From an uncultured Bacteroidales bacterium (lineage in GTDB: Bacteria > Bacteroidota > Bacteroidia > Bacteroidales > JAGOPY01): a stretch of DNA of 64,000 bases. Shown here one piece after another: positions 1 to 64,000 of this stretch. Under the pieces are notes generated by a model. That model ran no database searches, was not told the origin of the DNA, and was given only the letters and a program-made list of their open reading frames with translations. How positions within the stretch are numbered: the first letter of the stretch is position 1; the number at the start of each line of letters is the position of its first letter. The stretch is from contig CAVPBC010000002.1 in assembly GCA_963701785.1 (NCBI GenBank), positions 2,484,458 through 2,548,457 of the forward strand, given 5' to 3'. The translations under genes were made by a program, and so were the position numbers.

Positions 1-448
1 TAATCGAGGACTGTATCATGATCATTCTTTATTAAACATTCCTCCAGAGAGATGCCGCCCCTTGACATGATCCGCTTCAGATCATCAAAAAAGCAAACCT
101 GTTCAGGTGTTTGAAAAAATATCCTGCACTGTTGAAATCATCCTCGTCTGCAAGATTTTTATCCGCAGTTAGTTCCCTGAATTCAAATAAATGCTTGAAC
201 ATTCTTGTTGCAGCTCCTGAAGCAGGCACAAACTTGACCAGTTTCATATCTTTAGCTGTACGATCAAAATTAGTGATCAGTTCGTGAATTTCTTTTTCAT
301 TAAAAGTCCGGATGCCATTTTCCCTGGTTGCCGGAGCCTGAAGCCGTGTAAAAGGATAGCCATTTTTGAAATCAAGGATTTGCTGCTCAATGGTTTCCAT
401 GGTAATACCCCGGGCTGCGATCTGGTTCAAATCTTTAGTGCTGAACAT
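1..448 (-). CDS. DUF4301-like protein, N-terminal part (gene runs off the left edge; frame break near 77-95)
   Basis: ORF 77..556; probable start Met at 448 (MFSTKDLNQIAARGITMETIEQQILDFKNGYPF...KFVPASGAATRMFKHLFEF). Coding continues in another frame to base 1 (DDLKRIMSRGGISLEECLIKNDHDTVLD). Family name is from memory of similar N-termini, not searched. Confidence 0.5.
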
Positions 449-562
449 AATAAACATGGTTTGATCAATATAAGCTTTCGGTTTGAAAGCTTTTAAAAAC
501 TTGGTAAAATTAATGATCCTCATAAAAATGTCAAAAAAAATAATCACCGATCTCATTTTAAA

Positions 563-596
563 TAATTCAAAAATTAAAATTCAAAATTCAAAATTA
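563..596. repeat. AT-rich heptamer tandem array (ATTCAAA/ATTAAAA units, about 4-5 copies)
   Basis: Read directly: aattcaaaaattaaaattcaaaattcaaaatta, between the divergent DUF4301-like gene and tRNA-Leu. Confidence 0.8.
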
Positions 597-600
597 TTTG

Positions 601-608
601 TACTTTTG
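601..608 (+). promoter_or_regulatory. Bacteroidetes-type -7 promoter box (TACTTTTG) for tRNA-Leu
   Basis: Matches TAnnTTTG consensus; 12 nt upstream of the tRNA 5' end at 621. Confidence 0.5.
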
Positions 609-620
609 CAGCCGTTTTAA

Positions 621-704
621 GCCCAGATGGCGGAAGTGGTAGACGCGCATGGTTGAGGGCCATGTAACCGCTCGGTTGTGCAAGTTCGAGTCTTGTTCTG
701 GGCA
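621..704 (+). tRNA. tRNA-Leu (anticodon GAG), type II with long variable arm
   Basis: Manual fold: acceptor GCCCAGA/TCTGGGC, D arm GCGG..CGC, anticodon stem CATGG/CCATG with loop TTGAGGG, long variable arm, T arm GCAAG-TTCGAGT-CTTGT, discriminator A; CCA not encoded. Confidence 0.9.
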
Positions 705-713
705 CTGTTCTTT

Positions 714-840
714 GAATGTTTAATGCTTAATGTTTAATGTTTAATGCTTAATGAGAAATGAGGAATTTAAATTAAATCTTTAAATTTTGAATCCATTAAT
801 AATTAAGCATTAAACATTCAACATTAAACATTAGACATTA
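714..840. repeat. Two opposed heptamer arrays (AATGYTT units and their complement) forming a long hairpin between the two tRNA-Leu genes
   Basis: 714-756 gaatgtttaatgcttaatgtttaatgtttaatgcttaatgaga; 795-840 is the complementary array; 714-731 is the exact reverse complement of 802-819 (18 bp). Confidence 0.85.
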
Positions 841-848
841 TCTAAGAT

Positions 849-932
849 GCCCAAATGGCGGAATTGGTAGACGCGCTACATTCAGGGTGTAGTGGGCGCA
901 CGCCCGTGCAAGTTCGAGTCTTGTTTTGGGCA
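849..932 (+). tRNA. tRNA-Leu (anticodon CAG), type II
   Basis: Manual fold: acceptor GCCCAAA/TTTGGGC, anticodon stem CTACA/TGTAG with loop TTCAGGG, long variable arm, T arm identical to the first tRNA-Leu. Confidence 0.9.
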
Positions 933-939
933 CTCGGAG

Positions 940-965
940 AGATGCCGGTTGAAAAGCCGGCATCT
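940..965 (+). terminator. Stem-loop directly after tRNA-Leu(CAG)
   Basis: agatgccgg-ttgaaaag-ccggcatct, perfect 9-bp stem, followed by ttaattt. Confidence 0.55.
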
Positions 966-1020
966 TAATTTAACACCAGAAACATTGGTACATATAATTG
1001 ACAAAAGAGTACAAAGAATA

Positions 1021-3696
1021 ATGGCTGCGGTCATTATTCTTTTTTTAATGCTGCCCATAGCTGTCTATTCTCAATGTAAAAGGCAATTTGTCCTGGATCA
1101 ATCTGTTGCAATTGAAGGTATTACGAATGGCATTGATACTTATTATCAAAACCTGATCATCCAGGATATAGCACTGGCTGAACAGAAAACCTTCCGTGAG
1201 ATCTCCCTTCAGTTTGACTTCAAAGTTCAATATCTTACGGACCAATGCAGACCAGGGAAACTTGAGATCAGGGTTTTACCGGTGGTCATTAATAGCTTGC
1301 CCTTATTATACCAGGGTTTTGATATTTCATCTTCCATCAGACCTGAGCGGGCAGACATGGTGTTCCACTTGGTTCAGCATAGCGGATTTGTTACGGATAG
1401 CCTTGTTTTTTTCGATATTCCCCTGGAAACAGATTCCAGCCTGTACACTTCCCTGACTTCAATTATAAAAGACACCTCATCGGTTGGGTCTGTTATCTTT
1501 TTCCAGGGCTGTATTCCATTTTTCCAAATCATCCTATGAGAAATTTCGCGACCGTATCCTGCAAATCGACCAGTATTATGCTGCTTCCCTCTTAGCTGAC
1601 AGCACCCTCATATGGGCTGGCCATGGATTCCTGTCGGAGACTGGTAATCGGGCAGAAATGATATTACGGCAGCTTGAGCTGGAAAGGATCATCAAATATA
1701 TCCGGCCACAACGATTTAATCCTGATTTCGGATCCGGCTTGAATGATATTAATGAGCTGACTTCCAAATACCAGCAACTTATAAGGGTCAACAACCGGAT
1801 GAAAGCCATTATTGAATATAACAGCTTTCTGCCTGAAAGTCAGGACAGGACCATTTCGGAAATTGAACTCTTGAAAAACTACTTGGACAGGTTGGATTAT
1901 TACCATTTCCTTGCTTTTGGGACAGATTTCAGATTTGTGAATTATATAGATTCATTAGCCACACCGGAATTCAACAATGCAGGTATAATTAAATTCAGCA
2001 GGAATTTATCCATTATGTTGGGGTCAATCGTTATAACTGGCGTACTTGGTGCCGGATCCTTGCAATGGCTTGATGGAGAGAGGAGATAAATTCGAAATGG
2101 AAGGTAATCAATCTCAGGGCAATTATTTATTATAAATCAGCCTATTACCTTTCTCAGCTCATGAATCTTCATGATATGCGATCAACTGCATTCCAGCAGC
2201 TTGGCCGGATGATGAACAGTATTTCTTCCTCTTATCTCGAAATTTCCAGGAAGTCGGCCAATGCGGAAAATCCTGCCCTGGCCGCTCAATATTTCCAGGA
2301 AGCATTCAGATTTTAACGGATAAGCAGTTTGCATCTTTTAGACCTGGCGGGATCTCATGAGTACGAAGAATGGCTATTATCAGAATTTTGAAAACCAGGC
2401 TATTAAATATATCGACCTGAAGAATTACAATAAGGCACTCATATCTTGTTGAGATTCAGAATCATTGCCAGACTGATGCTTCATATACTTGCCCTGAAGA
2501 TTTTCATCAATGGATGCGCACGGTAAGGGATGGAATTTATCATGATCTCCTGAAAAAATCACAGAACTTATTGCTCAGGGATGAATGGCAGGAAGCCGGA
2601 AAAGCTTTCGGCAGGCGATAGCCACCAGGATGAAAGCTGGATACAGGATTGAAAAAGATCGGACTGGAATCGGACCTTGAAGTTAAATTCCAGCAGATCC
2701 AATATGAAGAACTTATCGAAGAGGGCATCAGGTATCAGGAATAAACAGGAATTCAGTTCAGCATTATTTTATTTCAATAAAGCGGAGTTCCTGAAGAAGT
2801 CGGGCCTGACCGTCATTCATCCCGGGCTTGTACATTCCGCCAGGAGACTGCCCGCCAGGAAATACTTCAAATGCTTTCAGATGGACGTGTTAAAGGCGTG
2901 GGGTAAAAACTATGAAGGTGCCCGGATCAGCCTGGAACAGGTGGAAGGGATGCTTGCTGATTACCGGATACCCGGAAAGTGACAGCCTGACGGGGCAGTA
3001 TTTTGCATTGAAGGAAAGATCAGCAATAAAGAATGTGAAATGGTTACCGCAGAATTTAACGATTTGCTTGAACAGGTAAAATCTGCCAAAGCCGACAGCG
3101 ATTTCATCCTTGCCCGCAAAATCGCTTATGATGCGGTAATATTGTCCCTTGATCATCTTAATTGTCGGAATTAGAGATAGTGAAGCCTGGTATCAGAAAG
3201 TGATCTTGAAACACCGGCTGATTTCCAGAAAATGGAAAAACAACTTAATGACTTGATAGACGCATCCTGCACCGATTATCTGAAATCGTTCCAGGACCTG
3301 AAAAATTATTATTACCGGCATAAACTCCTGGAGCAGGGGGTCGTCTTCATACCTCTTTTTGACGGGTGGTCCGTGCAGATAATCCGGAATTCCTTGAAGG
3401 AATGTTGAATCACTATATCAACATTGAATGATTTTGATCATGCTTTCAGACTATTGGAGAGGCTGCATGAACTTGGAGTGCCTTCAAAACCACTGTCAGC
3501 TCAGCAAAAATCGGTGGCGGAATTTTATGCCAGGCGGGATGCAAAGAATCCTGCTATCACCGAACCCTGGGAAACCCTTGGATCATATACGGGCCGGGAC
3601 AAATGGTACCGGCCTTTTAACTGGAGATATAAATTCACATGGTTATCGGCTACCGGTTGGAAATTTAAGTATTGGCCTTTTATATGGAAGAATTAA
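1021..3696 (+). pseudogene. Large hypothetical secreted protein, heavily fragmented (many frame hops and in-frame stops)
   Basis: Starts with a signal-peptide-like MAAVIILFLMLPIAVYSQC at 1021. ORFs 892..1539, 1484..2089, 2677..2982 and 3424..3696, plus short unlisted pieces, read as one coding track that changes frame many times. No recognisable domain. Confidence 0.4.
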
Positions 3697-3733
3697 TTCT
3701 TTACTTTGTAAAAAACAGTTTAAATTAAAAACC

Positions 3734-4464
3734 ATGAAACGACTTCTGCTCATCAGCAATTCAACAAACGTAGGCGAGCCCTATTTAGGATGGCCAAGGT
3801 CTTATATATCTGCTTTTCTTGAAGGTACAGGTGTTAAAAATATTCTTATTTGTCCCTTATGCCGGGGTGAACCTGGCTTCAGAAAGTGTCGAAAAATCTT
3901 ATGATCTTTATGAGCAGCGGGTGCAATCCGTTTTTAAGGAACTTGGCTATGGGATTTATTCCATCCACCGGGAAAAAGACCCGGTCAGGGCGGTGGAGAG
4001 GCTAAAGCTATCGCAGTAGGAGGGGGCAATACCTTCCACCTGGTTTACATGCTGCATAAGCTGAACCTGGTTCCGGTCATCCGCGAGACGCGCCCTTGAA
4101 GGGATGCATTTCTTGGGCTGGAGCGCCGGTGCGAATGTGGCCTGCCCCACGCTTGCGCACCACTAACGACATGCCCATCATACAGCCGGCCAGTTTTGAT
4201 ACATTTAACCTGGTACCTTTCCAGATCAACCCGCACTACCTGGATGCCAACCCGGAAGGCCATGGTGGCGAGACACGACAACAAAGGATTGAAGAATTCC
4301 TGGCTGTAAACAGGGATGTGACCGTTGCAGGTTTGAGAGAGGCTTCGCTGATACAGGTGGAAGGTGATAAGTATGAACTCAAAGGCAGCAGGCCGATGCG
4401 GATATTCAGATATGGCCGCGAACCTGAGGAAGTTGCTCCCGGAACAGGGGCTATAGCTTTATAA
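3734..4464 (+). CDS. pepE: Dipeptidase E (peptidase S51), three frame breaks in this assembly
   Basis: Pieces MKRLLLISNSTNVGEPYLGW / FVPYAGV...YSIHREKDPVRAVE / GGGNTFHLVYMLHKLNLVPVIRE / [61 protein letters not shown] are colinear with E. coli PepE as I recall it. Breaks near 3845, 4010 and 4090. Confidence 0.8.
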
Positions 4465-5137
4465 CAAGTCCTGCTGAAAGGTTTACAAACGACACCACCT
4501 TCTCATCTGTCCGGACACTGCCGTCCGACTGGATAAAATTGAAATCCATCACATTGTAAGTGAAATCGCCCTGCAGTGAAAATCCCAGGCAATCGTTCAG
4601 GTCGTACCTCAGACCGGCCCCGGCCAGGAAACTGCCTTCATAATCACCGGCAGAAGTTATCTCATACCAGTTTTCGCCAATCAGATAATATTCTGCTTTA
4701 TATAGCTGGTAAGGAGTCTGGGTGTAAATGATCCCGCCCAGCGCTTTTGCGGTAACGGAAAGCTTTTGAACCAGAGGGAACTGGAAAAAAAGCCCGGTAT
4801 ACAGCGACAGGGCAAGGTAAGGATCCGACCTGATGATCAAATCAGTGATAAATGGATTTTCCTGTACGGTTTCGTAACCAAGGTCGCCAACGTCAACAGG
4901 ATGCATGTTCACTCCTGCCGATGCGCCGACGCCCAGCCAGGACTTGAAAAACCACGCTCCTTCAATTGACGTGCAAAGGCCGGCCAGGGCAAAACCTCCA
5001 TCCGGAAATTCTTTGCCATGAAATTTTGCGACCGGGAAAGATGTCCCAACCTGTAAGCTGACAAAAGATGGTTTTTGCTGTGCTGTTGTAATTATCGCCA
5101 CAAAAAGGAAAACTATCGAAATAAAGATTTTTTTCAT
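4451..5137 (-). CDS. Outer-membrane beta-barrel protein (porin/OmpW-like guess)
   Basis: Signal peptide MKKIFISIVFLFVAIITTAQQ; alternating hydrophobic, G/Y-rich strand pattern over 228 aa. Confidence 0.55.
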   Translation of the reverse strand: MKKIFISIVFLFVAIITTAQQKPSFVSLQVGTSFPVAKFHGKEFPDGGFALAGLCTSIEGAWFFKSWLGVGASAGVNMHPVDVGDLGYETVQENPFITDLIIRSDPYLALSLYTGLFFQFPLVQKLSVTAKALGGIIYTQTPYQLYKAEYYLIGENWYEITSAGDYEGSFLAGAGLRYDLNDCLGFSLQGDFTYNVMDFNFIQSDGSVRTDEKVVSFVNLSAGLVIKL

Positions 5138-5139
5138 GT

Positions 5140-5307
5140 TCAGAATGGCCAGATATGAGGATAAAGGGCGATAGCAACAGCACCGACAACGGATAACATT
5201 ACTGCCATCAGGATAAACATACCCCCCAGTAGTTTTTTCTTTTTAAACATGAAAAAAATCCCGAGTGCGATAAATATCAGCGCGTAAATAAACATACCGA
5301 TGATCAT
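5140..5307 (-). CDS. Small two-TM membrane protein (55 aa, below ORF-track cutoff)
   Basis: Hand translation: MIIGMFIYALIFIALGIFFMFKKKKLLGGMFILMAVMLSVVGAVAIALYPHIWPF. Its stop lies 2 nt before the ATG of the downstream barrel gene. Confidence 0.35.
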   Translation of the reverse strand: MIIGMFIYALIFIALGIFFMFKKKKLLGGMFILMAVMLSVVGAVAIALYPHIWPF

Positions 5308-5378
5308 TTGCCAGTTCTGATAAAGATGAAATTCGTGTGGCGAAAATAACTATATTTGAAAGATTGACAACGATAGCT

Positions 5379-6173
5379 ATGAAAATCAAAAAACTGGCCC
5401 TGGTTACGGGAGCCACAGGCGCCATCGGGAAGGCAATTGCCCGGCAGCTTGTCACAACAGGTGACTACAGGGTATTGATGGTGGTAAAGAATGAAGATAA
5501 AGCACTTAAGGTCATGGAAGACATCAGGCGGCTTACCCGTTCTGTTGATATACGCTACGTGGTTGTCGACCTGTCCCGGAAATCCCAGGTCTTTGATCTG
5601 GCCTCTTCTATCAAGGAACCCGTTCATATCCTGGTCAATAATGCTGCCATAACCCCGCATAATAGAACTGAAACACCTGAAGGCATCGAAATGCAATTCG
5701 CTGCAAATGTGCTGGGCTATTACTGGATGATGGAGGCATTGACGCCCCATTTAAAAGCAGGTGGCCCATCGAGGGTGGTCAATGTGGCCAGTTACTGGGC
5801 CGGAGGACTTGACATGGCTGACCTGGAATTCCGGCGCCGGCAATATGACAACGATTCATCCTACCGCCAGTCAAAACAGGCCGACCGGATGCTGACGGCC
5901 GCTTTTGCCAGGCGGTTTGAACCTTTAAATATAACGGTCAATGCCTGCCACCCGGGCGATGTGAACTCGGCACTGAGCAATTCTATGGGTTTTGGCGGTC
6001 ATGAAACACCGGACGAAGGAGCAGATACGCCTGTCTGGCTGGCAACAAGCCCTGAAGTTGAAGGAATTACCGGGAAGTATTTCGAGCACAGGAAACAGCA
6101 AGTCTGCAGCTTCAGCCGTAACCTGAAGGAGGTTGAGAAGTTGTTTGAGGTCTGCGGGGTATTGGTCTATTAA
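5379..6173 (+). CDS. Short-chain dehydrogenase/reductase (SDR) family oxidoreductase
   Basis: TGATGAIG Rossmann motif, NNAA, catalytic YRQSK (YxxxK). Start chosen at MKIKKLALVTG. Confidence 0.85.
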   Translation: MKIKKLALVTGATGAIGKAIARQLVTTGDYRVLMVVKNEDKALKVMEDIRRLTRSVDIRYVVVDLSRKSQVFDLASSIKEPVHILVNNAAITPHNRTETPEGIEMQFAANVLGYYWMMEALTPHLKAGGPSRVVNVASYWAGGLDMADLEFRRRQYDNDSSYRQSKQADRMLTAAFARRFEPLNITVNACHPGDVNSALSNSMGFGGHETPDEGADTPVWLATSPEVEGITGKYFEHRKQQVCSFSRNLKEVEKLFEVCGVLVY

Positions 6174-6176
6174 CTC

Positions 6177-6256
6177 TTTAGAGGGTCTCAAAACGCAGTC
6201 AGAGTTTTAAATCGGATTTGACCTGTCAGCGTTTGAAAGACTTGACAGCCTCTAAA
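6177..6256. terminator. Inverted-repeat structure between convergent SDR and PhzF-like genes
   Basis: Outer 8-bp inverted repeat tttagagg (6177-6184) / cctctaaa (6249-6256); inner hairpin ctgtca-N14-tgacag (6223-6248). Confidence 0.35.
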
Positions 6257-7041
6257 TTATAAATGTATTTCACCCTTAAGATATGTCACTGCTTTACCAC
6301 CGATATCCACCCTGTCGCCATTCAGTCGGCAAAAGATTAAGCCTCCGCGGCGTGAGAGCTGTCGGGCGTTCATCTCGGTTTTTCCCAGTTTTTCCGCCCA
6401 GAATGGAATGAGGACAGTATGGGCCGAACCGGTCACCGGGTCTTCGTCAACTCCCACACGAGGCGCAAAAAAGCGGGAGACAAAGTCAACTTTGTCACCA
6501 GGCGCAGTTACAATCACGGCACGGGCATCGGTCTTTTCCAGTCTGCGGAAATCCGGGATCAATGCCTCTATTTCCTTTTGCGATTTATAGAGAAGAAGAT
6601 AGTCCTCCTTTCCCCTGTAGCATTGCAGCGGGGTAATATTTAAAGATTGCACGAAATCATCGGGCAATGCGGTTCGTCTGGGGTTTATTGCCGGGGAAAT
6701 CCAGGATGAGAAGGTCGCCTTCCCTGGTCACATTAAGCAGCCCGCTCCTGGATTCAAATGAGATTATTCTCACCGCTAAATCCAAGATCGTGAAATATGA
6801 CATGCGCTGATGCCAGGGTGGCATGACCGCAAAGATTTACTTCGACTTTCGGCGTGAACCAACGGATATGAAATCCTTCATCTTTTTTAACGAAAAATGC
6901 TGTTTCCGAGAGGTTATTTTCCATGGCTATTTTTTGCATGGTCTCATCCGGGAGCCATTGCTCCAACGGACAAACCCCGGCCGGATTGCCGCCAAAAAGC
7001 CGGTCAGTAAACGCATCAACCTGGTAGAATGGAACTAGCAT
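6257..7041 (-). CDS. PhzF-family isomerase (YddE-like), two frame breaks
   Basis: N-terminus MLVPFYQVDAFTDRLFGGNPAGVCPL...SETAFF...RWFTPKVEVNLCGHATLA and C-terminus DPVTGSAHTVLIPFWAEKLGK are typical PhzF motifs. The middle (6668-6753) reads in another frame. Confidence 0.8.
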
Positions 7042-7078
7042 TTTAATTAAAAATTAAAAATTAAAAATTATAAATTCA
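7042..7078. repeat. Heptamer array (AATTAAA x about 5) filling the whole gap between the cyclase stop and the PhzF-like start
   Basis: tttaattaaaaattaaaaattaaaaattataaattca; the cyclase stop codon (7076-7078) sits in the last degenerate unit. Confidence 0.85.
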
Positions 7079-9019
7079 GCACTCAGATTCAACAATATAC
7101 ATATCTATTTCACCCTTGTTCTTTGCCTGTATCTTGCCCCGGTGGGTGCAGTTAAACCGTTCTTTAATAAACTCATAAGTGGTGCCGGAGATATTTACCT
7201 GGCCCGGGATGCCGCTTGATTCCATGCGGCTGGCCGTATTTACGGCATCGCCCCAGATGTCGTATGCAAATTTGTTTTTGCCGACAACACCGGCAACCAC
7301 CTGTCCCGTATGGATTCCGATCCTTAACTCCCAGTAATCCTTACCCTGATTTTCACGGTCAATTTTCAGTTGCTCCATGAATGCTTTGATTTCCAGTCCG
7401 GCCCTGACAATATCAACAGGATTGGAATCATTGGCAACAGGGATGCCACCGGCACACATATAAGCATCACCAATGGTTTTGATCTTTTCCAGGTTATGTT
7501 TGTCGATGATCTTATCGAATTCGAAAAAGCAATAATTCAATTCTTCGATCAATTGCTTGCGCGGTAAGTTTTTCGGCAATTTTCGTAAATCCTTTGAAAT
7601 CGGTGAACAGGACCGAAACTTTATCGTAATGCTTCGGGTGTTGCAGATGCCTTTTTCCTTAAGTTCATTGGCAGTTTCGTGAGGTAAGATATTTAAAAGA
7701 AGTTTTTCAGAGCGATCTTTTTCATCTTCAATGATTTTCTTGGTCTTCCTGACATATTTATAGCGGTTAAAAAGTCCAATGGCCATGACGAGCAGCAGAA
7801 ACCCTGTGCTGCCTGCGGCGTAAGTGGCAATTCGCTGCCGTTGAAGGCTTAATTCCTGAAGGGCATTATCCTTGGTAAGAAGATCGATATCACCCTGTTT
7901 CTTCTCTATATCATAACTCAACGTCATGAATTGAAGCTTTTTATCCATTTCTTCATTATAAAGAGAATCCTTCATAACAATGTATAATGCCTGGTATTTA
8001 TAGGCATTGGTATAATCCTTCGTTTTTGAATAAACATTTGCCAGGCCTTCGTATATTTCTTTCAGTTCATTTTTGGTCCTGATTTCTTCACCTGTTTTTT
8101 GCGCCTCCCGGTATGCAGCTATTGCCAGTGGAAGATTTCCCTGTGCATTAAATGTTTTAGCAAGCCCTAAAAAAGATTGTGTCATTTCAAGCTTGGCATC
8201 CAGGCTTTTAGCTCTTTCGATGGCTTCTTTCTGGAATTTGACTGCCTGCTCGTATTCACCCTGCCGGGCATATACTTTGCCTATATTATTCAATGTGTAT
8301 GCGACTTTAACGCTTTCGACTTTTTCATATGCTTCCAGGGAAGTGTTGAAATAGAACAAGGCTGAATCATACTGGTTCCTTTTTAGGAAGATTTCCCCCA
8401 TATTGACAGCTACTGTCCCGATGGCTTGATAATCCCCGAGTTCATTGCTGAGCGGAAGTGCTCTGTTATAAAATTGCAGGGCCATGTCATTTGTGGCTTC
8501 CTTATTGGAATAAACTGCCCCTATATTGACCAGTGCCGTGGCAATCCTTAATTTATCGTCAATTTCTTCAGCAACCTTTAAGGACTGAAATAGGTATTCG
8601 ATCGCTTTCGTGTCATCACCCTGGTTGAAATGGACCATACCGAGATTGTTTGACATATTGGCCACACCCACTTTTTCGCCGATAGAATCAAAAGTGCTTA
8701 ATGATTGTTGCCAGTAGATCAGCACATCGAAGTATTCCGCCTTGAAATAATGGCCCATGCCGATGCTTTTCAGGGCGTATCCCAATCCTCTTTTATAGTT
8801 CAGTTTTTCTGCAAGTTCTCTTGCCTGTGTGCCATAAAAGATGGTTGCTTCAGGATCAGAATTGACTAACCTGTTAGCGAGAGTGATAAGTGTATTAACT
8901 TTTGTGGTATCATCTTCGGCGCCAGCCACAACAGCTTTCAGACTGTCGATCTGGCTGTTTTGAGCAGAACACAGGGCAGAAATTAAAATAAAGGAAATGC
9001 ACAAAAGGAATTTTTGCAT
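7076..9019 (-). CDS. TPR-repeat / transmembrane / class III adenylate-guanylate cyclase, with an internal out-of-frame stretch
   Basis: Signal sequence, about 9 TPR-like repeats, one TM helix, then LLNILPHETANELKEKG and GDAYMCAGG...YDIWGDAVNTASRMES cyclase motifs. The expected FTDFKGFT metal-binding strand is readable only in another frame (about 7557-7632). Confidence 0.85.
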   Translation of the reverse strand: MQKFLLCISFILISALCSAQNSQIDSLKAVVAGAEDDTTKVNTLITLANRLVNSDPEATIFYGTQARELAEKLNYKRGLGYALKSIGMGHYFKAEYFDVLIYWQQSLSTFDSIGEKVGVANMSNNLGMVHFNQGDDTKAIEYLFQSLKVAEEIDDKLRIATALVNIGAVYSNKEATNDMALQFYNRALPLSNELGDYQAIGTVAVNMGEIFLKRNQYDSALFYFNTSLEAYEKVESVKVAYTLNNIGKVYARQGEYEQAVKFQKEAIERAKSLDAKLEMTQSFLGLAKTFNAQGNLPLAIAAYREAQKTGEEIRTKNELKEIYEGLANVYSKTKDYTNAYKYQALYIVMKDSLYNEEMDKKLQFMTLSYDIEKKQGDIDLLTKDNALQELSLQRQRIATYAAGSTGFLLLVMAIGLFNRYKYVRKTKKIIEDEKDRSEKLLLNILPHETANELKEKGICNTRSITIKFRSCSPISKDLRKLPKNLPRKQLIEELNYCFFEFDKIIDKHNLEKIKTIGDAYMCAGGIPVANDSNPVDIVRAGLEIKAFMEQLKIDRENQGKDYWELRIGIHTGQVVAGVVGKNKFAYDIWGDAVNTASRMESSGIPGQVNISGTTYEFIKERFNCTHRGKIQAKNKGEIDMYIVESEC

Positions 9020-9221
9020 GCCCAAAGATAATTAATTTCTGGAATGCAAGGCTACCCGGTTAACTGCTACAATGTGCTCTGTTTTGCCTGGATAGGACCT
9101 TAAGCAACTTTAAAAAAGATAAACAATTAAAAGATCGATTAAAAATCTGATCGGAAATTAAATTAAGCATCGAAATTCAGTAAATTTATTGCAGATTATT
9201 AACCACTTATACCTGACAAAT

Positions 9222-10703
9222 ATGAAAACCCTGAGATTTATAGTTATTCTAGCCGTCCTGATCTCCTGTAATCAAAAAATGGCCGGACAGCAATGCGAGT
9301 TTTGGACAGCGCCGGTTTCCCTGTCCGATTCCATGGAGGATAATCGAAATCCTTTCCTGGTCAGGATACCTGACGGTGACAACACATTTTATGTTTTCTG
9401 GGACAGAACGTTGGATGTCTTTGGCTCGGAAATCGTTTATATGGATTATTACAATATGGGTGTGCCGGAGACGGTGGTACTTGCGGAAGGTTATGACGTA
9501 AGCGGCACGCAGGTTATCTCAATGTGGAACTGGTACCCGTGGACAGATACCTTGGCATTTATATTTTATCAGACCAACCAGGCCGGGAACGAGGATATTT
9601 ATTATACCGTCATGACCTCGGGCGGATTTACAGAGCCCGCCCCTTTTGTAAATTCTGCTTTCGATGAGTCGCATCTGCGTGTTAGCAGGTCGGGAGGCAT
9701 AGTCTGGCAGGAAGGAGACATCATCAGGTACACTAAATTGAATCGGAATAGTTCCGGGTATTTTTTCGAACCGGCAACTGTAGTTGATGAGGTCAACTGC
9801 ATGAGACCCGTCATACATATTGCATCTGGTTATGAGCATGAGAGATTTATTTCATGGGAAAAAGGGAATCAGGACAGCAGCCAGGTGTGGTACACCTTAT
9901 GGAATTATCAGACTGAGAGTTGGGATGACCCGGTTTTATTATTTGAGGATGGGGCACATTCCAACCTGCGGTCACCGTCTGGCTATGAATACTCAGGGTG
10001 GGCTGCCGGCATAGTCTCGGACTGGCGCGACAGTATTGGAAATTATCATATCAGCGCCTATGATCTTGATGAGCAATATGAATTATTGTCAGATTTCTCA
10101 CAATCCATTCCTTTTCAGCCCGACCTTTTCACAGTTGATTTTATCACGCAGGATTTTATGGGATTCGGCTATTTTTCATTCAGGCATGATGAAGGAATGG
10201 GAAATTACGACATCTATTCCACCGACTGGGCAGATATCAGCCCATGGTTCAGTGCATACTGCCGGCTCGACAGTACGACAACATCCGAAGGCCATCCATT
10301 GCTATTTCAAGCTGCTGACTACGGCTGGTATTTCGACCTGGTCTGCATCTGGGAATCCTTCCGGAACGGCCACCGTCAGTTATTTACCAGTAAAACTGAG
10401 GTAGTTATTGGAAGTGTTTCGGAATCAAAAAACAAGAGTGACATCGATATCAGGGCATATCCGAATCCCTGTTCAGATCAAACCACTTTTGAATACGAAA
10501 TGAAGTCATCAGCAGACTGTAGGATCAGTATTTTCAACCACCTCGGCCATGAAATAGAAGTGCTGCCTCTTGGCAGGCAGGATGAAGGCAAACATCAAAT
10601 TAACTGGGACGCCTGGAAATATCCTGCCGGCTTGTATCACTTTCATTTATCGGCTGACGGACAGCGGGGAATCGGCATTGGAAAAATTTTAGTAGTTCGT
10701 TGA
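9222..10703 (+). CDS. Secreted hypothetical protein with T9SS C-terminal sorting domain
   Basis: Signal MKTLRFIVILAVLISC; C-terminus YPNPCSDQTTFEYEMKSSADCRISIFNHLGHEIEVL...LYHFHLSADGQRGIGIGKILVVR fits the type A CTD pattern. Confidence 0.7.
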   Translation: MKTLRFIVILAVLISCNQKMAGQQCEFWTAPVSLSDSMEDNRNPFLVRIPDGDNTFYVFWDRTLDVFGSEIVYMDYYNMGVPETVVLAEGYDVSGTQVISMWNWYPWTDTLAFIFYQTNQAGNEDIYYTVMTSGGFTEPAPFVNSAFDESHLRVSRSGGIVWQEGDIIRYTKLNRNSSGYFFEPATVVDEVNCMRPVIHIASGYEHERFISWEKGNQDSSQVWYTLWNYQTESWDDPVLLFEDGAHSNLRSPSGYEYSGWAAGIVSDWRDSIGNYHISAYDLDEQYELLSDFSQSIPFQPDLFTVDFITQDFMGFGYFSFRHDEGMGNYDIYSTDWADISPWFSAYCRLDSTTTSEGHPLLFQAADYGWYFDLVCIWESFRNGHRQLFTSKTEVVIGSVSESKNKSDIDIRAYPNPCSDQTTFEYEMKSSADCRISIFNHLGHEIEVLPLGRQDEGKHQINWDAWKYPAGLYHFHLSADGQRGIGIGKILVVR

Positions 10704-10704
10704 G

Positions 10705-10800
10705 CTGTTCAACCCCTTCAGGGTTGGTATAGCGGAGGGGTGCTTCATGCCATCGGTTTTACCGGTGGGTTATTCATGTTTAAGCCTTTCGGGATTAGGG
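10705..10800. repeat. REP-like element with two related small hairpin motifs
   Basis: ttcaaccccttcagggttgg (stem caaccc/gggttg, 10710-10726) and tttaagcctttcgggatt (10780-10797), 70 nt apart, directly after the stop at 10703. Confidence 0.4.
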
Positions 10801-10828
10801 ATGTAGAAAATAGGACTGAGGATATGGG

Positions 10829-10871
10829 AAATAAAATGCAAAATGAAATGAAAAATGAAAAATGAAAAATG
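10829..10871. repeat. Heptamer array (AAAATGA units, about 6 copies)
   Basis: aaataaaatgcaaaatgaaatgaaaaatgaaaaatgaaaaatg; 20 nt from the tRNA-Arg 3' end. Confidence 0.85.
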
Positions 10872-10890
10872 CGTCCATGTATAATGAAGG

Positions 10891-10966
10891 TGGTGATCTC
10901 GCCGCGATTCGAACGCGGGACCCACAGCTTAGAAGGCTGTTGCTCTATCCACTGAGCTACGAGACC
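10891..10966 (-). tRNA. tRNA-Arg (anticodon TCT), CCA encoded
   Basis: Reverse complement GGTCTCGTAGCTCAGTGGATAGAGCAACAGCCTTCTAAGCTGTGGGTCCCGCGTTCGAATCGCGGCGAGATCACCA folds as a cloverleaf with anticodon loop CTTCTAA. Confidence 0.9.
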
Positions 10967-10993
10967 GTTTCGGGGGCAAAGGTAAAGATTTTT

Positions 10994-12414
10994 TTAATAA
11001 TCGTATTCCAGTTTCATGGCAAGTCTCTGGTATTCCGTCAGGGTGGTCAGGTTGACCAGCGTGCTGTCGCCCTCGATGAGGCTTCTGTCGGAAAGCCCCC
11101 TGTTGATAGCATCTTCGAGTGATTTGAGCGCTTTGTCATACCTGCCTTGCCGCGTGTAATATTTAGCGAGAAAATAATACGGGCTGATTGCATCCGGTTG
11201 GGCCATCACCCAGATATCCAGGAAATATCTCGAAGTCGGTTGATATTCTGTACCCTGGACACTTTCATATTGCATGTGAGCAGTCCGCCATATGTAATCG
11301 ATCATTCTGCGTCCAAGTAGAGTATCCATCGGGCTATCAACCTGTTGCATCTTATCGTGGCAATTTTTAACTGTTCTTTCCACCAGGAATTTGGCTTGAC
11401 CGGGGTCATGCTGTCTTCGAAATTTATCCGGTAGCAGACAAAAGCATCTGCGTATTGAAGGTAATGACCGCGTTCTTCTTCAAGGATCATCCTCTGCTTT
11501 TTTATCTCTTTCTGAACCGCTTCGTTCTTATATAAATCATCCCGTAAAGTTTCAATTTCACTGGTATTCCTGACACCATGCAGGAAAGAAATGAGCTTTT
11601 CGCTTAGCTTATAGGCTTCATATGGTCTTTCCTCCCGGATCAGATCTGAAATAGCCTGGTGGTTTTCTTCATAATAATCCTCCCTCAATCCATAGTCAGT
11701 CCATTTTAATTCATTTTCCATGGCCCTGAATTCCATCCAGGTGACGGCTTCAGTAATATACCCTGCCGGAGGCCATTCATGTACTCCCGGGAATTCATAA
11801 ATATAATGGTTGATATTAAATTTGCCCAGCCAGTCGTCCAGGTTGTACATTTCCTGGTAATTGAAATCACGGTTACCAATGAGCCCGAAGTAATTGAATT
11901 CCAGGTCGAAATGGGGAGGGTAATTATTGGAGAAACCTGCCCCGCAGCCTATCACTCCTTCAAAAGTCCCGTAAAGTACGGCCAGTGAGGTGGCTACCCT
12001 GGCGCCACCGGAAAATCCCGCAGTATATCTTCGTTTCTGATCGATTTTAAAACGCGCCTCGGTATCTTTGAACATATTCTCTGCAGCTTTCAGGATGGGT
12101 GCCCACGGGCCGTTTTCGGATATATTACTACCTGCAATGATATAACCGTATTTTTCAGCCGCTTCCCGGAAAAGATCAACCGGTACCACACCCCTTGCTG
12201 CTGCATCGAAGGCATAGATCACGGGCCATTCTTCCACGTCGGATTCGTAATAATAACTTGGGAGATAGAGGGCGTAGGAATGACTGGAATCATTCATGCA
12301 AACCATATCCGGAATGACTTTTCCAGCTTCGATCTGCTGTCCGGCTGCAGGAACGGCCACTAAACCGGATAAAACAAGAAGTGTTAAAAATATGTGAGTG
12401 CGCCGGAAAATCAT
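10994..12414 (-). CDS. Secreted alpha/beta-hydrolase (esterase-type) with C-terminal TPR-like tail; one frame break near 11370
   Basis: Signal MIFRRTHIFLTLLVLSGLVAVPAAGQQ, nucleophile elbow GFSGG. ORFs 11302..12414 and 10994..11383 join as ...SWWKEQ/KNCHDKMQQVD. Confidence 0.65.
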
Positions 12415-12508
12415 ACCCTCTCGTGAGATTATTTGCAGTGCTGCATATAGTTTTCAAATATAGAGAAATCCGTGTAAATTCAAGATAATTTTATCCTGGC
12501 TGGACAGT

Positions 12509-12552
12509 GAAATTGAAATTTGGGATTTTGATTTTGGGATTTGGAATTTTAT
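12509..12552. repeat. Heptamer array (GGGATTT / TGATTTT / GGAATTT units) abutting the OLD-nuclease stop
   Basis: gaaattgaaatttgggattttgattttgggatttggaatttta, ending at the stop codon 12553-12555. Confidence 0.8.
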
Positions 12553-14254
12553 TTATTTGCCCGGTGCTTCCTTCGCCAGCCTGACACAAGCCTCAATCAA
12601 TTTCCTGAGTTGAGGCGGCACACCCGGGGAATCTTTGCGTGCGATAGCTTCCACGATAGCCACTGCCATATAAGGCTTTGAATTGCGATGGATAGCCCTG
12701 CCGATCACCCGGCGGGGATGCATGTTTTTACTGGCCTGAGCGGGGATTCCGGAGTACTCCTGGTAGATAGCTTCATACCCGTTGAAATAAAGGTGATTTT
12801 CAATGTCCTTCTCCCTGAACCGCATGCAATGGTCATCAGGATTGACACCGTAATGCAAGGCAAAATGCCTGGCCGTTTCAATATAGGCTTTGCCGGCTGC
12901 ATCCCCGTCAGCTAACAGGAACCAATCGATGCCAAGGAGGCGTGCCGATTTAATCAGGGGAGGAAGGCCACATTGCGCAAATTCAATGCATACGACGCCT
13001 TCTAATGACAGGTCGTAACCACAAAGCCTGGCCAGGTGGGGGAGAAGCCAGACTTCCGATTCCCCCTCGACCAGGAGCCAGCAACGTGCAAAAGTGGCTG
13101 TAGCTCATGCGCATGCGTACATGATAACTCAAACGGCGCAGTTCTTCGTGGGTCAGATTACCCGGTTGAACCCAATGTTGCTTGATATGGCCCTCATGTC
13201 TCGAGATCCTGCGGATATCCTCGAGTGGAAATCCTGACAGGAGGCTGCCTGACTGGGTGGTGATGATCTTCTGCCATTTCAGGCGTTCAATGAGCAATTT
13301 AACCGACTCGAGGGTCATGGGGTGCAGGTGTGCTTCCGGGTCTTCAATGATGAGGATCGGTTCAGCCGAGGGATCTGCCATCAGGCTGCCCGACTGGAGG
13401 AAAGCAGCCGTAAAAAGTAACATGCCTATTTTTTCGGCAGCAGAACCATGCCGGAATCCAAACTTTTTACCGGGATTCACTTGATTTGTTTTCTTTCGGC
13501 CAAGGATTTCATAAATGATCTGCTCCAGCTGTGGCCCTTCATGAAGCAAAAGGTTCGAAACCTGCCCGAGATATTGTAAAGCCGCACGATACCCTTCTTG
13601 CAACTCAGCACTTCCCCCTGGTGAAATTCCTGAAATCAGGCTCTGATAATAAAGACTGATTGTCTCTTCGAGTTTCCTGGCTTCTTCGGATGGGATATTT
13701 GATCCGGTCTCTTTTTCCTGGATGGCTTCACTTTCCTCCGGAATGTTGGCTAAAATGCCGCTCCTGATCCGGAAAACAGGATTCAGTCGCCTGATCCAGG
13801 CCAGAATCGCAGGATCATCCGAGTACCCATGCTGACTTTTTCCTTCTACTTTGATTAGCCATCGGGCTTCAGCCGATTCTCCGGATTCAACGGGGTTGGC
13901 TTTAACTTCCAGCGTTAATTCCTGTAATACGCCCCTGTCATCCTTAAGAACCAGGCCGAGTTCATTTTGTTGCATGAACGACCATTCATCAGGTTTTCTT
14001 TCACGGAATGCCAGGCGTATAAACAAAGGGCCGACGGGCTGGTATCCCGCTGGTCCGGTTACCATGAAAAAATCCTGGGGCTTGAAAACGATGGATTTGT
14101 TTTCAGGCCGTGGAGAAAGGATAAGGCAGATGGCTTCGAGCAGCGTGGTTTTACCTGAATCGTTTTCACCGATCAGAACCGTGGTTTCACCAATGTCGAG
14201 CCTGGCGGAACGGATGCCCCGGAAGTTTTCAATTTCAATGCGGCATAGATACAT
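12553..14254 (-). CDS. OLD-family ATP-dependent nuclease (YbjD/DUF2813-like: ABC-type ATPase + Toprim), one frame break near 13095
   Basis: N-terminus MYLCRIEIENFRGIRSARLDIGETTVLIGENDSGKTTLLEAI (P-loop), LIIEDPEAHLHP (Walker B/D-loop region). C-terminal frame reads ARCWLLVEGESEVWLLPHLARL...GIDWFLLADGDAAGK (Toprim E and DxD). Confidence 0.75.
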
Positions 14255-14258
14255 GATT

Positions 14259-14266
14259 CAAAGTTA
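14259..14266 (-). promoter_or_regulatory. -7 box TAACTTTG only 4 nt upstream of the OLD-nuclease ATG (leaderless-type spacing)
   Basis: Reverse complement of caaagtta; ATG at 14254. Confidence 0.4.
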
Positions 14267-14324
14267 ATAATTTCCGGCAGATCCTTCGCTTAGCTAAAGC
14301 TTGATTTTGCAATTGATTTTATCC

Positions 14325-14332
14325 TATCTTTG
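14325..14332 (+). promoter_or_regulatory. -7 box TATCTTTG upstream of 14376 gene
   Basis: Matches TAnnTTTG; 43 nt upstream of the ATG. Confidence 0.4.
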
Positions 14333-14375
14333 GAACCGTTTTAAATAATGGTTAAACCGATAAGAATAATAGATT

Positions 14376-14978
14376 ATGAAACGCTTGATTATTAATGCTA
14401 TTTCAGTTAGTTTACTGGCAATGATATCTTTTGGATCTTATGCCCAATCAAATGTTGAGATGAAATCGCTCGTGGCACAAATGAACCAGGAGATGATGGA
14501 GCTTGTCAAAGCAGGCAGATATGAAGCAATGGGAAAATTTTATGATAAAGATGCCGTGTCTTTACCTAATTACCGGGCTATGGAAAAAGGTTATAAATTG
14601 ATCCTCAATAATAACCTTGGCAGGCAAAAAGGAGGCTATAAAATCCTTGACGGTTCAAAAACGACTGTTGAATTATTCGTTGGGGAAGATATGATGGCCG
14701 ATTTGGGGACTTATACACTGACCATGACTTTCCCTGGGCTTGCCGAGCCAAAAGTTGATAATGGCAAGTATCTCAATGTATGGAGAAAAGATAATGAAGG
14801 AGCCTGGAGGATTGTGGCCGAAACCTGGAATGCCGATAAAAATCCGAATGCCCCTGCGCAGACCAGAGGACAGGCTGGTACATCAACCGGCTCCACTATC
14901 AAGGCAAATCCCGGAACAGCCCCCCAGACCGGTACCGAACAAAAACCGGCGATGGAAACCAAGGATGGGAAAAAATAA
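14376..14978 (+). CDS. Secreted SnoaL-like/DUF4440-type protein with low-complexity C-terminal tail
   Basis: Signal MKRLIINAISVSLLAMISFGSYAQ; GKYLNVWRKDNEGAWRIVAETWN is the typical NTF2-like C-terminal strand pair; P/T/G/Q-rich tail. Confidence 0.55.
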   Translation: MKRLIINAISVSLLAMISFGSYAQSNVEMKSLVAQMNQEMMELVKAGRYEAMGKFYDKDAVSLPNYRAMEKGYKLILNNNLGRQKGGYKILDGSKTTVELFVGEDMMADLGTYTLTMTFPGLAEPKVDNGKYLNVWRKDNEGAWRIVAETWNADKNPNAPAQTRGQAGTSTGSTIKANPGTAPQTGTEQKPAMETKDGKK

Positions 14979-14986
14979 TGATTAAG

Positions 14987-15028
14987 CGATAGGACGATAG
15001 GACGATTGGACGATTTGAAGATTTGATG
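14987..15028. repeat. Octamer array with stepwise drift (CGATAGGA, CGATAGGA, CGATTGGA, CGATTTGA, AGATTTGA)
   Basis: Read directly; starts 9 nt after the stop at 14978 and ends 16 nt before the gmhA ATG. Confidence 0.85.
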
Positions 15029-15044
15029 TTATAAAGAGTTGAGG

Positions 15045-15620
15045 ATGAAACGGATTTCAGAAGCAATTCAGCAGTCTGTATCGGTTAAGCAAAAGATGCT
15101 CTCCGATAACGGCATTCTTGATACTATCGGGGAAATTGCCGAAACTTGTTCCCAGTCGCTGTGTGACGGACATAAGATCATGTTTTGCGGGAATGGCGGC
15201 AGTGCTGCAGATGCCCAGCACCTTGCGGCAGAATTGTCAGGCAGGTTTTATTTCGACCGGAAACCGCTGGCTGCAGAAGCCCTGACTGTAAATACTTCAT
15301 TTCTCACTGCCGTTTCAAATGATTACTCATTTGAAGAGGTCTTTGCACGCCTGGTAGAAGGTTCGGGTCAGGCAGGCGATGTTCTGGTAGGGCTTTCCAC
15401 TTCGGGGAATTCGGAAAATGTCATCCGTGCTTTCCAGGCCGCCCATCGCAAAGGGATCATAACAGTCGGACTGACAGGGGAATCGGGTGGCAATCTGGCA
15501 GATCTTTCAGACTTCATTATCAGGGTCCCTTCTTCAGATACACCCCGTATCCAGGAATCTCATATCCTCATAGGTCATATCATCTGTGAACTGGTAGAAA
15601 GAAATTTATTCCCTGAATGA
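15045..15620 (+). CDS. gmhA: D-sedoheptulose-7-phosphate isomerase (SIS domain)
   Basis: KIMFCGNGGSAADAQHLAAEL, GLSTSGNSENV and ESHILIGHIICE match GmhA motifs. Confidence 0.85.
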   Translation: MKRISEAIQQSVSVKQKMLSDNGILDTIGEIAETCSQSLCDGHKIMFCGNGGSAADAQHLAAELSGRFYFDRKPLAAEALTVNTSFLTAVSNDYSFEEVFARLVEGSGQAGDVLVGLSTSGNSENVIRAFQAAHRKGIITVGLTGESGGNLADLSDFIIRVPSSDTPRIQESHILIGHIICELVERNLFPE

Positions 15621-16328
15621 CCGGTGAAGCGATAATACTTGCAGGCGGCCTGGGAACCCGGCTGAAGGAAGTTGTGCCTGATACCCCCAAATCAATGGCC
15701 CTCATAAACGGGAGGCCATTTTTAGAATATCAGCTTGACTATCTCGATCGATGGGGGTTGAGAAGAGTGATCCTGTCGGTAGGCTATGGCAAAGAAAAGA
15801 TACAGGATCATTTCGGCGGGCAGTACAAATCATTGCAGATTGCATATTCAGTTGAGGAAGAGCCGCTTGGTACAGGCGGGGCCATAATCAGATGCTTTAC
15901 AGCATGTCGAAGGTTTCTCGGTATTCATTTTTAACGGGGATACCTATTTCGATGTGAACCTGCAGCGTTTGGACGACTTCCGCAGGATCAAAGAAGCCGA
16001 TATTTGCCTGGCCATGCGGTTTGAAATTGATCCGGCCCGATTTGGCATGCTCGAATTTGATAACAATAACAGGATAATCCAGTTCTATGAAAAGCCTGAC
16101 GGGATAGAGGAAGGTTATATCAATGGCGGCGTTTACATTGTCCGAAAAGATTTCCTGCTTCGTTTCGGTTTGCCGGAAAAATTTTCATTTGAAAAAGATT
16201 TCCTGCAGAAATATTATCAAACCGAAGAGATCTATGGCATGAGATGTTTCTCTTATTTCAGGGATATCGGGGTCCCCGAAGATTACCAAAAAGCGATCGA
16301 TGAATTTAAAAGACTTATCTTTTACTAA
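15617..16328 (+). CDS. hddC: D-glycero-D-manno-heptose 1-phosphate guanylyltransferase-like nucleotidyltransferase, one frame break near 15925
   Basis: ILAGGLGTRLKEVVPDTPKSM sugar-nucleotidyltransferase signature and EEEPLGTGGAI. Start overlaps the gmhA stop (ATGA). ORFs 15617..15934 and 15954..16328 are colinear. Confidence 0.7.
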
Positions 16329-16896
16329 GGAATGGACACTGTTCCTCGATCGTGATGGGGTGATCAGCCGAGCGTATCCATGATGATTATATCATATCAT
16401 GGGAAGGATTCCGGTTCCTTGATGGGGTGCTGGAAGCCATGAGCATTATTCAGCAGGGTCTTTGGCCGTATCATTGTTGTCAGCAACCAGCAGGGTGTCG
16501 GCAAAAGGCCGGATGAGCGCGGAAAGCCTGAAATTGATCGATTTTAAGATGAAAAAAGCTGTCCGTGATGCCGGCGGCCGCATCGATGCTTCTTATTACA
16601 GCCCCCATCTTGCAACAGAAAACCATCCCGACCGAAAACCCGGGACCGGCATGGGACTGAAAGCAAAGGCTGATTTCCCGGAAATTGATTTTTCAAAATC
16701 AGTTATGGTCGGAGATACTGCCTCAGATATGGAATTTGGTAAGAGGTTAGGAATGATTACAGTTTTGATCTGTGATAACGACAACGAACCAGGATCAGAA
16801 TTAGCAGATTTGTTTTTTCAATCTTTGCGTGACTTTGCGATTTCTTTGCGAAACTTTGCAGTAACTAGTATTAACTTAATAACCAAACTCTCGTGA
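16300..16896 (+). CDS. gmhB: D,D-heptose 1,7-bisphosphate phosphatase (HAD-IIIA), two or more frame breaks; tail encoded by a tandem repeat
   Basis: [22 protein letters not shown] (HAD motif I), [13 protein letters not shown] (readable after a frame hop), [20 protein letters not shown]. Stop overlaps the next gene start (GTGA). Confidence 0.7.
16819..16862. repeat. Four tandem copies of a CTTTGCG/CTTTGCA unit (period 10-11), each resembling a -7 promoter core
   Basis: caatctttgcgtgactttgcgatttctttgcgaaactttgcag; lies in the gmhB tail, 31-74 nt upstream of the symporter GTG start. Confidence 0.75.
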
Positions 16897-18346
16897 AACC
16901 ATCTCTGATCCTCATAATCTTCCTGCTTTATACAGCCCTGTTGTTTTTCATCACCTGGCTGACAGCCAGGAAAGCTACAAACCGGGCTTTTTTCATCGGG
17001 AATAAAGAATCCCCCTGGCTGGTTGTGGCTTATGGTATGATCGGCGCTTCCCTCTCCGGCGTCACTTTTATGTCAGTCCCGGGTTGGGTAGGCGATACAC
17101 AGTTCTCCTATATGATGGTGGTGCTGGGCTACCTGTTCGGTTATTTTGTGATCGCTACCGTCCTGATGCCGCTCTATTACCGGCTTAACCTCACCTCTAT
17201 CTATTCCTATCTTGAAGGCCGCTTTGGATTCTGGTCATATAAGACAGGCGCTTTCTTTTTCCTGGTTTCACGCACAATCGGCGCATCCTTCCGGATGTTC
17301 CTGGTGGTAAATGTCCTGCAGGTCTTTGTGTTCGATGCCTGGGGTGTCCCTTTTACCGTAACCACGCTGATCTTCATCATACTTATCCTCCTGTATACCT
17401 TTAAAGGAGGTATCAAAACGATTATCTGGACCGATACGGTGCAGACCACATTCATGCTGGCGGCTTGGTTCTTACCATATACCTGATCACCAAAAACCTT
17501 GGGATGGATTTCAGCCAGATGTTCAATACTGTCTGGGATAGTGAATATTCTAAAATGGTATTCGGGGATTGGCACGATAAGCGGTTCTACCTTAAACAAT
17601 TGCTCAGCGGCGCATTCATTGCCATCGTTATGACCGGCCTTGACCAGGAAATGATGCAAAAGAACCTGAGCTGCCGCACCCTGAAAGATGCCCAGAAAAA
17701 CATGTTTTCCTTCAGCCTTGTCCTTGTCCTGGTGAATTTCCTATTCCTGTTCCTGGGCGCAGCGCTATATATTTTTACTACATCAAAAGGTATTAGCCTG
17801 CCCGAACGAACCGATGACCTGTTCCCGATGGTGGCCATCAACCATCTGGGCCCGTTAGCAGGAATTGTATTTATCATCGGGTTGATCTCAGCGGCTTATC
17901 CCAGCGCCGACGGGGCCCTGACCTCCCTGACCACTTCCTTCAGTATCGATTTCCTCGGATTGAATAAGAATGATAAACTCACGGAAAAGCAAAAAGAAAG
18001 GACGAGGTACCTGGTCCATGCCGGTTTTGCCCTGCTGTTATTATCCGTAATTGTGGTTTTCCGTGCCATCAATGACAGGGCAGTGATCGATAAGCTATTT
18101 ACGATAGCGGGGTATACTTATGGCCCATTGCTCGGGTTATATGCTTTCGGATTGTTTACCCGCTGGAAAGTGAAAGATAAATGGGTGCCGCTTATTGCCC
18201 TGATTTCCCCCGTATTGTGCTATTTCTTAAGTATATATGATCAAATGTTATTAAATAATTATAACTTTGGATTTGAGCTTTTGATCATTAACGGTATTTT
18301 TATGTTTCTTGGCTTAGTCTTAATTCGAATTAAAAAAATTAACTAA
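16893..18346 (+). CDS. Sodium:solute symporter family (SSF) transporter, one frame break near 17465
   Basis: Multi-TM protein; ORFs 16893..17486 and 17465..18346 are colinear. [13 protein letters not shown] is typical of SSF. Confidence 0.75.
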
Positions 18347-18365
18347 CTAATTCATATTTAATTGT

Positions 18366-20559
18366 ATGAGCAATTTTAGATTCAAAGCGATTGAAATTTC
18401 TTTATCCCGGTCCTTTGATAAAAAACCGCTTTCATCCGGGAAAAAAATATCTGAATATTTTGGTGAAATGACATTTGGGATCAGCGTCATGCGCGAATAC
18501 CTTTCCAAGGAAGCGTTTAAAGGGGTTATGAATGCCATGGAAAGCGGTGAAAAGATCGACCGCAGGGTAGCTGACCAGGTGGCGGCTTCGATGAAAACCT
18601 GGGCTATCAGCAAAGGCGCCACGCATTATACGCACTGGTTCCATCCGCTGACCGGCGCAACTGCAGAAAAACACGATGCATTCATTGTTCCGGTCGATGA
18701 CGGAAAAGCTATTGAGAATTTTAACGGTGACCAGCTTGTGCAGGCTGAACCCGATGCTTCGAGCTTCCCGAGCGGCGGGATCCGTAATACTTTTGAAGCC
18801 CGCGGATATACGGCCTGGGATCCTACTTCGCCCGCTTTCATCCTGGATGGGACCCTTTGTATTCCAACGATATTTGTGTCTTATACCGGCGAAGCGCTTG
18901 ATTACAAGACACCTTTGCTCAAAGCGTTGCATGCCCTTGATAAAGCTGCCGTGGATGTCTGCCAGTATTTCGACAAGGATGTGACAAAAGTCATCGCAAC
19001 ATTGGGATGGGAACAGGAGTATTTCCTGATTGATTCAGCTCTTTTTGCTGCCAGGCCTGACCTTGTGCTCACCGGCCGCACCCTGTTCGGGCATCCTTCT
19101 GCAAAAGACCAGCAGCTTTCTGACCATTATTTCGGCAGCATCCATGAAAGGGTTGCCAATTATATGCGTGATGTGGAATATGAATCGCACCGCCTGGGAA
19201 TACCTCTGAAGACCCGTCACAATGAAGTGGCACCCAACCAGTATGAGTGCGCTCCCATTTTCGAAGAAGCCAATCTTGCGGTTGATCATAACCAGCTTTT
19301 GATGCACCTGCTGAAAAAAGTGGCCAACCACCATAATTTTACGGTGCTGTTTGCATGAAAAACCTTTCGCAAGCGTAAATGGTTCCGGAAAGCACAACAA
19401 CTGGTCGATGAGCACCAACACCGGCGTTAACCTTTTATCTCCCGGTAAAACAGCCAGAACTAACCTGCAGTTCATTGTTTTCATCGTCAATGTCCTGAAA
19501 GCTGTTTATGAACATGCCGATCTGCTGCGTGCCGGCATTTCATCTGCAGAAAATGACAACCGCCTGGGCGGTCATGAAGCTCCGCCATCGATTATTTCGG
19601 CCTTTATCGGTTCTCACCTTACCAAAATTTTAGATGAAATAGAAATTAAGGTAAAGAAAGGTCAGCTGACCAACTCATTGCAGGAAGAACTGAATGTCAA
19701 TATCTCCAAAATACCTGAAATCCTTCGTGATAATACCGACAGGAACAGGACATCACCATTTGCTTTTACCGGCAATAAGTTCGAATTCCGTGCCGTCGGT
19801 TCCTCCGATACCTGTGCCAGGGCGATGATCATCCTCAATACGATCATGGCTGACCAGCTGAAGAAATTCAAAAAGGATGTCGACAGCCTGATCGCCGGTA
19901 AAGTCAAGAAAGATGAAGCCATCTTCCAGGTTTTAAAGCGGTATATTACAGAATCGAAAAATATCCGTTTCGAAGGAAACAGCTATAGTGAAGAATGGAT
20001 TAAGGAGGCTGAAAGGAGAGGGCTGACAACTGCAAAATCAACCCCGAGAGCTATCAAAAACTACATTTCCGGCAAAACGATCAAGCTATTCCTGAATCAT
20101 AGCGTATTTACAGAGAGGGAACTGCAGGCCAGGTATGAAATCAAACTTGAAGCTTTTGCCCGCAAGCTGCAGATAGAATCCCGTATGTTAGGTGACCTGG
20201 CTAAAAATCACCTGATACCAACCGCCATCCGCTATCAGAATACCCTGATTGAAAATGCCATGGGGCTAAAGGAGGTGCTTGATGCCAAAACATATGTTAA
20301 ACTATCTAAAAACCAGGTTGATACGATAAAGGAAATTTCGGAACATATCAGCCAGGTGAAAATAAATGTCGATTTGATGCTACAGGAGAGGAAAAAGGCC
20401 AACAGGCTGGAATCCATCGAAGAAATGGCGATTGCTTACGATGAACAGGTTAAGCCATATTTTGATGTGATCAGATATCACATAGATAAGCTGGAATTGC
20501 TCGTGGATGATGACCTGTGGCCCCTGCCAAAATACCGCGAGATCATGTTCCTGAAATAA
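18366..20559 (+). CDS. glnN: Glutamine synthetase type III, one frame break near 19348
   Basis: About 730 aa total; [30 protein letters not shown] and [17 protein letters not shown] are GSIII signatures. An extra base at ctgtttGcatgaaaaa splits the ORF. Confidence 0.9.
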
Positions 20560-20577
20560 AAATTCTGATTCGGACGT

Positions 20578-21742
20578 ATGAAAACCAGACTGATTAATCG
20601 CCCGGGCATTGCTGCCATCACCATCATCCTGTCATTGCTGATAAATTCTGAACTGTTTGCCCAGCTTAGGGTGACAAGGGTGTCGGCGCCAGAGATGCTG
20701 ACGGGTAAAAACGGTATCGTTTATTCTTTGCCCCGCACGCTGGTGCATGTTGACCTGTGGATCGGTAAAACCCAGCAATTTGCCGGGCCACTGGCAGAAT
20801 TTGCCGATGAGTTTATGGGCCTGGATGATGTGATTACTAAAAACTCTGTGAATTATTCCATCAATAACGCTTGCATCCGGACATCCGTGGAAACGGACCC
20901 CGGGCAGGTTTACCTGATCGAAAAAGAGGAGAAATCGCAGGGAGAGATCTGGATTTCCTTCGGGAAAACTGCACCTGTCCTTAGCATTGAAAAATTCGAT
21001 AATACAGTCAGCCCTAAAGGTTTTGCAGACTGGGATGAAGATCTGTACATGGTTCAGGAACCAGGGCATTTGTTCAGGAAATACTCTGAATCGGCGGCCA
21101 GGGATGTCATCGATACGATCATCAGAAAAGTCAGTATCGATACGTTGGTGATTGAAGAAAAGATATTAAAACACACCCTGGTGGAATATACCGACCGGGA
21201 GAAAGCCCGCGAAGCTGCCGCGCGGATCAGGCAAATAGAACAGGATAAATATAATCTGATGATAGGATACCAGGAAACCGCCTATTCGCTTGAAGCCCTC
21301 GATTTTATGTATAACAGGCTGGAAGAGCAAAGGCTTGAATACCTGAAATTATTCACAGGCGTGAGTGTTACGGAGACATTAAAATTTGATTATCATTTTT
21401 ATCCTGAAATCAGGAAAGAAGAATCAGGAATATACCCTGGCCGGATTTTCAAAGAATGCAGGGATGACCGAACCCGGGGATGAAAATGCTGTTATGGTTA
21501 AAATCCTGGCAGAAATCCCGGATACAATTCCTGGCCCGCCTGCTGATGTCCAGGCCGCAACCGGGCTTGTATACCGCCTCCCGGTATCAGCGCTGGCTGT
21601 GTTATCTTACCAGGAAACGGAAATCGTTTCAAAACCTGTTGAAGTTTTGCAGTTTGGCATGTTGCTGACATTACCGGCTGAATTCAAGCGTGTGGAATTC
21701 GACCTGGAAACAGGCACTTTGAAAACTGTTATCTTAGAATAG
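20578..21742 (+). CDS. Secreted hypothetical protein (possibly DUF4831-like), one frame break near 21433
   Basis: Signal MKTRLINRPGIAAITIILSLLINSELFAQ; ORFs 20578..21483 and 21386..21742 are colinear. Family name is only a weak recollection. Confidence 0.4.
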
Positions 21743-21748
21743 CCAGAT

Positions 21749-22912
21749 TTATTTGACCAGCGGCTGGGCAAACCTGGTTACGTCTGTCGCCGTTATTTGC
21801 CCGTCACAGAGTATGGTGAGCCGTTCCACTACGTTTCGGAGCTCGCGGATGTTTCCGGTCCATTTCATGCTTTTAAGTTCCTCAAAGGCACTATCGTCGA
21901 AGAACATCAATGGCTTTCCCTGTTCGGCGCAGATTTCCTCCATAAAATAATTGGCCAGCAGCGGGATATCTTCCTTTCTTTCGTGGAGGGGCGGAACATG
22001 GATAATAATGACGCTCAGGCGGTGGTAGAGGTCTTCCCTGAACCGGCCGGCAGCGATTTCTTCCGTAAGGTTTTTATTGGTGGCGGCGATCACACGGACA
22101 TCCACCGGGATATCTTTTTCGCCCCCAACACGCATGATCTTGTTTTCCTGCAGTGCCCTGAGTACCTTGGCCTGGGCTGAAAGGCTCATATCGCCGATCT
22201 CGTCGAGGAACAGGGTGCCCCCGGTTGCCAGTTCAAAGTCACCTTTTCTTTGTTTTATCGCCGATGTGAATGATCCTTTCTCATGCCCGAAAAGGTTGCT
22301 TTCGATCAGTTCTGAAGGGATGGCAGCGCAATTAACCTCAATGAACGGCCCTTTGGAACGCTGGCTTTTTTCGTGCAATTGATGGGCAACCAGCTCTTTG
22401 CCGGTTCCGTTGTCCCCGGTGATCAGAACCCGGGCGTTGGTTGGCGCAACCCGGTCGATGATATCCAGGATGCCTTTCATGGCTTCGGTTTCGCCAATGA
22501 TCTCATATCTTTTACTGACCCTTTTCTTAAGGAATTTGGTTTCGGTAAGCAGCCGTGATTTATCAAGCGCATTGCGGATCGTAACGAGCAGCCGGTTAAG
22601 GTCGAGCGGTTTGGCTATATAGTCGAAAGCGCCTTTTTTAATGGCTTCTACGGCGGTTTCGATGGTGCCGTGACCGGAGATCATGATCACCGGGGTATCG
22701 TATTCTGCAAGGATATGGTCCAGCACTTCAAGCCCGTCCATCTGCGGCATTTTTATATCGAGCAGGATAACGTCGAATTCGGCCAGTTTCAACATTTCAA
22801 GCGCCGTCATACCCGAATCCGCATCGCTGACCTCATATTTCTCATAGCCCAGGATATCCCTCAGGGTGTTCCGAATGCTTTTTTCGTCATCGACTACAAG
22901 GATTTTTGACAT
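21749..22912 (-). CDS. Sigma-54-dependent response regulator (REC + AAA+), no C-terminal HTH
   Basis: REC: ILVVDDEKSIRN...DVILLDIKMPQMDG. AAA+: VLITGDNGTGKE, GHEKGSFTSA (variant GAFTGA loop), LFLDEIGDM, WTGNIRELRNVVER. The protein ends 25 aa later. Confidence 0.85.
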   Translation of the reverse strand: MSKILVVDDEKSIRNTLRDILGYEKYEVSDADSGMTALEMLKLAEFDVILLDIKMPQMDGLEVLDHILAEYDTPVIMISGHGTIETAVEAIKKGAFDYIAKPLDLNRLLVTIRNALDKSRLLTETKFLKKRVSKRYEIIGETEAMKGILDIIDRVAPTNARVLITGDNGTGKELVAHQLHEKSQRSKGPFIEVNCAAIPSELIESNLFGHEKGSFTSAIKQRKGDFELATGGTLFLDEIGDMSLSAQAKVLRALQENKIMRVGGEKDIPVDVRVIAATNKNLTEEIAAGRFREDLYHRLSVIIIHVPPLHERKEDIPLLANYFMEEICAEQGKPLMFFDDSAFEELKSMKWTGNIRELRNVVERLTILCDGQITATDVTRFAQPLVK

Positions 22913-23132
22913 GGGAGACAGATTAGATATATTGGCAAAGTTAAGGATTTACAATTTAAGGATTACGGCTTGGATCAGGGAATTAGTTTTGGGATTGTCA
23001 TGACTATAAACAGGTAGAATGGATATAAATTGCTTGATTGCATGGTAAATTTGAAAATATGCATTACAGGATTAGTTTAAAAGCTATAAATTTAACATGC
23101 TCAATACAAACGATCTGTAAAAATCACCTACC

Positions 23133-23576
23133 ATGAAATGTTATAAAATTGCATCAATTTTGTGTGTTGTTATTTTAATATTTTCATGTAAGAACAACGC
23201 AGATAATGAGAATGGAGTAAATAATTTAAAAGGCAGTAAATGGATTTTGATAGGCTTTCAGCCACATGATACCCAAGTAGAAGAATTCAAACCTGAAAGC
23301 TTAAGGGAAATGAATATCGAGTTTACTAATGAAAATACAGTTCATGCGATAAGTTCGTGTAATACATTTGATGGTTATTATTCAATTTTGGACCCGGATA
23401 CATTACAGATTTATAGTCTGTACACAACTTTAATAAATTGTGAAAATGACACAATTAGAAATTGGGAAAATAAATATTATAATGAATTAAAAAATGCCGA
23501 GAATTACCAAATTGTTTCAAGTAGTTTAATTATTGAAACGAAATCGAATATTGCTATCATTTTTAAAGCAAATTAA
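23133..23576 (+). CDS. META-domain (HslJ-like) lipoprotein
   Basis: Lipobox VILIFSC; LKGSKWILIGFQ and AISSCNTFDGYY resemble META-domain motifs; visibly AT-rich gene. Confidence 0.55.
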   Translation: MKCYKIASILCVVILIFSCKNNADNENGVNNLKGSKWILIGFQPHDTQVEEFKPESLREMNIEFTNENTVHAISSCNTFDGYYSILDPDTLQIYSLYTTLINCENDTIRNWENKYYNELKNAENYQIVSSSLIIETKSNIAIIFKAN

Positions 23577-23580
23577 ATGA

Positions 23581-23927
23581 TCAACTAAACCTAACGAACA
23601 CGCAGCGCCCAGCCCGGACATTAAATTTAGCTTTCCACGCGGTCGGAAAGACATAATGCCAGGACGCTCTCCGGAGGAGAGCCATATTTATAGCAAGGAC
23701 GGGATAAAAGATAAAAAGCCCCTCCCTTTGATGAGATATCTCGTTGAATATCAGATTCACAGGGAGGGGTTTGGGGAGGGTTAAGCAGTCTCCCTCCCCT
23801 TGATCCCCTCCCATGCCAATTTCAACAGAATAATATATATTATCGTGGGAGGGGAAAATATTTTCTTTATGCCGCCTTTCTACAAATATTTCACTCCTCC
23901 GGAGTTCCGCGAACTGCTGACTACTTA
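23581..23927. repeat. Structured noncoding element: about 30-bp imperfect inverted ends flanking nested GGGAGGGG/CCCCTCCC blocks (MITE-like or structured RNA)
   Basis: 23667-23698 ctctccggaggagagccatatttatagcaagg versus the reverse complement of 23876-23908 (25/30 match by eye). C/G blocks at 23719-27, 23761-80, 23792-812 and 23846-54. Confidence 0.6.
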
Positions 23928-24014
23928 ATGCCACTAACATTCTTCATATTTCATTATACCGCATTCTGCTATTCCTATCATCTTATACCTCGCCCAATCT
24001 TCATACCTTTGTGT

Positions 24015-26305
24015 ATGCTCAGCAGGTTATATATTCTGGCCCTTACTTTTTACGCTTTCATCAGCTATGGACAGGATCATTCCATCAAAGTCTATTCGGA
24101 TAATCGCCTCGAATACGATTTCCCCTGGGCAGGAGGCATGAATTCGTGCCAGTTCGGCAAGGTGGATATGAATTTAGACGGACTGAAAGACCTGGTCGTG
24201 TTTGACAGGGCCGGTGACCGGATCATGCCTTTCCTGGTCGTCCAATCAGGTAGTAATTTCGAATATAAATATGCCCCTGAATTTGCAGAGAATTTCCCTG
24301 TCCTTTCGCACTGGGCGATTTTTGCAGATTACGACCTCGACGGAAAAGAGGATATCTTCACTTATTCACCCGGGTACGCGGGCTGAAAGTATACCGCAAC
24401 ACCTCGGGAAGTACGCTGGAATTCACCCTGGAAGTTTTTCCATTCCTGACTTCTTTCCAGGGTGGGGGATATGTCAATATTCTCGTAACCTATGCCGATT
24501 ACCCCGCCATTACTGACCTCGACGGGGACGGCGATCTTGATATCCTAACTTTCTGGGGACTGGGCTCATTTGTCGAAAAGCACCGGAATATGTCGATGGA
24601 AAAATACGGGCATGCCGATTCACTGGATTTTGAAAAGACGGAATTTTGCTGGGGATATTTTGCTGAGAGCGAAGAATCGAACGATTTGACGCTGGATACC
24701 TGCCTGAGATGTGGGGATGCGGGGAGGCGGGGAAGCGGGGAGGCGTGGATGCGGGGAGACGGGGAGCGCCATACCGGCTCAACTTTTCTGGTACTTGACT
24801 TAAACGATGATAATCTGTCGGACCTTTTGCTTGGAGATGTGGATTATCCCAACCTGGTTGCGCTGTATAACGGGGGAAGTCCGGATACCGCCCGGATGGT
24901 TTCTTATGACTGGCAATATCCGCCTTACGACAAATCCGTTAACCTGTTTTCAATGCCTGCAGCATTCAATGATGATTTTGACTTCGATGGAATTAAAGAC
25001 CTAATGGTCTCACCTTTTGACCCTAATCCTTTCCTGACGGAAAATTTCAGGAGTGTTTGGCTTTACCATAACGACGGGACCAATAGCGCCCCTCTTTTTC
25101 ATACAAAGTCCCTGTCATTTATACAGGACCGGATGATAGACCTGGGAGCCGGTGCATACCCGGTGTTCTATGATATCGACCAGGATGGCCTGGTGGATTT
25201 GTTTGCCGGCAATTATGGCTATTATGACACCTCTTATTTAGATGAGTTTCTTATCCTTCATACCGAGCAAACCGGTAAGCTGGCTTTTTTTAAGAATACC
25301 GGAACACAGGAAACACCTGCCTTTACATTTGCCGAAAGGGATTTCGCCACAGTATCCGCCCTTGATCTCAGGGGAATTGTGCCTGCTTTCGGTGATTTAG
25401 ATGGAGATGGCGATACGGATATGCTTCTTGGATGTGAAACCGGGCAGATAATTTTATACCTGAATTCCGCAGGAACCGGAGAACCTGTAAACCTGGAATT
25501 TAACCAGTCAGATTACCAGGGGATCGATGTTGGAGCATACAGCACTCCGCAGCTTTTTGATCTTGACAGGGACAACCTGGATGACCTGATCATCGGTGAA
25601 AAGGGAGGTAATCTCAATTATTTCCGAAATACCGGGACATTCCAAAAACCTGCATTTACCCTGGTGACAGACAGCCTGGGGAAAGTGAATGTGACCGATC
25701 CTGCCGTTTCGCTTGACGGGTACAGTGTGCCATTCTTTTTCAGGGATGCGGCCGAACATACTCATTTGCTGGTTGGTTCGGAACAGGGAGTTATTTATTA
25801 TTTTACCGGGATTGACGGTAACCTGGCTGGAAAATTCACTGAATCCGACACCCTCGCCGGTCTCATCGGTTTGGAGGAATTCAATGCAGACCGCGGATAC
25901 CGGACGGCCCCGGCTTTATTTGACCTTGATCAGAACGGCCACCCGGATTTAATTGCAGGAAATTTCTCAGGCGGAATGGAATACTTTGCCAGTTCTGAAA
26001 ATCCTCCTGTCGCCGGCCTGGATGACATGGATTTATTAATTCCTGATGTTGTAATTTACCCGGTACCGGCGCCAGGTCAATTTAATATAAGTATGACCGA
26101 TCCGGGTAACTGGCGTATTGCAGGTGTGAAGATCCTGACAATGGATGGCCGGGTAATTCATTCTTATGTTTATGATAAAATGCTTCAATTAGCAATAAAC
26201 ATCAACCTCGTTTCCAAAGGTTTATATGTTTGCCAGGTTCTTTTAAAAGAGATGAATACAATGCAAACCCATTCCTGTCAAAGTAAGTTAGTCCTGGTTT
26301 TTTAA
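24015..26305 (+). CDS. FG-GAP/VCBS-repeat protein with T9SS C-terminal sorting domain, one frame break near 24380
   Basis: Signal MLSRLYILALTFYAFISYGQ; repeated Ca-binding DxDxDG loops (DLDGDGDLD, DIDQDGLVD, DLDGDGDTD, DLDRDNLDD, DLDQNGHPD); C-terminus VIYPVPAPGQFNISM...LYVCQVLLKE is CTD-like. Confidence 0.75.
24708..24770. repeat. G-rich octamer array (GAKGCGGG x about 7) inside the FG-GAP CDS; six GGGG tracts
   Basis: gatgtggg gatgcggg gaggcggg gaagcggg gaggcgtg gatgcggg gagacggg gagcgcc; encodes CGDAGRRGSGEAWMRGDGER. Confidence 0.85.
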
Positions 26306-26339
26306 CATTTTTTTGGCAGTTTTATCGATCAATTTGGTG

Positions 26340-26347
26340 TACTTTTG
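26340..26347 (+). promoter_or_regulatory. -7 box TACTTTTG upstream of the beta-helix gene
   Basis: Matches TAnnTTTG; 59 nt upstream of the GTG at 26407. Confidence 0.4.
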
Positions 26348-26406
26348 CCATCCATTATCGATTGTTTTACCGTTTTTACCTTTTTAACCTTAATAAACCC
26401 AGCGCT

Positions 26407-28704
26407 GTGAAAAAATCACATAACATAATTATAACTATTACTTTAATTTTTTTCTCCTTTTGGTCATTTGCTCAAACTGTATCTCTTCCTGACAGGACTG
26501 CTTTCAAGTGTGAATCGATGAACTTCCCTGTTGTTGCGGCAGGATTTCCTACTAATATGGCCGCCGTTACCATTTTCATCAGTATTGATCCATCTTTACT
26601 TACTTATACAGGGTATACACCCGGACTCATTCCCGCAGCTGTTAATTACGACCCTGTAAGTCAAATGGTAGGTATTGTTTGGACGAGCACAAATCCAACA
26701 AATATAAACGGGACCCTGGTTACTCTTAATTTTACCTACAAGGGTGGGAATTCAGATCTTGTTTTTGAACCCGGATGTGATTTTCAAACTATTTTGTTTC
26801 AGCAGGTCATCCCGGCTTATGATGATGGGAGTGCCGGGCCCCTGGCCAGCATCGCATACCATGTGGATGGTGCCGTTGTATCATCGGGGAATGGGCTCTC
26901 ATGGGCCACTCCGTTTAAAACCATCGGAGAAGCTACCTCGATGACCCTGAAAGCCGGCGATTCAGTGCTTGTCAAGCCCGGAACCTACGCTGAGACTGTA
27001 AATATCAGGAGCAATGGGAAAGAAATCGTCCCGGTTAAGTATAACGTTTCAGTTTCAGATACCAATAAAATTACTTTTCCAACCGGAACCGACCTGGGTT
27101 GTATTGACCTGAACGACCATGCAGGGCAATTTTATGCTTATGTTTACCGGAGCTGGAATTGCAATAATGGTGTTTATAAAATATTGCTGGTTAATACCGA
27201 ACAACGGTTTGTGATTGTTGAAAATGCAGCATTTAAGCCGGAATCGGGAGCAGCAAGCGACACTTCGCTTTTGCAGGCCTCCATTGGTCAACCGGTGTTT
27301 TATCTGAAATACACCACAGCTCCTGAAACACAACGGGTTATAGTCAAAGCAGCCAGCGTTCCAACCGTTAACAAATCCGTATGTTACATTGGAACCCCTT
27401 CAGTCAGCGGGGATGATGTTACTATTCCAGCCAATTATAATATTGTGGATGGATGGGATTTGACTGCCAACACTGGCTTAACCGGATTATCGGGATTGAG
27501 ATTAGTGGGCTCAAAATTTAACGTCTATCGCAATTCAAGGATTTATGAGCTTGATAGTATGGCAGTGTTCCTCATGGGAAATTCAACCACTTCGCATCCA
27601 TGTAATTACAATATGATCCTTGACAATAAAGTTTATAATACAAAAGCAAGGGGATTGAAAATAGGAATTCATAATGGAACCGGAACTACCAACGCGGTGC
27701 AGTTCACACTTTTTAAGGGAAATGAAATGTATTCTTCAGGAACCGGAGCTAATATCAATTTTCAGAATGCGGTGGATATCCATAAGAATACTTCTTTCAC
27801 TGTTATAGAAAAGAATACGATAAGAAATTTCAATCTGAAAACAGCGGGGAAAGGAGCTGTTGAAATCTGGGATTATGCAAGAAAGAGCCTGGTTTACGGT
27901 AATTTTTTAAAGAATATCGGCAAACTCACAAGCGGCACCAATTCCTTGATTTATGTCAGGAATAATAATAATAATATCAATGTTTACAATAATGTGTTAA
28001 GGGATTCACTGGTGCAAAATACCGACATTTTTGCATTCCGGTTGAATGGAAATTACTCTGTTTCAAACAGGGTTGTTTTTAATACAATTTACAACATTGA
28101 TAACGGGATCCTTTTTGAAGACACGGGACTACCGGCAACAGTAGATTTCAAACTCCAGGATAACATCATTTACATTAATTCCGGAATCGGCGGTGTTTAT
28201 TTTACGCATGCCGGGGGGACAACAGGCCGCTTTACGGTTTCATACAACTGCTATCCGACAACACCTACATTAATCGGTCAGCCTTACCATCTTGAACCGG
28301 GCAGGCAGGTTGGTGACCCGTTATTTTTAAATCCTTCTTTTTCCCTCAGTGCTGCAGGACTGAGTCTCCTGCCCGGATCGATCTGTATAAACAATGGCAC
28401 AACTGTGTCAGGCATTGCGAATGATTACCTCAACCGGGCCAGAAGTACAACAACTCCTGCAATTGGGGCTTTTGAAGGACAGATTGTGGCTTGTGCCTGG
28501 ACAGGGGCTGCTGGCCAGGGCTGGCACAATTATAAAAACTGGGATATTTTATATGTGCCCACTGAAGCTATGTCTGCATTGGTCCCTGACAGAGCTAATG
28601 ATCCCCTGGTTTCGACCGGCAATGCAGTATGTAAATCATTGCAGCTTCAACCGGGCGCCCAGCTCAGGATGCGATCTCCGAGGACTCTTACTGTATCTGA
28701 ATAA
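26407..28704 (+). CDS. Secreted protein: N-terminal cohesin/Ig-like region + right-handed parallel beta-helix region
   Basis: Signal (V)KKSHNIIITITLIFFSFWSFAQ (GTG start assumed). The central and C-terminal region is paralogous to residues about 570-1175 of the next gene (WATPFKTIGEATS...VKPGTYAETVNIRSNGKEIVPVK versus WHSAYRTISEVTE...IKPGTYQEDLIITSNGQEIVPLK). Confidence 0.6.
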   Translation: MKKSHNIIITITLIFFSFWSFAQTVSLPDRTAFKCESMNFPVVAAGFPTNMAAVTIFISIDPSLLTYTGYTPGLIPAAVNYDPVSQMVGIVWTSTNPTNINGTLVTLNFTYKGGNSDLVFEPGCDFQTILFQQVIPAYDDGSAGPLASIAYHVDGAVVSSGNGLSWATPFKTIGEATSMTLKAGDSVLVKPGTYAETVNIRSNGKEIVPVKYNVSVSDTNKITFPTGTDLGCIDLNDHAGQFYAYVYRSWNCNNGVYKILLVNTEQRFVIVENAAFKPESGAASDTSLLQASIGQPVFYLKYTTAPETQRVIVKAASVPTVNKSVCYIGTPSVSGDDVTIPANYNIVDGWDLTANTGLTGLSGLRLVGSKFNVYRNSRIYELDSMAVFLMGNSTTSHPCNYNMILDNKVYNTKARGLKIGIHNGTGTTNAVQFTLFKGNEMYSSGTGANINFQNAVDIHKNTSFTVIEKNTIRNFNLKTAGKGAVEIWDYARKSLVYGNFLKNIGKLTSGTNSLIYVRNNNNNINVYNNVLRDSLVQNTDIFAFRLNGNYSVSNRVVFNTIYNIDNGILFEDTGLPATVDFKLQDNIIYINSGIGGVYFTHAGGTTGRFTVSYNCYPTTPTLIGQPYHLEPGRQVGDPLFLNPSFSLSAAGLSLLPGSICINNGTTVSGIANDYLNRARSTTTPAIGAFEGQIVACAWTGAAGQGWHNYKNWDILYVPTEAMSALVPDRANDPLVSTGNAVCKSLQLQPGAQLRMRSPRTLTVSE

Positions 28705-28831
28705 AATATCAAGCGGGACAGGTTCATTCTTTTCTATAAAACCTCTTTTTACGGACATTAGGTTGTAATTTTTAAGATTTATATTACTATCTATATCTTT
28801 ATATGATTAAAGGCATCATATATTTAATTAC

Positions 28832-31800
28832 ATGAAATATTATTTTGCGACTTCTGTTTTGCTATTGTTTCTATTTGGCAATATCATCCCGGCCAGGGCC
28901 CAGTATGGTTATAGCGAATTTGTGGAAACACTTATCACAGGGATTACTGATAGCTCATTAGCCCTGGTTGACCGTCAACTCAGCGGTGATACTTCTGTTT
29001 ATATCGGTGGCGTGCTTGATTCCATTAAATCAAGGCATTCAGACTATCCCGGTAATGCAAAAGCAGCGCAACTGATCCTTGAAAAATTTGAATCTTTCGG
29101 ACTTGAGGCTGATTACCAGCAATATGACGGAAACGGATTTAATGTGATTGGAACAAAAACAGGTACGGTGTTTCCAAATGAACATTACATTGTATGTGCC
29201 CATTATGATGCCCAGCCTGGCGGCCCGATTGCACCCGGGGCGGATGATAATGCTTCAGGTACCTCCGCCGTTATTGAAGCAGCGAGATTGTTAAGTCCCT
29301 ATGATTTTGATTATACTGTTAAATTCATCGCTTTCGATGAAGAAGAGCAGGGGCTTATCGGAAGCCGGGCTTATGCCGATACGGCCTATAAATACGGTGT
29401 TATAATCAAAGGTGTAGTAAATCTGGATATGATCGGATGGGATTCAAATAATGATTTTGAATTATCGGTAAGTTCTAATGTTCAATCGATGCCACTCTTA
29501 GCTGATTTTACAGATATCCTGCGCATTTTTCAACCTCAATTATCACCACATCTTATTACTGCCCCAAACAGCGACCATTCCAGTTTCTGGAATAAAGGTT
29601 ATCCTGCTTTACTGGCAATTGAAGAATATCCTGGTGATTTTCTCCCCTATTACCACACGGTGAATGACCTTTTTCAATACCTGAACCCGGCATTCTTCGT
29701 GGCCATGACACGTGGTGCAGTTGCATCTGTGGCAACGATGGCGCGTAATTACAAGATGAATATGAGCCATCAGCCATTCGCCAATAGCCGCAACAACAAT
29801 GACCGAATCGCAAACCTGGTGCTTTCCGGACCTCATATGATCGACACCGGAATCTACAGCCCAAGGCTCTATTACAAAATTGATGATGTGGGCCTCAACT
29901 TTTTGAACGCTTATCAAATTTCAGGCGATACTTTTAAATTCTCTATTCCCGGGCAACAAGCCGGCAGTAAGGTTTCGTACTATTTTGCCGCCCAGGATGC
30001 TGATGGTGAATACGTGGTAACCCTTCCTGAGGGCGGGAAAGGTATAAATCCTCCGGGTAGTGTCTCACCACCTGTTTTTTACAGCTATTATATTATGAAT
30101 GATACCGTGGCTACAGTCTGTGCATCCGGCCTACCAATGAGTATCCCCGGATATCAGACCGTCAATAAGGTTGTAAATATTCCATATTCAGGGCAGTTAC
30201 TGGATGTAAATGTTTCGATTAGCCTTAACCATTATTTGGATAAGGACATTAACCTTTACCTGGTTAGTCCTTCGGGACGTGAAGTTATGCTGAGCACCAA
30301 AAACGGTACGGGCATGGATCATTACACCAACACTGTTTTTGACGATGAGGCAGTGACATTTATTAACCAGGGCATGCCGCCGTTTACCGGAACATTCAGG
30401 CCCGAACAACCCCTGTCCGCGTTTGATGATACAGCCGCATCCGGGAACTGGTCCTTAAAGATCAGGAATGCAGGGTCAATTCCGGGTACCTTGACGAATT
30501 TTTGCCTGACGTTGACATTATCCAGCAGCAGCAATCTTTATGTTGATGCGTCCCGCCCATTTTCAGGAGATGGCCGAAGCTGGCATAGCGCTTACCGGAC
30601 TATTTCTGAAGTAACAGAGCTGGAACCACCTGCAGGATCTCTTATACTGATAAAGCCCGGAACTTACCAGGAAGATCTCATCATCACCAGCAATGGACAG
30701 GAAATTGTACCGCTGAAAACCGGGATATCCCTGTCAAACGGACATAAGATCCAGTTCCCTGCCGGGACCGATCTGTCAGGTATTGATCTTGCCGGTAACC
30801 CGGGAGAGTATTATGCCTGTGTTTTCAGAAGTAAATATTTTAACAGCGGCTATTACCAGGTAAACCAGGTTGATGAATCAAACGATTATATCATGGTCAA
30901 CGGGCATAGATTTAATGATGAAGAAGGTGTGGTCGGTGATTCTGCTTTATTATCAGCAGTCGTCTGCAGGCCTGTCATCTATTCGAAATATTCTGCAGAT
31001 CCTGAAACGGAAAGGGTTGTCGTTGATGCGGCCGGCGATGAAAGTATCAGTACGGTTTTGTACCTGGGGGATGCCATTGGCGATGGTGCTTATGATGCTT
31101 TGCCGGCAAATTATAACATCATTGACGGAATTGATCTGACCGGCTCCGACAATGGGGGAGGGATTCATATTCAAAGCTCTTCGTTCAATATAATTACCAA
31201 CAGCCGGATTTATGAATTAAACGGTGCAGGGATCCTGGTTAATGGAAATGCTGACCATCCGGCCTATTTCAATCTCATCATCAATAACGAAATCTTTAAT
31301 ACCCCAACCGAAGGCATTTACATAGGCGCCGCTGAAATGACTGCCTATAATAATCATACCCATTTTACACACCTTATCGGGAATGATATTCATACTTCCG
31401 GTTCCGGACCTTATGCGATGCTTGAAAATGCCATTGATATCACGGATGCAAACAGGTCTTCCTTAATTGAAAGCAATGTTATTCATGATTTCAACCTGGT
31501 GAGTTCCGGTAACGGGGCGCTGAATATAGGTTCCGGAACAAATCGCACGCTGATAAACGGGAACATCTTTCACCAGATTGATAAAACCGGCGATGGGCCA
31601 CGTGCGATTATCATGGTGCATGATCAGTCTATTAACCTGGATATTCTTAATAACATCCTTTATGATACGCTGGCCTCCGATAATGACATTTATGCATTCC
31701 GGGTTGATGGCACAGGCCACACTTCTTCAAGGGCGGTTCACAATACCATTAACAATATTGACGGTGGATTTCTTCTTGAAGATTATGGCAGTGCACCTGG

Positions 31801-32359
31801 TTTCGTCATAAGTAATAATATCATCCGGATCAATGACCAGTATTATACTCATTTGGGCGCTGAGGGCCGTTTTCAGGTCTCCAATAATCTTTATCCTACC
31901 GATCCAACTCCTGACCCATCGATGCCCTATTTTGAGGAGATTGGCCGGATTGTCGGAAACGTTGATTTCATGGATCCTCCCGGTGGCGATTTTAATTTAT
32001 TGATCAAATCAGACAATGCAATCTGCACAGGTATGGGTTTATCTTCCCCCGTTTTGTATGACGCCAGTCGCAATTCGCGTGACCCTGAAATGCCCGATAT
32101 CGGGGCAATGGAACTGGAGAATAAAATCGTATGGACCGGGCTGATTGATCAAAACTGGACCAATCCCGGCAACTGGAGTACAAATGATATCCCTGACAGC
32201 TTTTCAAATGTTGTGATAAAGGATGCCTTACACAATCCTGTTATCAATATTGATAATTATGTTATTAATGGTATGTTGTTAAAATCGGGTTCCTTCCTCT
32301 CAATCATTCAAAATTCAATACTGGAACAAAGGTCGGAACGTCGTCCGATATTAGAATAA
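28832..32359 (+). CDS. M28 aminopeptidase + proprotein-convertase P-domain + parallel beta-helix module (1175 aa)
   Basis: M28: HYDAQPGGPIAPGADDNASGTSAVIEAARLL, FIAFDEEEQGLIGS, NLDMIG. P-domain-like: LDVNVSISLNHYLDKDINLYLVSPSGREVML...FDDEA...GTFRPEQPLSAF...GNWSLKIRNAGSIPGTLTNFCLTL. The rest is paralogous to the upstream gene. Confidence 0.75.
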   Translation: MKYYFATSVLLLFLFGNIIPARAQYGYSEFVETLITGITDSSLALVDRQLSGDTSVYIGGVLDSIKSRHSDYPGNAKAAQLILEKFESFGLEADYQQYDGNGFNVIGTKTGTVFPNEHYIVCAHYDAQPGGPIAPGADDNASGTSAVIEAARLLSPYDFDYTVKFIAFDEEEQGLIGSRAYADTAYKYGVIIKGVVNLDMIGWDSNNDFELSVSSNVQSMPLLADFTDILRIFQPQLSPHLITAPNSDHSSFWNKGYPALLAIEEYPGDFLPYYHTVNDLFQYLNPAFFVAMTRGAVASVATMARNYKMNMSHQPFANSRNNNDRIANLVLSGPHMIDTGIYSPRLYYKIDDVGLNFLNAYQISGDTFKFSIPGQQAGSKVSYYFAAQDADGEYVVTLPEGGKGINPPGSVSPPVFYSYYIMNDTVATVCASGLPMSIPGYQTVNKVVNIPYSGQLLDVNVSISLNHYLDKDINLYLVSPSGREVMLSTKNGTGMDHYTNTVFDDEAVTFINQGMPPFTGTFRPEQPLSAFDDTAASGNWSLKIRNAGSIPGTLTNFCLTLTLSSSSNLYVDASRPFSGDGRSWHSAYRTISEVTELEPPAGSLILIKPGTYQEDLIITSNGQEIVPLKTGISLSNGHKIQFPAGTDLSGIDLAGNPGEYYACVFRSKYFNSGYYQVNQVDESNDYIMVNGHRFNDEEGVVGDSALLSAVVCRPVIYSKYSADPETERVVVDAAGDESISTVLYLGDAIGDGAYDALPANYNIIDGIDLTGSDNGGGIHIQSSSFNIITNSRIYELNGAGILVNGNADHPAYFNLIINNEIFNTPTEGIYIGAAEMTAYNNHTHFTHLIGNDIHTSGSGPYAMLENAIDITDANRSSLIESNVIHDFNLVSSGNGALNIGSGTNRTLINGNIFHQIDKTGDGPRAIIMVHDQSINLDILNNILYDTLASDNDIYAFRVDGTGHTSSRAVHNTINNIDGGFLLEDYGSAPGFVISNNIIRINDQYYTHLGAEGRFQVSNNLYPTDPTPDPSMPYFEEIGRIVGNVDFMDPPGGDFNLLIKSDNAICTGMGLSSPVLYDASRNSRDPEMPDIGAMELENKIVWTGLIDQNWTNPGNWSTNDIPDSFSNVVIKDALHNPVINIDNYVINGMLLKSGSFLSIIQNSILEQRSERRPILE

Positions 32360-32392
32360 AAAAGGGCTGTCCCGACATTTGAGACAACCCCG
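32358..32392 (-). terminator. Rho-independent terminator for the BNR-repeat gene
   Basis: On the minus strand gggttgtc-tcaaatgtcggg-gacagccc followed by tttttt; 30 nt after the stop at 32422. Confidence 0.55.
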
Positions 32393-32421
32393 TATTGAGA
32401 AGGACCTGGTGTTTGTATGGA

Positions 32422-34380
32422 TTACTGGACGATCATTTTCTTCGTCACTTTTCCTGCGCCGGTGTTGACCGAATAGAAATAAATGCCCCTGCTCAAGCCG
32501 TTGGCATCGATTTCAAGATCATGCATTCCTTTCGCCAGGTTGCCTATGTCAGTCGTTCTCACCAGGCTTCCTGTCAGGTTGTAAATTTCCACTGTGATAT
32601 GGGCATCCTGCAATAGATGAATCTTTATGAAGGTATTGGAAGAGAATGGATTAGGGAAATTCTGTGAAACGATTGCGGGTAGTTCGTGGTTATCTTTGAT
32701 CCCGGTAATCGTATATGACTTAACAAAATCGGGGATATAATAAAATTGTACAGGCAAAAGCGGGTCATTGTTGGTCATTTCCTCATAAACAAAAGGTATA
32801 GTGCAGGTATAGCTTGACTCAGTAACTTCCGAGAACACATAGTGGCTCATACACCCAAAAAAGGCATTCCACATGGCAGCTGACAGGAAGGTCACATTTT
32901 CAGCCGCATCCCCATGCTGGTCAAGTGTGGGCAAATATTCCCGGAAAAAAATGTCAGGCTGGCTGTTGTCTTCAATATCAGGATTTTCCGTATCGATCCA
33001 GGAGAAGAAAACGATGGCCCCGTCCATGGTTGTGGCCACCTGTGGACGGTTATACTGGGTAATCGGGGCGTCGCTGGCCCCAAATTCAGCCTGGAACCGT
33101 TTTATATTGCTCAGGTTAAAAGATCTCCAGGTTTGCCCCTGGTCGTCCGACCAGATATGGAACATGGCTATAAGGCCTTCCGATGTATATATTACGCCCT
33201 CTTCATTGTCGGCAATACATACTAAACCTACGATATGAGGGTTTCCCCATGCATCCACCGAAAGGTCACATTCATAACCCATGTAATAATCAATTTCATC
33301 CCTTGGCGGCACCGGCTCAGGATCAAAGAAGGCAATAAGCACTTCGTCAGTGATGAACTGCTGAACCTCTTCCAGCCCATCCTCGCCACCCAGCTGAACT
33401 TCAATCGGATCACTCCAGGTATCGCCACCATCGGTTGTTTTCAGCAATACGGGATGATAACTGGTATAAGGAAGTACATCAGGCAGGTTGGTCATTACGC
33501 AAATATAACCTGTCAACCCATCCGGTGAAAACGCAATCTTAATGTCATTGATCCCATCATCTGGATTAGCAATCAGCTCGAGGAGATCAAAATTGTAATT
33601 AAAATCAGAAAGGTCCGGCTCCCATATCCCGCGTCCAACAATGAGGGTGCCCTGGTAATTATACGTAGATGGGTCACCAATTGAATTCTGGTCGACCATC
33701 CAGGCTTCCCCCGCCTGGGTAATTGTAAATGCTGATGGCAGGTACTGGTAATAGGGTGGGGTGGAAGTCTTGTTATGCTGTGTAGGAGTCGAGCCATCAG
33801 CCAGTTGTTTGACGCCATATGCATACCCTCCCCAGTTAGTCCCGGACCCGGTATTACTGCCGTCAAGGGTTGGCGCAAAATAGTGGAAATAGGCATTGTC
33901 AGGATCCGTATTCCCGGCAGGATTATATAGCGCACCCTGGGGGTAACGGCCATCATAACCGTCGGGAAGCGTTGGGTCATAAGCCTGGACATTATTTTCC
34001 CAGTTCAGGCCGCCGTCCTTTGAAATATCATAAGCCAGGTAACCGGTCCCGGGAGGAATGATCATACGATGTATAAAGGATACCGAATTAATATTATTAT
34101 CGGCCCATAAATAAGTGGTCCTGAAAAAAGCGAATCCGAAGGCATTGCCCGACTGCCCTATTGCTATAGGATTTACCATGTTGAAGTCACTCATTCCTTT
34201 TAATGGACTGGCTATTTTATTTGCATTCCAGTAGGGTTTAGTAATGAAGTCTCCCGGTGCATGCCCGATATAACTGGCAGCAGGCACCTTCGGACTCAAT
34301 GGCTTAAAGATTTCTTTGCTGATCTGTGCATAGGCAGTTGTAAAACATACCATTAATGCAAATAGTAGTAGTTTTTTCAT
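32422..34380 (-). CDS. BNR/Asp-box repeat (sialidase-fold-like) protein with T9SS C-terminal sorting domain
   Basis: Signal MKKLLLFALMVCFTTAYAQ; Asp-boxes SKDGGLNWE, TTDGGDTWS, SDDQGQTWR; CTD FPNPFSSNTFIKIHLLQDAHITVEIYNLTGSLV...GIYFYSVNTGAGKVTKKMIVQ. Confidence 0.75.
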   Translation of the reverse strand: MKKLLLFALMVCFTTAYAQISKEIFKPLSPKVPAASYIGHAPGDFITKPYWNANKIASPLKGMSDFNMVNPIAIGQSGNAFGFAFFRTTYLWADNNINSVSFIHRMIIPPGTGYLAYDISKDGGLNWENNVQAYDPTLPDGYDGRYPQGALYNPAGNTDPDNAYFHYFAPTLDGSNTGSGTNWGGYAYGVKQLADGSTPTQHNKTSTPPYYQYLPSAFTITQAGEAWMVDQNSIGDPSTYNYQGTLIVGRGIWEPDLSDFNYNFDLLELIANPDDGINDIKIAFSPDGLTGYICVMTNLPDVLPYTSYHPVLLKTTDGGDTWSDPIEVQLGGEDGLEEVQQFITDEVLIAFFDPEPVPPRDEIDYYMGYECDLSVDAWGNPHIVGLVCIADNEEGVIYTSEGLIAMFHIWSDDQGQTWRSFNLSNIKRFQAEFGASDAPITQYNRPQVATTMDGAIVFFSWIDTENPDIEDNSQPDIFFREYLPTLDQHGDAAENVTFLSAAMWNAFFGCMSHYVFSEVTESSYTCTIPFVYEEMTNNDPLLPVQFYYIPDFVKSYTITGIKDNHELPAIVSQNFPNPFSSNTFIKIHLLQDAHITVEIYNLTGSLVRTTDIGNLAKGMHDLEIDANGLSRGIYFYSVNTGAGKVTKKMIVQ

Positions 34381-34525
34381 AATTGTGAGATTTAATTAGT
34401 TATCCGAAATTAACTCATAATCAAAGCAAAATATATAGGACAATCTACCAATCGCATGTTTGGATTGATTGTTCCATTGTTTCAACGTTCCAATGTCCCG
34501 GTTTCCAGATTGCATAAGCTGAATG

Positions 34526-34594
34526 CCGACCGCCGACCGCTGACCGCCGACCGCTGACCGCCGACCTCCGACCTCTGACCTCCGACCCCCGACC
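34526..34594. repeat. GC-rich heptamer array (CCGACCG drifting to CCGACCT/CCGACCC, about 10 copies)
   Basis: ccgaccgccgaccgctgaccgccgaccgctgaccgccgacctccgacctctgacctccgacccccgacc, in the divergent intergenic region between 34380 and 34689. Confidence 0.9.
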
Positions 34595-34688
34595 TTCTCT
34601 TTATATCCTTTCTAAATTTAATCCTTTCATTTTTCATCTGTAAAAAAATGAGAAATTTGCTCTTCTAAACTTATAAAAATAATGAATT

Positions 34689-36507
34689 ATGGCCGGAAAA
34701 ACCTTTGCTGAAAAGATTTTCGATGCACCTGCAGGGAGCATCGTATTTAAAAAACCTGATATTGTTCTATCGCATGATAATACTTCAAGCATCAGCAGCA
34801 CATTTAACAAGATGGACGGGCAAAAAGTTGCTGATCCTGACCAGTTGCTTGTGATCCTGGATCATAATGCACCTCCGACTGACGCAAAACTGGCCAACCA
34901 GTACCAGAAGATCAGGGACATTGTCAGGCAGCAGGGGGTCACAAAATTTCATGATGTTGGTGACGGGATCTGCCACCAGATCATGGCTACATTATGCCAG
35001 GCCGGGGATGCTGATAGTCGGTAGTGACAGCCATACCGGCACGGCGGGGGCTTTCAATGCATTTGCCGCCGGGATTGACCGGACCGAAACAGCAGGCCTA
35101 TGGAAATTGGGCGAAACCTGGTTCAGGGTCCCTGAGACCTTGAAGGTCACTCTGACCGGCCAATTGAGAAAAGGCGTATTTGCCAAGGATATTTCACTCT
35201 GGATCATTGGCATGATTGGTTCCAGCGGGGCAGATTATATGTCCGTTGAATTTCATGGCGAAGGGATTAAAACATTGTCTATCTCCGAAAGAATGACCCT
35301 GGCTAACCTGGCATCTGAGATGGGTGCGAAGAATGCGGTCTTTCCCCCGGATAATATCCTGGAGGAATATTTTGGAGGACCTGTGAAAGGTATTTGGGCT
35401 GATAAAGATGCCAGTTATATCAAAGAGATTGAGATCAACCTCAGCGAAGTTTTTCCGGTTGTTGCTGCACCACATCATGTCGACAATGTCAAAGCTATTT
35501 CTGAAGTCGAGGGGACGCCGATACACCAGGCAATGATTGGAACCTGCACAAACGGCCGGTTCGATGATCTGTATGAGGCCGCTATGGTGATCAAAGGCAA
35601 AAAACTTCCCGCAGGCATGCAAATGCTGGTAATTCCTGCTTCCAAAGATATTTACCTCCAGGCTCTCCGGGAAGGCTTGATAGAAATTTTTATGGATGCC
35701 GGGGCCAATGTACTGGCATCTTCCTGCGGACCTTGCCTTGGAACAGGGCAGGGGATACCGGCTGACGGTTATAACGTCATCTCCACGGCAAACCGTAATT
35801 TTAAAGGACGAATGGGTAACAAGGAAGCAAATATTTACCTTGCTTCTCCCGTTGCCGTGGCTATGGCTGCCCTGGCCGGTAAGATCGTCGATCCGAGAGG
35901 AATCAGTGCCAATGATAAATTCCCTTACCAGAGAGAGCAATCAAAGACCGTGATGATCGGTGCTGATGATGACCGTTTGATCGATGGTGTATGGAATTAT
36001 TCTGATGTGGATAACCTAAACACTGACCAGATGTTTGCCGGAAACCTGACATATAATGTTTTGAGTTCCGAACCTGAAAAGATCATGCCTTATCTGTTCA
36101 AAGGATTCGATGACAGTTTCGCGGAAAGGGTTAAAGAAGGACATATCATCATCGCCGGGGCTAATTTTGGCTGCGGGAGCTCGAGGGAGCATCCTTCTGT
36201 CGGATTGGCTTATGCCAGTATCCAGGCGGTGATCTGCAAATCCGTGAACCGGATATTTTATCGTTCATCGGTAAACCAGGGACTGCCGATCATTCTAGTT
36301 CCTGAAGCTGTTGATTATTACCAGGCCGGGGATCCGGTGAGTATCGATTTTGCGAAGGGTACCATCATGGTCAGGGACAGGGTTTTCCATTTTGAACCGC
36401 TTCCCGGGAAATTGATGAAGATTTTTGAAGCTAAAGGACTGGTAAATTATATCAAACAGGGTATAGAGCCAATTACAGCCCAATCACTAAATATTGTTGA
36501 AAAGTAA
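34689..36507 (+). CDS. Aconitase-family hydratase with fused large and small (swivel) domains (3-isopropylmalate dehydratase/homoaconitase-like), one frame break near 34990
   Basis: LSHDNTS, GSDSHTGTAGAF, Cys ligands in GTCTNGR and SSCGPCLG, swivel-domain GANFGCGSSREHP. ORFs 34689..35024 and 34867..36507 are colinear. Confidence 0.8.
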
Positions 36508-36541
36508 GTAAACATTCTGAAGGTTATATATGTTCTTTATG

Positions 36542-36549
36542 TAATTTTG
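36542..36549 (+). promoter_or_regulatory. -7 box TAATTTTG upstream of the metallophosphoesterase gene
   Basis: Matches TAnnTTTG; 40 nt upstream of the ATG at 36590. Confidence 0.4.
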
Positions 36550-36589
36550 CGGCCTTAATTCAAAATTTACGGGGCCGCATCTCCGATAC

Positions 36590-37930
36590 ATGAGAAAATA
36601 TTACCTCCCGATACTTATTATCATCCTGCTTGTCCCGGCCTATTTTCTTTTTGCAGAGGCCCATCCGAAAACCGTCGGTCGTTTTCCTTTTATGGTTTTC
36701 CTGCTCGCCATCGATATTTATCTTTGGTATTCATTGTACAAAAAGATCGGGTCGTTACCGGCCCCGGGCAAAGTTACGATTGGTATCCTTTATTGGATGC
36801 CCCTGGCAGCATTCGTCTTTCTTACATCAATTTCTTCCATTCAAAATGTCAACCTGGCCCATCCTCCTTTAATATCCTATATTCTGGGATTTACTGTAGT
36901 GGCCTATTTTTCAAAACTGATCACGGTTATCTTCTTTCTTTTCGCTGATTTCTACAGGATCATTATATTTATTTTCAGGCATGCAAGGGCCAAGAAAACC
37001 GGGAAACCGATCAGTCATGATACGACAGCTATTTCCCGCGGAAGGTTTTTAAGGACATTGGGTTTGGCAACCGGCGGCCTGTTTTTCAGCGGGATGGTCA
37101 TCGGGATGGTTAAATGGGCTCATGATTTTCGTGTCCGGGGGGTGAATTTAAACCTTCCGGATCTGCCATGGCCTTTTGAAGGATTGAGGATTGTCCAGAT
37201 ATCTGATCTTCACCTCGGAAGCTGGGCTTCTGTCGATCCTATTGAGGAAGCGGCAGGTATCATCAATGACCTGGACCCTGACCTGGTTTTATTCACGGGG
37301 GATATTGTCAATTACAGTACCAATGAAGCTTTGCGATTCAAGGAGGTTCTTGAGGGCATCCATGCAAAGTATGGCGTTTATGCCATCCTGGGCAACCATG
37401 ATTATGGCGATTACGTCAACTGGCCTTCTGAAGCTGAAAAGGAACAAAATATGGCTTCCCTGTACAGCTTTTTCGAAGAAATCGGCTGGAAACTGCTTCG
37501 TAATGAAAACGATGTCATTGAGATTGATGGTGAAAAGCTGGCATTGATAGGGGTCGAGAACTGGAGTGCCAATCCAAGGTTTCCCAAACTTGGAAATCTC
37601 CCCAAAGCTATGGAAGGAATTGCTGACGTCCCTGTGAAGATCCTGATGTCGCACGATCCTACGCACTGGGAGAAAGAGGTCAGCCTGAAATATCCCGATA
37701 TTGACCTTACTCTTTCAGGGCATACCCATGGTTTTCAGTTTGGCGTGGAACTGAAACATTTCAGGTGGAGTTTTGCTCAATATGTTTACAAATACTGGGC
37801 AGGATTATACCAGGCTGAAAATACGGCAAAACCTCAATATCTTTATGTTAACCGTGGTTTGGGTATGATCGGGTACCCCGGACGTGTTGGGATTCTTCCT
37901 GAAATTACCTTAATAACATTGAATTCCTGA
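36590..37930 (+). CDS. Membrane-anchored metallophosphoesterase
   Basis: N-terminal about 190 aa with several TM helices, then calcineurin-like motifs ISDLHLGSW, FTGDIVNY, LGNHDYG, SGHTHGFQ. Confidence 0.8.
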   Translation: MRKYYLPILIIILLVPAYFLFAEAHPKTVGRFPFMVFLLAIDIYLWYSLYKKIGSLPAPGKVTIGILYWMPLAAFVFLTSISSIQNVNLAHPPLISYILGFTVVAYFSKLITVIFFLFADFYRIIIFIFRHARAKKTGKPISHDTTAISRGRFLRTLGLATGGLFFSGMVIGMVKWAHDFRVRGVNLNLPDLPWPFEGLRIVQISDLHLGSWASVDPIEEAAGIINDLDPDLVLFTGDIVNYSTNEALRFKEVLEGIHAKYGVYAILGNHDYGDYVNWPSEAEKEQNMASLYSFFEEIGWKLLRNENDVIEIDGEKLALIGVENWSANPRFPKLGNLPKAMEGIADVPVKILMSHDPTHWEKEVSLKYPDIDLTLSGHTHGFQFGVELKHFRWSFAQYVYKYWAGLYQAENTAKPQYLYVNRGLGMIGYPGRVGILPEITLITLNS

Positions 37931-37932
37931 TT

Positions 37933-38013
37933 AGCCAATTCACTTCAGGGAACTACCTGGTCAGGATCAGGACCAATGAAACGACCCGGGTGGAGAAATT
38001 ACTTGTTAATTAG
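37933..38013 (+). pseudogene. Orphan 26-codon relic of a T9SS C-terminal sorting domain
   Basis: Translates SQFTSGNYLVRIRTNETTRVEKLLVN-stop, i.e. the last strands of a type A CTD, with no upstream ORF in frame. Confidence 0.45.
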
Positions 38014-39473
38014 AGTTCAAACCACTTTTCGACCTGTACCGTTTTGTCTTCCGGCTCATTCAAATGCCTGAACTCATTGGTATGCCGGTTATACACGTAA
38101 TCTTTTTCCCAATTCCTGTGATTTTTTTGCACCTGACTTATGGCATCCATGATATACAGGAGTTCTTCATCAGTCATGGTCGGGTGCAGGGAAAGTCTTA
38201 TCCAGCCTGGTTTTAAGGATAAATCTCCCGAGCTTATCAGGCTGGTGATCAGGTGTGATTTATCATAAGAAACATCAAGCAGGTAATGTCCATAGGTTCC
38301 GGCACAGGCGCAACCTCCGCGGACCTGTATGCCATACCTGTCGTTCAGCAATTTGACCACCAGGTTAAAATGGATATTTTTCAGGTAAAATGAAATGATC
38401 CCGAGTCGGTTTCGGATATTATCCGCCAGCAAATGAAGGTCAGGTATCCTGTCAAATTCACGGAATGCTATGGCTAATAATTCTTCTTCCCGTTTCCGGA
38501 TATTTTCCGTTCCCATTTTATTTTTCAGTTCGATAGATAAAGCCGCCCTGATAGCCTGGAGAAAGCCAGGCGTGCCCCCGTCTTCCCTTGCTTCAATATC
38601 ATCGATGTACTTGTATTCGCCCCATGGGTTCGTCCAGTCGACCGTTCCGCCACCGGGCTGGTCAGGTGGGCGATGGCCTTTATAAATGTGCTTGTCAAAA
38701 ACGAGGACACCAGAACTGCCCGGTCCCCCGAGAAATTTATGCGGAGAGAAAAAGATCGCATCGAGTTTTTCTCTGGGGTCGGAAGGATGCATATTCATAT
38801 CGACATAAGGAGCTGAAGCTGCAAAATCGACAAAGCAATACCCGTCATATTCATGCATGAGCCTGGCCATCTGGTGATACGGGGTCCCGATGCCGGTGAC
38901 ATTGGAACAGGCAGTGAATGTGCCGATCTTGATTTTCCGGTCTTTGTACTTCTCCAGCAATGACCGGAGCTGATCCAGGTCGACCAGCAGATCGGGGGAT
39001 GGCGGGATTTGAACCAGATCAGCCATAGTTTCGAACCAGGATGTGTGGTTGGAATGATGTTCCATATGGGTGATGAAAACCACAGGCCGTTCATCATCTC
39101 CCAGGCAATCGTGCTTGGATCCAAGGCCGCAGCTTTTAAGTCCGAGCATCCGTTGTAATTTATTCACAACGGCTGTCATCCCGAAACCTGCCGTGATGAT
39201 CACATCATCAGGTGAAGCATTTACATGTTCTTTTATTTTTTTGTGGGCAAGGTGATATGCTTTGGTCATAAGTGTGCCGGTCTCACTCGTTTCTGTATGA
39301 GTGTTCCCGATAAAGGGCCCCATCGATTCGACGATCTTTGTTTCAATCGGGCGGTAAAGCCTCCCGCTCGCTATCCAGTCGGCATATACGATAGGAACCT
39401 TGCCATAAGGGGAGGAGAATGTATGATCAATGCCGATTATATTATCCCTGAACGGTTTAAAGTATTTCTCCAT
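38010..39473 (-). CDS. Class V aminotransferase-fold PLP enzyme (cysteine desulfurase/selenocysteine lyase-like)
   Basis: 487 aa; DAIFFSPHKFLGGPGSSGVL contains the PLP-lysine context; HHSNH and RGGCACAGTYGH motifs. Confidence 0.7.
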   Translation of the reverse strand: MEKYFKPFRDNIIGIDHTFSSPYGKVPIVYADWIASGRLYRPIETKIVESMGPFIGNTHTETSETGTLMTKAYHLAHKKIKEHVNASPDDVIITAGFGMTAVVNKLQRMLGLKSCGLGSKHDCLGDDERPVVFITHMEHHSNHTSWFETMADLVQIPPSPDLLVDLDQLRSLLEKYKDRKIKIGTFTACSNVTGIGTPYHQMARLMHEYDGYCFVDFAASAPYVDMNMHPSDPREKLDAIFFSPHKFLGGPGSSGVLVFDKHIYKGHRPPDQPGGGTVDWTNPWGEYKYIDDIEAREDGGTPGFLQAIRAALSIELKNKMGTENIRKREEELLAIAFREFDRIPDLHLLADNIRNRLGIISFYLKNIHFNLVVKLLNDRYGIQVRGGCACAGTYGHYLLDVSYDKSHLITSLISSGDLSLKPGWIRLSLHPTMTDEELLYIMDAISQVQKNHRNWEKDYVYNRHTNEFRHLNEPEDKTVQVEKWFEL

Positions 39474-39538
39474 AACGGGGTTGTTTGGAAAGCAAAGATA
39501 AATAAAATGGTCAGGCTTGCATCCCTGGCTAAAAGTGC

Positions 39539-42500
39539 CTAATCGCTGTAAGAAATCTGCATCAGTGAAACTTCAAAATCCCCGCCTTCAGGATAGAAGG
39601 TGATCCAGTTATTATCATCGCTGAACCATTTGTACTGTGCACTGATCCTCACCACAAACTCAAAAAGGTCTTCCCCGGCAGGGACTTTTATCACCACACC
39701 GCCATTTTTTGTCTGGTCCTTGCCAAAACTGATGATGAGCTTATATTCATCTTTGGAAACATTCCGCGCCCTGAAGAATATGTAATTGCTTTTACGGTCT
39801 TTGACAGGAACGGGGATGAAATCAAATTTATGCTGTGTGTTGTTTGAGATAAGTAATGGTTCTTTATTGATCTGGACAATAGATCGTTCTGTAAGCAGTT
39901 TTAAAATGCGGCGGACCATTTCTTTGGGATATTCCTCTTCGGGCTTTAATAAGATAGAAGCCCTGTATGATTCAATGGCATTGTCATAAATTTTCGAAGC
40001 AAAGAATTTATCGGCATCGGCTATTGACTTATCATATTCTTCCTGGATCAACTGCCTTTTTTTCATAATTTGCTCATTGACCAGTTTCAGCTTATCCAGG
40101 GGATAAAGTTCTTCAGGCTTGAGTTCCAGTGCCCGGTCATATTGCAGTTTGGCCATTTCATAGTCTTGCTGATCAAAGTAATTGTCAGCTTTGGATATGG
40201 TTATCTGGTAGGTCTGATCGCGCTGTGCTTCCAGGGCATCCAGGGTACGGTTAATTTCGATTACCTGTTTATTTGGAAATTCCTCGGCAGGTTTGATGGT
40301 AAGGGCTTCCTGGTATGCTGCCCTGGCTTCTTCATATTTTTCATTTTTCATAAAATCATCCGCACTGGCAATAATTAAATTATATTGCTCATCGATTTCC
40401 TTTTGTTTCCTGATCTCTTCTTGCCGGGTTTCTTCCTGCCTGGCAATTTCTGCGATTGCAACATTTATTTCAGCAATCTTTCCCTGCGGGTAACTTTCCC
40501 CGGCCTTCAGGCCGAGGGCTGCTTGATAACCTGCCATAGCTTTCTGGTAATCCTTTGCCTGGAAAGCTAAATCGGCACCTGAGATGGCATCTCCGTATTG
40601 CTTATCGAGGGCTTCTTTAGCAGCGATCTCGCCGAGGATGCCATTGATCTCGTCGATCTTTCCCTGCGGGTAACTTTCCCCGGCCTTCAGGCCGAGGGCT
40701 GATTGATAACCTGCCATGGCTTTCTGGTAATCCTTTGCCTGGAAAGCTAAGTCGGCAGCTGAGATGGCATCTCCGTATTGCTTATCGAGGGCTTCTTTAG
40801 CAGCAATATCACCCAGGATGCCATTGATCTCGTCGATCTTTCCCTGCGGATAACTTTCCCCGGCCTTCAGGCCGAGGGCAGCTTGATAACCTGCCAAAGC
40901 TTTCTGGTAATCCTTTGCCTGGAAAGCTAAATCAGCAGCTGAGATGGCATCTCCATATTGCTTATCGAGGGCTTCTTTAGCAGCAATCTCGCCGAGGATG
41001 CCATTGATCTCGTCGATCTTTCCCTGCGGGTAACTTTCCCCGGTCTTTAGACCGAGGGCCGCTTGGTAACCTGCCATTGCTTTCTGGTAATCCTTTGCCT
41101 GGAAAGCTAAATCAGCACCTGAGATGGCATCTCCGTATTGCTTATCGAGGGCTTCTTTAGCAGCGATATCGCCGAGGATGCCATTGATCTCGTCGATCTT
41201 TCCCTGCGGGTAACTTTCTCCGGTCTTTAGGCCGAGGGCTGATTGATAACCTGCCAGGGCTTTCTGGTAATCCTTTGCCTGGAAAGCCAAATCGGCAGCT
41301 GAGATGGCATCTCCGTATTGCTTATCGAGGGCTTCTTTAGCAGCGATATCGCCGAGGATGCCATTGATCTCGTCGATCTTTCCCTGCGGGTAACTTTCCC
41401 CGGTCTTTAGGCCGAGGGCCGCTTGGTAACCTGCCATGGCCTTCTGGTAATCCTTTGCCTGGAAAGCTAAGTCGGCACTTGAGATGGCATCTCCGTATTG
41501 CTTATCGAGGGCTTCCTTAGCAGCGATATCACCGAAAATGCCATTGATCTCGTCGATCTTTCCCTGCGGATAACTTTCCCCGGCCTTCAATCCGAGGGCC
41601 GCTTGATAACCTGCCAGGGCCTTCTGGTAATCCTTTGCCTGGAAAGCTAAGTCGGCAATTGAGATGGCATCTCCATATTGCTTATCGAGTGCTTCATTAG
41701 CTGCGATTTCTCCGAGGATACCATTGATCTCGTCGATCTTTCTTTGCGCGTAACTTTCCCCGGCCTTCAGGCCGAGGGCAACTTGATAACCTGCTAAAGC
41801 TTCCTGGTAATTTTTGGATTGCATGGCCAGGTCTGCAACCGAGATGGCATCCAGATATTGGGTATTTTTAACTTCCAGAGCTGCCTGTTCAACGGAATCA
41901 TTATCGATTTCGAAAACCTTTTCCGCCTGGTAAGCGGCTATACCTTCCTGGTATTCCTGCTTGGTGATGGCATTCTCCTCCCCGGCAATCTCATCCCGGT
42001 TTTTACCGCCACTTGCCTGTTTACTGGCATTTGTTGCAAGAATAGTTTCGATCTCCTGGATCTTCTGCTGGGGATATTTCTCTTCAGGATTGATCCCGGC
42101 GGCATTGCGGAATTCAATCAGTGCAGCCTCATAGTCCCTGTCATACATTAGCTGATCGGCATTTGTGACAGCTTTTACATATTTATCCCGGATCCCTAAA
42201 ATTTCGTTGATCATAGTGATCTGGTCAAGCGGATATTGCTCCTTCGGGAATAATGCACTTGCAGACCGGTATTGCTCGCGGGCTTCCACATATTCATCGG
42301 AGAAAAACAGGCGGTCGGCCCCTGTGATAAGGTTATTATATACTTCTCTATTGCCGGCCAGGTTCGATAATATCGTATTGATCTCATCAACCTTAACTTT
42401 CGGATACTGTTCCAGCGATTTGATCCCTATCGACCTGTTGTATTCATCTCGTGCTTCTTCGTAACGTTCTTCCTTAAAAAGGTTATCTGCCCGGGCAATA

Positions 42501-43636
42501 GCCTGTGTATATGCATCTTCCTGTGTCTTTCTCAGGCTGAGCGCTACATTGATATCGTTGATCCGCTGTTTTGCGTAATCTTCTTCAGGTTTAAAATGCA
42601 GGGCATTCTTATATTCGATCATCGCCCGTTCATAGTCCTGCTCGCTGAACAGCTTGTCGGCAAGGGCAATGGTAACTTCATAACTTGACCTGTTGGATTT
42701 GGAAATGTCCATCAGGGCAATGTCTATTTTTTCAAGCATGCTTTTCGGATATTCATCAGCAGGCTTGATAGACTGGGCCTGCAGGTATTTCTCCTGCGCC
42801 AGCTCAAATTCTTTCGATATATAATAATTATCCGCTTCTTCAATGATGGAGGCATAAGAATCCCAGGCAATTTTGAGATCCTGCGCCTCTGCAAGTTTCT
42901 GTTTCGGCAGATTTTCATCAGGCTTGAGCAGAATGGCCGCTTCCAGCAACCTGATGGCATCGTCATATTTATTTCTCGAAATAGCAAAATCGGCATCCTG
43001 AAGTAAGGATTCATAATTACTCGTTGCTGTATTACTTGCCGTTAATAATGTTTGGACCTGAATTGTTTTCTCTTTCGGGTATGCTTCTACAGGTTTAAGT
43101 TTGGCTGCGTTTTGATATTCAGCCAGTGCATTTTCCAGTTGTAAACCTTTCAGGAACAAATCGCCATTAATGATGCTCTTCTGGTATTTTTCCTCCAGGA
43201 GCCTGTTATCTTCCTGGGTCCTGGTTATCTCCTGCACCCGTCCGGTAGCATAGGCATCGTTTGGAATTATCGTCAATGCTTCCTGGTAAACCTTCAAAGC
43301 AGCATCAAGATCTTTCTTATCATACAGGTCATCTGCAAGCTGGACCTTCTGGGTGTAAAGGCTGTTTTGATACATCTGGACCTTGATCATGTCAAGGGAT
43401 TGCTGCAGGCGGTCCTTTGGATATTGATCTTCAGGCGCAAGCCGGACAGCAATCTGGTAAGAAGCTTTGGCGTTGATGTAATCCCCTTTTGTAAAGTAAG
43501 CGTCGGCCATTTCGATGGTCTTCCTGTATTCTTCAGGATTGTCCTGGGACTGTCCTGTAAAGGCAAAAAAAGCCAGCAAGATCAGCGATAAGAGCACCGT
43601 CTTATGTCGATAGGTCATATGTAGTTTTAGTAGCAT
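39539..43636 (-). CDS. Giant TPR-like repeat protein (about 20 units of a roughly 60-aa motif ending E.YP..KI.EIN..L) with a distinct about 130-aa C-terminal domain
   Basis: Signal/TM TVLLSLILLAFFAFTGQSQ (start may be Met at 43618). Repeat motif recurs along the protein; eight central units are near-identical. C-terminal domain of unknown family. Confidence 0.7.
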   Translation of the reverse strand: MLLKLHMTYRHKTVLLSLILLAFFAFTGQSQDNPEEYRKTIEMADAYFTKGDYINAKASYQIAVRLAPEDQYPKDRLQQSLDMIKVQMYQNSLYTQKVQLADDLYDKKDLDAALKVYQEALTIIPNDAYATGRVQEITRTQEDNRLLEEKYQKSIINGDLFLKGLQLENALAEYQNAAKLKPVEAYPKEKTIQVQTLLTASNTATSNYESLLQDADFAISRNKYDDAIRLLEAAILLKPDENLPKQKLAEAQDLKIAWDSYASIIEEADNYYISKEFELAQEKYLQAQSIKPADEYPKSMLEKIDIALMDISKSNRSSYEVTIALADKLFSEQDYERAMIEYKNALHFKPEEDYAKQRINDINVALSLRKTQEDAYTQAIARADNLFKEERYEEARDEYNRSIGIKSLEQYPKVKVDEINTILSNLAGNREVYNNLITGADRLFFSDEYVEAREQYRSASALFPKEQYPLDQITMINEILGIRDKYVKAVTNADQLMYDRDYEAALIEFRNAAGINPEEKYPQQKIQEIETILATNASKQASGGKNRDEIAGEENAITKQEYQEGIAAYQAEKVFEIDNDSVEQAALEVKNTQYLDAISVADLAMQSKNYQEALAGYQVALGLKAGESYAQRKIDEINGILGEIAANEALDKQYGDAISIADLAFQAKDYQKALAGYQAALGLKAGESYPQGKIDEINGIFGDIAAKEALDKQYGDAISSADLAFQAKDYQKAMAGYQAALGLKTGESYPQGKIDEINGILGDIAAKEALDKQYGDAISAADLAFQAKDYQKALAGYQSALGLKTGESYPQGKIDEINGILGDIAAKEALDKQYGDAISGADLAFQAKDYQKAMAGYQAALGLKTGESYPQGKIDEINGILGEIAAKEALDKQYGDAISAADLAFQAKDYQKALAGYQAALGLKAGESYPQGKIDEINGILGDIAAKEALDKQYGDAISAADLAFQAKDYQKAMAGYQSALGLKAGESYPQGKIDEINGILGEIAAKEALDKQYGDAISGADLAFQAKDYQKAMAGYQAALGLKAGESYPQGKIAEINVAIAEIARQEETRQEEIRKQKEIDEQYNLIIASADDFMKNEKYEEARAAYQEALTIKPAEEFPNKQVIEINRTLDALEAQRDQTYQITISKADNYFDQQDYEMAKLQYDRALELKPEELYPLDKLKLVNEQIMKKRQLIQEEYDKSIADADKFFASKIYDNAIESYRASILLKPEEEYPKEMVRRILKLLTERSIVQINKEPLLISNNTQHKFDFIPVPVKDRKSNYIFFRARNVSKDEYKLIISFGKDQTKNGGVVIKVPAGEDLFEFVVRISAQYKWFSDDNNWITFYPEGGDFEVSLMQISYSD
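40470..41870. repeat. Eight in-phase 180-bp tandem repeats (60-aa units) inside the TPR-like gene
   Basis: The motif cggccttcaggccgagggc recurs at 40501, 40681, 40861, 41041, 41221, 41401, 41581 and 41761. One adjacent pair I compared by eye had 12 mismatches in 180. Confidence 0.95.
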
Positions 43637-43729
43637 TAAATCTGTGCCAAAATTAATATCTTAATATCGCCGCTTTTCCTTCAGGACAACTTATTATGAA
43701 CATGGGTATGTGAACAGGCCATATACAGT

Positions 43730-44380
43730 TCATTCTATCCGGCCATCTTTCATGGTGATTGTACGGTCGGCCATCCTGGCCAGTTCCTGGTTGTGGGTAA
43801 CGATGATAAACGTTTGGCCGATGCGGTCCCGTAAGTTGAAGAATAAACGGTGCAACTCTTTTGCCGCCACCGAATCGAGGTTTCCGGAAGGCTCATCCGC
43901 CAGGACTATTCTCGGGTTATTGATCAATGCACGCGCCACGGCTACCCGCTGCTGTTCCCCGCCGGAAAGTGCAGACGGCTTATGTGTCATACGGTCTGAA
44001 AGGTTCATCATATGTAACAATTCTGAAGCCTTCTTTTCAGCTTCCTTCTTTGCAACTCCACCGATGAACGCCGGTATGCAGACATTTTCCAGGGCTGTAA
44101 ATTCAGGGAGAAGATGATGGAACTGGAAAACAAAGCCAATGGTTTTATTCCGGAATGTAGCCAGGCTTTCTTCTTTCAAATTCATGACCGGCTTATTATC
44201 ATAGTAAATATGGCCGGCATCAGCCCGGTCAAGTGTGCCCAGGATATGCAACAAAGTGGATTTCCCGGCGCCGGATGACCCGACTATCGATACGATCTCT
44301 TTCTCTTTAATGGATAAATCAATACCTTTCAGCACTTTAAGGTCACCGAAAGATTTATGTATCCCCTCAGCTATCAGCAT
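43730..44380 (-). CDS. ABC transporter ATP-binding protein, LolD/MacB-type
   Basis: Walker [10 protein letters not shown], signature [15 protein letters not shown], Walker [14 protein letters not shown]-loop VTHN. Confidence 0.85.
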
Positions 44381-44488
44381 TTTTCATGATAAATTAAGCG
44401 ACAAAGATATAACGAATTCAGGTGAATAGTATTGTACCAGGGCAGTGAAGGAAAGGATTGATCCAAATTGACGAATTGTCAAATAGTT

Positions 44489-45822
44489 CTATTCATCCCG
44501 CAGACAGCGAACGATGAAACCGAAAACCTCGTCGTAGTTGCAGTCGTTTCGGTAAACTTCCGGGCCGGAGTAATCGAGGCCACGGTACCACGCTTCATTG
44601 TCGAGCGCCGTCGAAGTCCACCAGAAGCTGGTGAAGCCAACACCGTCGAAGTAACCCCTGTAGTCGCGGTAGCCACCCGGCATACCTGAGAAACCAAACA
44701 GGTCGGTGCCATTGCCGTTCCCGTACCATCCGCTGGTGGTCTTCAGGTTCGTCCCGGCATCATAGCCACGCCAATCCCAACCGTTGCCCCATTCCGGATC
44801 ACCGATTCCGTATTGGCTGTCCACCGCCCCCTCCAGCACTTTCCACTCCTCATCGGTGGGAAGGTGCCAGCCCGGTGGGCAGATGCCCTGGGTGCCTGGT
44901 TGAGTGGTGTATTGCATCATTTCGTTCCACTGGTAAAGGCCGCCGTATTTTTCGCAACTATCAGGCTCGTTGTTGTAACAGTACTTCTCAATGGTTCCAT
45001 TGTTCGATTGTCCCATTGTTCCAGGGATCATTTCGCCCACATTGAGATTTTCCTTTAGCCAGCACTGGCTGAAGATCTGGATGGTGTTGTACACCTGTCC
45101 TTCGTATTCCACCGTAGGTGTTCCCGGGCAGGGGATGTTGGTGGCGAACTGAAAAGTGTAGTTGGTGCTTTCCTCCGGGGAGTCCGGCATGCCGGATTGT
45201 AGGGTGTCTGTATAACCGATATACAGCAGTTCATCCCCCAGGCTGAAGGAGAAATCCTGGATATCCTTCAATGCCTTAAGCTGTGGGAAATAAGCCTCAC
45301 TACCGGTGTATTCAAGCGAGCGGTCCCACCTGAATGAAATCCTGCCTGCAGGATCTTGATACTGCTGCTCTGTCCCTGCCAATGGGCAGTGAAAAAACAC
45401 AGGTTTTCGGCACCTGGAGTGAAGCGGAAGGTGTGCTTTCCTCTATCCAACACTCTTTCAGTCTGAATCATCATTCGTCCCAGGATATCGGTCACGGTGA
45501 TGCTAACTTTTTCCTTCTCAGGAACATACAGCGATACGGTCGTCTGGTCGGCCACCGGATTGGGGTAATTCTGAAATACCTGGAACGCGCTCAGGTTTTC
45601 CGGAATTTCAGGAATCCCCACATAATAGATCGACAGCACCGTATCGGGATAATACAAGATTGTATCTCCTCCCTGGGTGCGGTTCATAATTTTAATGCTG
45701 TCGAGCTTTATGTAAGCAGTGCTGTTAACAGCGGTAAAACTCAGTTCCAGTGTGGTACGCTGTGAAAATAATCCCAACGAAACGAATGCAAAAGATGCCA
45801 TAAGGAATAATTTCTTTGACAT
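44489..45822 (-). CDS. FISUMP-domain protein with an N-proximal T9SS-CTD-like beta-sandwich; one frame break near 45360
   Basis: Signal MSKKLFLMASFAFVSLGLFSQ; NYPNPVADQTTVSLYVPEKEKVSITVTDILGRMM is CTD-like but internal. C-terminal CWLKENLNVG...GGLYQWNEMM...CPPGWHLPTDEEW...GFSGMPGGYR...FWWTST is the Fibrobacter paralogous (FISUMP) pattern. Confidence 0.7.
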
Positions 45823-46063
45823 GGCACGATGGATTTGGCTTGAGCGCACAATATAATAAATATCCGGCCCAATTCCTATGAAAATCGTGCCTGGCAATTA
45901 AAAAACTCCTGATTTCCTGGTCTCTAAACGACTCCCAGCGCTTAATAAGACTATTAAAAAACGGTTTTACCAAATGCGAGGATCATATATAAAGAATTGT
46001 TTATTAGAAAATATGAAACATGAATTTTTATAACTGTTTGCTTTTACCATGACCGAAAAGCAT

Positions 46064-46071
46064 TAATTTTG
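46064..46071 (+). promoter_or_regulatory. -7 box TAATTTTG upstream of sucC
   Basis: Matches TAnnTTTG; 26 nt upstream of the ATG at 46098. Confidence 0.45.
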
Positions 46072-46097
46072 CAGTACAAGTCACTTAAAATCTCCAT

Positions 46098-47287
46098 ATG
46101 AATCTACATGAATACCAGGGTAAATCTATCCTGAAAAAGTATAAGGTCGCCGTACCGGCAGGCATTGTGGCATATACCCCGGATGAAGCCGTCAGGGCAG
46201 CGGAACAGCTTGAGGAAGAAACCGGCACCGACCGTTGGGCAGTAAAAGCCCAGATCCATGCCGGCGGACGTGGCAAGGGCGGTGGCGTCAAGATCGCTAA
46301 AACCCTGGAAGAAGTGGAACAATATGCCCGCCAGATCATCGGCATGCACCTTGTCACCCCGCAGACCGGACCGGAAGGGAAAGAAGTCAGGAAAGTGCTG
46401 GTGGAACAGAATATTTTTTACCCGGGGCCATCGAAAACACAGGAGTTTTACATGAGCGTCCTGCTGAACAGGGCCATTGGTAAAAATATGATCATGTATT
46501 CCCCGCGCGGCGGAATGGACATCGAAGCAGTCGCCGAAGAAACTCCCGATCAGATCTTTACCGAAGAGATTGACCCCCGCACCGGGCTGATGCCTTTCCA
46601 GGCCAGGCGGATTGCGTATAATCTCGGGTTGCATGAAGAGGCATTCAAGAATATGGTCAAGTTCATCCATGCGCTCTATACCGCCTACATGCAGTCGGAT
46701 GCAAAGCTCTTCGAGATAAACCCGGTTATCAAAGCGGCGGATGATAAGATATTTGCCGCCGACGCCAAAGTGGCGATCGATGACAATGCGCTCTATCGCC
46801 ATCCTGATATCAGGAAATGCGCGACTACCATGAAGAAGACCCGATTGAAGTCGAAGCCAGCAGGTTCAGGCTGAGTTATGTAAAGCTGGATGGTAATGTT
46901 GGATGTATGGTCAATGGCGCCGGGCTGGCCATGGCAACCATGGATATCATCAAGCTGTCGGGGGCGTCGCCGTCCAACTTCCTTGATGTCGGCGGCACTG
47001 CCGATGCCAAAAGGGTAGAGGAAGCCTTCAGGATCATTCTCAAAGATCCCAATGTGAAAGCTATCCTGGTCAATATCTTCGGCGGAATTGTAAGATGCGA
47101 CCGCGTGGCGCAGGGCATCGTGGATGCATACAGGAATATCGGCGAGATCAAGGTGCCGATCATTGTCAGGTTGCAGGGAACGAATGCCGAAGAAGGTGCA
47201 AAGATCATCAACGAATCCGGGTTAAAAGTTCAATCAGCCATACAACTTGAAGATGCGGCCGAATTAGTAAGTAAAGTGCTACTCTGA
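46098..47287 (+). CDS. sucC: Succinyl-CoA ligase (ADP-forming) beta subunit, one frame break near 46812
   Basis: [15 protein letters not shown]..., [50 protein letters not shown]. ORFs 46098..46874 and 46817..47287 are colinear. Confidence 0.9.
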
Positions 47288-47361
47288 GAAGAATCAAACA
47301 TATTGATTGTAAATCACTGCTTATCTTTACAGTCATTATTCTGCAGTCAAATCTTACCTGC

Positions 47362-48024
47362 ATGTCCCAGATTTCTAAACCTGTGAATTACCAGGAAAAA
47401 AGGACTGAAATGGTCCGCGACCAGATCCGGTTCCGGGGTGTCAAAGATGAAAAGGTGCTGAATGCCATGCTCAAGGTGGAACGCCACCTCTTCGTCCCGG
47501 AAGTTTACCGGGCAGAAGCATACGAAGATTACCCGCTTCCCGTCGGGGAAGGGCAGACAATATCCCAGCCTTATATCGTGGCCTTTATGACAGAAGCCCT
47601 TGAACTCGAACAAACGGACAAAGTTCTTGAAATCGGCACAGGATCAGGTTACCAGGCTGCTATCCTGGCCGAGATCTGCGATTCTGTTTTTACCATTGAG
47701 ATATTTCGGTCACTGGGCCTGTCAGCCATGAAAATACTTGACGAACTGGGTTACAGGAATGTCTTTGTCAGGATCGGCGACGGTTACATGGGATGGGAGG
47801 AACATGCCCCTTTCGATGCCATCATTGTCACCTGCTCGCCATCACATGTGCCCGAGAAGCTGGAAGCACAACTGGCGGAAGGGGGCAGGATGATCATCCC
47901 TGTCGGCGGGGATTACACGCAGGAGCTCATACTTTTAGTGAAAAAAGGCGGGAAACTGCAGAAAAAAAACGTGCTGCCTGTCAGGTTTGTTCCCATGATC
48001 AATGAAAAGGGGAAGAAATACTAA
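47362..48024 (+). CDS. pcm: Protein-L-isoaspartate O-methyltransferase
   Basis: GEGQTISQPYIVAFMTEAL, VLEIGTGSGYQAAILA, PFDAIIVT, GGRMIIPVG. Confidence 0.9.
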   Translation: MSQISKPVNYQEKRTEMVRDQIRFRGVKDEKVLNAMLKVERHLFVPEVYRAEAYEDYPLPVGEGQTISQPYIVAFMTEALELEQTDKVLEIGTGSGYQAAILAEICDSVFTIEIFRSLGLSAMKILDELGYRNVFVRIGDGYMGWEEHAPFDAIIVTCSPSHVPEKLEAQLAEGGRMIIPVGGDYTQELILLVKKGGKLQKKNVLPVRFVPMINEKGKKY

Positions 48025-48067
48025 CATTTCACATTGAGCATTGAACTCAGAACTCAGAACTCAGAAC
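48024..48067. repeat. Heptamer array with drift (ACATTTC, ACATTGA, GCATTGA, ACTCAGA x3) filling the convergent pcm/dnaB gap
   Basis: acatttcacattgagcattgaactcagaactcagaactcagaac; begins at the last base of the pcm stop and contains the dnaB stop (48061-48063). Confidence 0.85.
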
Positions 48068-49561
48068 GGCATACTATCCTCATCATCCAGATCCTTCATA
48101 TCATTCATCCTGGATGGCACAGTGCGGAGTTTTTCAGGCAGAAGTCCATCGCCAATCCCTGTATCAGTTTCAATGGCATCGTAATCGGAGAATCGGGCAT
48201 AGCGTGCGATAAATTTCAGGTTTCGTTCACCGAGCGGGCCATTCCTGTGCTTGGCAACGCTGATGACGGCAAGGCCATTGGTAGGTGTTCCATCTTCCAT
48301 CTCGTCGATCTGGTAATATTCCGGACGGTAAATAAAGAGCACAAGGTCGGCATCCTGTTCGATGGCGCCTGATTCACGAAGGTCGGAAAGAATAGGCTTT
48401 TTAGAACCGCCGCGGGTTTCAACGGCACGGCTTAACTGCGAAAGTGCCAGTACCGGGATATCCAGTTCCTTGGCGAGGCTTTTCAACGAACGCGAGATGT
48501 TGCTGATCTCCTGCTCACGGTTTCCCTGCCGGTCGTAATTCCCGGTCATCAGCTGCAGGTAGTCGACAAAGACCATTTCGATATTATGCTGGGCTTTGAG
48601 CCGGCGGCATTTTGCCCGGAGTTCGAAGATCGATAGGGCAGGGGTGTCGTCGATGAAGATCGGCGCGTCGATCAGGCGGCTGATCTTTGAATTGAGCTGT
48701 TCCCATTCGTAATCGGCCAGGTCACCCTTCCTCAGTTTTTCAGCGGGCAGTCCCGATTCCGCAGAGATCAGACGGGTAACCAGCTGTACTGATGACATTT
48801 CAAGGGAAAATACAGCTACCGGCTTTGTGAAAATCCACCGCCATATTCCTGGCCATGGTAAGGGCAAAAGCCGTTTTTCCCATACCCGGACGTGAGGCAA
48901 GGATGATCAGGTCGGAGCGCTGCCAGCCTGATGTCATCCGGTCGATTTCCGTAAAGCCGGATGGCACCCCGCGAAGCTCTGTCTGCTGGTTTTTGGCCGC
49001 TTCGATATAATGCAGTGCTTCCTTGACCAGGGTATTCATATCCATCGTGTTACGCCTGAGGTTGCTGTCGCTGACCGTGAACAGCCCCTGCTCGGCTTTG
49101 TCAAGCATATCAAAGACATCCATGGTGTCTTCGAACGAATCTTTGATGATTTCGGAAGAAATCCTGATCAGTTCCCGCTGGATGTATTTCTGGATGATGA
49201 TATGGGCGTGGTATTCGACATTGGCTGATGAAGCCACACGGTTGGTGAGCTGTGTAATATAATAAGCCCCGCCGGCCAGTTCAAGGTCGCCGGTCTTTTT
49301 GAGTTCACTGGTTACAGTAAGGATGTCAACCGGTTCAGAGCGACCGAATAAACTGATGATGGCGCTATAAATAGTCTTATGCTGGTCTTTATAAAAAACA
49401 TCAGGTTTAAGCATATCAATGACGGAAGTCAGGGCATCTTTTTCGAGCATGATTGCACCCAGGACGGCCTCCTCCAGGTCAACTGCCTGAGGCTGCACTT
49501 TCCCGTGCTCAAACGCGTTATCCTGAGAAGTGTCTTCTTCTCTCAAATCCTTTCCTGGCAA
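48061..49561 (-). CDS. dnaB: Replicative DNA helicase DnaB, one frame break near 48823
   Basis: N-terminal PQAVDLEEAVLGAIMLE; Walker A LIILASRPGMGKTAFAL; then after an extra base (aaaGccgg) PVAVFSLEMSSVQLVTRLIS...VDYLQLM...ALSQLSRAVE. Confidence 0.9.
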
Positions 49562-49742
49562 AGCCTTTTGACTTATCTGACGGGTTGTATCGGGTGTTAT
49601 TTTCCATGCCTCAAATATATGAAATACTGACCCGGATTATCTCCCGTAACCCCTTAACTTATCACCAAAATTGATGTTAATAAGTCGTGAAAAAAAAGAA
49701 AAAAACATGTATTACCGGCACATCTGATACTAACTAAGTCAT

Positions 49743-49791
49743 GACTAATGACCAATGACCAATGACTAATGACCAATGACTAATAACCAAT
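49743..49791. repeat. Heptamer array GACTAAT/GACCAAT x7
   Basis: gactaatgaccaatgaccaatgactaatgaccaatgactaataaccaat; encodes the last codons and the stop (49780-49782) of the minus-strand gene. Confidence 0.9.
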
Positions 49792-50868
49792 CACCTCCCC
49801 ATCCAGGGTCACGTATCCCTTCATCAGATTTGCCGTCAGGCAGGAGTGAACAGGCAGGACACCAAGTATGTCCCCGATCTTGATTTCTTCGATGAACTCC
49901 CTTGGGGCGCGCACGATACCATGTTCCTGCGAGAGATTGGCCAGGTAGGCCCCCGCGATCGGGCGTGACCATTCTTTTTCGGAAATGCGCACTATATAGC
50001 CGAACAGGTGCTCCCCGTTACTCTTATATAGGAAATCTTTTGAGAAATGAATAGCCCCCCCGTAAATCGTAAGTTCGTTACGCAGCAGGCTTTTCCCGAC
50101 AACCGGGCAGGCTACCGCAACAGCGATCTGATCCAGTGTGCATGATCCGAGCGAGAATTGCATCAGGTCATAGAAAACAAAATTGCCGGGCCTGATCTCA
50201 TCAACGGCTGAGAAATCTTCAACAAGGCTGCAACCTGGCGTATCCCCGACGGATATGGTCAGTTCAGGCCAGGCCTCCAGGTAACGCTCCTTGAGGTAGG
50301 TCATTTTTTCGACAGTATCTTTATAAATATCGAGGATCTCCTCCTGGCTGTCGGCCGAATAAGTATGCCCGGAATGGGTAAGGAAGCCTTTGAAATTCAA
50401 CCGGTTAGAACTGGCAAGAAATTCAAGCATCCGGTCAATTTCATTCAGGTCTTTCCAGAGTACGCCTGAACGGTGATGGCCGGTGTCAATTTCTATATAA
50501 AAACCGACTTTGAAGGTTAAGCCATTCTCGACCGATTGCAGTATCGTCGAAGTATCTCCAAGAATATTCAGGTTAAGTTCCGCTGCCAGCTCGCTGATCT
50601 GTCCCAACTCGGCAAGGTTAACCGGGAATGCGATCGTGATATCGCGCCAGCCATAAGCGGAAAAAAATTTGGCCATACTGACTGAAGAAACCGTAATACT
50701 GTGAATGCCAAGCTTACGGAACCAGTTACCGACGAATGCAGAATTATGAGTCTTGAAATGCGGCCTGAAATGCGTATCGCTTTTTTTGGCCTTTTCGTAC
50801 ATCCTGGAAATATTCGATAAACACTGCTCTTTATTCAGAAGAAGTGTTGGTTTTGTTATACTGATCAT
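49780..50868 (-). CDS. D-threonine aldolase / D-serine dehydratase-like (alanine racemase N-terminal fold) PLP enzyme
   Basis: Start chosen at MISITKPTLLLNKEQ; RPHFKTHNS contains the PLP-lysine context of the DSD1/D-TA family; about 362 aa. Confidence 0.65.
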   Translation of the reverse strand: MISITKPTLLLNKEQCLSNISRMYEKAKKSDTHFRPHFKTHNSAFVGNWFRKLGIHSITVSSVSMAKFFSAYGWRDITIAFPVNLAELGQISELAAELNLNILGDTSTILQSVENGLTFKVGFYIEIDTGHHRSGVLWKDLNEIDRMLEFLASSNRLNFKGFLTHSGHTYSADSQEEILDIYKDTVEKMTYLKERYLEAWPELTISVGDTPGCSLVEDFSAVDEIRPGNFVFYDLMQFSLGSCTLDQIAVAVACPVVGKSLLRNELTIYGGAIHFSKDFLYKSNGEHLFGYIVRISEKEWSRPIAGAYLANLSQEHGIVRAPREFIEEIKIGDILGVLPVHSCLTANLMKGYVTLDGEVIGY

Positions 50869-50947
50869 GATTATATTAATTATCGCAAAAGATAGATAGG
50901 CAAATGTAATTATTTTAATCCTGAACCCGGGTCCTGGTATCCGGCAT

Positions 50948-51664
50948 TCATTCCACGTAAACCACCAGGTCGTCCTCAATCCCGGGTTGCTGCTGATATT
51001 TCAGGAAAAGCCTGGCAACAGTCAACACATCTTTCTGGCAGTAAACCCTGATCCTTTCAAGGTCCTTTTCTTCCCAGTAAACCCGGTGGATATCGCTCCC
51101 GTTTATATCGTCCTTGGGCGTTGGGATATCAAAAACCGCTGATAGCAGTTCCAGTGATGTATAATGTTTATAATCGCCAAATTTCCAGAGTTCCATGGTG
51201 TCGAGAGACTGCACCTCCCAGGGTTTTTTACCGGCGACATCCAGGATGAAAGGCAATGGCAGTCCATTGATCAGGATCCTCCTGGCCAGGAATGGGAAGT
51301 CGAATTCCTTGCCATTATGGGCGCAGAGCATTTTGTCGGCAAAGTTGAAATGAGCCTCGAGTAATTTGCAGAATTGCCTTAACAGATGGTATTCATCATC
51401 TCCGAAAAAGGATTTTATCCTGAATTCTTTGCCCCTGAAAAAGCCTGCCGAGATACAGATGATCTTGCCGAATTCTGCATAGATACCAGCCCGTGGATAC
51501 AGGCTCATCGGGGTATCCTCAGGGTCTTTTTTCAATGTTTCCGTTTTTCTGTCCCATAACTTCCTGAATTTATCCGGCATCTTATCATACGAGATATAAG
51601 CCGGCGCTGTTTCTATGTCCAGGAACAGGATATTTTCAACAATAATATCTTTCAGCATCATCAA
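50948..51664 (-). CDS. RNase H-fold 3'-5' exonuclease (PolB-exonuclease-like)
   Basis: ILFLDIET (Exo I), CAHNGKEFDFPFL (Exo II), YCQKDVLTVARLF (Exo III). Confidence 0.65.
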   Translation of the reverse strand: MMMLKDIIVENILFLDIETAPAYISYDKMPDKFRKLWDRKTETLKKDPEDTPMSLYPRAGIYAEFGKIICISAGFFRGKEFRIKSFFGDDEYHLLRQFCKLLEAHFNFADKMLCAHNGKEFDFPFLARRILINGLPLPFILDVAGKKPWEVQSLDTMELWKFGDYKHYTSLELLSAVFDIPTPKDDINGSDIHRVYWEEKDLERIRVYCQKDVLTVARLFLKYQQQPGIEDDLVVYVE

Positions 51665-51739
51665 TCAATTTGCGGCTAAAATTATAAAATCAAAAGGAGA
51701 TATGGCATGAAAACCTGCCTGAATTGACAATTACATGAT

Positions 51740-51747
51740 TAACTTTG
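51740..51747 (+). promoter_or_regulatory. -7 box TAACTTTG 4 nt upstream of the ATG (leaderless-type spacing)
   Basis: Matches TAnnTTTG; ATG at 51752. Confidence 0.4.
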
Positions 51748-51751
51748 CCCT

Positions 51752-53032
51752 ATGAAACGGGAAATATCACTTTTATTCTCTATTGGCTTTTTGCTGATCA
51801 TGTTATCATGCGGGAAAAAAGAAGATTCTGGCAACCCGGAAATTACCTTTATTGATCCTGTAGCCGGTCATGTTGTCAATATGCCAGATACGCTGGAAGT
51901 CAGGGTGGAGATCAGCGATGACAGGATCATCAGTTCAGTTGTCCTCAGCCTTGTAGATGAAAATAAGGTCCCAGTAATTCCTGCTGAATATTATTATCCA
52001 AACAGCCCGGAGTTTTATATGCAGGCTTCCCTTCCCATTGTCGATAAAACCCTTGCTAGCGGAAATTATCAGTTGCTGGTAACGGCAACCGATGGGATTA
52101 ATTCAAAGGATAAATATCGTGAAATCAAGATAAACGGGTTACCGGTGGAAATAATGGCTTATATCGTCGTCACGGCCCAGTTTGATTTTAAATCCACCAT
52201 TATTAAGTTAAATCCATCATTTGAAACTGACACCCAGTTCGTTTTTCCGAAAGGCTATTGCCTGTCCGGTGTTCACAGTCTCTGGGAACAGTTTTATTTT
52301 GTCTCTGCGGAACCTTCCGATCTTTTTGCATTTGATCCGGCGAACTTCGAGACGGTATGGGAAATGGAAACCTTCCCCCCAAGGCCATTGTTTACAGGTC
52401 TTTTCCCGGATAAGGAGCTCGTATTTTCAACGGCCAACGGAGATGCGGGCATTTTATCCGGCAGCGGGAACGTCATATTGAGAACCGCACCACTTGACGA
52501 TAAAATGATCAAACACGTTACAGCCGATGATAAATACATCTATGCTTCACATGTTTCACTCAGTGGAGAAATCCACCAGCTTTCAGTTTATTACAGGGTG
52601 AGCGGGAGCATTAGGGATCAGAAAATGCTTTCAGGGGAGATCTCAGGCCTGGCATCAGTTGGTAACGGCGCGCTGGTTTTCTTTTCATCAGTTCCGGGTA
52701 CAGGGATCATGGAATATGACCCGGAGAACTTATCAATGGAACAGGTGAACTTTTTACAGAATGAGAACCTCAGATCAGTTGAGAAAGTATCTGATAGCCA
52801 GTTATTTTTGGTTACCGATAACCGGGTGATCGTTTATGATCCGGGTATTAACCTGTTTACAAACTTCACAGATCAGCCCTATGATTTTTGCAGGTATGAC
52901 CACCTGTATGATATCATTTACCTGGCTAAAGGTAGCCGGGTTTATGGTTTTCACAGAACGACCGGTGATTTAATGGAAGATGTATCTTTCCCGGAAGAAG
53001 TGCTTGATTTTCAAATTCTTTATAACAAATGA
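51752..53032 (+). CDS. Hypothetical lipoprotein (Ig-like N-terminal part, beta-rich remainder)
   Basis: Lipobox LIMLSCGKK; no recognisable catalytic motif. Confidence 0.5.
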   Translation: MKREISLLFSIGFLLIMLSCGKKEDSGNPEITFIDPVAGHVVNMPDTLEVRVEISDDRIISSVVLSLVDENKVPVIPAEYYYPNSPEFYMQASLPIVDKTLASGNYQLLVTATDGINSKDKYREIKINGLPVEIMAYIVVTAQFDFKSTIIKLNPSFETDTQFVFPKGYCLSGVHSLWEQFYFVSAEPSDLFAFDPANFETVWEMETFPPRPLFTGLFPDKELVFSTANGDAGILSGSGNVILRTAPLDDKMIKHVTADDKYIYASHVSLSGEIHQLSVYYRVSGSIRDQKMLSGEISGLASVGNGALVFFSSVPGTGIMEYDPENLSMEQVNFLQNENLRSVEKVSDSQLFLVTDNRVIVYDPGINLFTNFTDQPYDFCRYDHLYDIIYLAKGSRVYGFHRTTGDLMEDVSFPEEVLDFQILYNK

Positions 53033-53736
53033 CAGGGGAAAATAATACCCGTTTACCTGTTGAATTGAAAATCACGGGAGATGGTTCACATACTTTATAT
53101 GTCCCCGGATTAAAGGAACATTATCACTCTGTTTTTGGCGCTATAAATGAATCCCGGCATATCTTTATCGAAGCGGGATTGAATCATCTCTCCCATAAAA
53201 TAAAAAAGATAAATATCCTTGAAATCGGTTTCGGCACCGGCCTGAATGCTCTATTGACTTATATCGAATCAGAAAGGAACAAACTTGTCATCAATTATAC
53301 TTCTATTGAATTATATCCTTTGAATGAAGATGTTTTTTCAAGGTTGAATTATGCGGAACAAATACACTATAAGGATGTTGATGAAATCTTTAATAAACTT
53401 CATTACAGCCCATGGGATCATGAAGTTTTTATTTCTGATTGTTTTATCTTAAAGAAGCTAAAGATTTCCATTCTGAATTATATTCCTGCAAATCAACATT
53501 TTGATTTGGTCTATTTCGATGCCTTCGGGCCAGATGTTCAACCTGAAATGTGGACCCCGGATGTTTTTAAAAAGATGGCATCCTGCCTGAAAAAGCAAGG
53601 CGTCCTGGTGACTTATTCTACGAAAGGTACTGTAAAAAGAAATCTTTCAGCAGCCGGTTTTTCGCTGGAAAAACTACCAGGACCGGCAGGGAAAAGGGAA
53701 ATTCTGCGAGCCGTCAAAAGAGTTTTTGGCGGCTAA
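53029..53736 (+). CDS. mnmD: tRNA (mnm5s2U34) methyltransferase, MnmD/DUF752-type SAM methyltransferase
   Basis: TGDGSHTLYVPGLKEHYHS..GA..ES.HIFIE, ILEIGFGTGLNALLT, FDLVYFDAFGPDVQPEMWT. Start overlaps the upstream stop (ATGA). Confidence 0.75.
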   Translation: MTGENNTRLPVELKITGDGSHTLYVPGLKEHYHSVFGAINESRHIFIEAGLNHLSHKIKKINILEIGFGTGLNALLTYIESERNKLVINYTSIELYPLNEDVFSRLNYAEQIHYKDVDEIFNKLHYSPWDHEVFISDCFILKKLKISILNYIPANQHFDLVYFDAFGPDVQPEMWTPDVFKKMASCLKKQGVLVTYSTKGTVKRNLSAAGFSLEKLPGPAGKREILRAVKRVFGG

Positions 53737-53737
53737 C

Positions 53738-54007
53738 TCACTTTGCCTTGAATCCAACATACCCCATCAGGGGCTGTTCCTGGATGTCAAACCGGTCAAC
53801 CCGCGCCCATTGCGGCCCGCGCCGGCACCAGTTTGTAAATGTCTCCATGGCATCCGCTTCACCTTCTGCCTCAATATAAACGGTTCCATCAGTCTCATTT
53901 TTTACGAAACCGTCAATATTGAATTCCTGCGCAGTTTTGGCAGTATAATACCGGAACCCGACATTCTGTACTTTTCCCGTAACCCTTATCCTGTAACTCG
54001 TCTTCAT
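53738..54007 (-). CDS. acyP: Acylphosphatase
   Basis: RIRVTGKVQNVGFRYYT...GFVKNETDGTVYIEAEG, 89 aa. Confidence 0.85.
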   Translation of the reverse strand: MKTSYRIRVTGKVQNVGFRYYTAKTAQEFNIDGFVKNETDGTVYIEAEGEADAMETFTNWCRRGPQWARVDRFDIQEQPLMGYVGFKAK

Positions 54008-54573
54008 GGATTCAGCCTTTTTATCATTTGAGCTTCTATCACCAGGAAAAGCTGGTTGGGCTCAAAACTTCGCCAGTTGAACCGGTCAAATTTACCACCA
54101 AATGCAATGTAATAATCCAGGTTGGCATGCTTGAATTCCCTGATAATGTGTTCCCTGAAATTCAAAGCCACGATCCATCCATCGTCAATATCATCAAACC
54201 ATTCCTGGTAATAATCATCTTCCGAAGAATGAAAATTAAAAATATTCTCGCCAATGAGGATGAATTTAATTACCCCTTTCATGATCAATGCATCGGCGAT
54301 ATTTCTTTTGAGGAACATGATATCATTGTGGATAGCATCGTTCCATTCCCCGATCATTTCAATGACGGCAAATCCCACTTCATAATTAACAAATAGGATC
54401 TTTAAATACAATGTTGGTGACCCGATCTCATCCCACTGGGGGTGAATGAGATAATTATAAATGGCATGGGTAAACTCAAACTCTGAATATTCCCTGTTAT
54501 AAAAGGGTGAAAATCTATCTTCGGAAGCAATATAAAGATGTCGCCAGGAGTAATATGGCTCAATATCATGCAT
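54004..54573 (-). CDS. Conserved-looking hypothetical protein (189 aa), translationally coupled to acyP
   Basis: Clean ORF; its stop overlaps the acyP start in ATGA. The central part (FAVIEMIGEWNDAIHNDIMFLKRNIADALIMKGVIKFILIGENIFNFHSS) loosely resembles a STAS-like fold pattern. Confidence 0.5.
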   Translation of the reverse strand: MHDIEPYYSWRHLYIASEDRFSPFYNREYSEFEFTHAIYNYLIHPQWDEIGSPTLYLKILFVNYEVGFAVIEMIGEWNDAIHNDIMFLKRNIADALIMKGVIKFILIGENIFNFHSSEDDYYQEWFDDIDDGWIVALNFREHIIREFKHANLDYYIAFGGKFDRFNWRSFEPNQLFLVIEAQMIKRLNP

Positions 54574-54585
54574 GTGACAGACTGG

Positions 54586-55863
54586 CTAATTGAGGTAAAT
54601 AATATTTTTAATCCGGAACCACATATGGTAAAGGCCTCCGTTGAACTCAGGGGTAAGGATAACCTGTTCCGCCTCCAGGCTATACCTTCCAAAGCCTAAA
54701 CCGGCACTGGCCGTCCCTGTTAATACATAATGCCTTACACGGCTCCCTTCCAGTGTATAAACACTTTCCCTGTTGAACATGCCTCCCTGCAGCGTCGCAT
54801 CGTAGAATACCATTTTATTCATCAATTCAAGCGAAATGTAATAACGGATCCTTTTCTTAAAGGATTTCTGATAGACGGTGGTTTGAAAAATGGATGCATA
54901 ACGGCTGTTATAATTCCCTGCCTGGAAAAATAAACCGGCTGAGATGTTATTGTACAGTGTGCCAGCCTGTCCGCCTGCAACTATGGCAAGTTCTGTATGC
55001 CTTCCGCTGAAAATGCCCTGGTCATAACGGATGTGGTAATTGATGATGATGTCGTTCTGCACCTGGTTGACCCATCCGACAGGCTTATCATCGTGGATAA
55101 GATCCTGGGCAGCACCACCAAGTGCTGCCGGGCCTATAATACCCAAAGAAAGCTCACTTTTCAGCCTTCTGCGATGTTCGGGCGAAAGTGATATCCTCTT
55201 GAATCCGAGCATGAGGTAAGCAGCAAAGGGCCGGTCATCGTCCAGAACATAGTCGTAAATAAGGTTACGCGGCGTATATAGGTTTTGCGTCAGGGTAACT
55301 CCATAATAATTCAAACCATATTTCAAACCGGGCAAAACCTGTACAAGCGGAAAAGAACTTATAGCCGGGTGGTAAAATTCAAAACCTATCCCGCTGGTGT
55401 AATAGTAATCAGTGTAATCAAACATATCATTGTCGAAAATGGCGTTGAAAAAAACTTCCGGGGATGTCCTGCCGTTTTTAAAATAGAATTGCTGTTCCGT
55501 GATATTTATTTTTTTATTTAAAGAAGATGTTGTTAATGGTTCCTTGTTTTGTTTCAGGTTTCCGCCGGCCGGAATCATGGATTGGGCGTCTATATGCTCG
55601 TCAGGGCGAAAATATTCAAAATCCTCCTCAGCTTCAGAAGCTGTATTATTAATGATCTCCCGGCTTTCAGCATTACTGGTGGAGAATCGCGATTCAATGG
55701 TCTGGTTTTGCAATGAAGGGTTCCTGCCTTCCTGGTTTTTCTTGGTGTCTTCCGGGTAATTGGCAGTTCGTTCCTCCCTGGTGGAATATGGCTCATGCCT
55801 GGCACATCCTGCCAGCAGCAACATGGAACATAGAAAGATAATATGGATGGTTACGCTTTTCAT
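54586..55863 (-). CDS. LpxR-like (DUF2219) outer-membrane lipid A deacylase family lipoprotein with long low-complexity N-terminal linker
   Basis: Lipobox LLLAGCARH; FDNDMFDYTDYYYTSGIGFEF resembles the LpxR-family N-terminal motif; beta-barrel-like remainder. Confidence 0.5.
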   Translation of the reverse strand: MKSVTIHIIFLCSMLLLAGCARHEPYSTREERTANYPEDTKKNQEGRNPSLQNQTIESRFSTSNAESREIINNTASEAEEDFEYFRPDEHIDAQSMIPAGGNLKQNKEPLTTSSLNKKINITEQQFYFKNGRTSPEVFFNAIFDNDMFDYTDYYYTSGIGFEFYHPAISSFPLVQVLPGLKYGLNYYGVTLTQNLYTPRNLIYDYVLDDDRPFAAYLMLGFKRISLSPEHRRRLKSELSLGIIGPAALGGAAQDLIHDDKPVGWVNQVQNDIIINYHIRYDQGIFSGRHTELAIVAGGQAGTLYNNISAGLFFQAGNYNSRYASIFQTTVYQKSFKKRIRYYISLELMNKMVFYDATLQGGMFNRESVYTLEGSRVRHYVLTGTASAGLGFGRYSLEAEQVILTPEFNGGLYHMWFRIKNIIYLN

Positions 55864-55881
55864 TACTGCTAAAGCAGTGGT

Positions 55882-58322
55882 TTAGAATATTTTCGGATAT
55901 TTTTCCGGGTTGATATCATGCATCAGATTATAAACAGAATCAAAGACATCTTCTGCATTCGGGTTGCTGAAGTAATCGCCGTCGGTGCTGTAAGCCGGAC
56001 GGTGTGCTTTTGCCGTCAGCGTTTTAGGCTGGGCATCAAGGTGATAGTAACCGTGCTGTTCTTCGAGGACCTTCTGCATCATATAGGCAGTTGCCCCCCC
56101 GGGGACGTCTTCATCAAAGAAAAGGACCTTGTTCGTCTTTTTGAGAGATTCTGCGATGAAGTGGTCCAGGTCGAAGGGAAGTAAGTGATTGCACATCGAT
56201 GATCTCGACGTCGATACCAAAATCGAGGAGTTGCGCTGCAGCTTCCTGTGCGATCCTGACACAGGCGCCATAGGTTACGATCGTGATATCGTTACCTTTT
56301 TTGATGATCTCCGGTTTTCCCAGCGGAATGGTGTATTCGCCTATGTTGGTAGGCATGGGTTCCCGCAGCCTGTAAGCGTTTAGCGGTTCGATGATAAGCG
56401 CGGGTTCATCCGAACGGATGATGGTGTTGTAAAACCCTGCTGCCTGTGTCATGTTTCTTGGCACCAAAACGTGGACGCCACGGATGGAGTTGACGACCAT
56501 GCTGAGGGCAGAACCGGAATGCCAGATCCCTTCCAGCCTGTGACCTCGTGTCGAGATGATCATAGGCGCTTTTTGCCCGCCGCGGGTGCGGTATTGCAGC
56601 GTGGCCAGGTCGTCGCTGATCAGCTGGAGACCGTAGAGAAGGTAATCGAAATACTGGATTTCGGCAATGGGCCTCAGGCCACGCATGGCCAAACCGATCC
56701 CCTGCCCGATGATGGTCGCTTCGCGTATACCCGTATCAGCAACCCGCAATTCACCGTATTTTTTCTGCAGGCCTTCCAGCGTCTGGTTTACCCCGCCGAT
56801 CCTGCCGACATCCTCACCGAATACCAGGGTCTCCGGGAAATGCTCCAGGATATAATCGAAATTGTCGCGCAGGATCTCCCTCCCGGGAACCAGGTGCTGC
56901 TCCTTGCCGTAAGCTGCTTTGACCTCCTTCACCTGCAGGGCATTGTGAGCCGATTCGCTGTAAAGATGGGAGCTGTAATTCTCCTCATTCTGCTTCATGG
57001 CGATGTCGCGCCAGGCCATCACATTCTTTTTAAGAGAGTTCTGGGGATTGCTGCAGGAATCACAGATCAGCCGGAGGATCTTCTTGCCTGACGACATGAT
57101 ATCTTTCCAGACCGGTTCCCCGACAACGCGCAGCTCGTCTTTAATGGCATTGATCCTTTCCGTTTTGGCGCAATTGCAGGTACTGATATCCGCCATCCGG
57201 AGAAATTCGTCACGTTGTTTGCGCATCGGTCCCAGGAAATGGTCCCATGCCGTTTTGCGCGCTTCCCTTGCCTTTTCTGCAGCTTCCGATTCAATGGCAT
57301 CAAGTTCTCCTGCAGTGGCGATCTTTTCAGCCATGATCCATTCCCGCATTTTCCGGATACCGTCGAATTCTTCTTCCCAGGCCAGCCTTTCCGGTGATTT
57401 GTACCTTTCGTGCGAACCGGAAGTGCTGTGGCCCTGTGGTTGGGTGCATTCTTCCACATGAAAGATGACAGGGATATGTTCGGCGCGGCAACGGGCGATG
57501 CCTTCTGAATATAGCCTGGCACAGGCCGGCATAATCCCAGCCTTTGACATTGTATATAAGGTAGCCGTTGCCCTTATTATCCAGCTCGAAACCCCGAAGG
57601 ATCTCTGAAATGCTTTCCTTGGTGGTCTGGAATTTCTTGCTGACCGATATGCCCCACCCGTCATCCCATATCGAAATAGCCATGGGGACTTTCAATACCC
57701 CGGCCGCATTGATCGTTTCGAAAAAATGCCCTTCGGATGTGCTGGCATCGCCGATCGTACCAAAAGCCACCTCATTGCCTTTTTGAGAAAGTTTAGAAAG
57801 ATGTTCAAGCCCGGCAACATTTCTGAATATTTTAGAAGCAAGGGCTAAACCCAATAATCTTGGCATTTGTCCGGCTGTAGGGGAGATGTCGGCAGATGAA
57901 TTCTTCTGCTTCATCAGGTCTTTCCATTCACCCTTTTCATCGAGGCTGCGCGTGGCGAAATGATTGTTCATGACACGGCCGGCAGTTTGCGGGTTGAAGG
58001 AAATATCCGTATCGCCGTATAACTGGGCAAAAAACTCTTCCGGCGACATCATCCCGGCGGCAAGCATAAATGTCTGGTCACGGTAATAGCCCGAACGCCA
58101 GTCGCCTTCTCGGAAAACCTTTGCCATGGCCAGCTGTGGGATCTCTTTGCCATCCCCGAAAATGCCAAACTTGGCCTTTCCGCCCAGTACTTCGCGCCGG
58201 CCGATAAGGCTCAATTGGCGGCTTAAATTGGCGGTATGATAATCGCGTAAGACTTCTTCTTTATCAAAAGATAACCTGCTTTCCTGCCCTGAATTTTTCT
58301 TATTAACCGTATCCTGCCTCAT
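55882..58322 (-). CDS. Fused E1 alpha/beta 2-oxoacid (branched-chain type) dehydrogenase component, two frame breaks (about 57515 and 56190)
   Basis: Alpha part: [28 protein letters not shown] (TPP motif). Linker [16 protein letters not shown]. Beta part: [46 protein letters not shown]. Three ORF pieces are colinear. Confidence 0.85.
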
Positions 58323-58515
58323 GGAATAAGACTTGCTTTTTGTTATTGCAAAAGTACTTAAAAAAGGAATAAATCAGTTTGCAGTTCGCAGGATGCATTA
58401 TGCTGAATCGCTACAATCACCCATTAAAATGAAATTGTCTCCCGGTTAATTTGCTTTTTACTCAAATAGCTTTTAACTTTACGCTTGAACCTTACGGTAA
58501 TGCTCATCCTTTAAA

Positions 58516-59294
58516 ATGAAACATTCTCTTAAAATCTTTGCCGTGCTTTTCATGACTTATCAAGTGATAAATGGTTCATGTTCTCTTATCGCACAACAAA
58601 ATACCATACAATTAGATGATTACAGGGAGCCATTCCTTGGGGATTTTAAAGGCACGATAATTTCGCATGAATGGGATGTTTACCATCCGGATGAAAATGA
58701 TACGATAGAAGGTTTAATAAATGTGTCAAAATTCCTGGGTTATACGGTTCAATCCGGGTCTAATTATATTGATATTGAACATAAGACTGGAATTACATAC
58801 GCCCCTTATTCTGCCGATTATGATGATTCCCAATGTGGCTGGACAATTTATTATACGGATGGCTTTTTGCACCCGACCATCAATAGTGCCGGGATATTAA
58901 CCTATCCTGAACTTACCGGTTGTGCAAATGGCAATTTAAACGGATATTGCGATGGCGACAGCATCTCCGTTGTCTACGGCAACTATAACCAGTGGGGAGG
59001 GTTCCGGATCATAATCAGGGGGAAAAGGGCTTCTTCAATCATTCATGATCCGGAATTGACTGAACCAGAACTTAAAGTATTCCCGGATCCCTGCACAGTT
59101 GAATTGTCAATATCTGGAGTAGATGTGCCTGCTGATTTTACTATTTCGGATATTGAGGGCAATATTTATATCTCAAAGAATATACGGGAAATAAAGTAAA
59201 TGTCTCTCCACTGACCCCCGGGCTATATTTCTTAAGGATTAACGATGGTGTCCAATATAAAACAGTTAAATTCATTAAAGGCAGTTCCAACTAA
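58516..59294 (+). CDS. Secreted hypothetical protein with T9SS C-terminal sorting domain, one frame break near 59190
   Basis: Signal MKHSLKIFAVLFMTYQVINGSCS. CTD begins VFPDPCTVELSISGVDVPADFTISDIEGNIY and continues in another frame: NVSPLTPGLYFLRINDGVQYKTVKFIKGSSN-stop. Confidence 0.6.
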
Positions 59295-59423
59295 GTCTGT
59301 CTATCAAATTTCTATGGGACAAATCTAAAGGTCGGATTAACATAAAATAGATGTAGCTAAGACTTTTGATACACCTTCAGCACCAATAAAATGGCTACAG
59401 CCTCCTGGTTCATTTGATTACCA

Positions 59424-59460
59424 TCTATTTCAACATTCAACATTCAACATTCAACATTAT
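59424..59460. repeat. Heptamer array (CAACATT x4 plus degenerate flanks) abutting the PspC-domain gene stop
   Basis: tctatttcaacattcaacattcaacattcaacattat; the stop codon 59457-59459 overlaps the last unit. Confidence 0.9.
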
Positions 59461-61040
59461 TTTCTTACAAGCCCCTCATTCGTCATGATGAACAACGTCC
59501 CGATCTTTTCACGGCGTGAAATATTTTTATGATATCCCATGAAAGGATGAAGATGGTCATCAAGACTTACAGCAATTCCTTCAGGAAGCTGCACCTCAAC
59601 GCGTGCTTCCTGTTTTCTCCATTTATCATCTTCTGGCACGACGAAACTGTCGGACAACAAAAGGGTGTCGTTTTTCATCTGCCAGTCATAGTTTATTCTC
59701 TCAGCTCTCTCCGTAGCCTCGTCTACAAATGCTCCCCTGGCCGCTGTAACAATTATCATCCGTGCCAGGCTGTCTTTACTGGGCTTGAATTTTAGCAGTG
59801 GAATACCGTAAAGCACGTTTTTATCATTGGTAACAGCCGTTCTCATTTCCGGGAAATAGAATACCCCGGACCTCTCCCATTCGAAATCTTCAGGGAGACT
59901 GCGGTCTACTTTGACATGTAATGTATCATGACTGATGACCTGCAAAATTGATTCCCTGCTGAATTCTCCGGGCACCCGAAATGAGTTGGCAACTTTAAAC
60001 CCGAATACCAGCGTGATAACCAGGGCGCAGAGCCAGATTATGCCAGCTATCCCGTTGATGAATTTTGCCCGCGGAAGGTTAAAGATAAGCCGGATACCGG
60101 CCCAAAGCATCATAAGCAAGGGTATCCCCGCAAGAACCATCATGCCTGTGGCAAAGGTGCGTAAATCGGCATCATTGCCAAAAATCCTCTCTGTGACTGA
60201 ATAAAGCGGGAATGCCTGCAGGCCGGCATCTTCCATCATTGCAACTACCGGGAAGCGGAATAATATCGACAGGTAAGCTATTGTTAAGGCAATACCCACC
60301 AGCAGGATCAAAATCCCCACGAAAATAAGCAGGATTCTCAGCAGCACTCTCCCAACTTCACCGAGACTATCGAGGAACTGGTCCCGATGATTGCTTTTAA
60401 ATTCCTCTTTCTGTGTCCGGTAGGTTGCCTTTGCCTTCGATGTGAAGTCGCTGATCTTATTTTTAATCTGATGCACCTCCTCACCTATTGATTTCTCGAT
60501 ATTGGAAATGTTGACCGGTTCTCCTTTCATTTCGAGCCTTTCGGCAGTAGTGCGTGCTTCCGGGACAACCAGCCAGAGGATCAGGTATACCAATACTCCG
60601 AACCCGGATATCAGAATGGAAATAATGAAAATGACCCTTACCCAAACCGGGTCCATGTTGAAGTAGGCACCCAGGCCGCTGCAAACCCCTCCGATCACTT
60701 TCCTTTCGGGATCCCGATAAAGCCTTTTCGGCATGCTGGCATAGGAGGGCTCATTCCCGCTTCCGGCGGATTCATCATCCATGGCAAAATCAGCCGGCTG
60801 ACCCAATATGGCAATCACTTCAGCGATGTCATCAATGGTAATTACTTCTTTACTGCCTGAGATCTTTTTTTGCAGGAGCTCGGCTATCCTGGCTTCAACA
60901 TCCGAGATCACTTCCTCTTTTCCTTCAAAGCCCCTGAAATGAGATTTGATGGCTTCAAGATAACGGTGAAGTTTTTCATAAGCATCCTCTTCAATATGGA
61001 AGACGAACCCGCTGATGCTGATTGTTAAGGTCTTTTTCAT
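59457..61040 (-). CDS. PspC-domain membrane protein (527 aa)
   Basis: RLYRDPERKVIGGVCSGLGAYFNMDPVWVRVIFIISILISGFGVLVYLILWLVVP is the PspC domain; further TM helices and a C-terminal extracytoplasmic region. Confidence 0.85.
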   Translation of the reverse strand: MKKTLTISISGFVFHIEEDAYEKLHRYLEAIKSHFRGFEGKEEVISDVEARIAELLQKKISGSKEVITIDDIAEVIAILGQPADFAMDDESAGSGNEPSYASMPKRLYRDPERKVIGGVCSGLGAYFNMDPVWVRVIFIISILISGFGVLVYLILWLVVPEARTTAERLEMKGEPVNISNIEKSIGEEVHQIKNKISDFTSKAKATYRTQKEEFKSNHRDQFLDSLGEVGRVLLRILLIFVGILILLVGIALTIAYLSILFRFPVVAMMEDAGLQAFPLYSVTERIFGNDADLRTFATGMMVLAGIPLLMMLWAGIRLIFNLPRAKFINGIAGIIWLCALVITLVFGFKVANSFRVPGEFSRESILQVISHDTLHVKVDRSLPEDFEWERSGVFYFPEMRTAVTNDKNVLYGIPLLKFKPSKDSLARMIIVTAARGAFVDEATERAERINYDWQMKNDTLLLSDSFVVPEDDKWRKQEARVEVQLPEGIAVSLDDHLHPFMGYHKNISRREKIGTLFIMTNEGLVRK

Positions 61041-61150
61041 TATATTGATATATTGTTAAATTGTTAGATTGTTATATTGTTCCAGTGTTCGTCTTCCACG
61101 TCCCATCAGTCTCCCAGTCTTCCAGTCTTACAGTCGTTACAGTCGTAGCG
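61041..61150. repeat. About 14-unit octamer array that morphs from TATATTGT to CAGTCTTC/CAGTCGTT, bridging the PadR stop and the PspC start
   Basis: tatattga tatattgt taaattgt tagattgt tatattgt tccagtgt tcgtcttc cacgtccc atcagtct cccagtct tccagtct tacagtcg ttacagtcg tagcggtc. Confidence 0.8.
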
Positions 61151-61480
61151 GTCTATCCCTTCAAGCAATCTCTCCACAGACTCCACCAATTCTGCCCAGT
61201 CCCGGGCCATACCGTCCAGCGCTTTCTGTCCGGATTCGGTTATACGGTAATACTTTCTGGGTGGTCCCTGGGTCGACTCTTCCCAGCGATAACTCAACAG
61301 GCCTTCGTTTTTCAACCTTGTAAGCAATGGATAGAGTGTTCCTTCGACAACGATCAGCTTTGCTTCTTTCAGTTTCTCAATGATGTTGGACGCATAAGCG
61401 TCTTCTTTCGAAACAATGGAAAGAATGCACAATTCGAGTACACCTTTCCGCATCTGGGCATTATTTCTTTCAAGATCCAT
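61106..61480 (-). CDS. PadR-family transcriptional regulator
   Basis: Start chosen at MDLERNNAQMRKG; LELCILSIVSKEDAYASNIIEKL...GTLYPLLTRLKNEGLLSYRWEES is the PadR winged helix. The last about 14 aa (RYDCNDCKTGRLGD) are encoded by the tandem array. Confidence 0.85.
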   Translation of the reverse strand: MDLERNNAQMRKGVLELCILSIVSKEDAYASNIIEKLKEAKLIVVEGTLYPLLTRLKNEGLLSYRWEESTQGPPRKYYRITESGQKALDGMARDWAELVESVERLLEGIDRYDCNDCKTGRLGD

Positions 61481-61576
61481 GATGCAAATATAATACATAT
61501 TTTAGTACTATGCAATACCATAGTACTAAATATTTTTAAATATTTTTAAAAATTTTGCTGTTTCCTTTGTTTTACT

Positions 61577-61584
61577 TACCTTTG
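61577..61584 (+). promoter_or_regulatory. -7 box TACCTTTG upstream of thrS
   Basis: Matches TAnnTTTG; 29 nt upstream of the ATG at 61614. Confidence 0.45.
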
Positions 61585-61613
61585 CACACAATTTTTGAAA
61601 AAATAAGGTTCAT

Positions 61614-63554
61614 ATGATAAACATCACATTTCCCGATCATTCGGTCAGGCAATTCCAGAAAGGGGTCACCGGGCTGGAAATTGCCCAGAGCATTTCAGAA
61701 GGGCTGGCGAGAAATGTGCTGGCGGCCAAAGTAAATGGCGAAGTCTGGGATGCAACGCGTCCCATTCATCAAGATTCGACACTCCAGTTGCTTACCTGGA
61801 ATGATACCGAAGGCAAGGCCACCGTATGGCATTCATCAGCACACCTGATGGCCGAAGCGATCGAACAGCTTTATCCCGGTGTGAAATTTGGCATCGGACC
61901 TGATATTGAAAATGGTTTTTATTACGATATCGATTTCCTGGATTATAAAATTTCAGAAGAAGACCTGAAGAAGATAGAGGAACGGATGCTGGCACTTGCA
62001 CGTGAAAAGCAGGTGTACAGGCGCCGGGAAGTTTCAAAAAACGATGCCCTTGATTATTTCACCAAAAAAGGCGATCCATATAAGATTGAACTTATTTCAG
62101 GCTTAAATGACGGCGAGATCACATTTTACGAATCAGGTACTTTCACCGACCTTTGCCGCGGGCCGCATATTCCCGATACTGGATTCATTAAAGCTGTCAA
62201 ACTGCTGAACATTGCCGGCGCTTACTGGCGTGGCGATGAGAAACGCCAGATGCTGACCCGTATTTATGGCATCACTTTCCCGAAACAAAAAGAACTTGAT
62301 GAATACCTTATTTTCCTGGAAGAAGCCAAAAAGCGCGATCACCGTACTTTAGGCAGGGAACTTGAGCTTTTCACATTTTCCCAGAAAGTAGGAGCAGGGC
62401 TGCCGCTCTGGCTTCCCAAAGGAGCCGAACTGCGGGAAAGGCTGGAGCAGTTCCTGAAGAAGGTCCAGCGCAAGGCCGGTTATGTTCAGGTCATTACCCC
62501 TCACATCGGAAATGTGGAACTATACCGCACTTCCGGCCACCTGGCCAAATACGGGAAAGATTCTTTCCAGCCGATCAATACACCTATTGAAGGGGAGCAG
62601 TTTTTCCTTAAACCGATGAACTGCCCGCATCATTGTGAAATATATAAGAGCAAGCCGAAATCATATAAAGATTTACCTCTGCGCATTGCCGAATTCGGAC
62701 CGTTTACCGTTATGAACAAAGCGGTGAGCTCCACGGACTGACACGGGTGCGTGGGTTTACCCAGGATGATGCCCATATTTTCTGCACCCCGGAACAGGTA
62801 AAAGATGAATTTAAAGGGGTGATCGATATCGTTATGCTGATCTTTAAAGCGCTGGATTTTAAAGATTTTACCACCCAGATTTCCTGCGTGACCCAGATAA
62901 CAAGGAAAAATATATCGGCTCTGATGAAAACTGGGAAAAAGCGCAGCAGGCGATCATTGAAGTCGCGCAGGAAAGCGGGCTTGAACTATGTGATCGTGGA
63001 AGGCGAAGCGGCTTTTTACGGCCCCAAGATGGACTTTATGGTCCGGGATGCCATTGGCCGGAAGTGGCAGCTTGGCACCATCCAGGTTGATTATAACCTG
63101 CCGGAACGGTTTGAAATGGAATATACCGGCAGTGACAATGAAAAACACCGCCCGATCATGATCCATCGGGCGCCGTTTGGTTCGATGGAACGCTTTGTCG
63201 CCGTGTTGCTGGAGCATTGCGCAGGAAATTTCCCGCTGTGGCTGACGCCTGATCAGGCAATAATACTGCCGATCAGCGACAAATTTCTGGATTATGCAAA
63301 AAATGTTATACATTTGCTGAAAAATTCCGAAATTCGCGCCCTCGTTGATGAACGCAGTGAAAAAACCGGCCGGAAGATCAGGGATGCGGAAATCAGGAAA
63401 ATACCCTACATGCTGATTGTAGGTGAAAAAGAAGAGGCAACCGGCTCAGTTTCAGTTAGAAAACATGGAGCAGGGTGATCTTGGGACTTTTTCAATTGAT
63501 GAATTTATCAGCCTGGTAAAAAATGAAGTTGAAGAATCATTGAAGGATCTTTGA
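61614..63554 (+). CDS. thrS: Threonyl-tRNA synthetase, about four frame breaks (62741, a compensated pair at about 62885-62985, and 63470)
   Basis: TGS domain [24 protein letters not shown], editing-domain [17 protein letters not shown], class II core [10 protein letters not shown] / [11 protein letters not shown] / [12 protein letters not shown] / [14 protein letters not shown], anticodon-binding tail ending ...EVEESLKDL. Confidence 0.9.
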
Positions 63555-63602
63555 TGGTTTTTAGATTATATAATGTTTAATTAAAATACAGGAGGAATAC
63601 TT

Positions 63603-64000
63603 ATAGCAACGTCATTTCCATTTAAAAGCAGGCCGCCGCGCCGCGAGATCAAGCCCAAGGAAGAACCATACAAAGTGAATGAGCTGATCAAAGCGCCGGT
63701 AGTCAGGGTGGTCGGGGAAAATGTCCAGATCGGAATTTATAACATAAAGGAAGCGCTACGCCTGGCTGAGGAGCAAGACCTTGACCTGGTGGAGATATCA
63801 CCAAGCGCCAATCCACCGGTTTGTAAAGTGGTTGATTATAAGAAGTTTCTTTACGAAAAGAAGAAGAAACAGAAGGAAATCAAGGCAAATTCAGCCAAGA
63901 TCGTGGTGAAAGAGATCAGGCTCGGCCCGAATATCGATGATCACGATTTTAATTTCAAGATGAAACATGCCATGAAGTTCCTGGAAGAGGGTGCCAAAGT
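63603..64000 (+). CDS. infC: Translation initiation factor IF-3 (5' part; runs off the right edge), probable non-canonical ATA start
   Basis: [70 protein letters not shown]...[28 protein letters not shown]. The frame opens at 63585 with no ATG/GTG/TTG before 63675. AGGAGG at 63590-63595. Confidence 0.85.

What the first reader, a model, noticed from the sequence alone, without database searches (positions are those of the whole stretch)
61041..61150. 110-bp morphing octamer array bridges the PadR stop and the PspC start and encodes the PadR C-terminal tail
About 14 consecutive 8-9 bp units run without interruption from the base after the PspC-domain gene ATG (61040) into the PadR coding region. 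The sequence drifts gradually: TATATTGA, TATATTGT, TAAATTGT, TAGATTGT, TATATTGT, TCCAGTGT ... CCCAGTCT, TCCAGTCT, TACAGTCG, TTACAGTCG. The PadR stop (61106-61108) and its last ~14 residues (RYDCNDCKTGRLGD) are array sequence. The AT-rich half occupies the entire PadR-PspC intergenic gap, including any ribosome-loading region for the downstream gene. Unit gain or loss would change both the PadR tail and the coupling between regulator and target gene.
Basis: seen in the sequence. Interest (0 to 1): 0.6.

Follow-up and report, generated by a model that had tools for sequence, protein, structure and literature searches.

The report
Short tandem repeats between padR and pspC
The stretch between a PadR regulator gene and its partner PspC membrane-sensor gene is filled by two adjoining arrays of 8-9-base tandem repeats, one local case of a repeat habit found all over this Bacteroidales genome and its relatives; the repeats supply the regulator's stop codon and a disordered tail and stretch a normally tight operon junction, with no known function.

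Summary
On the minus (coding) strand, 61153-61040 holds 14 head-to-tail units. Eight GAC-phased 8-9-mers (array A, 61153-61088) encode PadR residues 116-130 and its TGA stop. Six octamers of the form CAnTnnAA (array B, 61087-61040) end on the A of the pspC ATG. Lag-8 identity is 0.61; none of 5000 shuffles exceeded 0.50.

It is not a one-off. The 64-kb window holds 15 period-7/8 arrays, against about 0.03 per shuffle. 76% of array bases are non-coding and most arrays abut gene ends.

In 143 other Bacteroidota loci the padR-pspC gap has a median of 22 nt and no arrays. Close relatives (PspC N-terminus at least 73% identical, plus further PadR homologues) have gaps of 54-147 nt. Tandem arrays of varying unit, period and copy number fill the 11 array-bearing gaps read here; two relatives carry a GC-rich hairpin instead of array A. 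PadR tails differ accordingly, and AlphaFold predicts the window's tail to be disordered.

Array B units recur, sense-oriented and next to the start codon, at infC-rpmI junctions.

Best reading: slippage-driven STRR/LSSR-like dispersed repeats; the tail is a by-product and array B serves as an A-rich leader (inferred). This is a new member of a known, functionally unexplained kind. Caveat: the assembly shows indels elsewhere.

The parts
61088..61153 (-). Array A: eight GAC-phased units read 5'->3' on the minus strand (GACCGCTAC, GACTGTAAC, GACTGTAA, GACTGGAA, GACTGGGA, GACTGATGG, GACGTGGAA, GACGAA). It is purine-rich on the sense strand. It encodes PadR residues 116-130 (DRYDCNDCKTGRLGD) and the TGA stop, then runs 18 nt into the gap.
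   Evidence: Sequence. TRF core 61107-61144, period 8, 4.6 copies, 90% matches. Orthologous nnnAAGAC / nnGGAGAC octamer arrays sit at the same place in L001, L003, L004, L088, L091, L107 and L171.
61040..61087 (-). Array B: six octamers of the form CAnTnnAA (CACTGGAA, CAATATAA, CAATCTAA, CAATTTAA, CAATATAT, CAATATAA). It is A-rich, and its last A is the A of the pspC ATG.
   Evidence: TRF 61040-81, period 8, 5.2 copies, score 63; lag-8 identity 0.88. Pattern (CANTNNAA)x3 gives 10 hits in the window against 0.19 expected. The same family lies directly upstream of the ATG in relatives and at infC-rpmI junctions.
61106..61108 (-). PadR stop codon TGA, inside an array A unit (GACTGATGG).
   Evidence: In relatives the stop is the TAA/TAG of a TAAGACnn / TAGGACnn unit.
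61106..61480 (-). padR gene (PadR-like winged helix, PF03551). The likely true start is the ATG at 61480 (MDLERNN..., 124 aa). The mechanical ORF extends to 61498.
   Evidence: Pfam E=2.8e-20. P0001 (124 aa) is the deposited product. L004 lacks the upstream ATG. AlphaFold gives pLDDT below 50 for residues 1-11 and 117-130.
59457..61040 (-). Gene for a HAAS(weak)-PspC-LiaI/LiaF-TM-Toastrack membrane protein, the conserved partner of the PadR gene.
   Evidence: Pfam PF04024, PF22571 and PF22744; HAAS E=0.003, below the cut-off. The pair is adjacent in all 153 junctions analysed.
59429..59458 (-). Heptamer array (TGTTGAA x4.3 on the sense strand) starting on the pspC stop codon. It is a second array site in the same operon.
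   Evidence: TRF 100% matches, score 60. Heptamer arrays follow the pspC stop in L004, L169 and L171, and one overlaps the pspC 3' end in L088. PspC C-terminal tails differ between close relatives.
61503..61528 (-). Palindrome TAGTACTATG-GTATTG-CATAGTACTA upstream of padR, the probable PadR operator. It shows that the arrays are not needed as the regulator's binding site.
   Evidence: Sequence. Conserved in L001, L003, L004 and L088. The operator role is inferred.

Best explanation
The feature is two adjoining short-unit tandem repeat arrays of the STRR / long-simple-sequence-repeat kind. They belong to a dispersed family that populates gene boundaries in one Bacteroidales lineage.

Shown:
- The arrays are statistically real.
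- 15 such period-7/8 arrays lie in 64 kb, mostly non-coding and abutting gene ends.
- The padR-pspC junction is short (median 22 nt) and non-repetitive across Bacteroidota. It is expanded to 54-147 nt in this clade, and tandem arrays fill the 11 array-bearing clade gaps read here (55-147 nt).
- Unit sequence, period and copy number turn over between relatives.
- The PadR tail changes with them and is predicted to be disordered.

Inferred mechanism:
- Replication slippage, plus occasional copying between arrays at different loci, creates and remodels the units.
- Arrays expand through whatever sequence is unconstrained until they meet constrained sequence. They therefore fill the spacer and swallow the dispensable 3' end of padR.
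- The period is not a multiple of 3 and units carry TAA/TAG/TGA, so a stop is met within a few units in every frame. Slippage therefore only produces a short junk tail.
- Near the pspC ATG, only A-rich, weakly structured units are tolerated, as Shine-Dalgarno-less Bacteroidota initiation requires. This produces the G-rich to A-rich 'morphing'.

The net effect on the operon is a longer intercistronic spacer and a variable PadR tail, probably with little phenotypic consequence.
For: Statistics: TRF arrays. Lag-8 identity is 0.61, against a shuffle maximum of 0.495.

Genome-wide habit: 15 period-7/8 arrays against about 0.03 per dinucleotide shuffle. 76% of array bases are non-coding although the window is 84% coding. 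9 of 15 arrays end within 15 nt of an ORF end, against 9.7% of random segments; three more flank tRNA genes.

Lineage specificity: the outgroup gap has a median of 22 nt (IQR 8-39, n=143) and no arrays. The clade gaps are 54-147 nt and, except in L090 and L168, filled with arrays.

Turnover:
- L003 and L088 (95.7% identical in DNA) differ by one unit.
- L089 has heptamers TTAGTCA/TTCTGTA instead.
- L091 has period 8 followed by period 7.
- The window has a 19-nt array insertion relative to L088, and all indels between the two lie in arrays or intergenic DNA.

Tail dispensability: the conserved PadR sequence ends at ...VERLL and tails vary. Residues 117-130 have pLDDT below 50. Stops occur in all three frames before the ATG.

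Arrays also lie between convergent genes and next to tRNAs. This fits a mutational process better than a role specific to translation.

Literature:
- Heptamer-rich LSSR have been attributed to polymerase slippage (Mrazek 2007, as summarised in PMC4679880).
- Intergenic heptamer repeats are reported in Beggiatoaceae, cyanobacteria and Bacteroidetes (PMC4679880).
- G-rich heptamers occur between aligned ORFs near stop codons (PMC4692102).
- Bacteroidetes initiation depends on low structure and upstream adenines (PMC6847099).
Against: - The units are not arbitrary. 7 of 12 window arrays outside this locus share their exact unit with arrays at non-homologous loci in other genomes (null 1.35; 0 of 2000 shuffles reached 7).
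- Array B keeps C1, A2, T4, A7 and A8 nearly invariant across 73 units.
- All long copies found outside coding sequence are sense-oriented 0-31 nt upstream of a start codon, at two different operon junctions.
- The same G-rich, then CACTGGAA, then CAATAGAA order recurs at padR-pspC and infC-rpmI in one genome.

Pure neutral slippage does not predict these regularities. They need inter-locus copying, sequence-dependent slippage or selection.

The 'unstructured leader' idea is not uniform either. The window junction is less structured than 95% of shuffles (z +1.5). L004 is more structured (z -2.5), and L168 and L090 carry a strong hairpin (-55 kcal/mol in L168) in place of array A.
Confidence: 0.6

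Rival explanations
1. Array B, and perhaps array A, is a sequence-specific periodic cis-element. Invariant AACAnT blocks every 8 nt on the mRNA (or on single-stranded DNA) would be bound cooperatively by a multi-domain or oligomerising nucleic-acid-binding protein (S1-, Csp-, RRM- or KH-like). That protein would set the translation rate of the downstream cistron (pspC, rpmI). Copy number would tune occupancy.
For: - Limited shared unit vocabulary across genomes.
- Position-specific conservation within units.
- Sense orientation 0-31 nt from the ATG at padR-pspC in all array-bearing clade members, and at infC-rpmI in L001 and L169.
- About 90% identity between the two L169 junction arrays.
- (CANTNNAA)x3 is 50-fold over-represented in the window.
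- MacGregor (PMC4679880) proposed the same idea for TAACTGA repeats upstream of start codons.
Against: - No binder has been identified.
- The conservation logo is partly circular, because units were collected with the pattern.
- L089 has unrelated T-rich heptamers at the same place, and copy number and total length are unconstrained.
- Other arrays of the same genome sit at stop codons of convergent genes, by tRNAs, or inside a coding region.
- Inter-locus gene conversion could explain the shared units without any function.
Confidence: 0.2
2. The arrays form a contingency (phase-variation) locus. Frequent gain or loss of 8-nt units would switch PadR function or pspC expression between states within a population.
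For: - The unit length is not a multiple of three and part of the array is coding.
- Close relatives differ in unit number and in PadR tail.
Against: - The array lies after the last conserved helix. Every frame stops within about 26 codons or fewer, before the pspC ATG, and the tail is predicted to be disordered. Slippage therefore cannot switch PadR off.
- No promoter-like Bacteroidetes -7 box (TAnnTTTG) was seen in the gap by inspection, so spacing changes have no obvious on/off target.
- Similar arrays flank tRNA and ribosomal-protein genes, which are not typical contingency genes.
Confidence: 0.05
3. The junction is a structural RNA/DNA element between the two cistrons, such as a G-quadruplex, hairpin, attenuator or transcript-stabilising structure. 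The arrays would be one way of building it.
For: - In L168 and L090 array A is replaced by a GC-rich inverted repeat. In L168 it folds at -55 kcal/mol, z = -5.7.
- Inverted heptamer arrays between the two tRNA-Leu genes form a hairpin of -44.9 kcal/mol, z = -9.7.
- G-rich heptamer repeats near stop codons between aligned ORFs form G4 structures in Xanthomonas and Nostoc (PMC4692102).
- Array A is G-rich in L169 and L171.
Against: - The window's junction RNA is less structured than 191 of 200 shuffles (z +1.5).
- Its G-runs are only 2-3 long and irregular.
- Structure scores differ in sign between relatives.
- Direct repeats of non-palindromic units cannot self-pair.
Confidence: 0.08
4. The feature is an assembly artefact or a chance low-complexity stretch.
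For: The window's assembly carries apparent single-base indels. thrS has four relative to L001, and a PhzF-like gene is truncated. The exact unit lengths (the 9-mers) and the exact tail could therefore be wrong.
Against: - The periodicity is far beyond shuffles.
- Independent metagenome and genome assemblies from different samples (12 distinct junction sequences read here) carry tandem arrays, or in L090 and L168 a hairpin, at the same junction.
- padR, pspC and the 5' part of thrS show no coding indels relative to L088.
Confidence: 0.02

Closest known systems
Long simple sequence repeats with 5-11-nt units (LSSR; Mrazek et al. 2007, as summarised in PMC4679880)
   Same: - Head-to-tail arrays of 7-8-nt units, longer than chance allows.
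- Many arrays per genome, sporadic phylogenetic distribution, mostly non-coding.
- 7-mers are the commonest class (10 of 15 arrays in the window).
- Slippage is the proposed origin.
   Different: - Here the period at the focal site is 8-9 nt.
- Units belong to a small vocabulary shared between loci and genomes.
- Arrays occur as ordered composites: G-rich units, then CACTGGAA, then CAATnnAA.
Intergenic TAACTGA heptamer direct repeats of Beggiatoaceae, cyanobacteria and five Bacteroidetes (MacGregor 2015, PMC4679880)
   Same: - Short direct repeats, forward-oriented, within a few nucleotides upstream of start codons, including ribosomal-protein operons.
- The same unit recurs across distant genomes.
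- Stop codons occur in the forward orientation.
- No function has been demonstrated.
   Different: - No TAACTGA tandem copy is present in the window.
- Units here are octamers of other sequence.
- The arrays also overlap a gene's 3' end and encode its tail.
Cyanobacterial STRR heptamers (STRR1-3; unit sequences recalled from memory of Mazel et al. 1990, not checked; general description in PMC2670836)
   Same: - A dispersed family of tandem 7-bp repeats in intergenic regions between co-transcribed genes.
- Function unknown.
- Some form hairpins when inverted copies are adjacent, as at window 715-840.
- The window's 49741-49795 array (ATGACCA) is the TTGGTCA unit by rotation and strand.
   Different: The host phylum is different. 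The focal arrays are octamers with different units.
G-rich GGGNATC heptamer repeats of Xanthomonas and Nostoc (Rehm et al. 2015, PMC4692102)
   Same: - Preferentially located between aligned ORFs.
[quoted passage not shown]
- Copy number is variable.
   Different: - Array A has short, irregular G-runs and no preference for four units.
- G-quadruplex formation was not tested and is unlikely for the window's copy.
Phase-variable SSR contingency loci of host-adapted pathogens (e.g. Moraxella uspA2 AGAT repeats in a 5'UTR, cited in PMC4679880)
   Same: [quoted passage not shown]
   Different: - Units there are 1-5 nt.
- The focal arrays cannot switch either gene off.
- Arrays here are at housekeeping junctions as well.

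Membership tests
LSSR / STRR-like short tandem repeats | Head-to-tail copies of a 5-11-nt unit, longer than expected by chance in that genome | tested here: met
   TRF scores 63 and 46. Lag-8 identity is 0.61 against a shuffle maximum of 0.495. Only 1 short-period array was found in 30 whole-window shuffles.
LSSR / STRR-like short tandem repeats | Many arrays dispersed over the genome, mainly non-coding | tested here: met
   15 arrays in 64 kb. 76% of array bases are non-coding although the window is 84% coding. Only this window and about 20-kb pieces of relatives were examined, not whole genomes.
LSSR / STRR-like short tandem repeats | Copy number varies between related strains or species | tested here: met
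   L003 and L088 (95.7% identical) differ by one unit. The window has a 19-nt array insertion relative to L088. Gaps range from 54 to 147 nt across the clade.
LSSR / STRR-like short tandem repeats | Length heterogeneity within one population (ongoing slippage) | not testable with these tools
   No reads are available. The exact PspC and PadR products occur on a single contig only.
TAACTGA direct-repeat family (MacGregor 2015) | Unit is TAACTGA in tandem | tested here: not met
   Four singleton TAACTGA and no tandem doublet in the window.
TAACTGA direct-repeat family (MacGregor 2015) | Forward orientation within a few nucleotides upstream of a start codon | tested here: met
   Array B ends on the pspC ATG. 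The same family lies 0-31 nt upstream of the ATG, in sense orientation, in relatives and at infC-rpmI. This is a functional resemblance only.
Phase-variable contingency locus | A repeat-number change switches a gene on or off, through a frameshift early in the ORF or through promoter spacing | tested here: not met
   The array starts after the conserved C-terminal helix. All three frames stop before the pspC ATG. No -7 box was seen in the gap by inspection.
G-quadruplex-forming heptamer repeats (Rehm 2015) | Four or more regularly spaced G-tracts of at least 3 G | tested here: not met
   The window's array A has GG/GGG runs at irregular spacing.
HAAS-PadR-like wHTH dyad with PspC/Toastrack (Ravi et al. 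2024, PMC11237479), the host operon | [quoted passage not shown] | tested here: met
   PF03551, PF04024, PF22571 and PF22744 are above their cut-offs. HAAS is only E=0.003, below its cut-off. Adjacency holds in all 153 junctions analysed.

The most novel reading that the evidence does not exclude
The CAnTnnAA octamers (invariant AACAnT every 8 nt) would be a lineage-specific, copy-number-tunable translation-initiation or regulatory module. A composite cassette (G-rich array, then CACTGGAA, then CAATnnAA, then ATG) would be copied between operon junctions such as padR-pspC and infC-rpmI. An as yet unidentified RNA- or ssDNA-binding protein would read it in 8-nt register. This would give the long-unexplained STRR-type repeats a concrete function in bacteria without Shine-Dalgarno sequences. 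A minor add-on is that repeat expansion has created a C-terminal CxxC motif (DCNDC) on this PadR, which could confer redox or metal sensitivity.
Probability: 0.15. Interest if true: 0.7.

Novelty: new member of a known kind. Interest (0 to 1): 0.4.

Why it matters
Short 7-8-nt tandem repeats at gene boundaries have been known since 1990 in cyanobacteria, and later in Beggiatoaceae, Xanthomonas and a few Bacteroidetes, without an established function.

This locus gives a clean comparative series. The gene pair is conserved in 153 analysed Bacteroidota junctions, with an ordinary short gap everywhere except in one clade. There, arrays have expanded the gap, turned over in unit, period and copy number, and rewritten the C-terminus of a transcription factor.

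It therefore shows how such repeats reshape operon junctions and protein ends. The recurrence of the same units, in the same order and orientation, at unrelated junctions offers a testable handle on whether they are merely tolerated slippage products or cis-elements.

For annotation, it warns that PadR (and PspC) C-terminal tails in this lineage are repeat-derived and that their length is assembly-sensitive.

Tried and rejected
- **Genome-contig scan with the PadR alignment.** The source organism was therefore not identified and no close genome was obtained. The loci were still useful as an outgroup.
- **Exact look-up of the deposited PadR product.** It found no contig, so there is no second assembly of the same strain and no test of polymorphism.
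- **'Unstructured spacer' as a uniform property.** Rejected. The z-score is +1.5 in the window, -2.5 in L004 and -5.7 in L168.
- **Internal promoter for pspC in the gap.** No TAnnTTTG box was seen by inspection. The sigma-70 scan tool was not used because it does not cover Bacteroidota promoters.
- **ECF-sigma -35 resemblance of the GGAAC / TGAAAC units.** Considered and dropped. No -10 partner was found, and the same units occur at infC-rpmI.
- **Arrays as PadR operators.** Rejected. A conserved palindrome upstream of padR fits that role.
- **TAACTGA and STRR1/STRR3 units.** Absent as tandems.
- **One continuous 'morphing' array.** Replaced by two array families, because L091 has period 8 followed by period 7 and L089 has two different heptamers.
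- **Rfam and covariance models.** Not run. Direct repeats with no conserved pairing gave no reason to spend those calls.

Full report
**Observation**

Both genes lie on the minus strand. padR (PF03551, E=2.8e-20) is ORF 61106-61498. [quoted passage not shown] The two are separated by 65 nt.

Tandem Repeats Finder reports two period-8 arrays:
- 61040-61081: TTATATTG x5.2, 85% matches, score 63.
- 61107-61144: CAGTCTTA x4.6, 90% matches, score 46.

In 5000 dinucleotide shuffles the lag-8 mean was 0.28, and the best value at any lag from 4 to 24 was 0.495. The central 25 nt (61082-61106) are not periodic at lag 8 (identity 0.18).

Read on the coding strand, the anatomy is as follows.
- **Array A, 61153 to 61088.** Eight GAC-phased units: GACCGCTAC, GACTGTAAC, GACTGTAA, GACTGGAA, GACTGGGA, GACTGATGG, GACGTGGAA, GACGAA.
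- **Array B, 61087 to 61040.** Six octamers: CACTGGAA, CAATATAA, CAATCTAA, CAATTTAA, CAATATAT, CAATATAA. The final A is the A of the pspC ATG.

Array A encodes PadR residues 116-130 (DRYDCNDCKTGRLGD) and the TGA stop. Two refinements apply: there are two adjoining array families, and the AT-rich family does not fill the whole gap.

**Genome-wide context**

The window contains 15 separate period-7 or period-8 arrays, whereas 30 dinucleotide shuffles of the window gave one in total.
- 76% of array bases lie outside ATG-ORFs of at least 100 aa, although 84% of the window is inside such ORFs.
- 9 of 15 arrays end within 15 nt of an ORF end, against 9.7% of random 40-nt segments.
- Three more arrays flank tRNA genes.
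- One array starts on the pspC stop codon (59429-59458).

Units differ from array to array and often drift along an array. Examples are GCCGACC drifting to TCTGACC at 34525, and CGATAGGA drifting to CGATTTGA at 14987. The focal arrays are thus one instance of a genome-wide habit.

**Comparative evidence**

PadR homologues share sequence up to ...VERLL and then diverge into short, unrelated tails.
- The closest tails are KGKTLRL, EGKTLRR and EEKTGRL.
- The window reads EG-IDRYDCNDC-KTGRLGD.
- A third type is STPTPVSPPPIGGGD.

AlphaFold2 with this alignment ends the C-terminal helix at residue 117. It gives pLDDT below 50 for residues 117-130 and for residues 1-11.

I extracted the padR-stop to pspC-ATG junction from 153 loci, taken from genome and metagenome scans.
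- In 143 outgroup loci (PspC N-terminus 31-64% identical), the gap has a median of 22 nt (IQR 8-39) and shows no tandem arrays.
- In close relatives (PspC N-terminus at least 73% identical: L001, L003, L004, L088, L089, L090, L091, L097, L107, plus L168; further PadR-homologue loci L169 and L171), the gap is 54-147 nt.
- L092 (67% identical) starts too close to pspC to show padR. It nevertheless carries array B units 8 nt upstream of the pspC ATG.

Tandem arrays occupy the gap in eight of the ten clade relatives with a fully read junction. They begin in the last four to six PadR codons.
- Array A is typically nnnAAGAC, nnGGAGAC or GGACnnnn. Its TAA or TAG provides the PadR stop.
- Array B is of the form CAnTnnAA and runs up to the ATG.

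There is much turnover:
- L107 has ATGGAACA x7.
- L091 has TGGAATT x5, a heptamer.
- L089 has heptamers TTAGTCA and TTCTGTA throughout.
- L169 has AGGTTGTG and GTGGTGTA octamers as array A.

L003 and L088, which are 95.7% identical in DNA, differ by one array B unit. The window differs from L088 (91% identical) by indels only in arrays and intergenic DNA, including a 19-nt insertion in array A.

In L168 and L090, array A is replaced by a GC-rich inverted repeat. In L168 it folds at -55 kcal/mol with z = -5.7.

**A shared vocabulary**

Units are not arbitrary. 7 of 12 window arrays outside this locus have exactly the same canonical unit as an array at a non-homologous locus in another Bacteroidota genome. 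Composition-matched shuffles give 1.35 on average, and none of 2000 reached 7.

The pattern (CANTNNAA)x3 with at most 2 mismatches occurs 10 times in the window against 0.19 expected. The hits fall at three places:
- The focal site.
- 34464-34495, next to a (GGTCGGC)x10 array.
- 44987-45026, where three octamers (24 nt) sit in frame inside a Fib_succ_major-domain gene.

Across all loci, long copies of this family lie in sense orientation 0-31 nt upstream of the ATG. This holds at padR-pspC, and at the infC-rpmI junction of L001 and L169.

In L169 the two junctions share the succession AGGTTTTG-type units, then CACTGGAA, then CAATAGAA, then ATG. They align at about 90% identity over about 60 nt.

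In 73 units, positions C1, A2, T4, A7 and A8 are nearly invariant while positions 3, 5 and 6 vary. This logo is partly circular because the pattern was used to collect units.

**Mechanism**

*Shown.* The arrays are real, lineage-specific, dispersed and fast-evolving. They have lengthened a normally tight operon junction and changed the PadR C-terminus.

*Inferred.* Replication slippage, with some copying between arrays, generates and remodels units. This is the origin proposed for 5-11-nt LSSR, among which heptamers dominate (Mrazek 2007, as summarised in PMC4679880).

Arrays expand through unconstrained sequence until they meet constraint. This explains why they abut gene ends and why they have absorbed the dispensable end of padR.

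The period is not a multiple of three and units carry stop triplets. All three frames therefore close before the pspC ATG, so slippage can only create a short tail.

The G/A-rich to A-rich gradient fits two boundary conditions: a stop-containing unit at the padR end, and an A-rich leader at the pspC end. The window has A at -3. Bacteroidetes lack Shine-Dalgarno-dependent initiation; initiation there is tuned by low structure and upstream adenines (PMC6847099).

The unstructured-RNA idea is only partly borne out:
- The window has z +1.5, with 191 of 200 shuffles folding at least as well.
- L004 has z -2.5.
- L168 has a strong hairpin.

The vocabulary, orientation and order regularities are not predicted by neutral slippage. 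They keep alive the rival that array B is a periodic binding element, as MacGregor proposed for TAACTGA repeats (PMC4679880).

A phase-variation role is unlikely because neither gene can be switched off. An artefact is excluded because independent assemblies carry arrays at the same junction.

**Host operon**

[quoted passage not shown] (PMC11237479). The HAAS match itself falls below the Pfam cut-off.

A conserved palindrome, TAGTACTATG-GTATTG-CATAGTACTA (61503-61528), and a TATATTTG box (61485-61492) lie upstream of padR. These make the arrays unnecessary as operator sites.

**Caveats**

- The window's thrS carries four single-base indels relative to L001.
- A PhzF-like ORF is truncated.

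The assembly therefore either has indel errors or the strain carries pseudogenes. padR, pspC and the 5' part of thrS show no coding indels relative to L088. Even so, the exact unit lengths, and therefore the exact PadR tail, need read-level confirmation.

The source organism was not identified. Relatives are labelled as uncultured Bacteroidales MAGs, and Por_Secre_tail domains confirm Bacteroidota.

**Verdict**

The feature is a new member of the known, functionally unexplained class of dispersed short tandem repeats (LSSR, STRR, TAACTGA-like). It comes with an unusually clear comparative series and an intriguing shared unit vocabulary. Interest is moderate (0.4).

Noticed in passing
window 564-595, 715-753, 794-840, 7045-7076, 10833-10871, 12509-12549, 14987-15023, 24713-24766, 34525-34594, 44994-45023, 48043-48067, 49741-49795, 59429-59458: Thirteen further period-7/8 tandem arrays lie in the window, mostly at gene boundaries, each with its own unit. 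Together with the two focal arrays this gives 15, against about 0.03 expected per shuffle.
   Followed up: partly
window 706-848 (between tRNA-Leu 621-705 and tRNA-Leu 849-933): Two heptamer arrays in inverted orientation, (AATGTTT)x5.6 and (CATTAAA = AAACATT)x6.7, fill the spacer between two tRNA-Leu genes. Together they fold into a long hairpin (-44.9 kcal/mol, z = -9.7). This may be a processing or terminator structure built from repeats.
   Followed up: partly
window 61614-63555 (thrS): The threonyl-tRNA synthetase gene is broken by four single-base indels (near 62698, 62883, 62984 and 63469) relative to the intact orthologue in L001. This indicates either assembly indel errors or a pseudogene. 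The PhzF-like ORF 6754-7041 is also truncated (84 of 281 profile positions).
   Followed up: partly
window 61485-61528, minus strand: A conserved palindrome, TAGTACTATG-GTATTG-CATAGTACTA (61503-61528), lies upstream of a perfect Bacteroidetes-type -7 box, TATATTTG (61485-61492). The box ends 4 nt before the ATG at 61480. This suggests an autoregulated and possibly leaderless padR transcript, and it means the upstream ATG (61498, MYYICI) lies inside the promoter. L004 lacks that upstream ATG.
   Followed up: partly
window 61527-61556: A decamer repeat, TAAATATTTT x3, lies just upstream of the padR palindrome. An AAAATATTTA-type repeat is conserved at the same place in L088, L091, L097, L107 and L168.
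   Followed up: no
window 34464-34594, minus strand: A composite of (GGTCGGC)x10 followed by TGGAAC-type octamers (CATTGGAA, CGTTGAAA, CAATGGAA) lies about 85 nt upstream of a T9SS-tailed protein gene (32422-34380). It shows the same order, G-rich array then CAnTGGAA array, as at operon junctions.
   Followed up: partly
window 44987-45026, minus strand: Three octamers of the array B family (24 nt, in frame) lie inside a Fib_succ_major-domain gene and encode ...GTMGQSNNGT.... This looks like an in-frame repeat insertion in a coding region.
   Followed up: partly
window 24713-24766: (GGGGAGGC)x6.8 lies within the first 60 codons of the mechanical ORF 24590-26305 (FG-GAP / Por_Secre_tail protein). 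It is G-quadruplex-capable on paper, and the true start codon may lie downstream of the array.
   Followed up: no
window 40476-41811: A 180-nt unit repeated 7.4 times at 92% identity lies inside a 1365-aa TPR-rich ORF (39539-43636, minus strand). These are recently amplified 60-aa protein repeats.
   Followed up: no
L168 670-735 and L090 (padR 3' end): In two relatives the octamer array A is replaced by a GC-rich inverted repeat (CCACCCC...TCCCCTCCCCCAATTGGGGGAGGGGA...GGGGTGG). In L168 it folds at -55 kcal/mol. It is translated as the PadR tail STPTPVSPPPIGGGD. It may itself be an inverted pair of G-rich repeat units.
   Followed up: partly
L001 148-342 and L169 7236-7333 (infC-rpmI junction): The spacer between infC and rpmI (126 nt in L169, about 220 nt in L001) is filled by three or four successive octamer arrays in these relatives. 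L171 has only about 27 nt there. The window ends before this junction.
   Followed up: partly
L096, L114-L119, L124, L145, L161, L134, L139, L146, L060, L063 (about 0.5-1 kb upstream of pspC): A different set of more distant Bacteroidota loci carries AAAACAG / AAAAACAG / AAAACAAG arrays at an apparently conserved position upstream of the padR-pspC pair.
   Followed up: no
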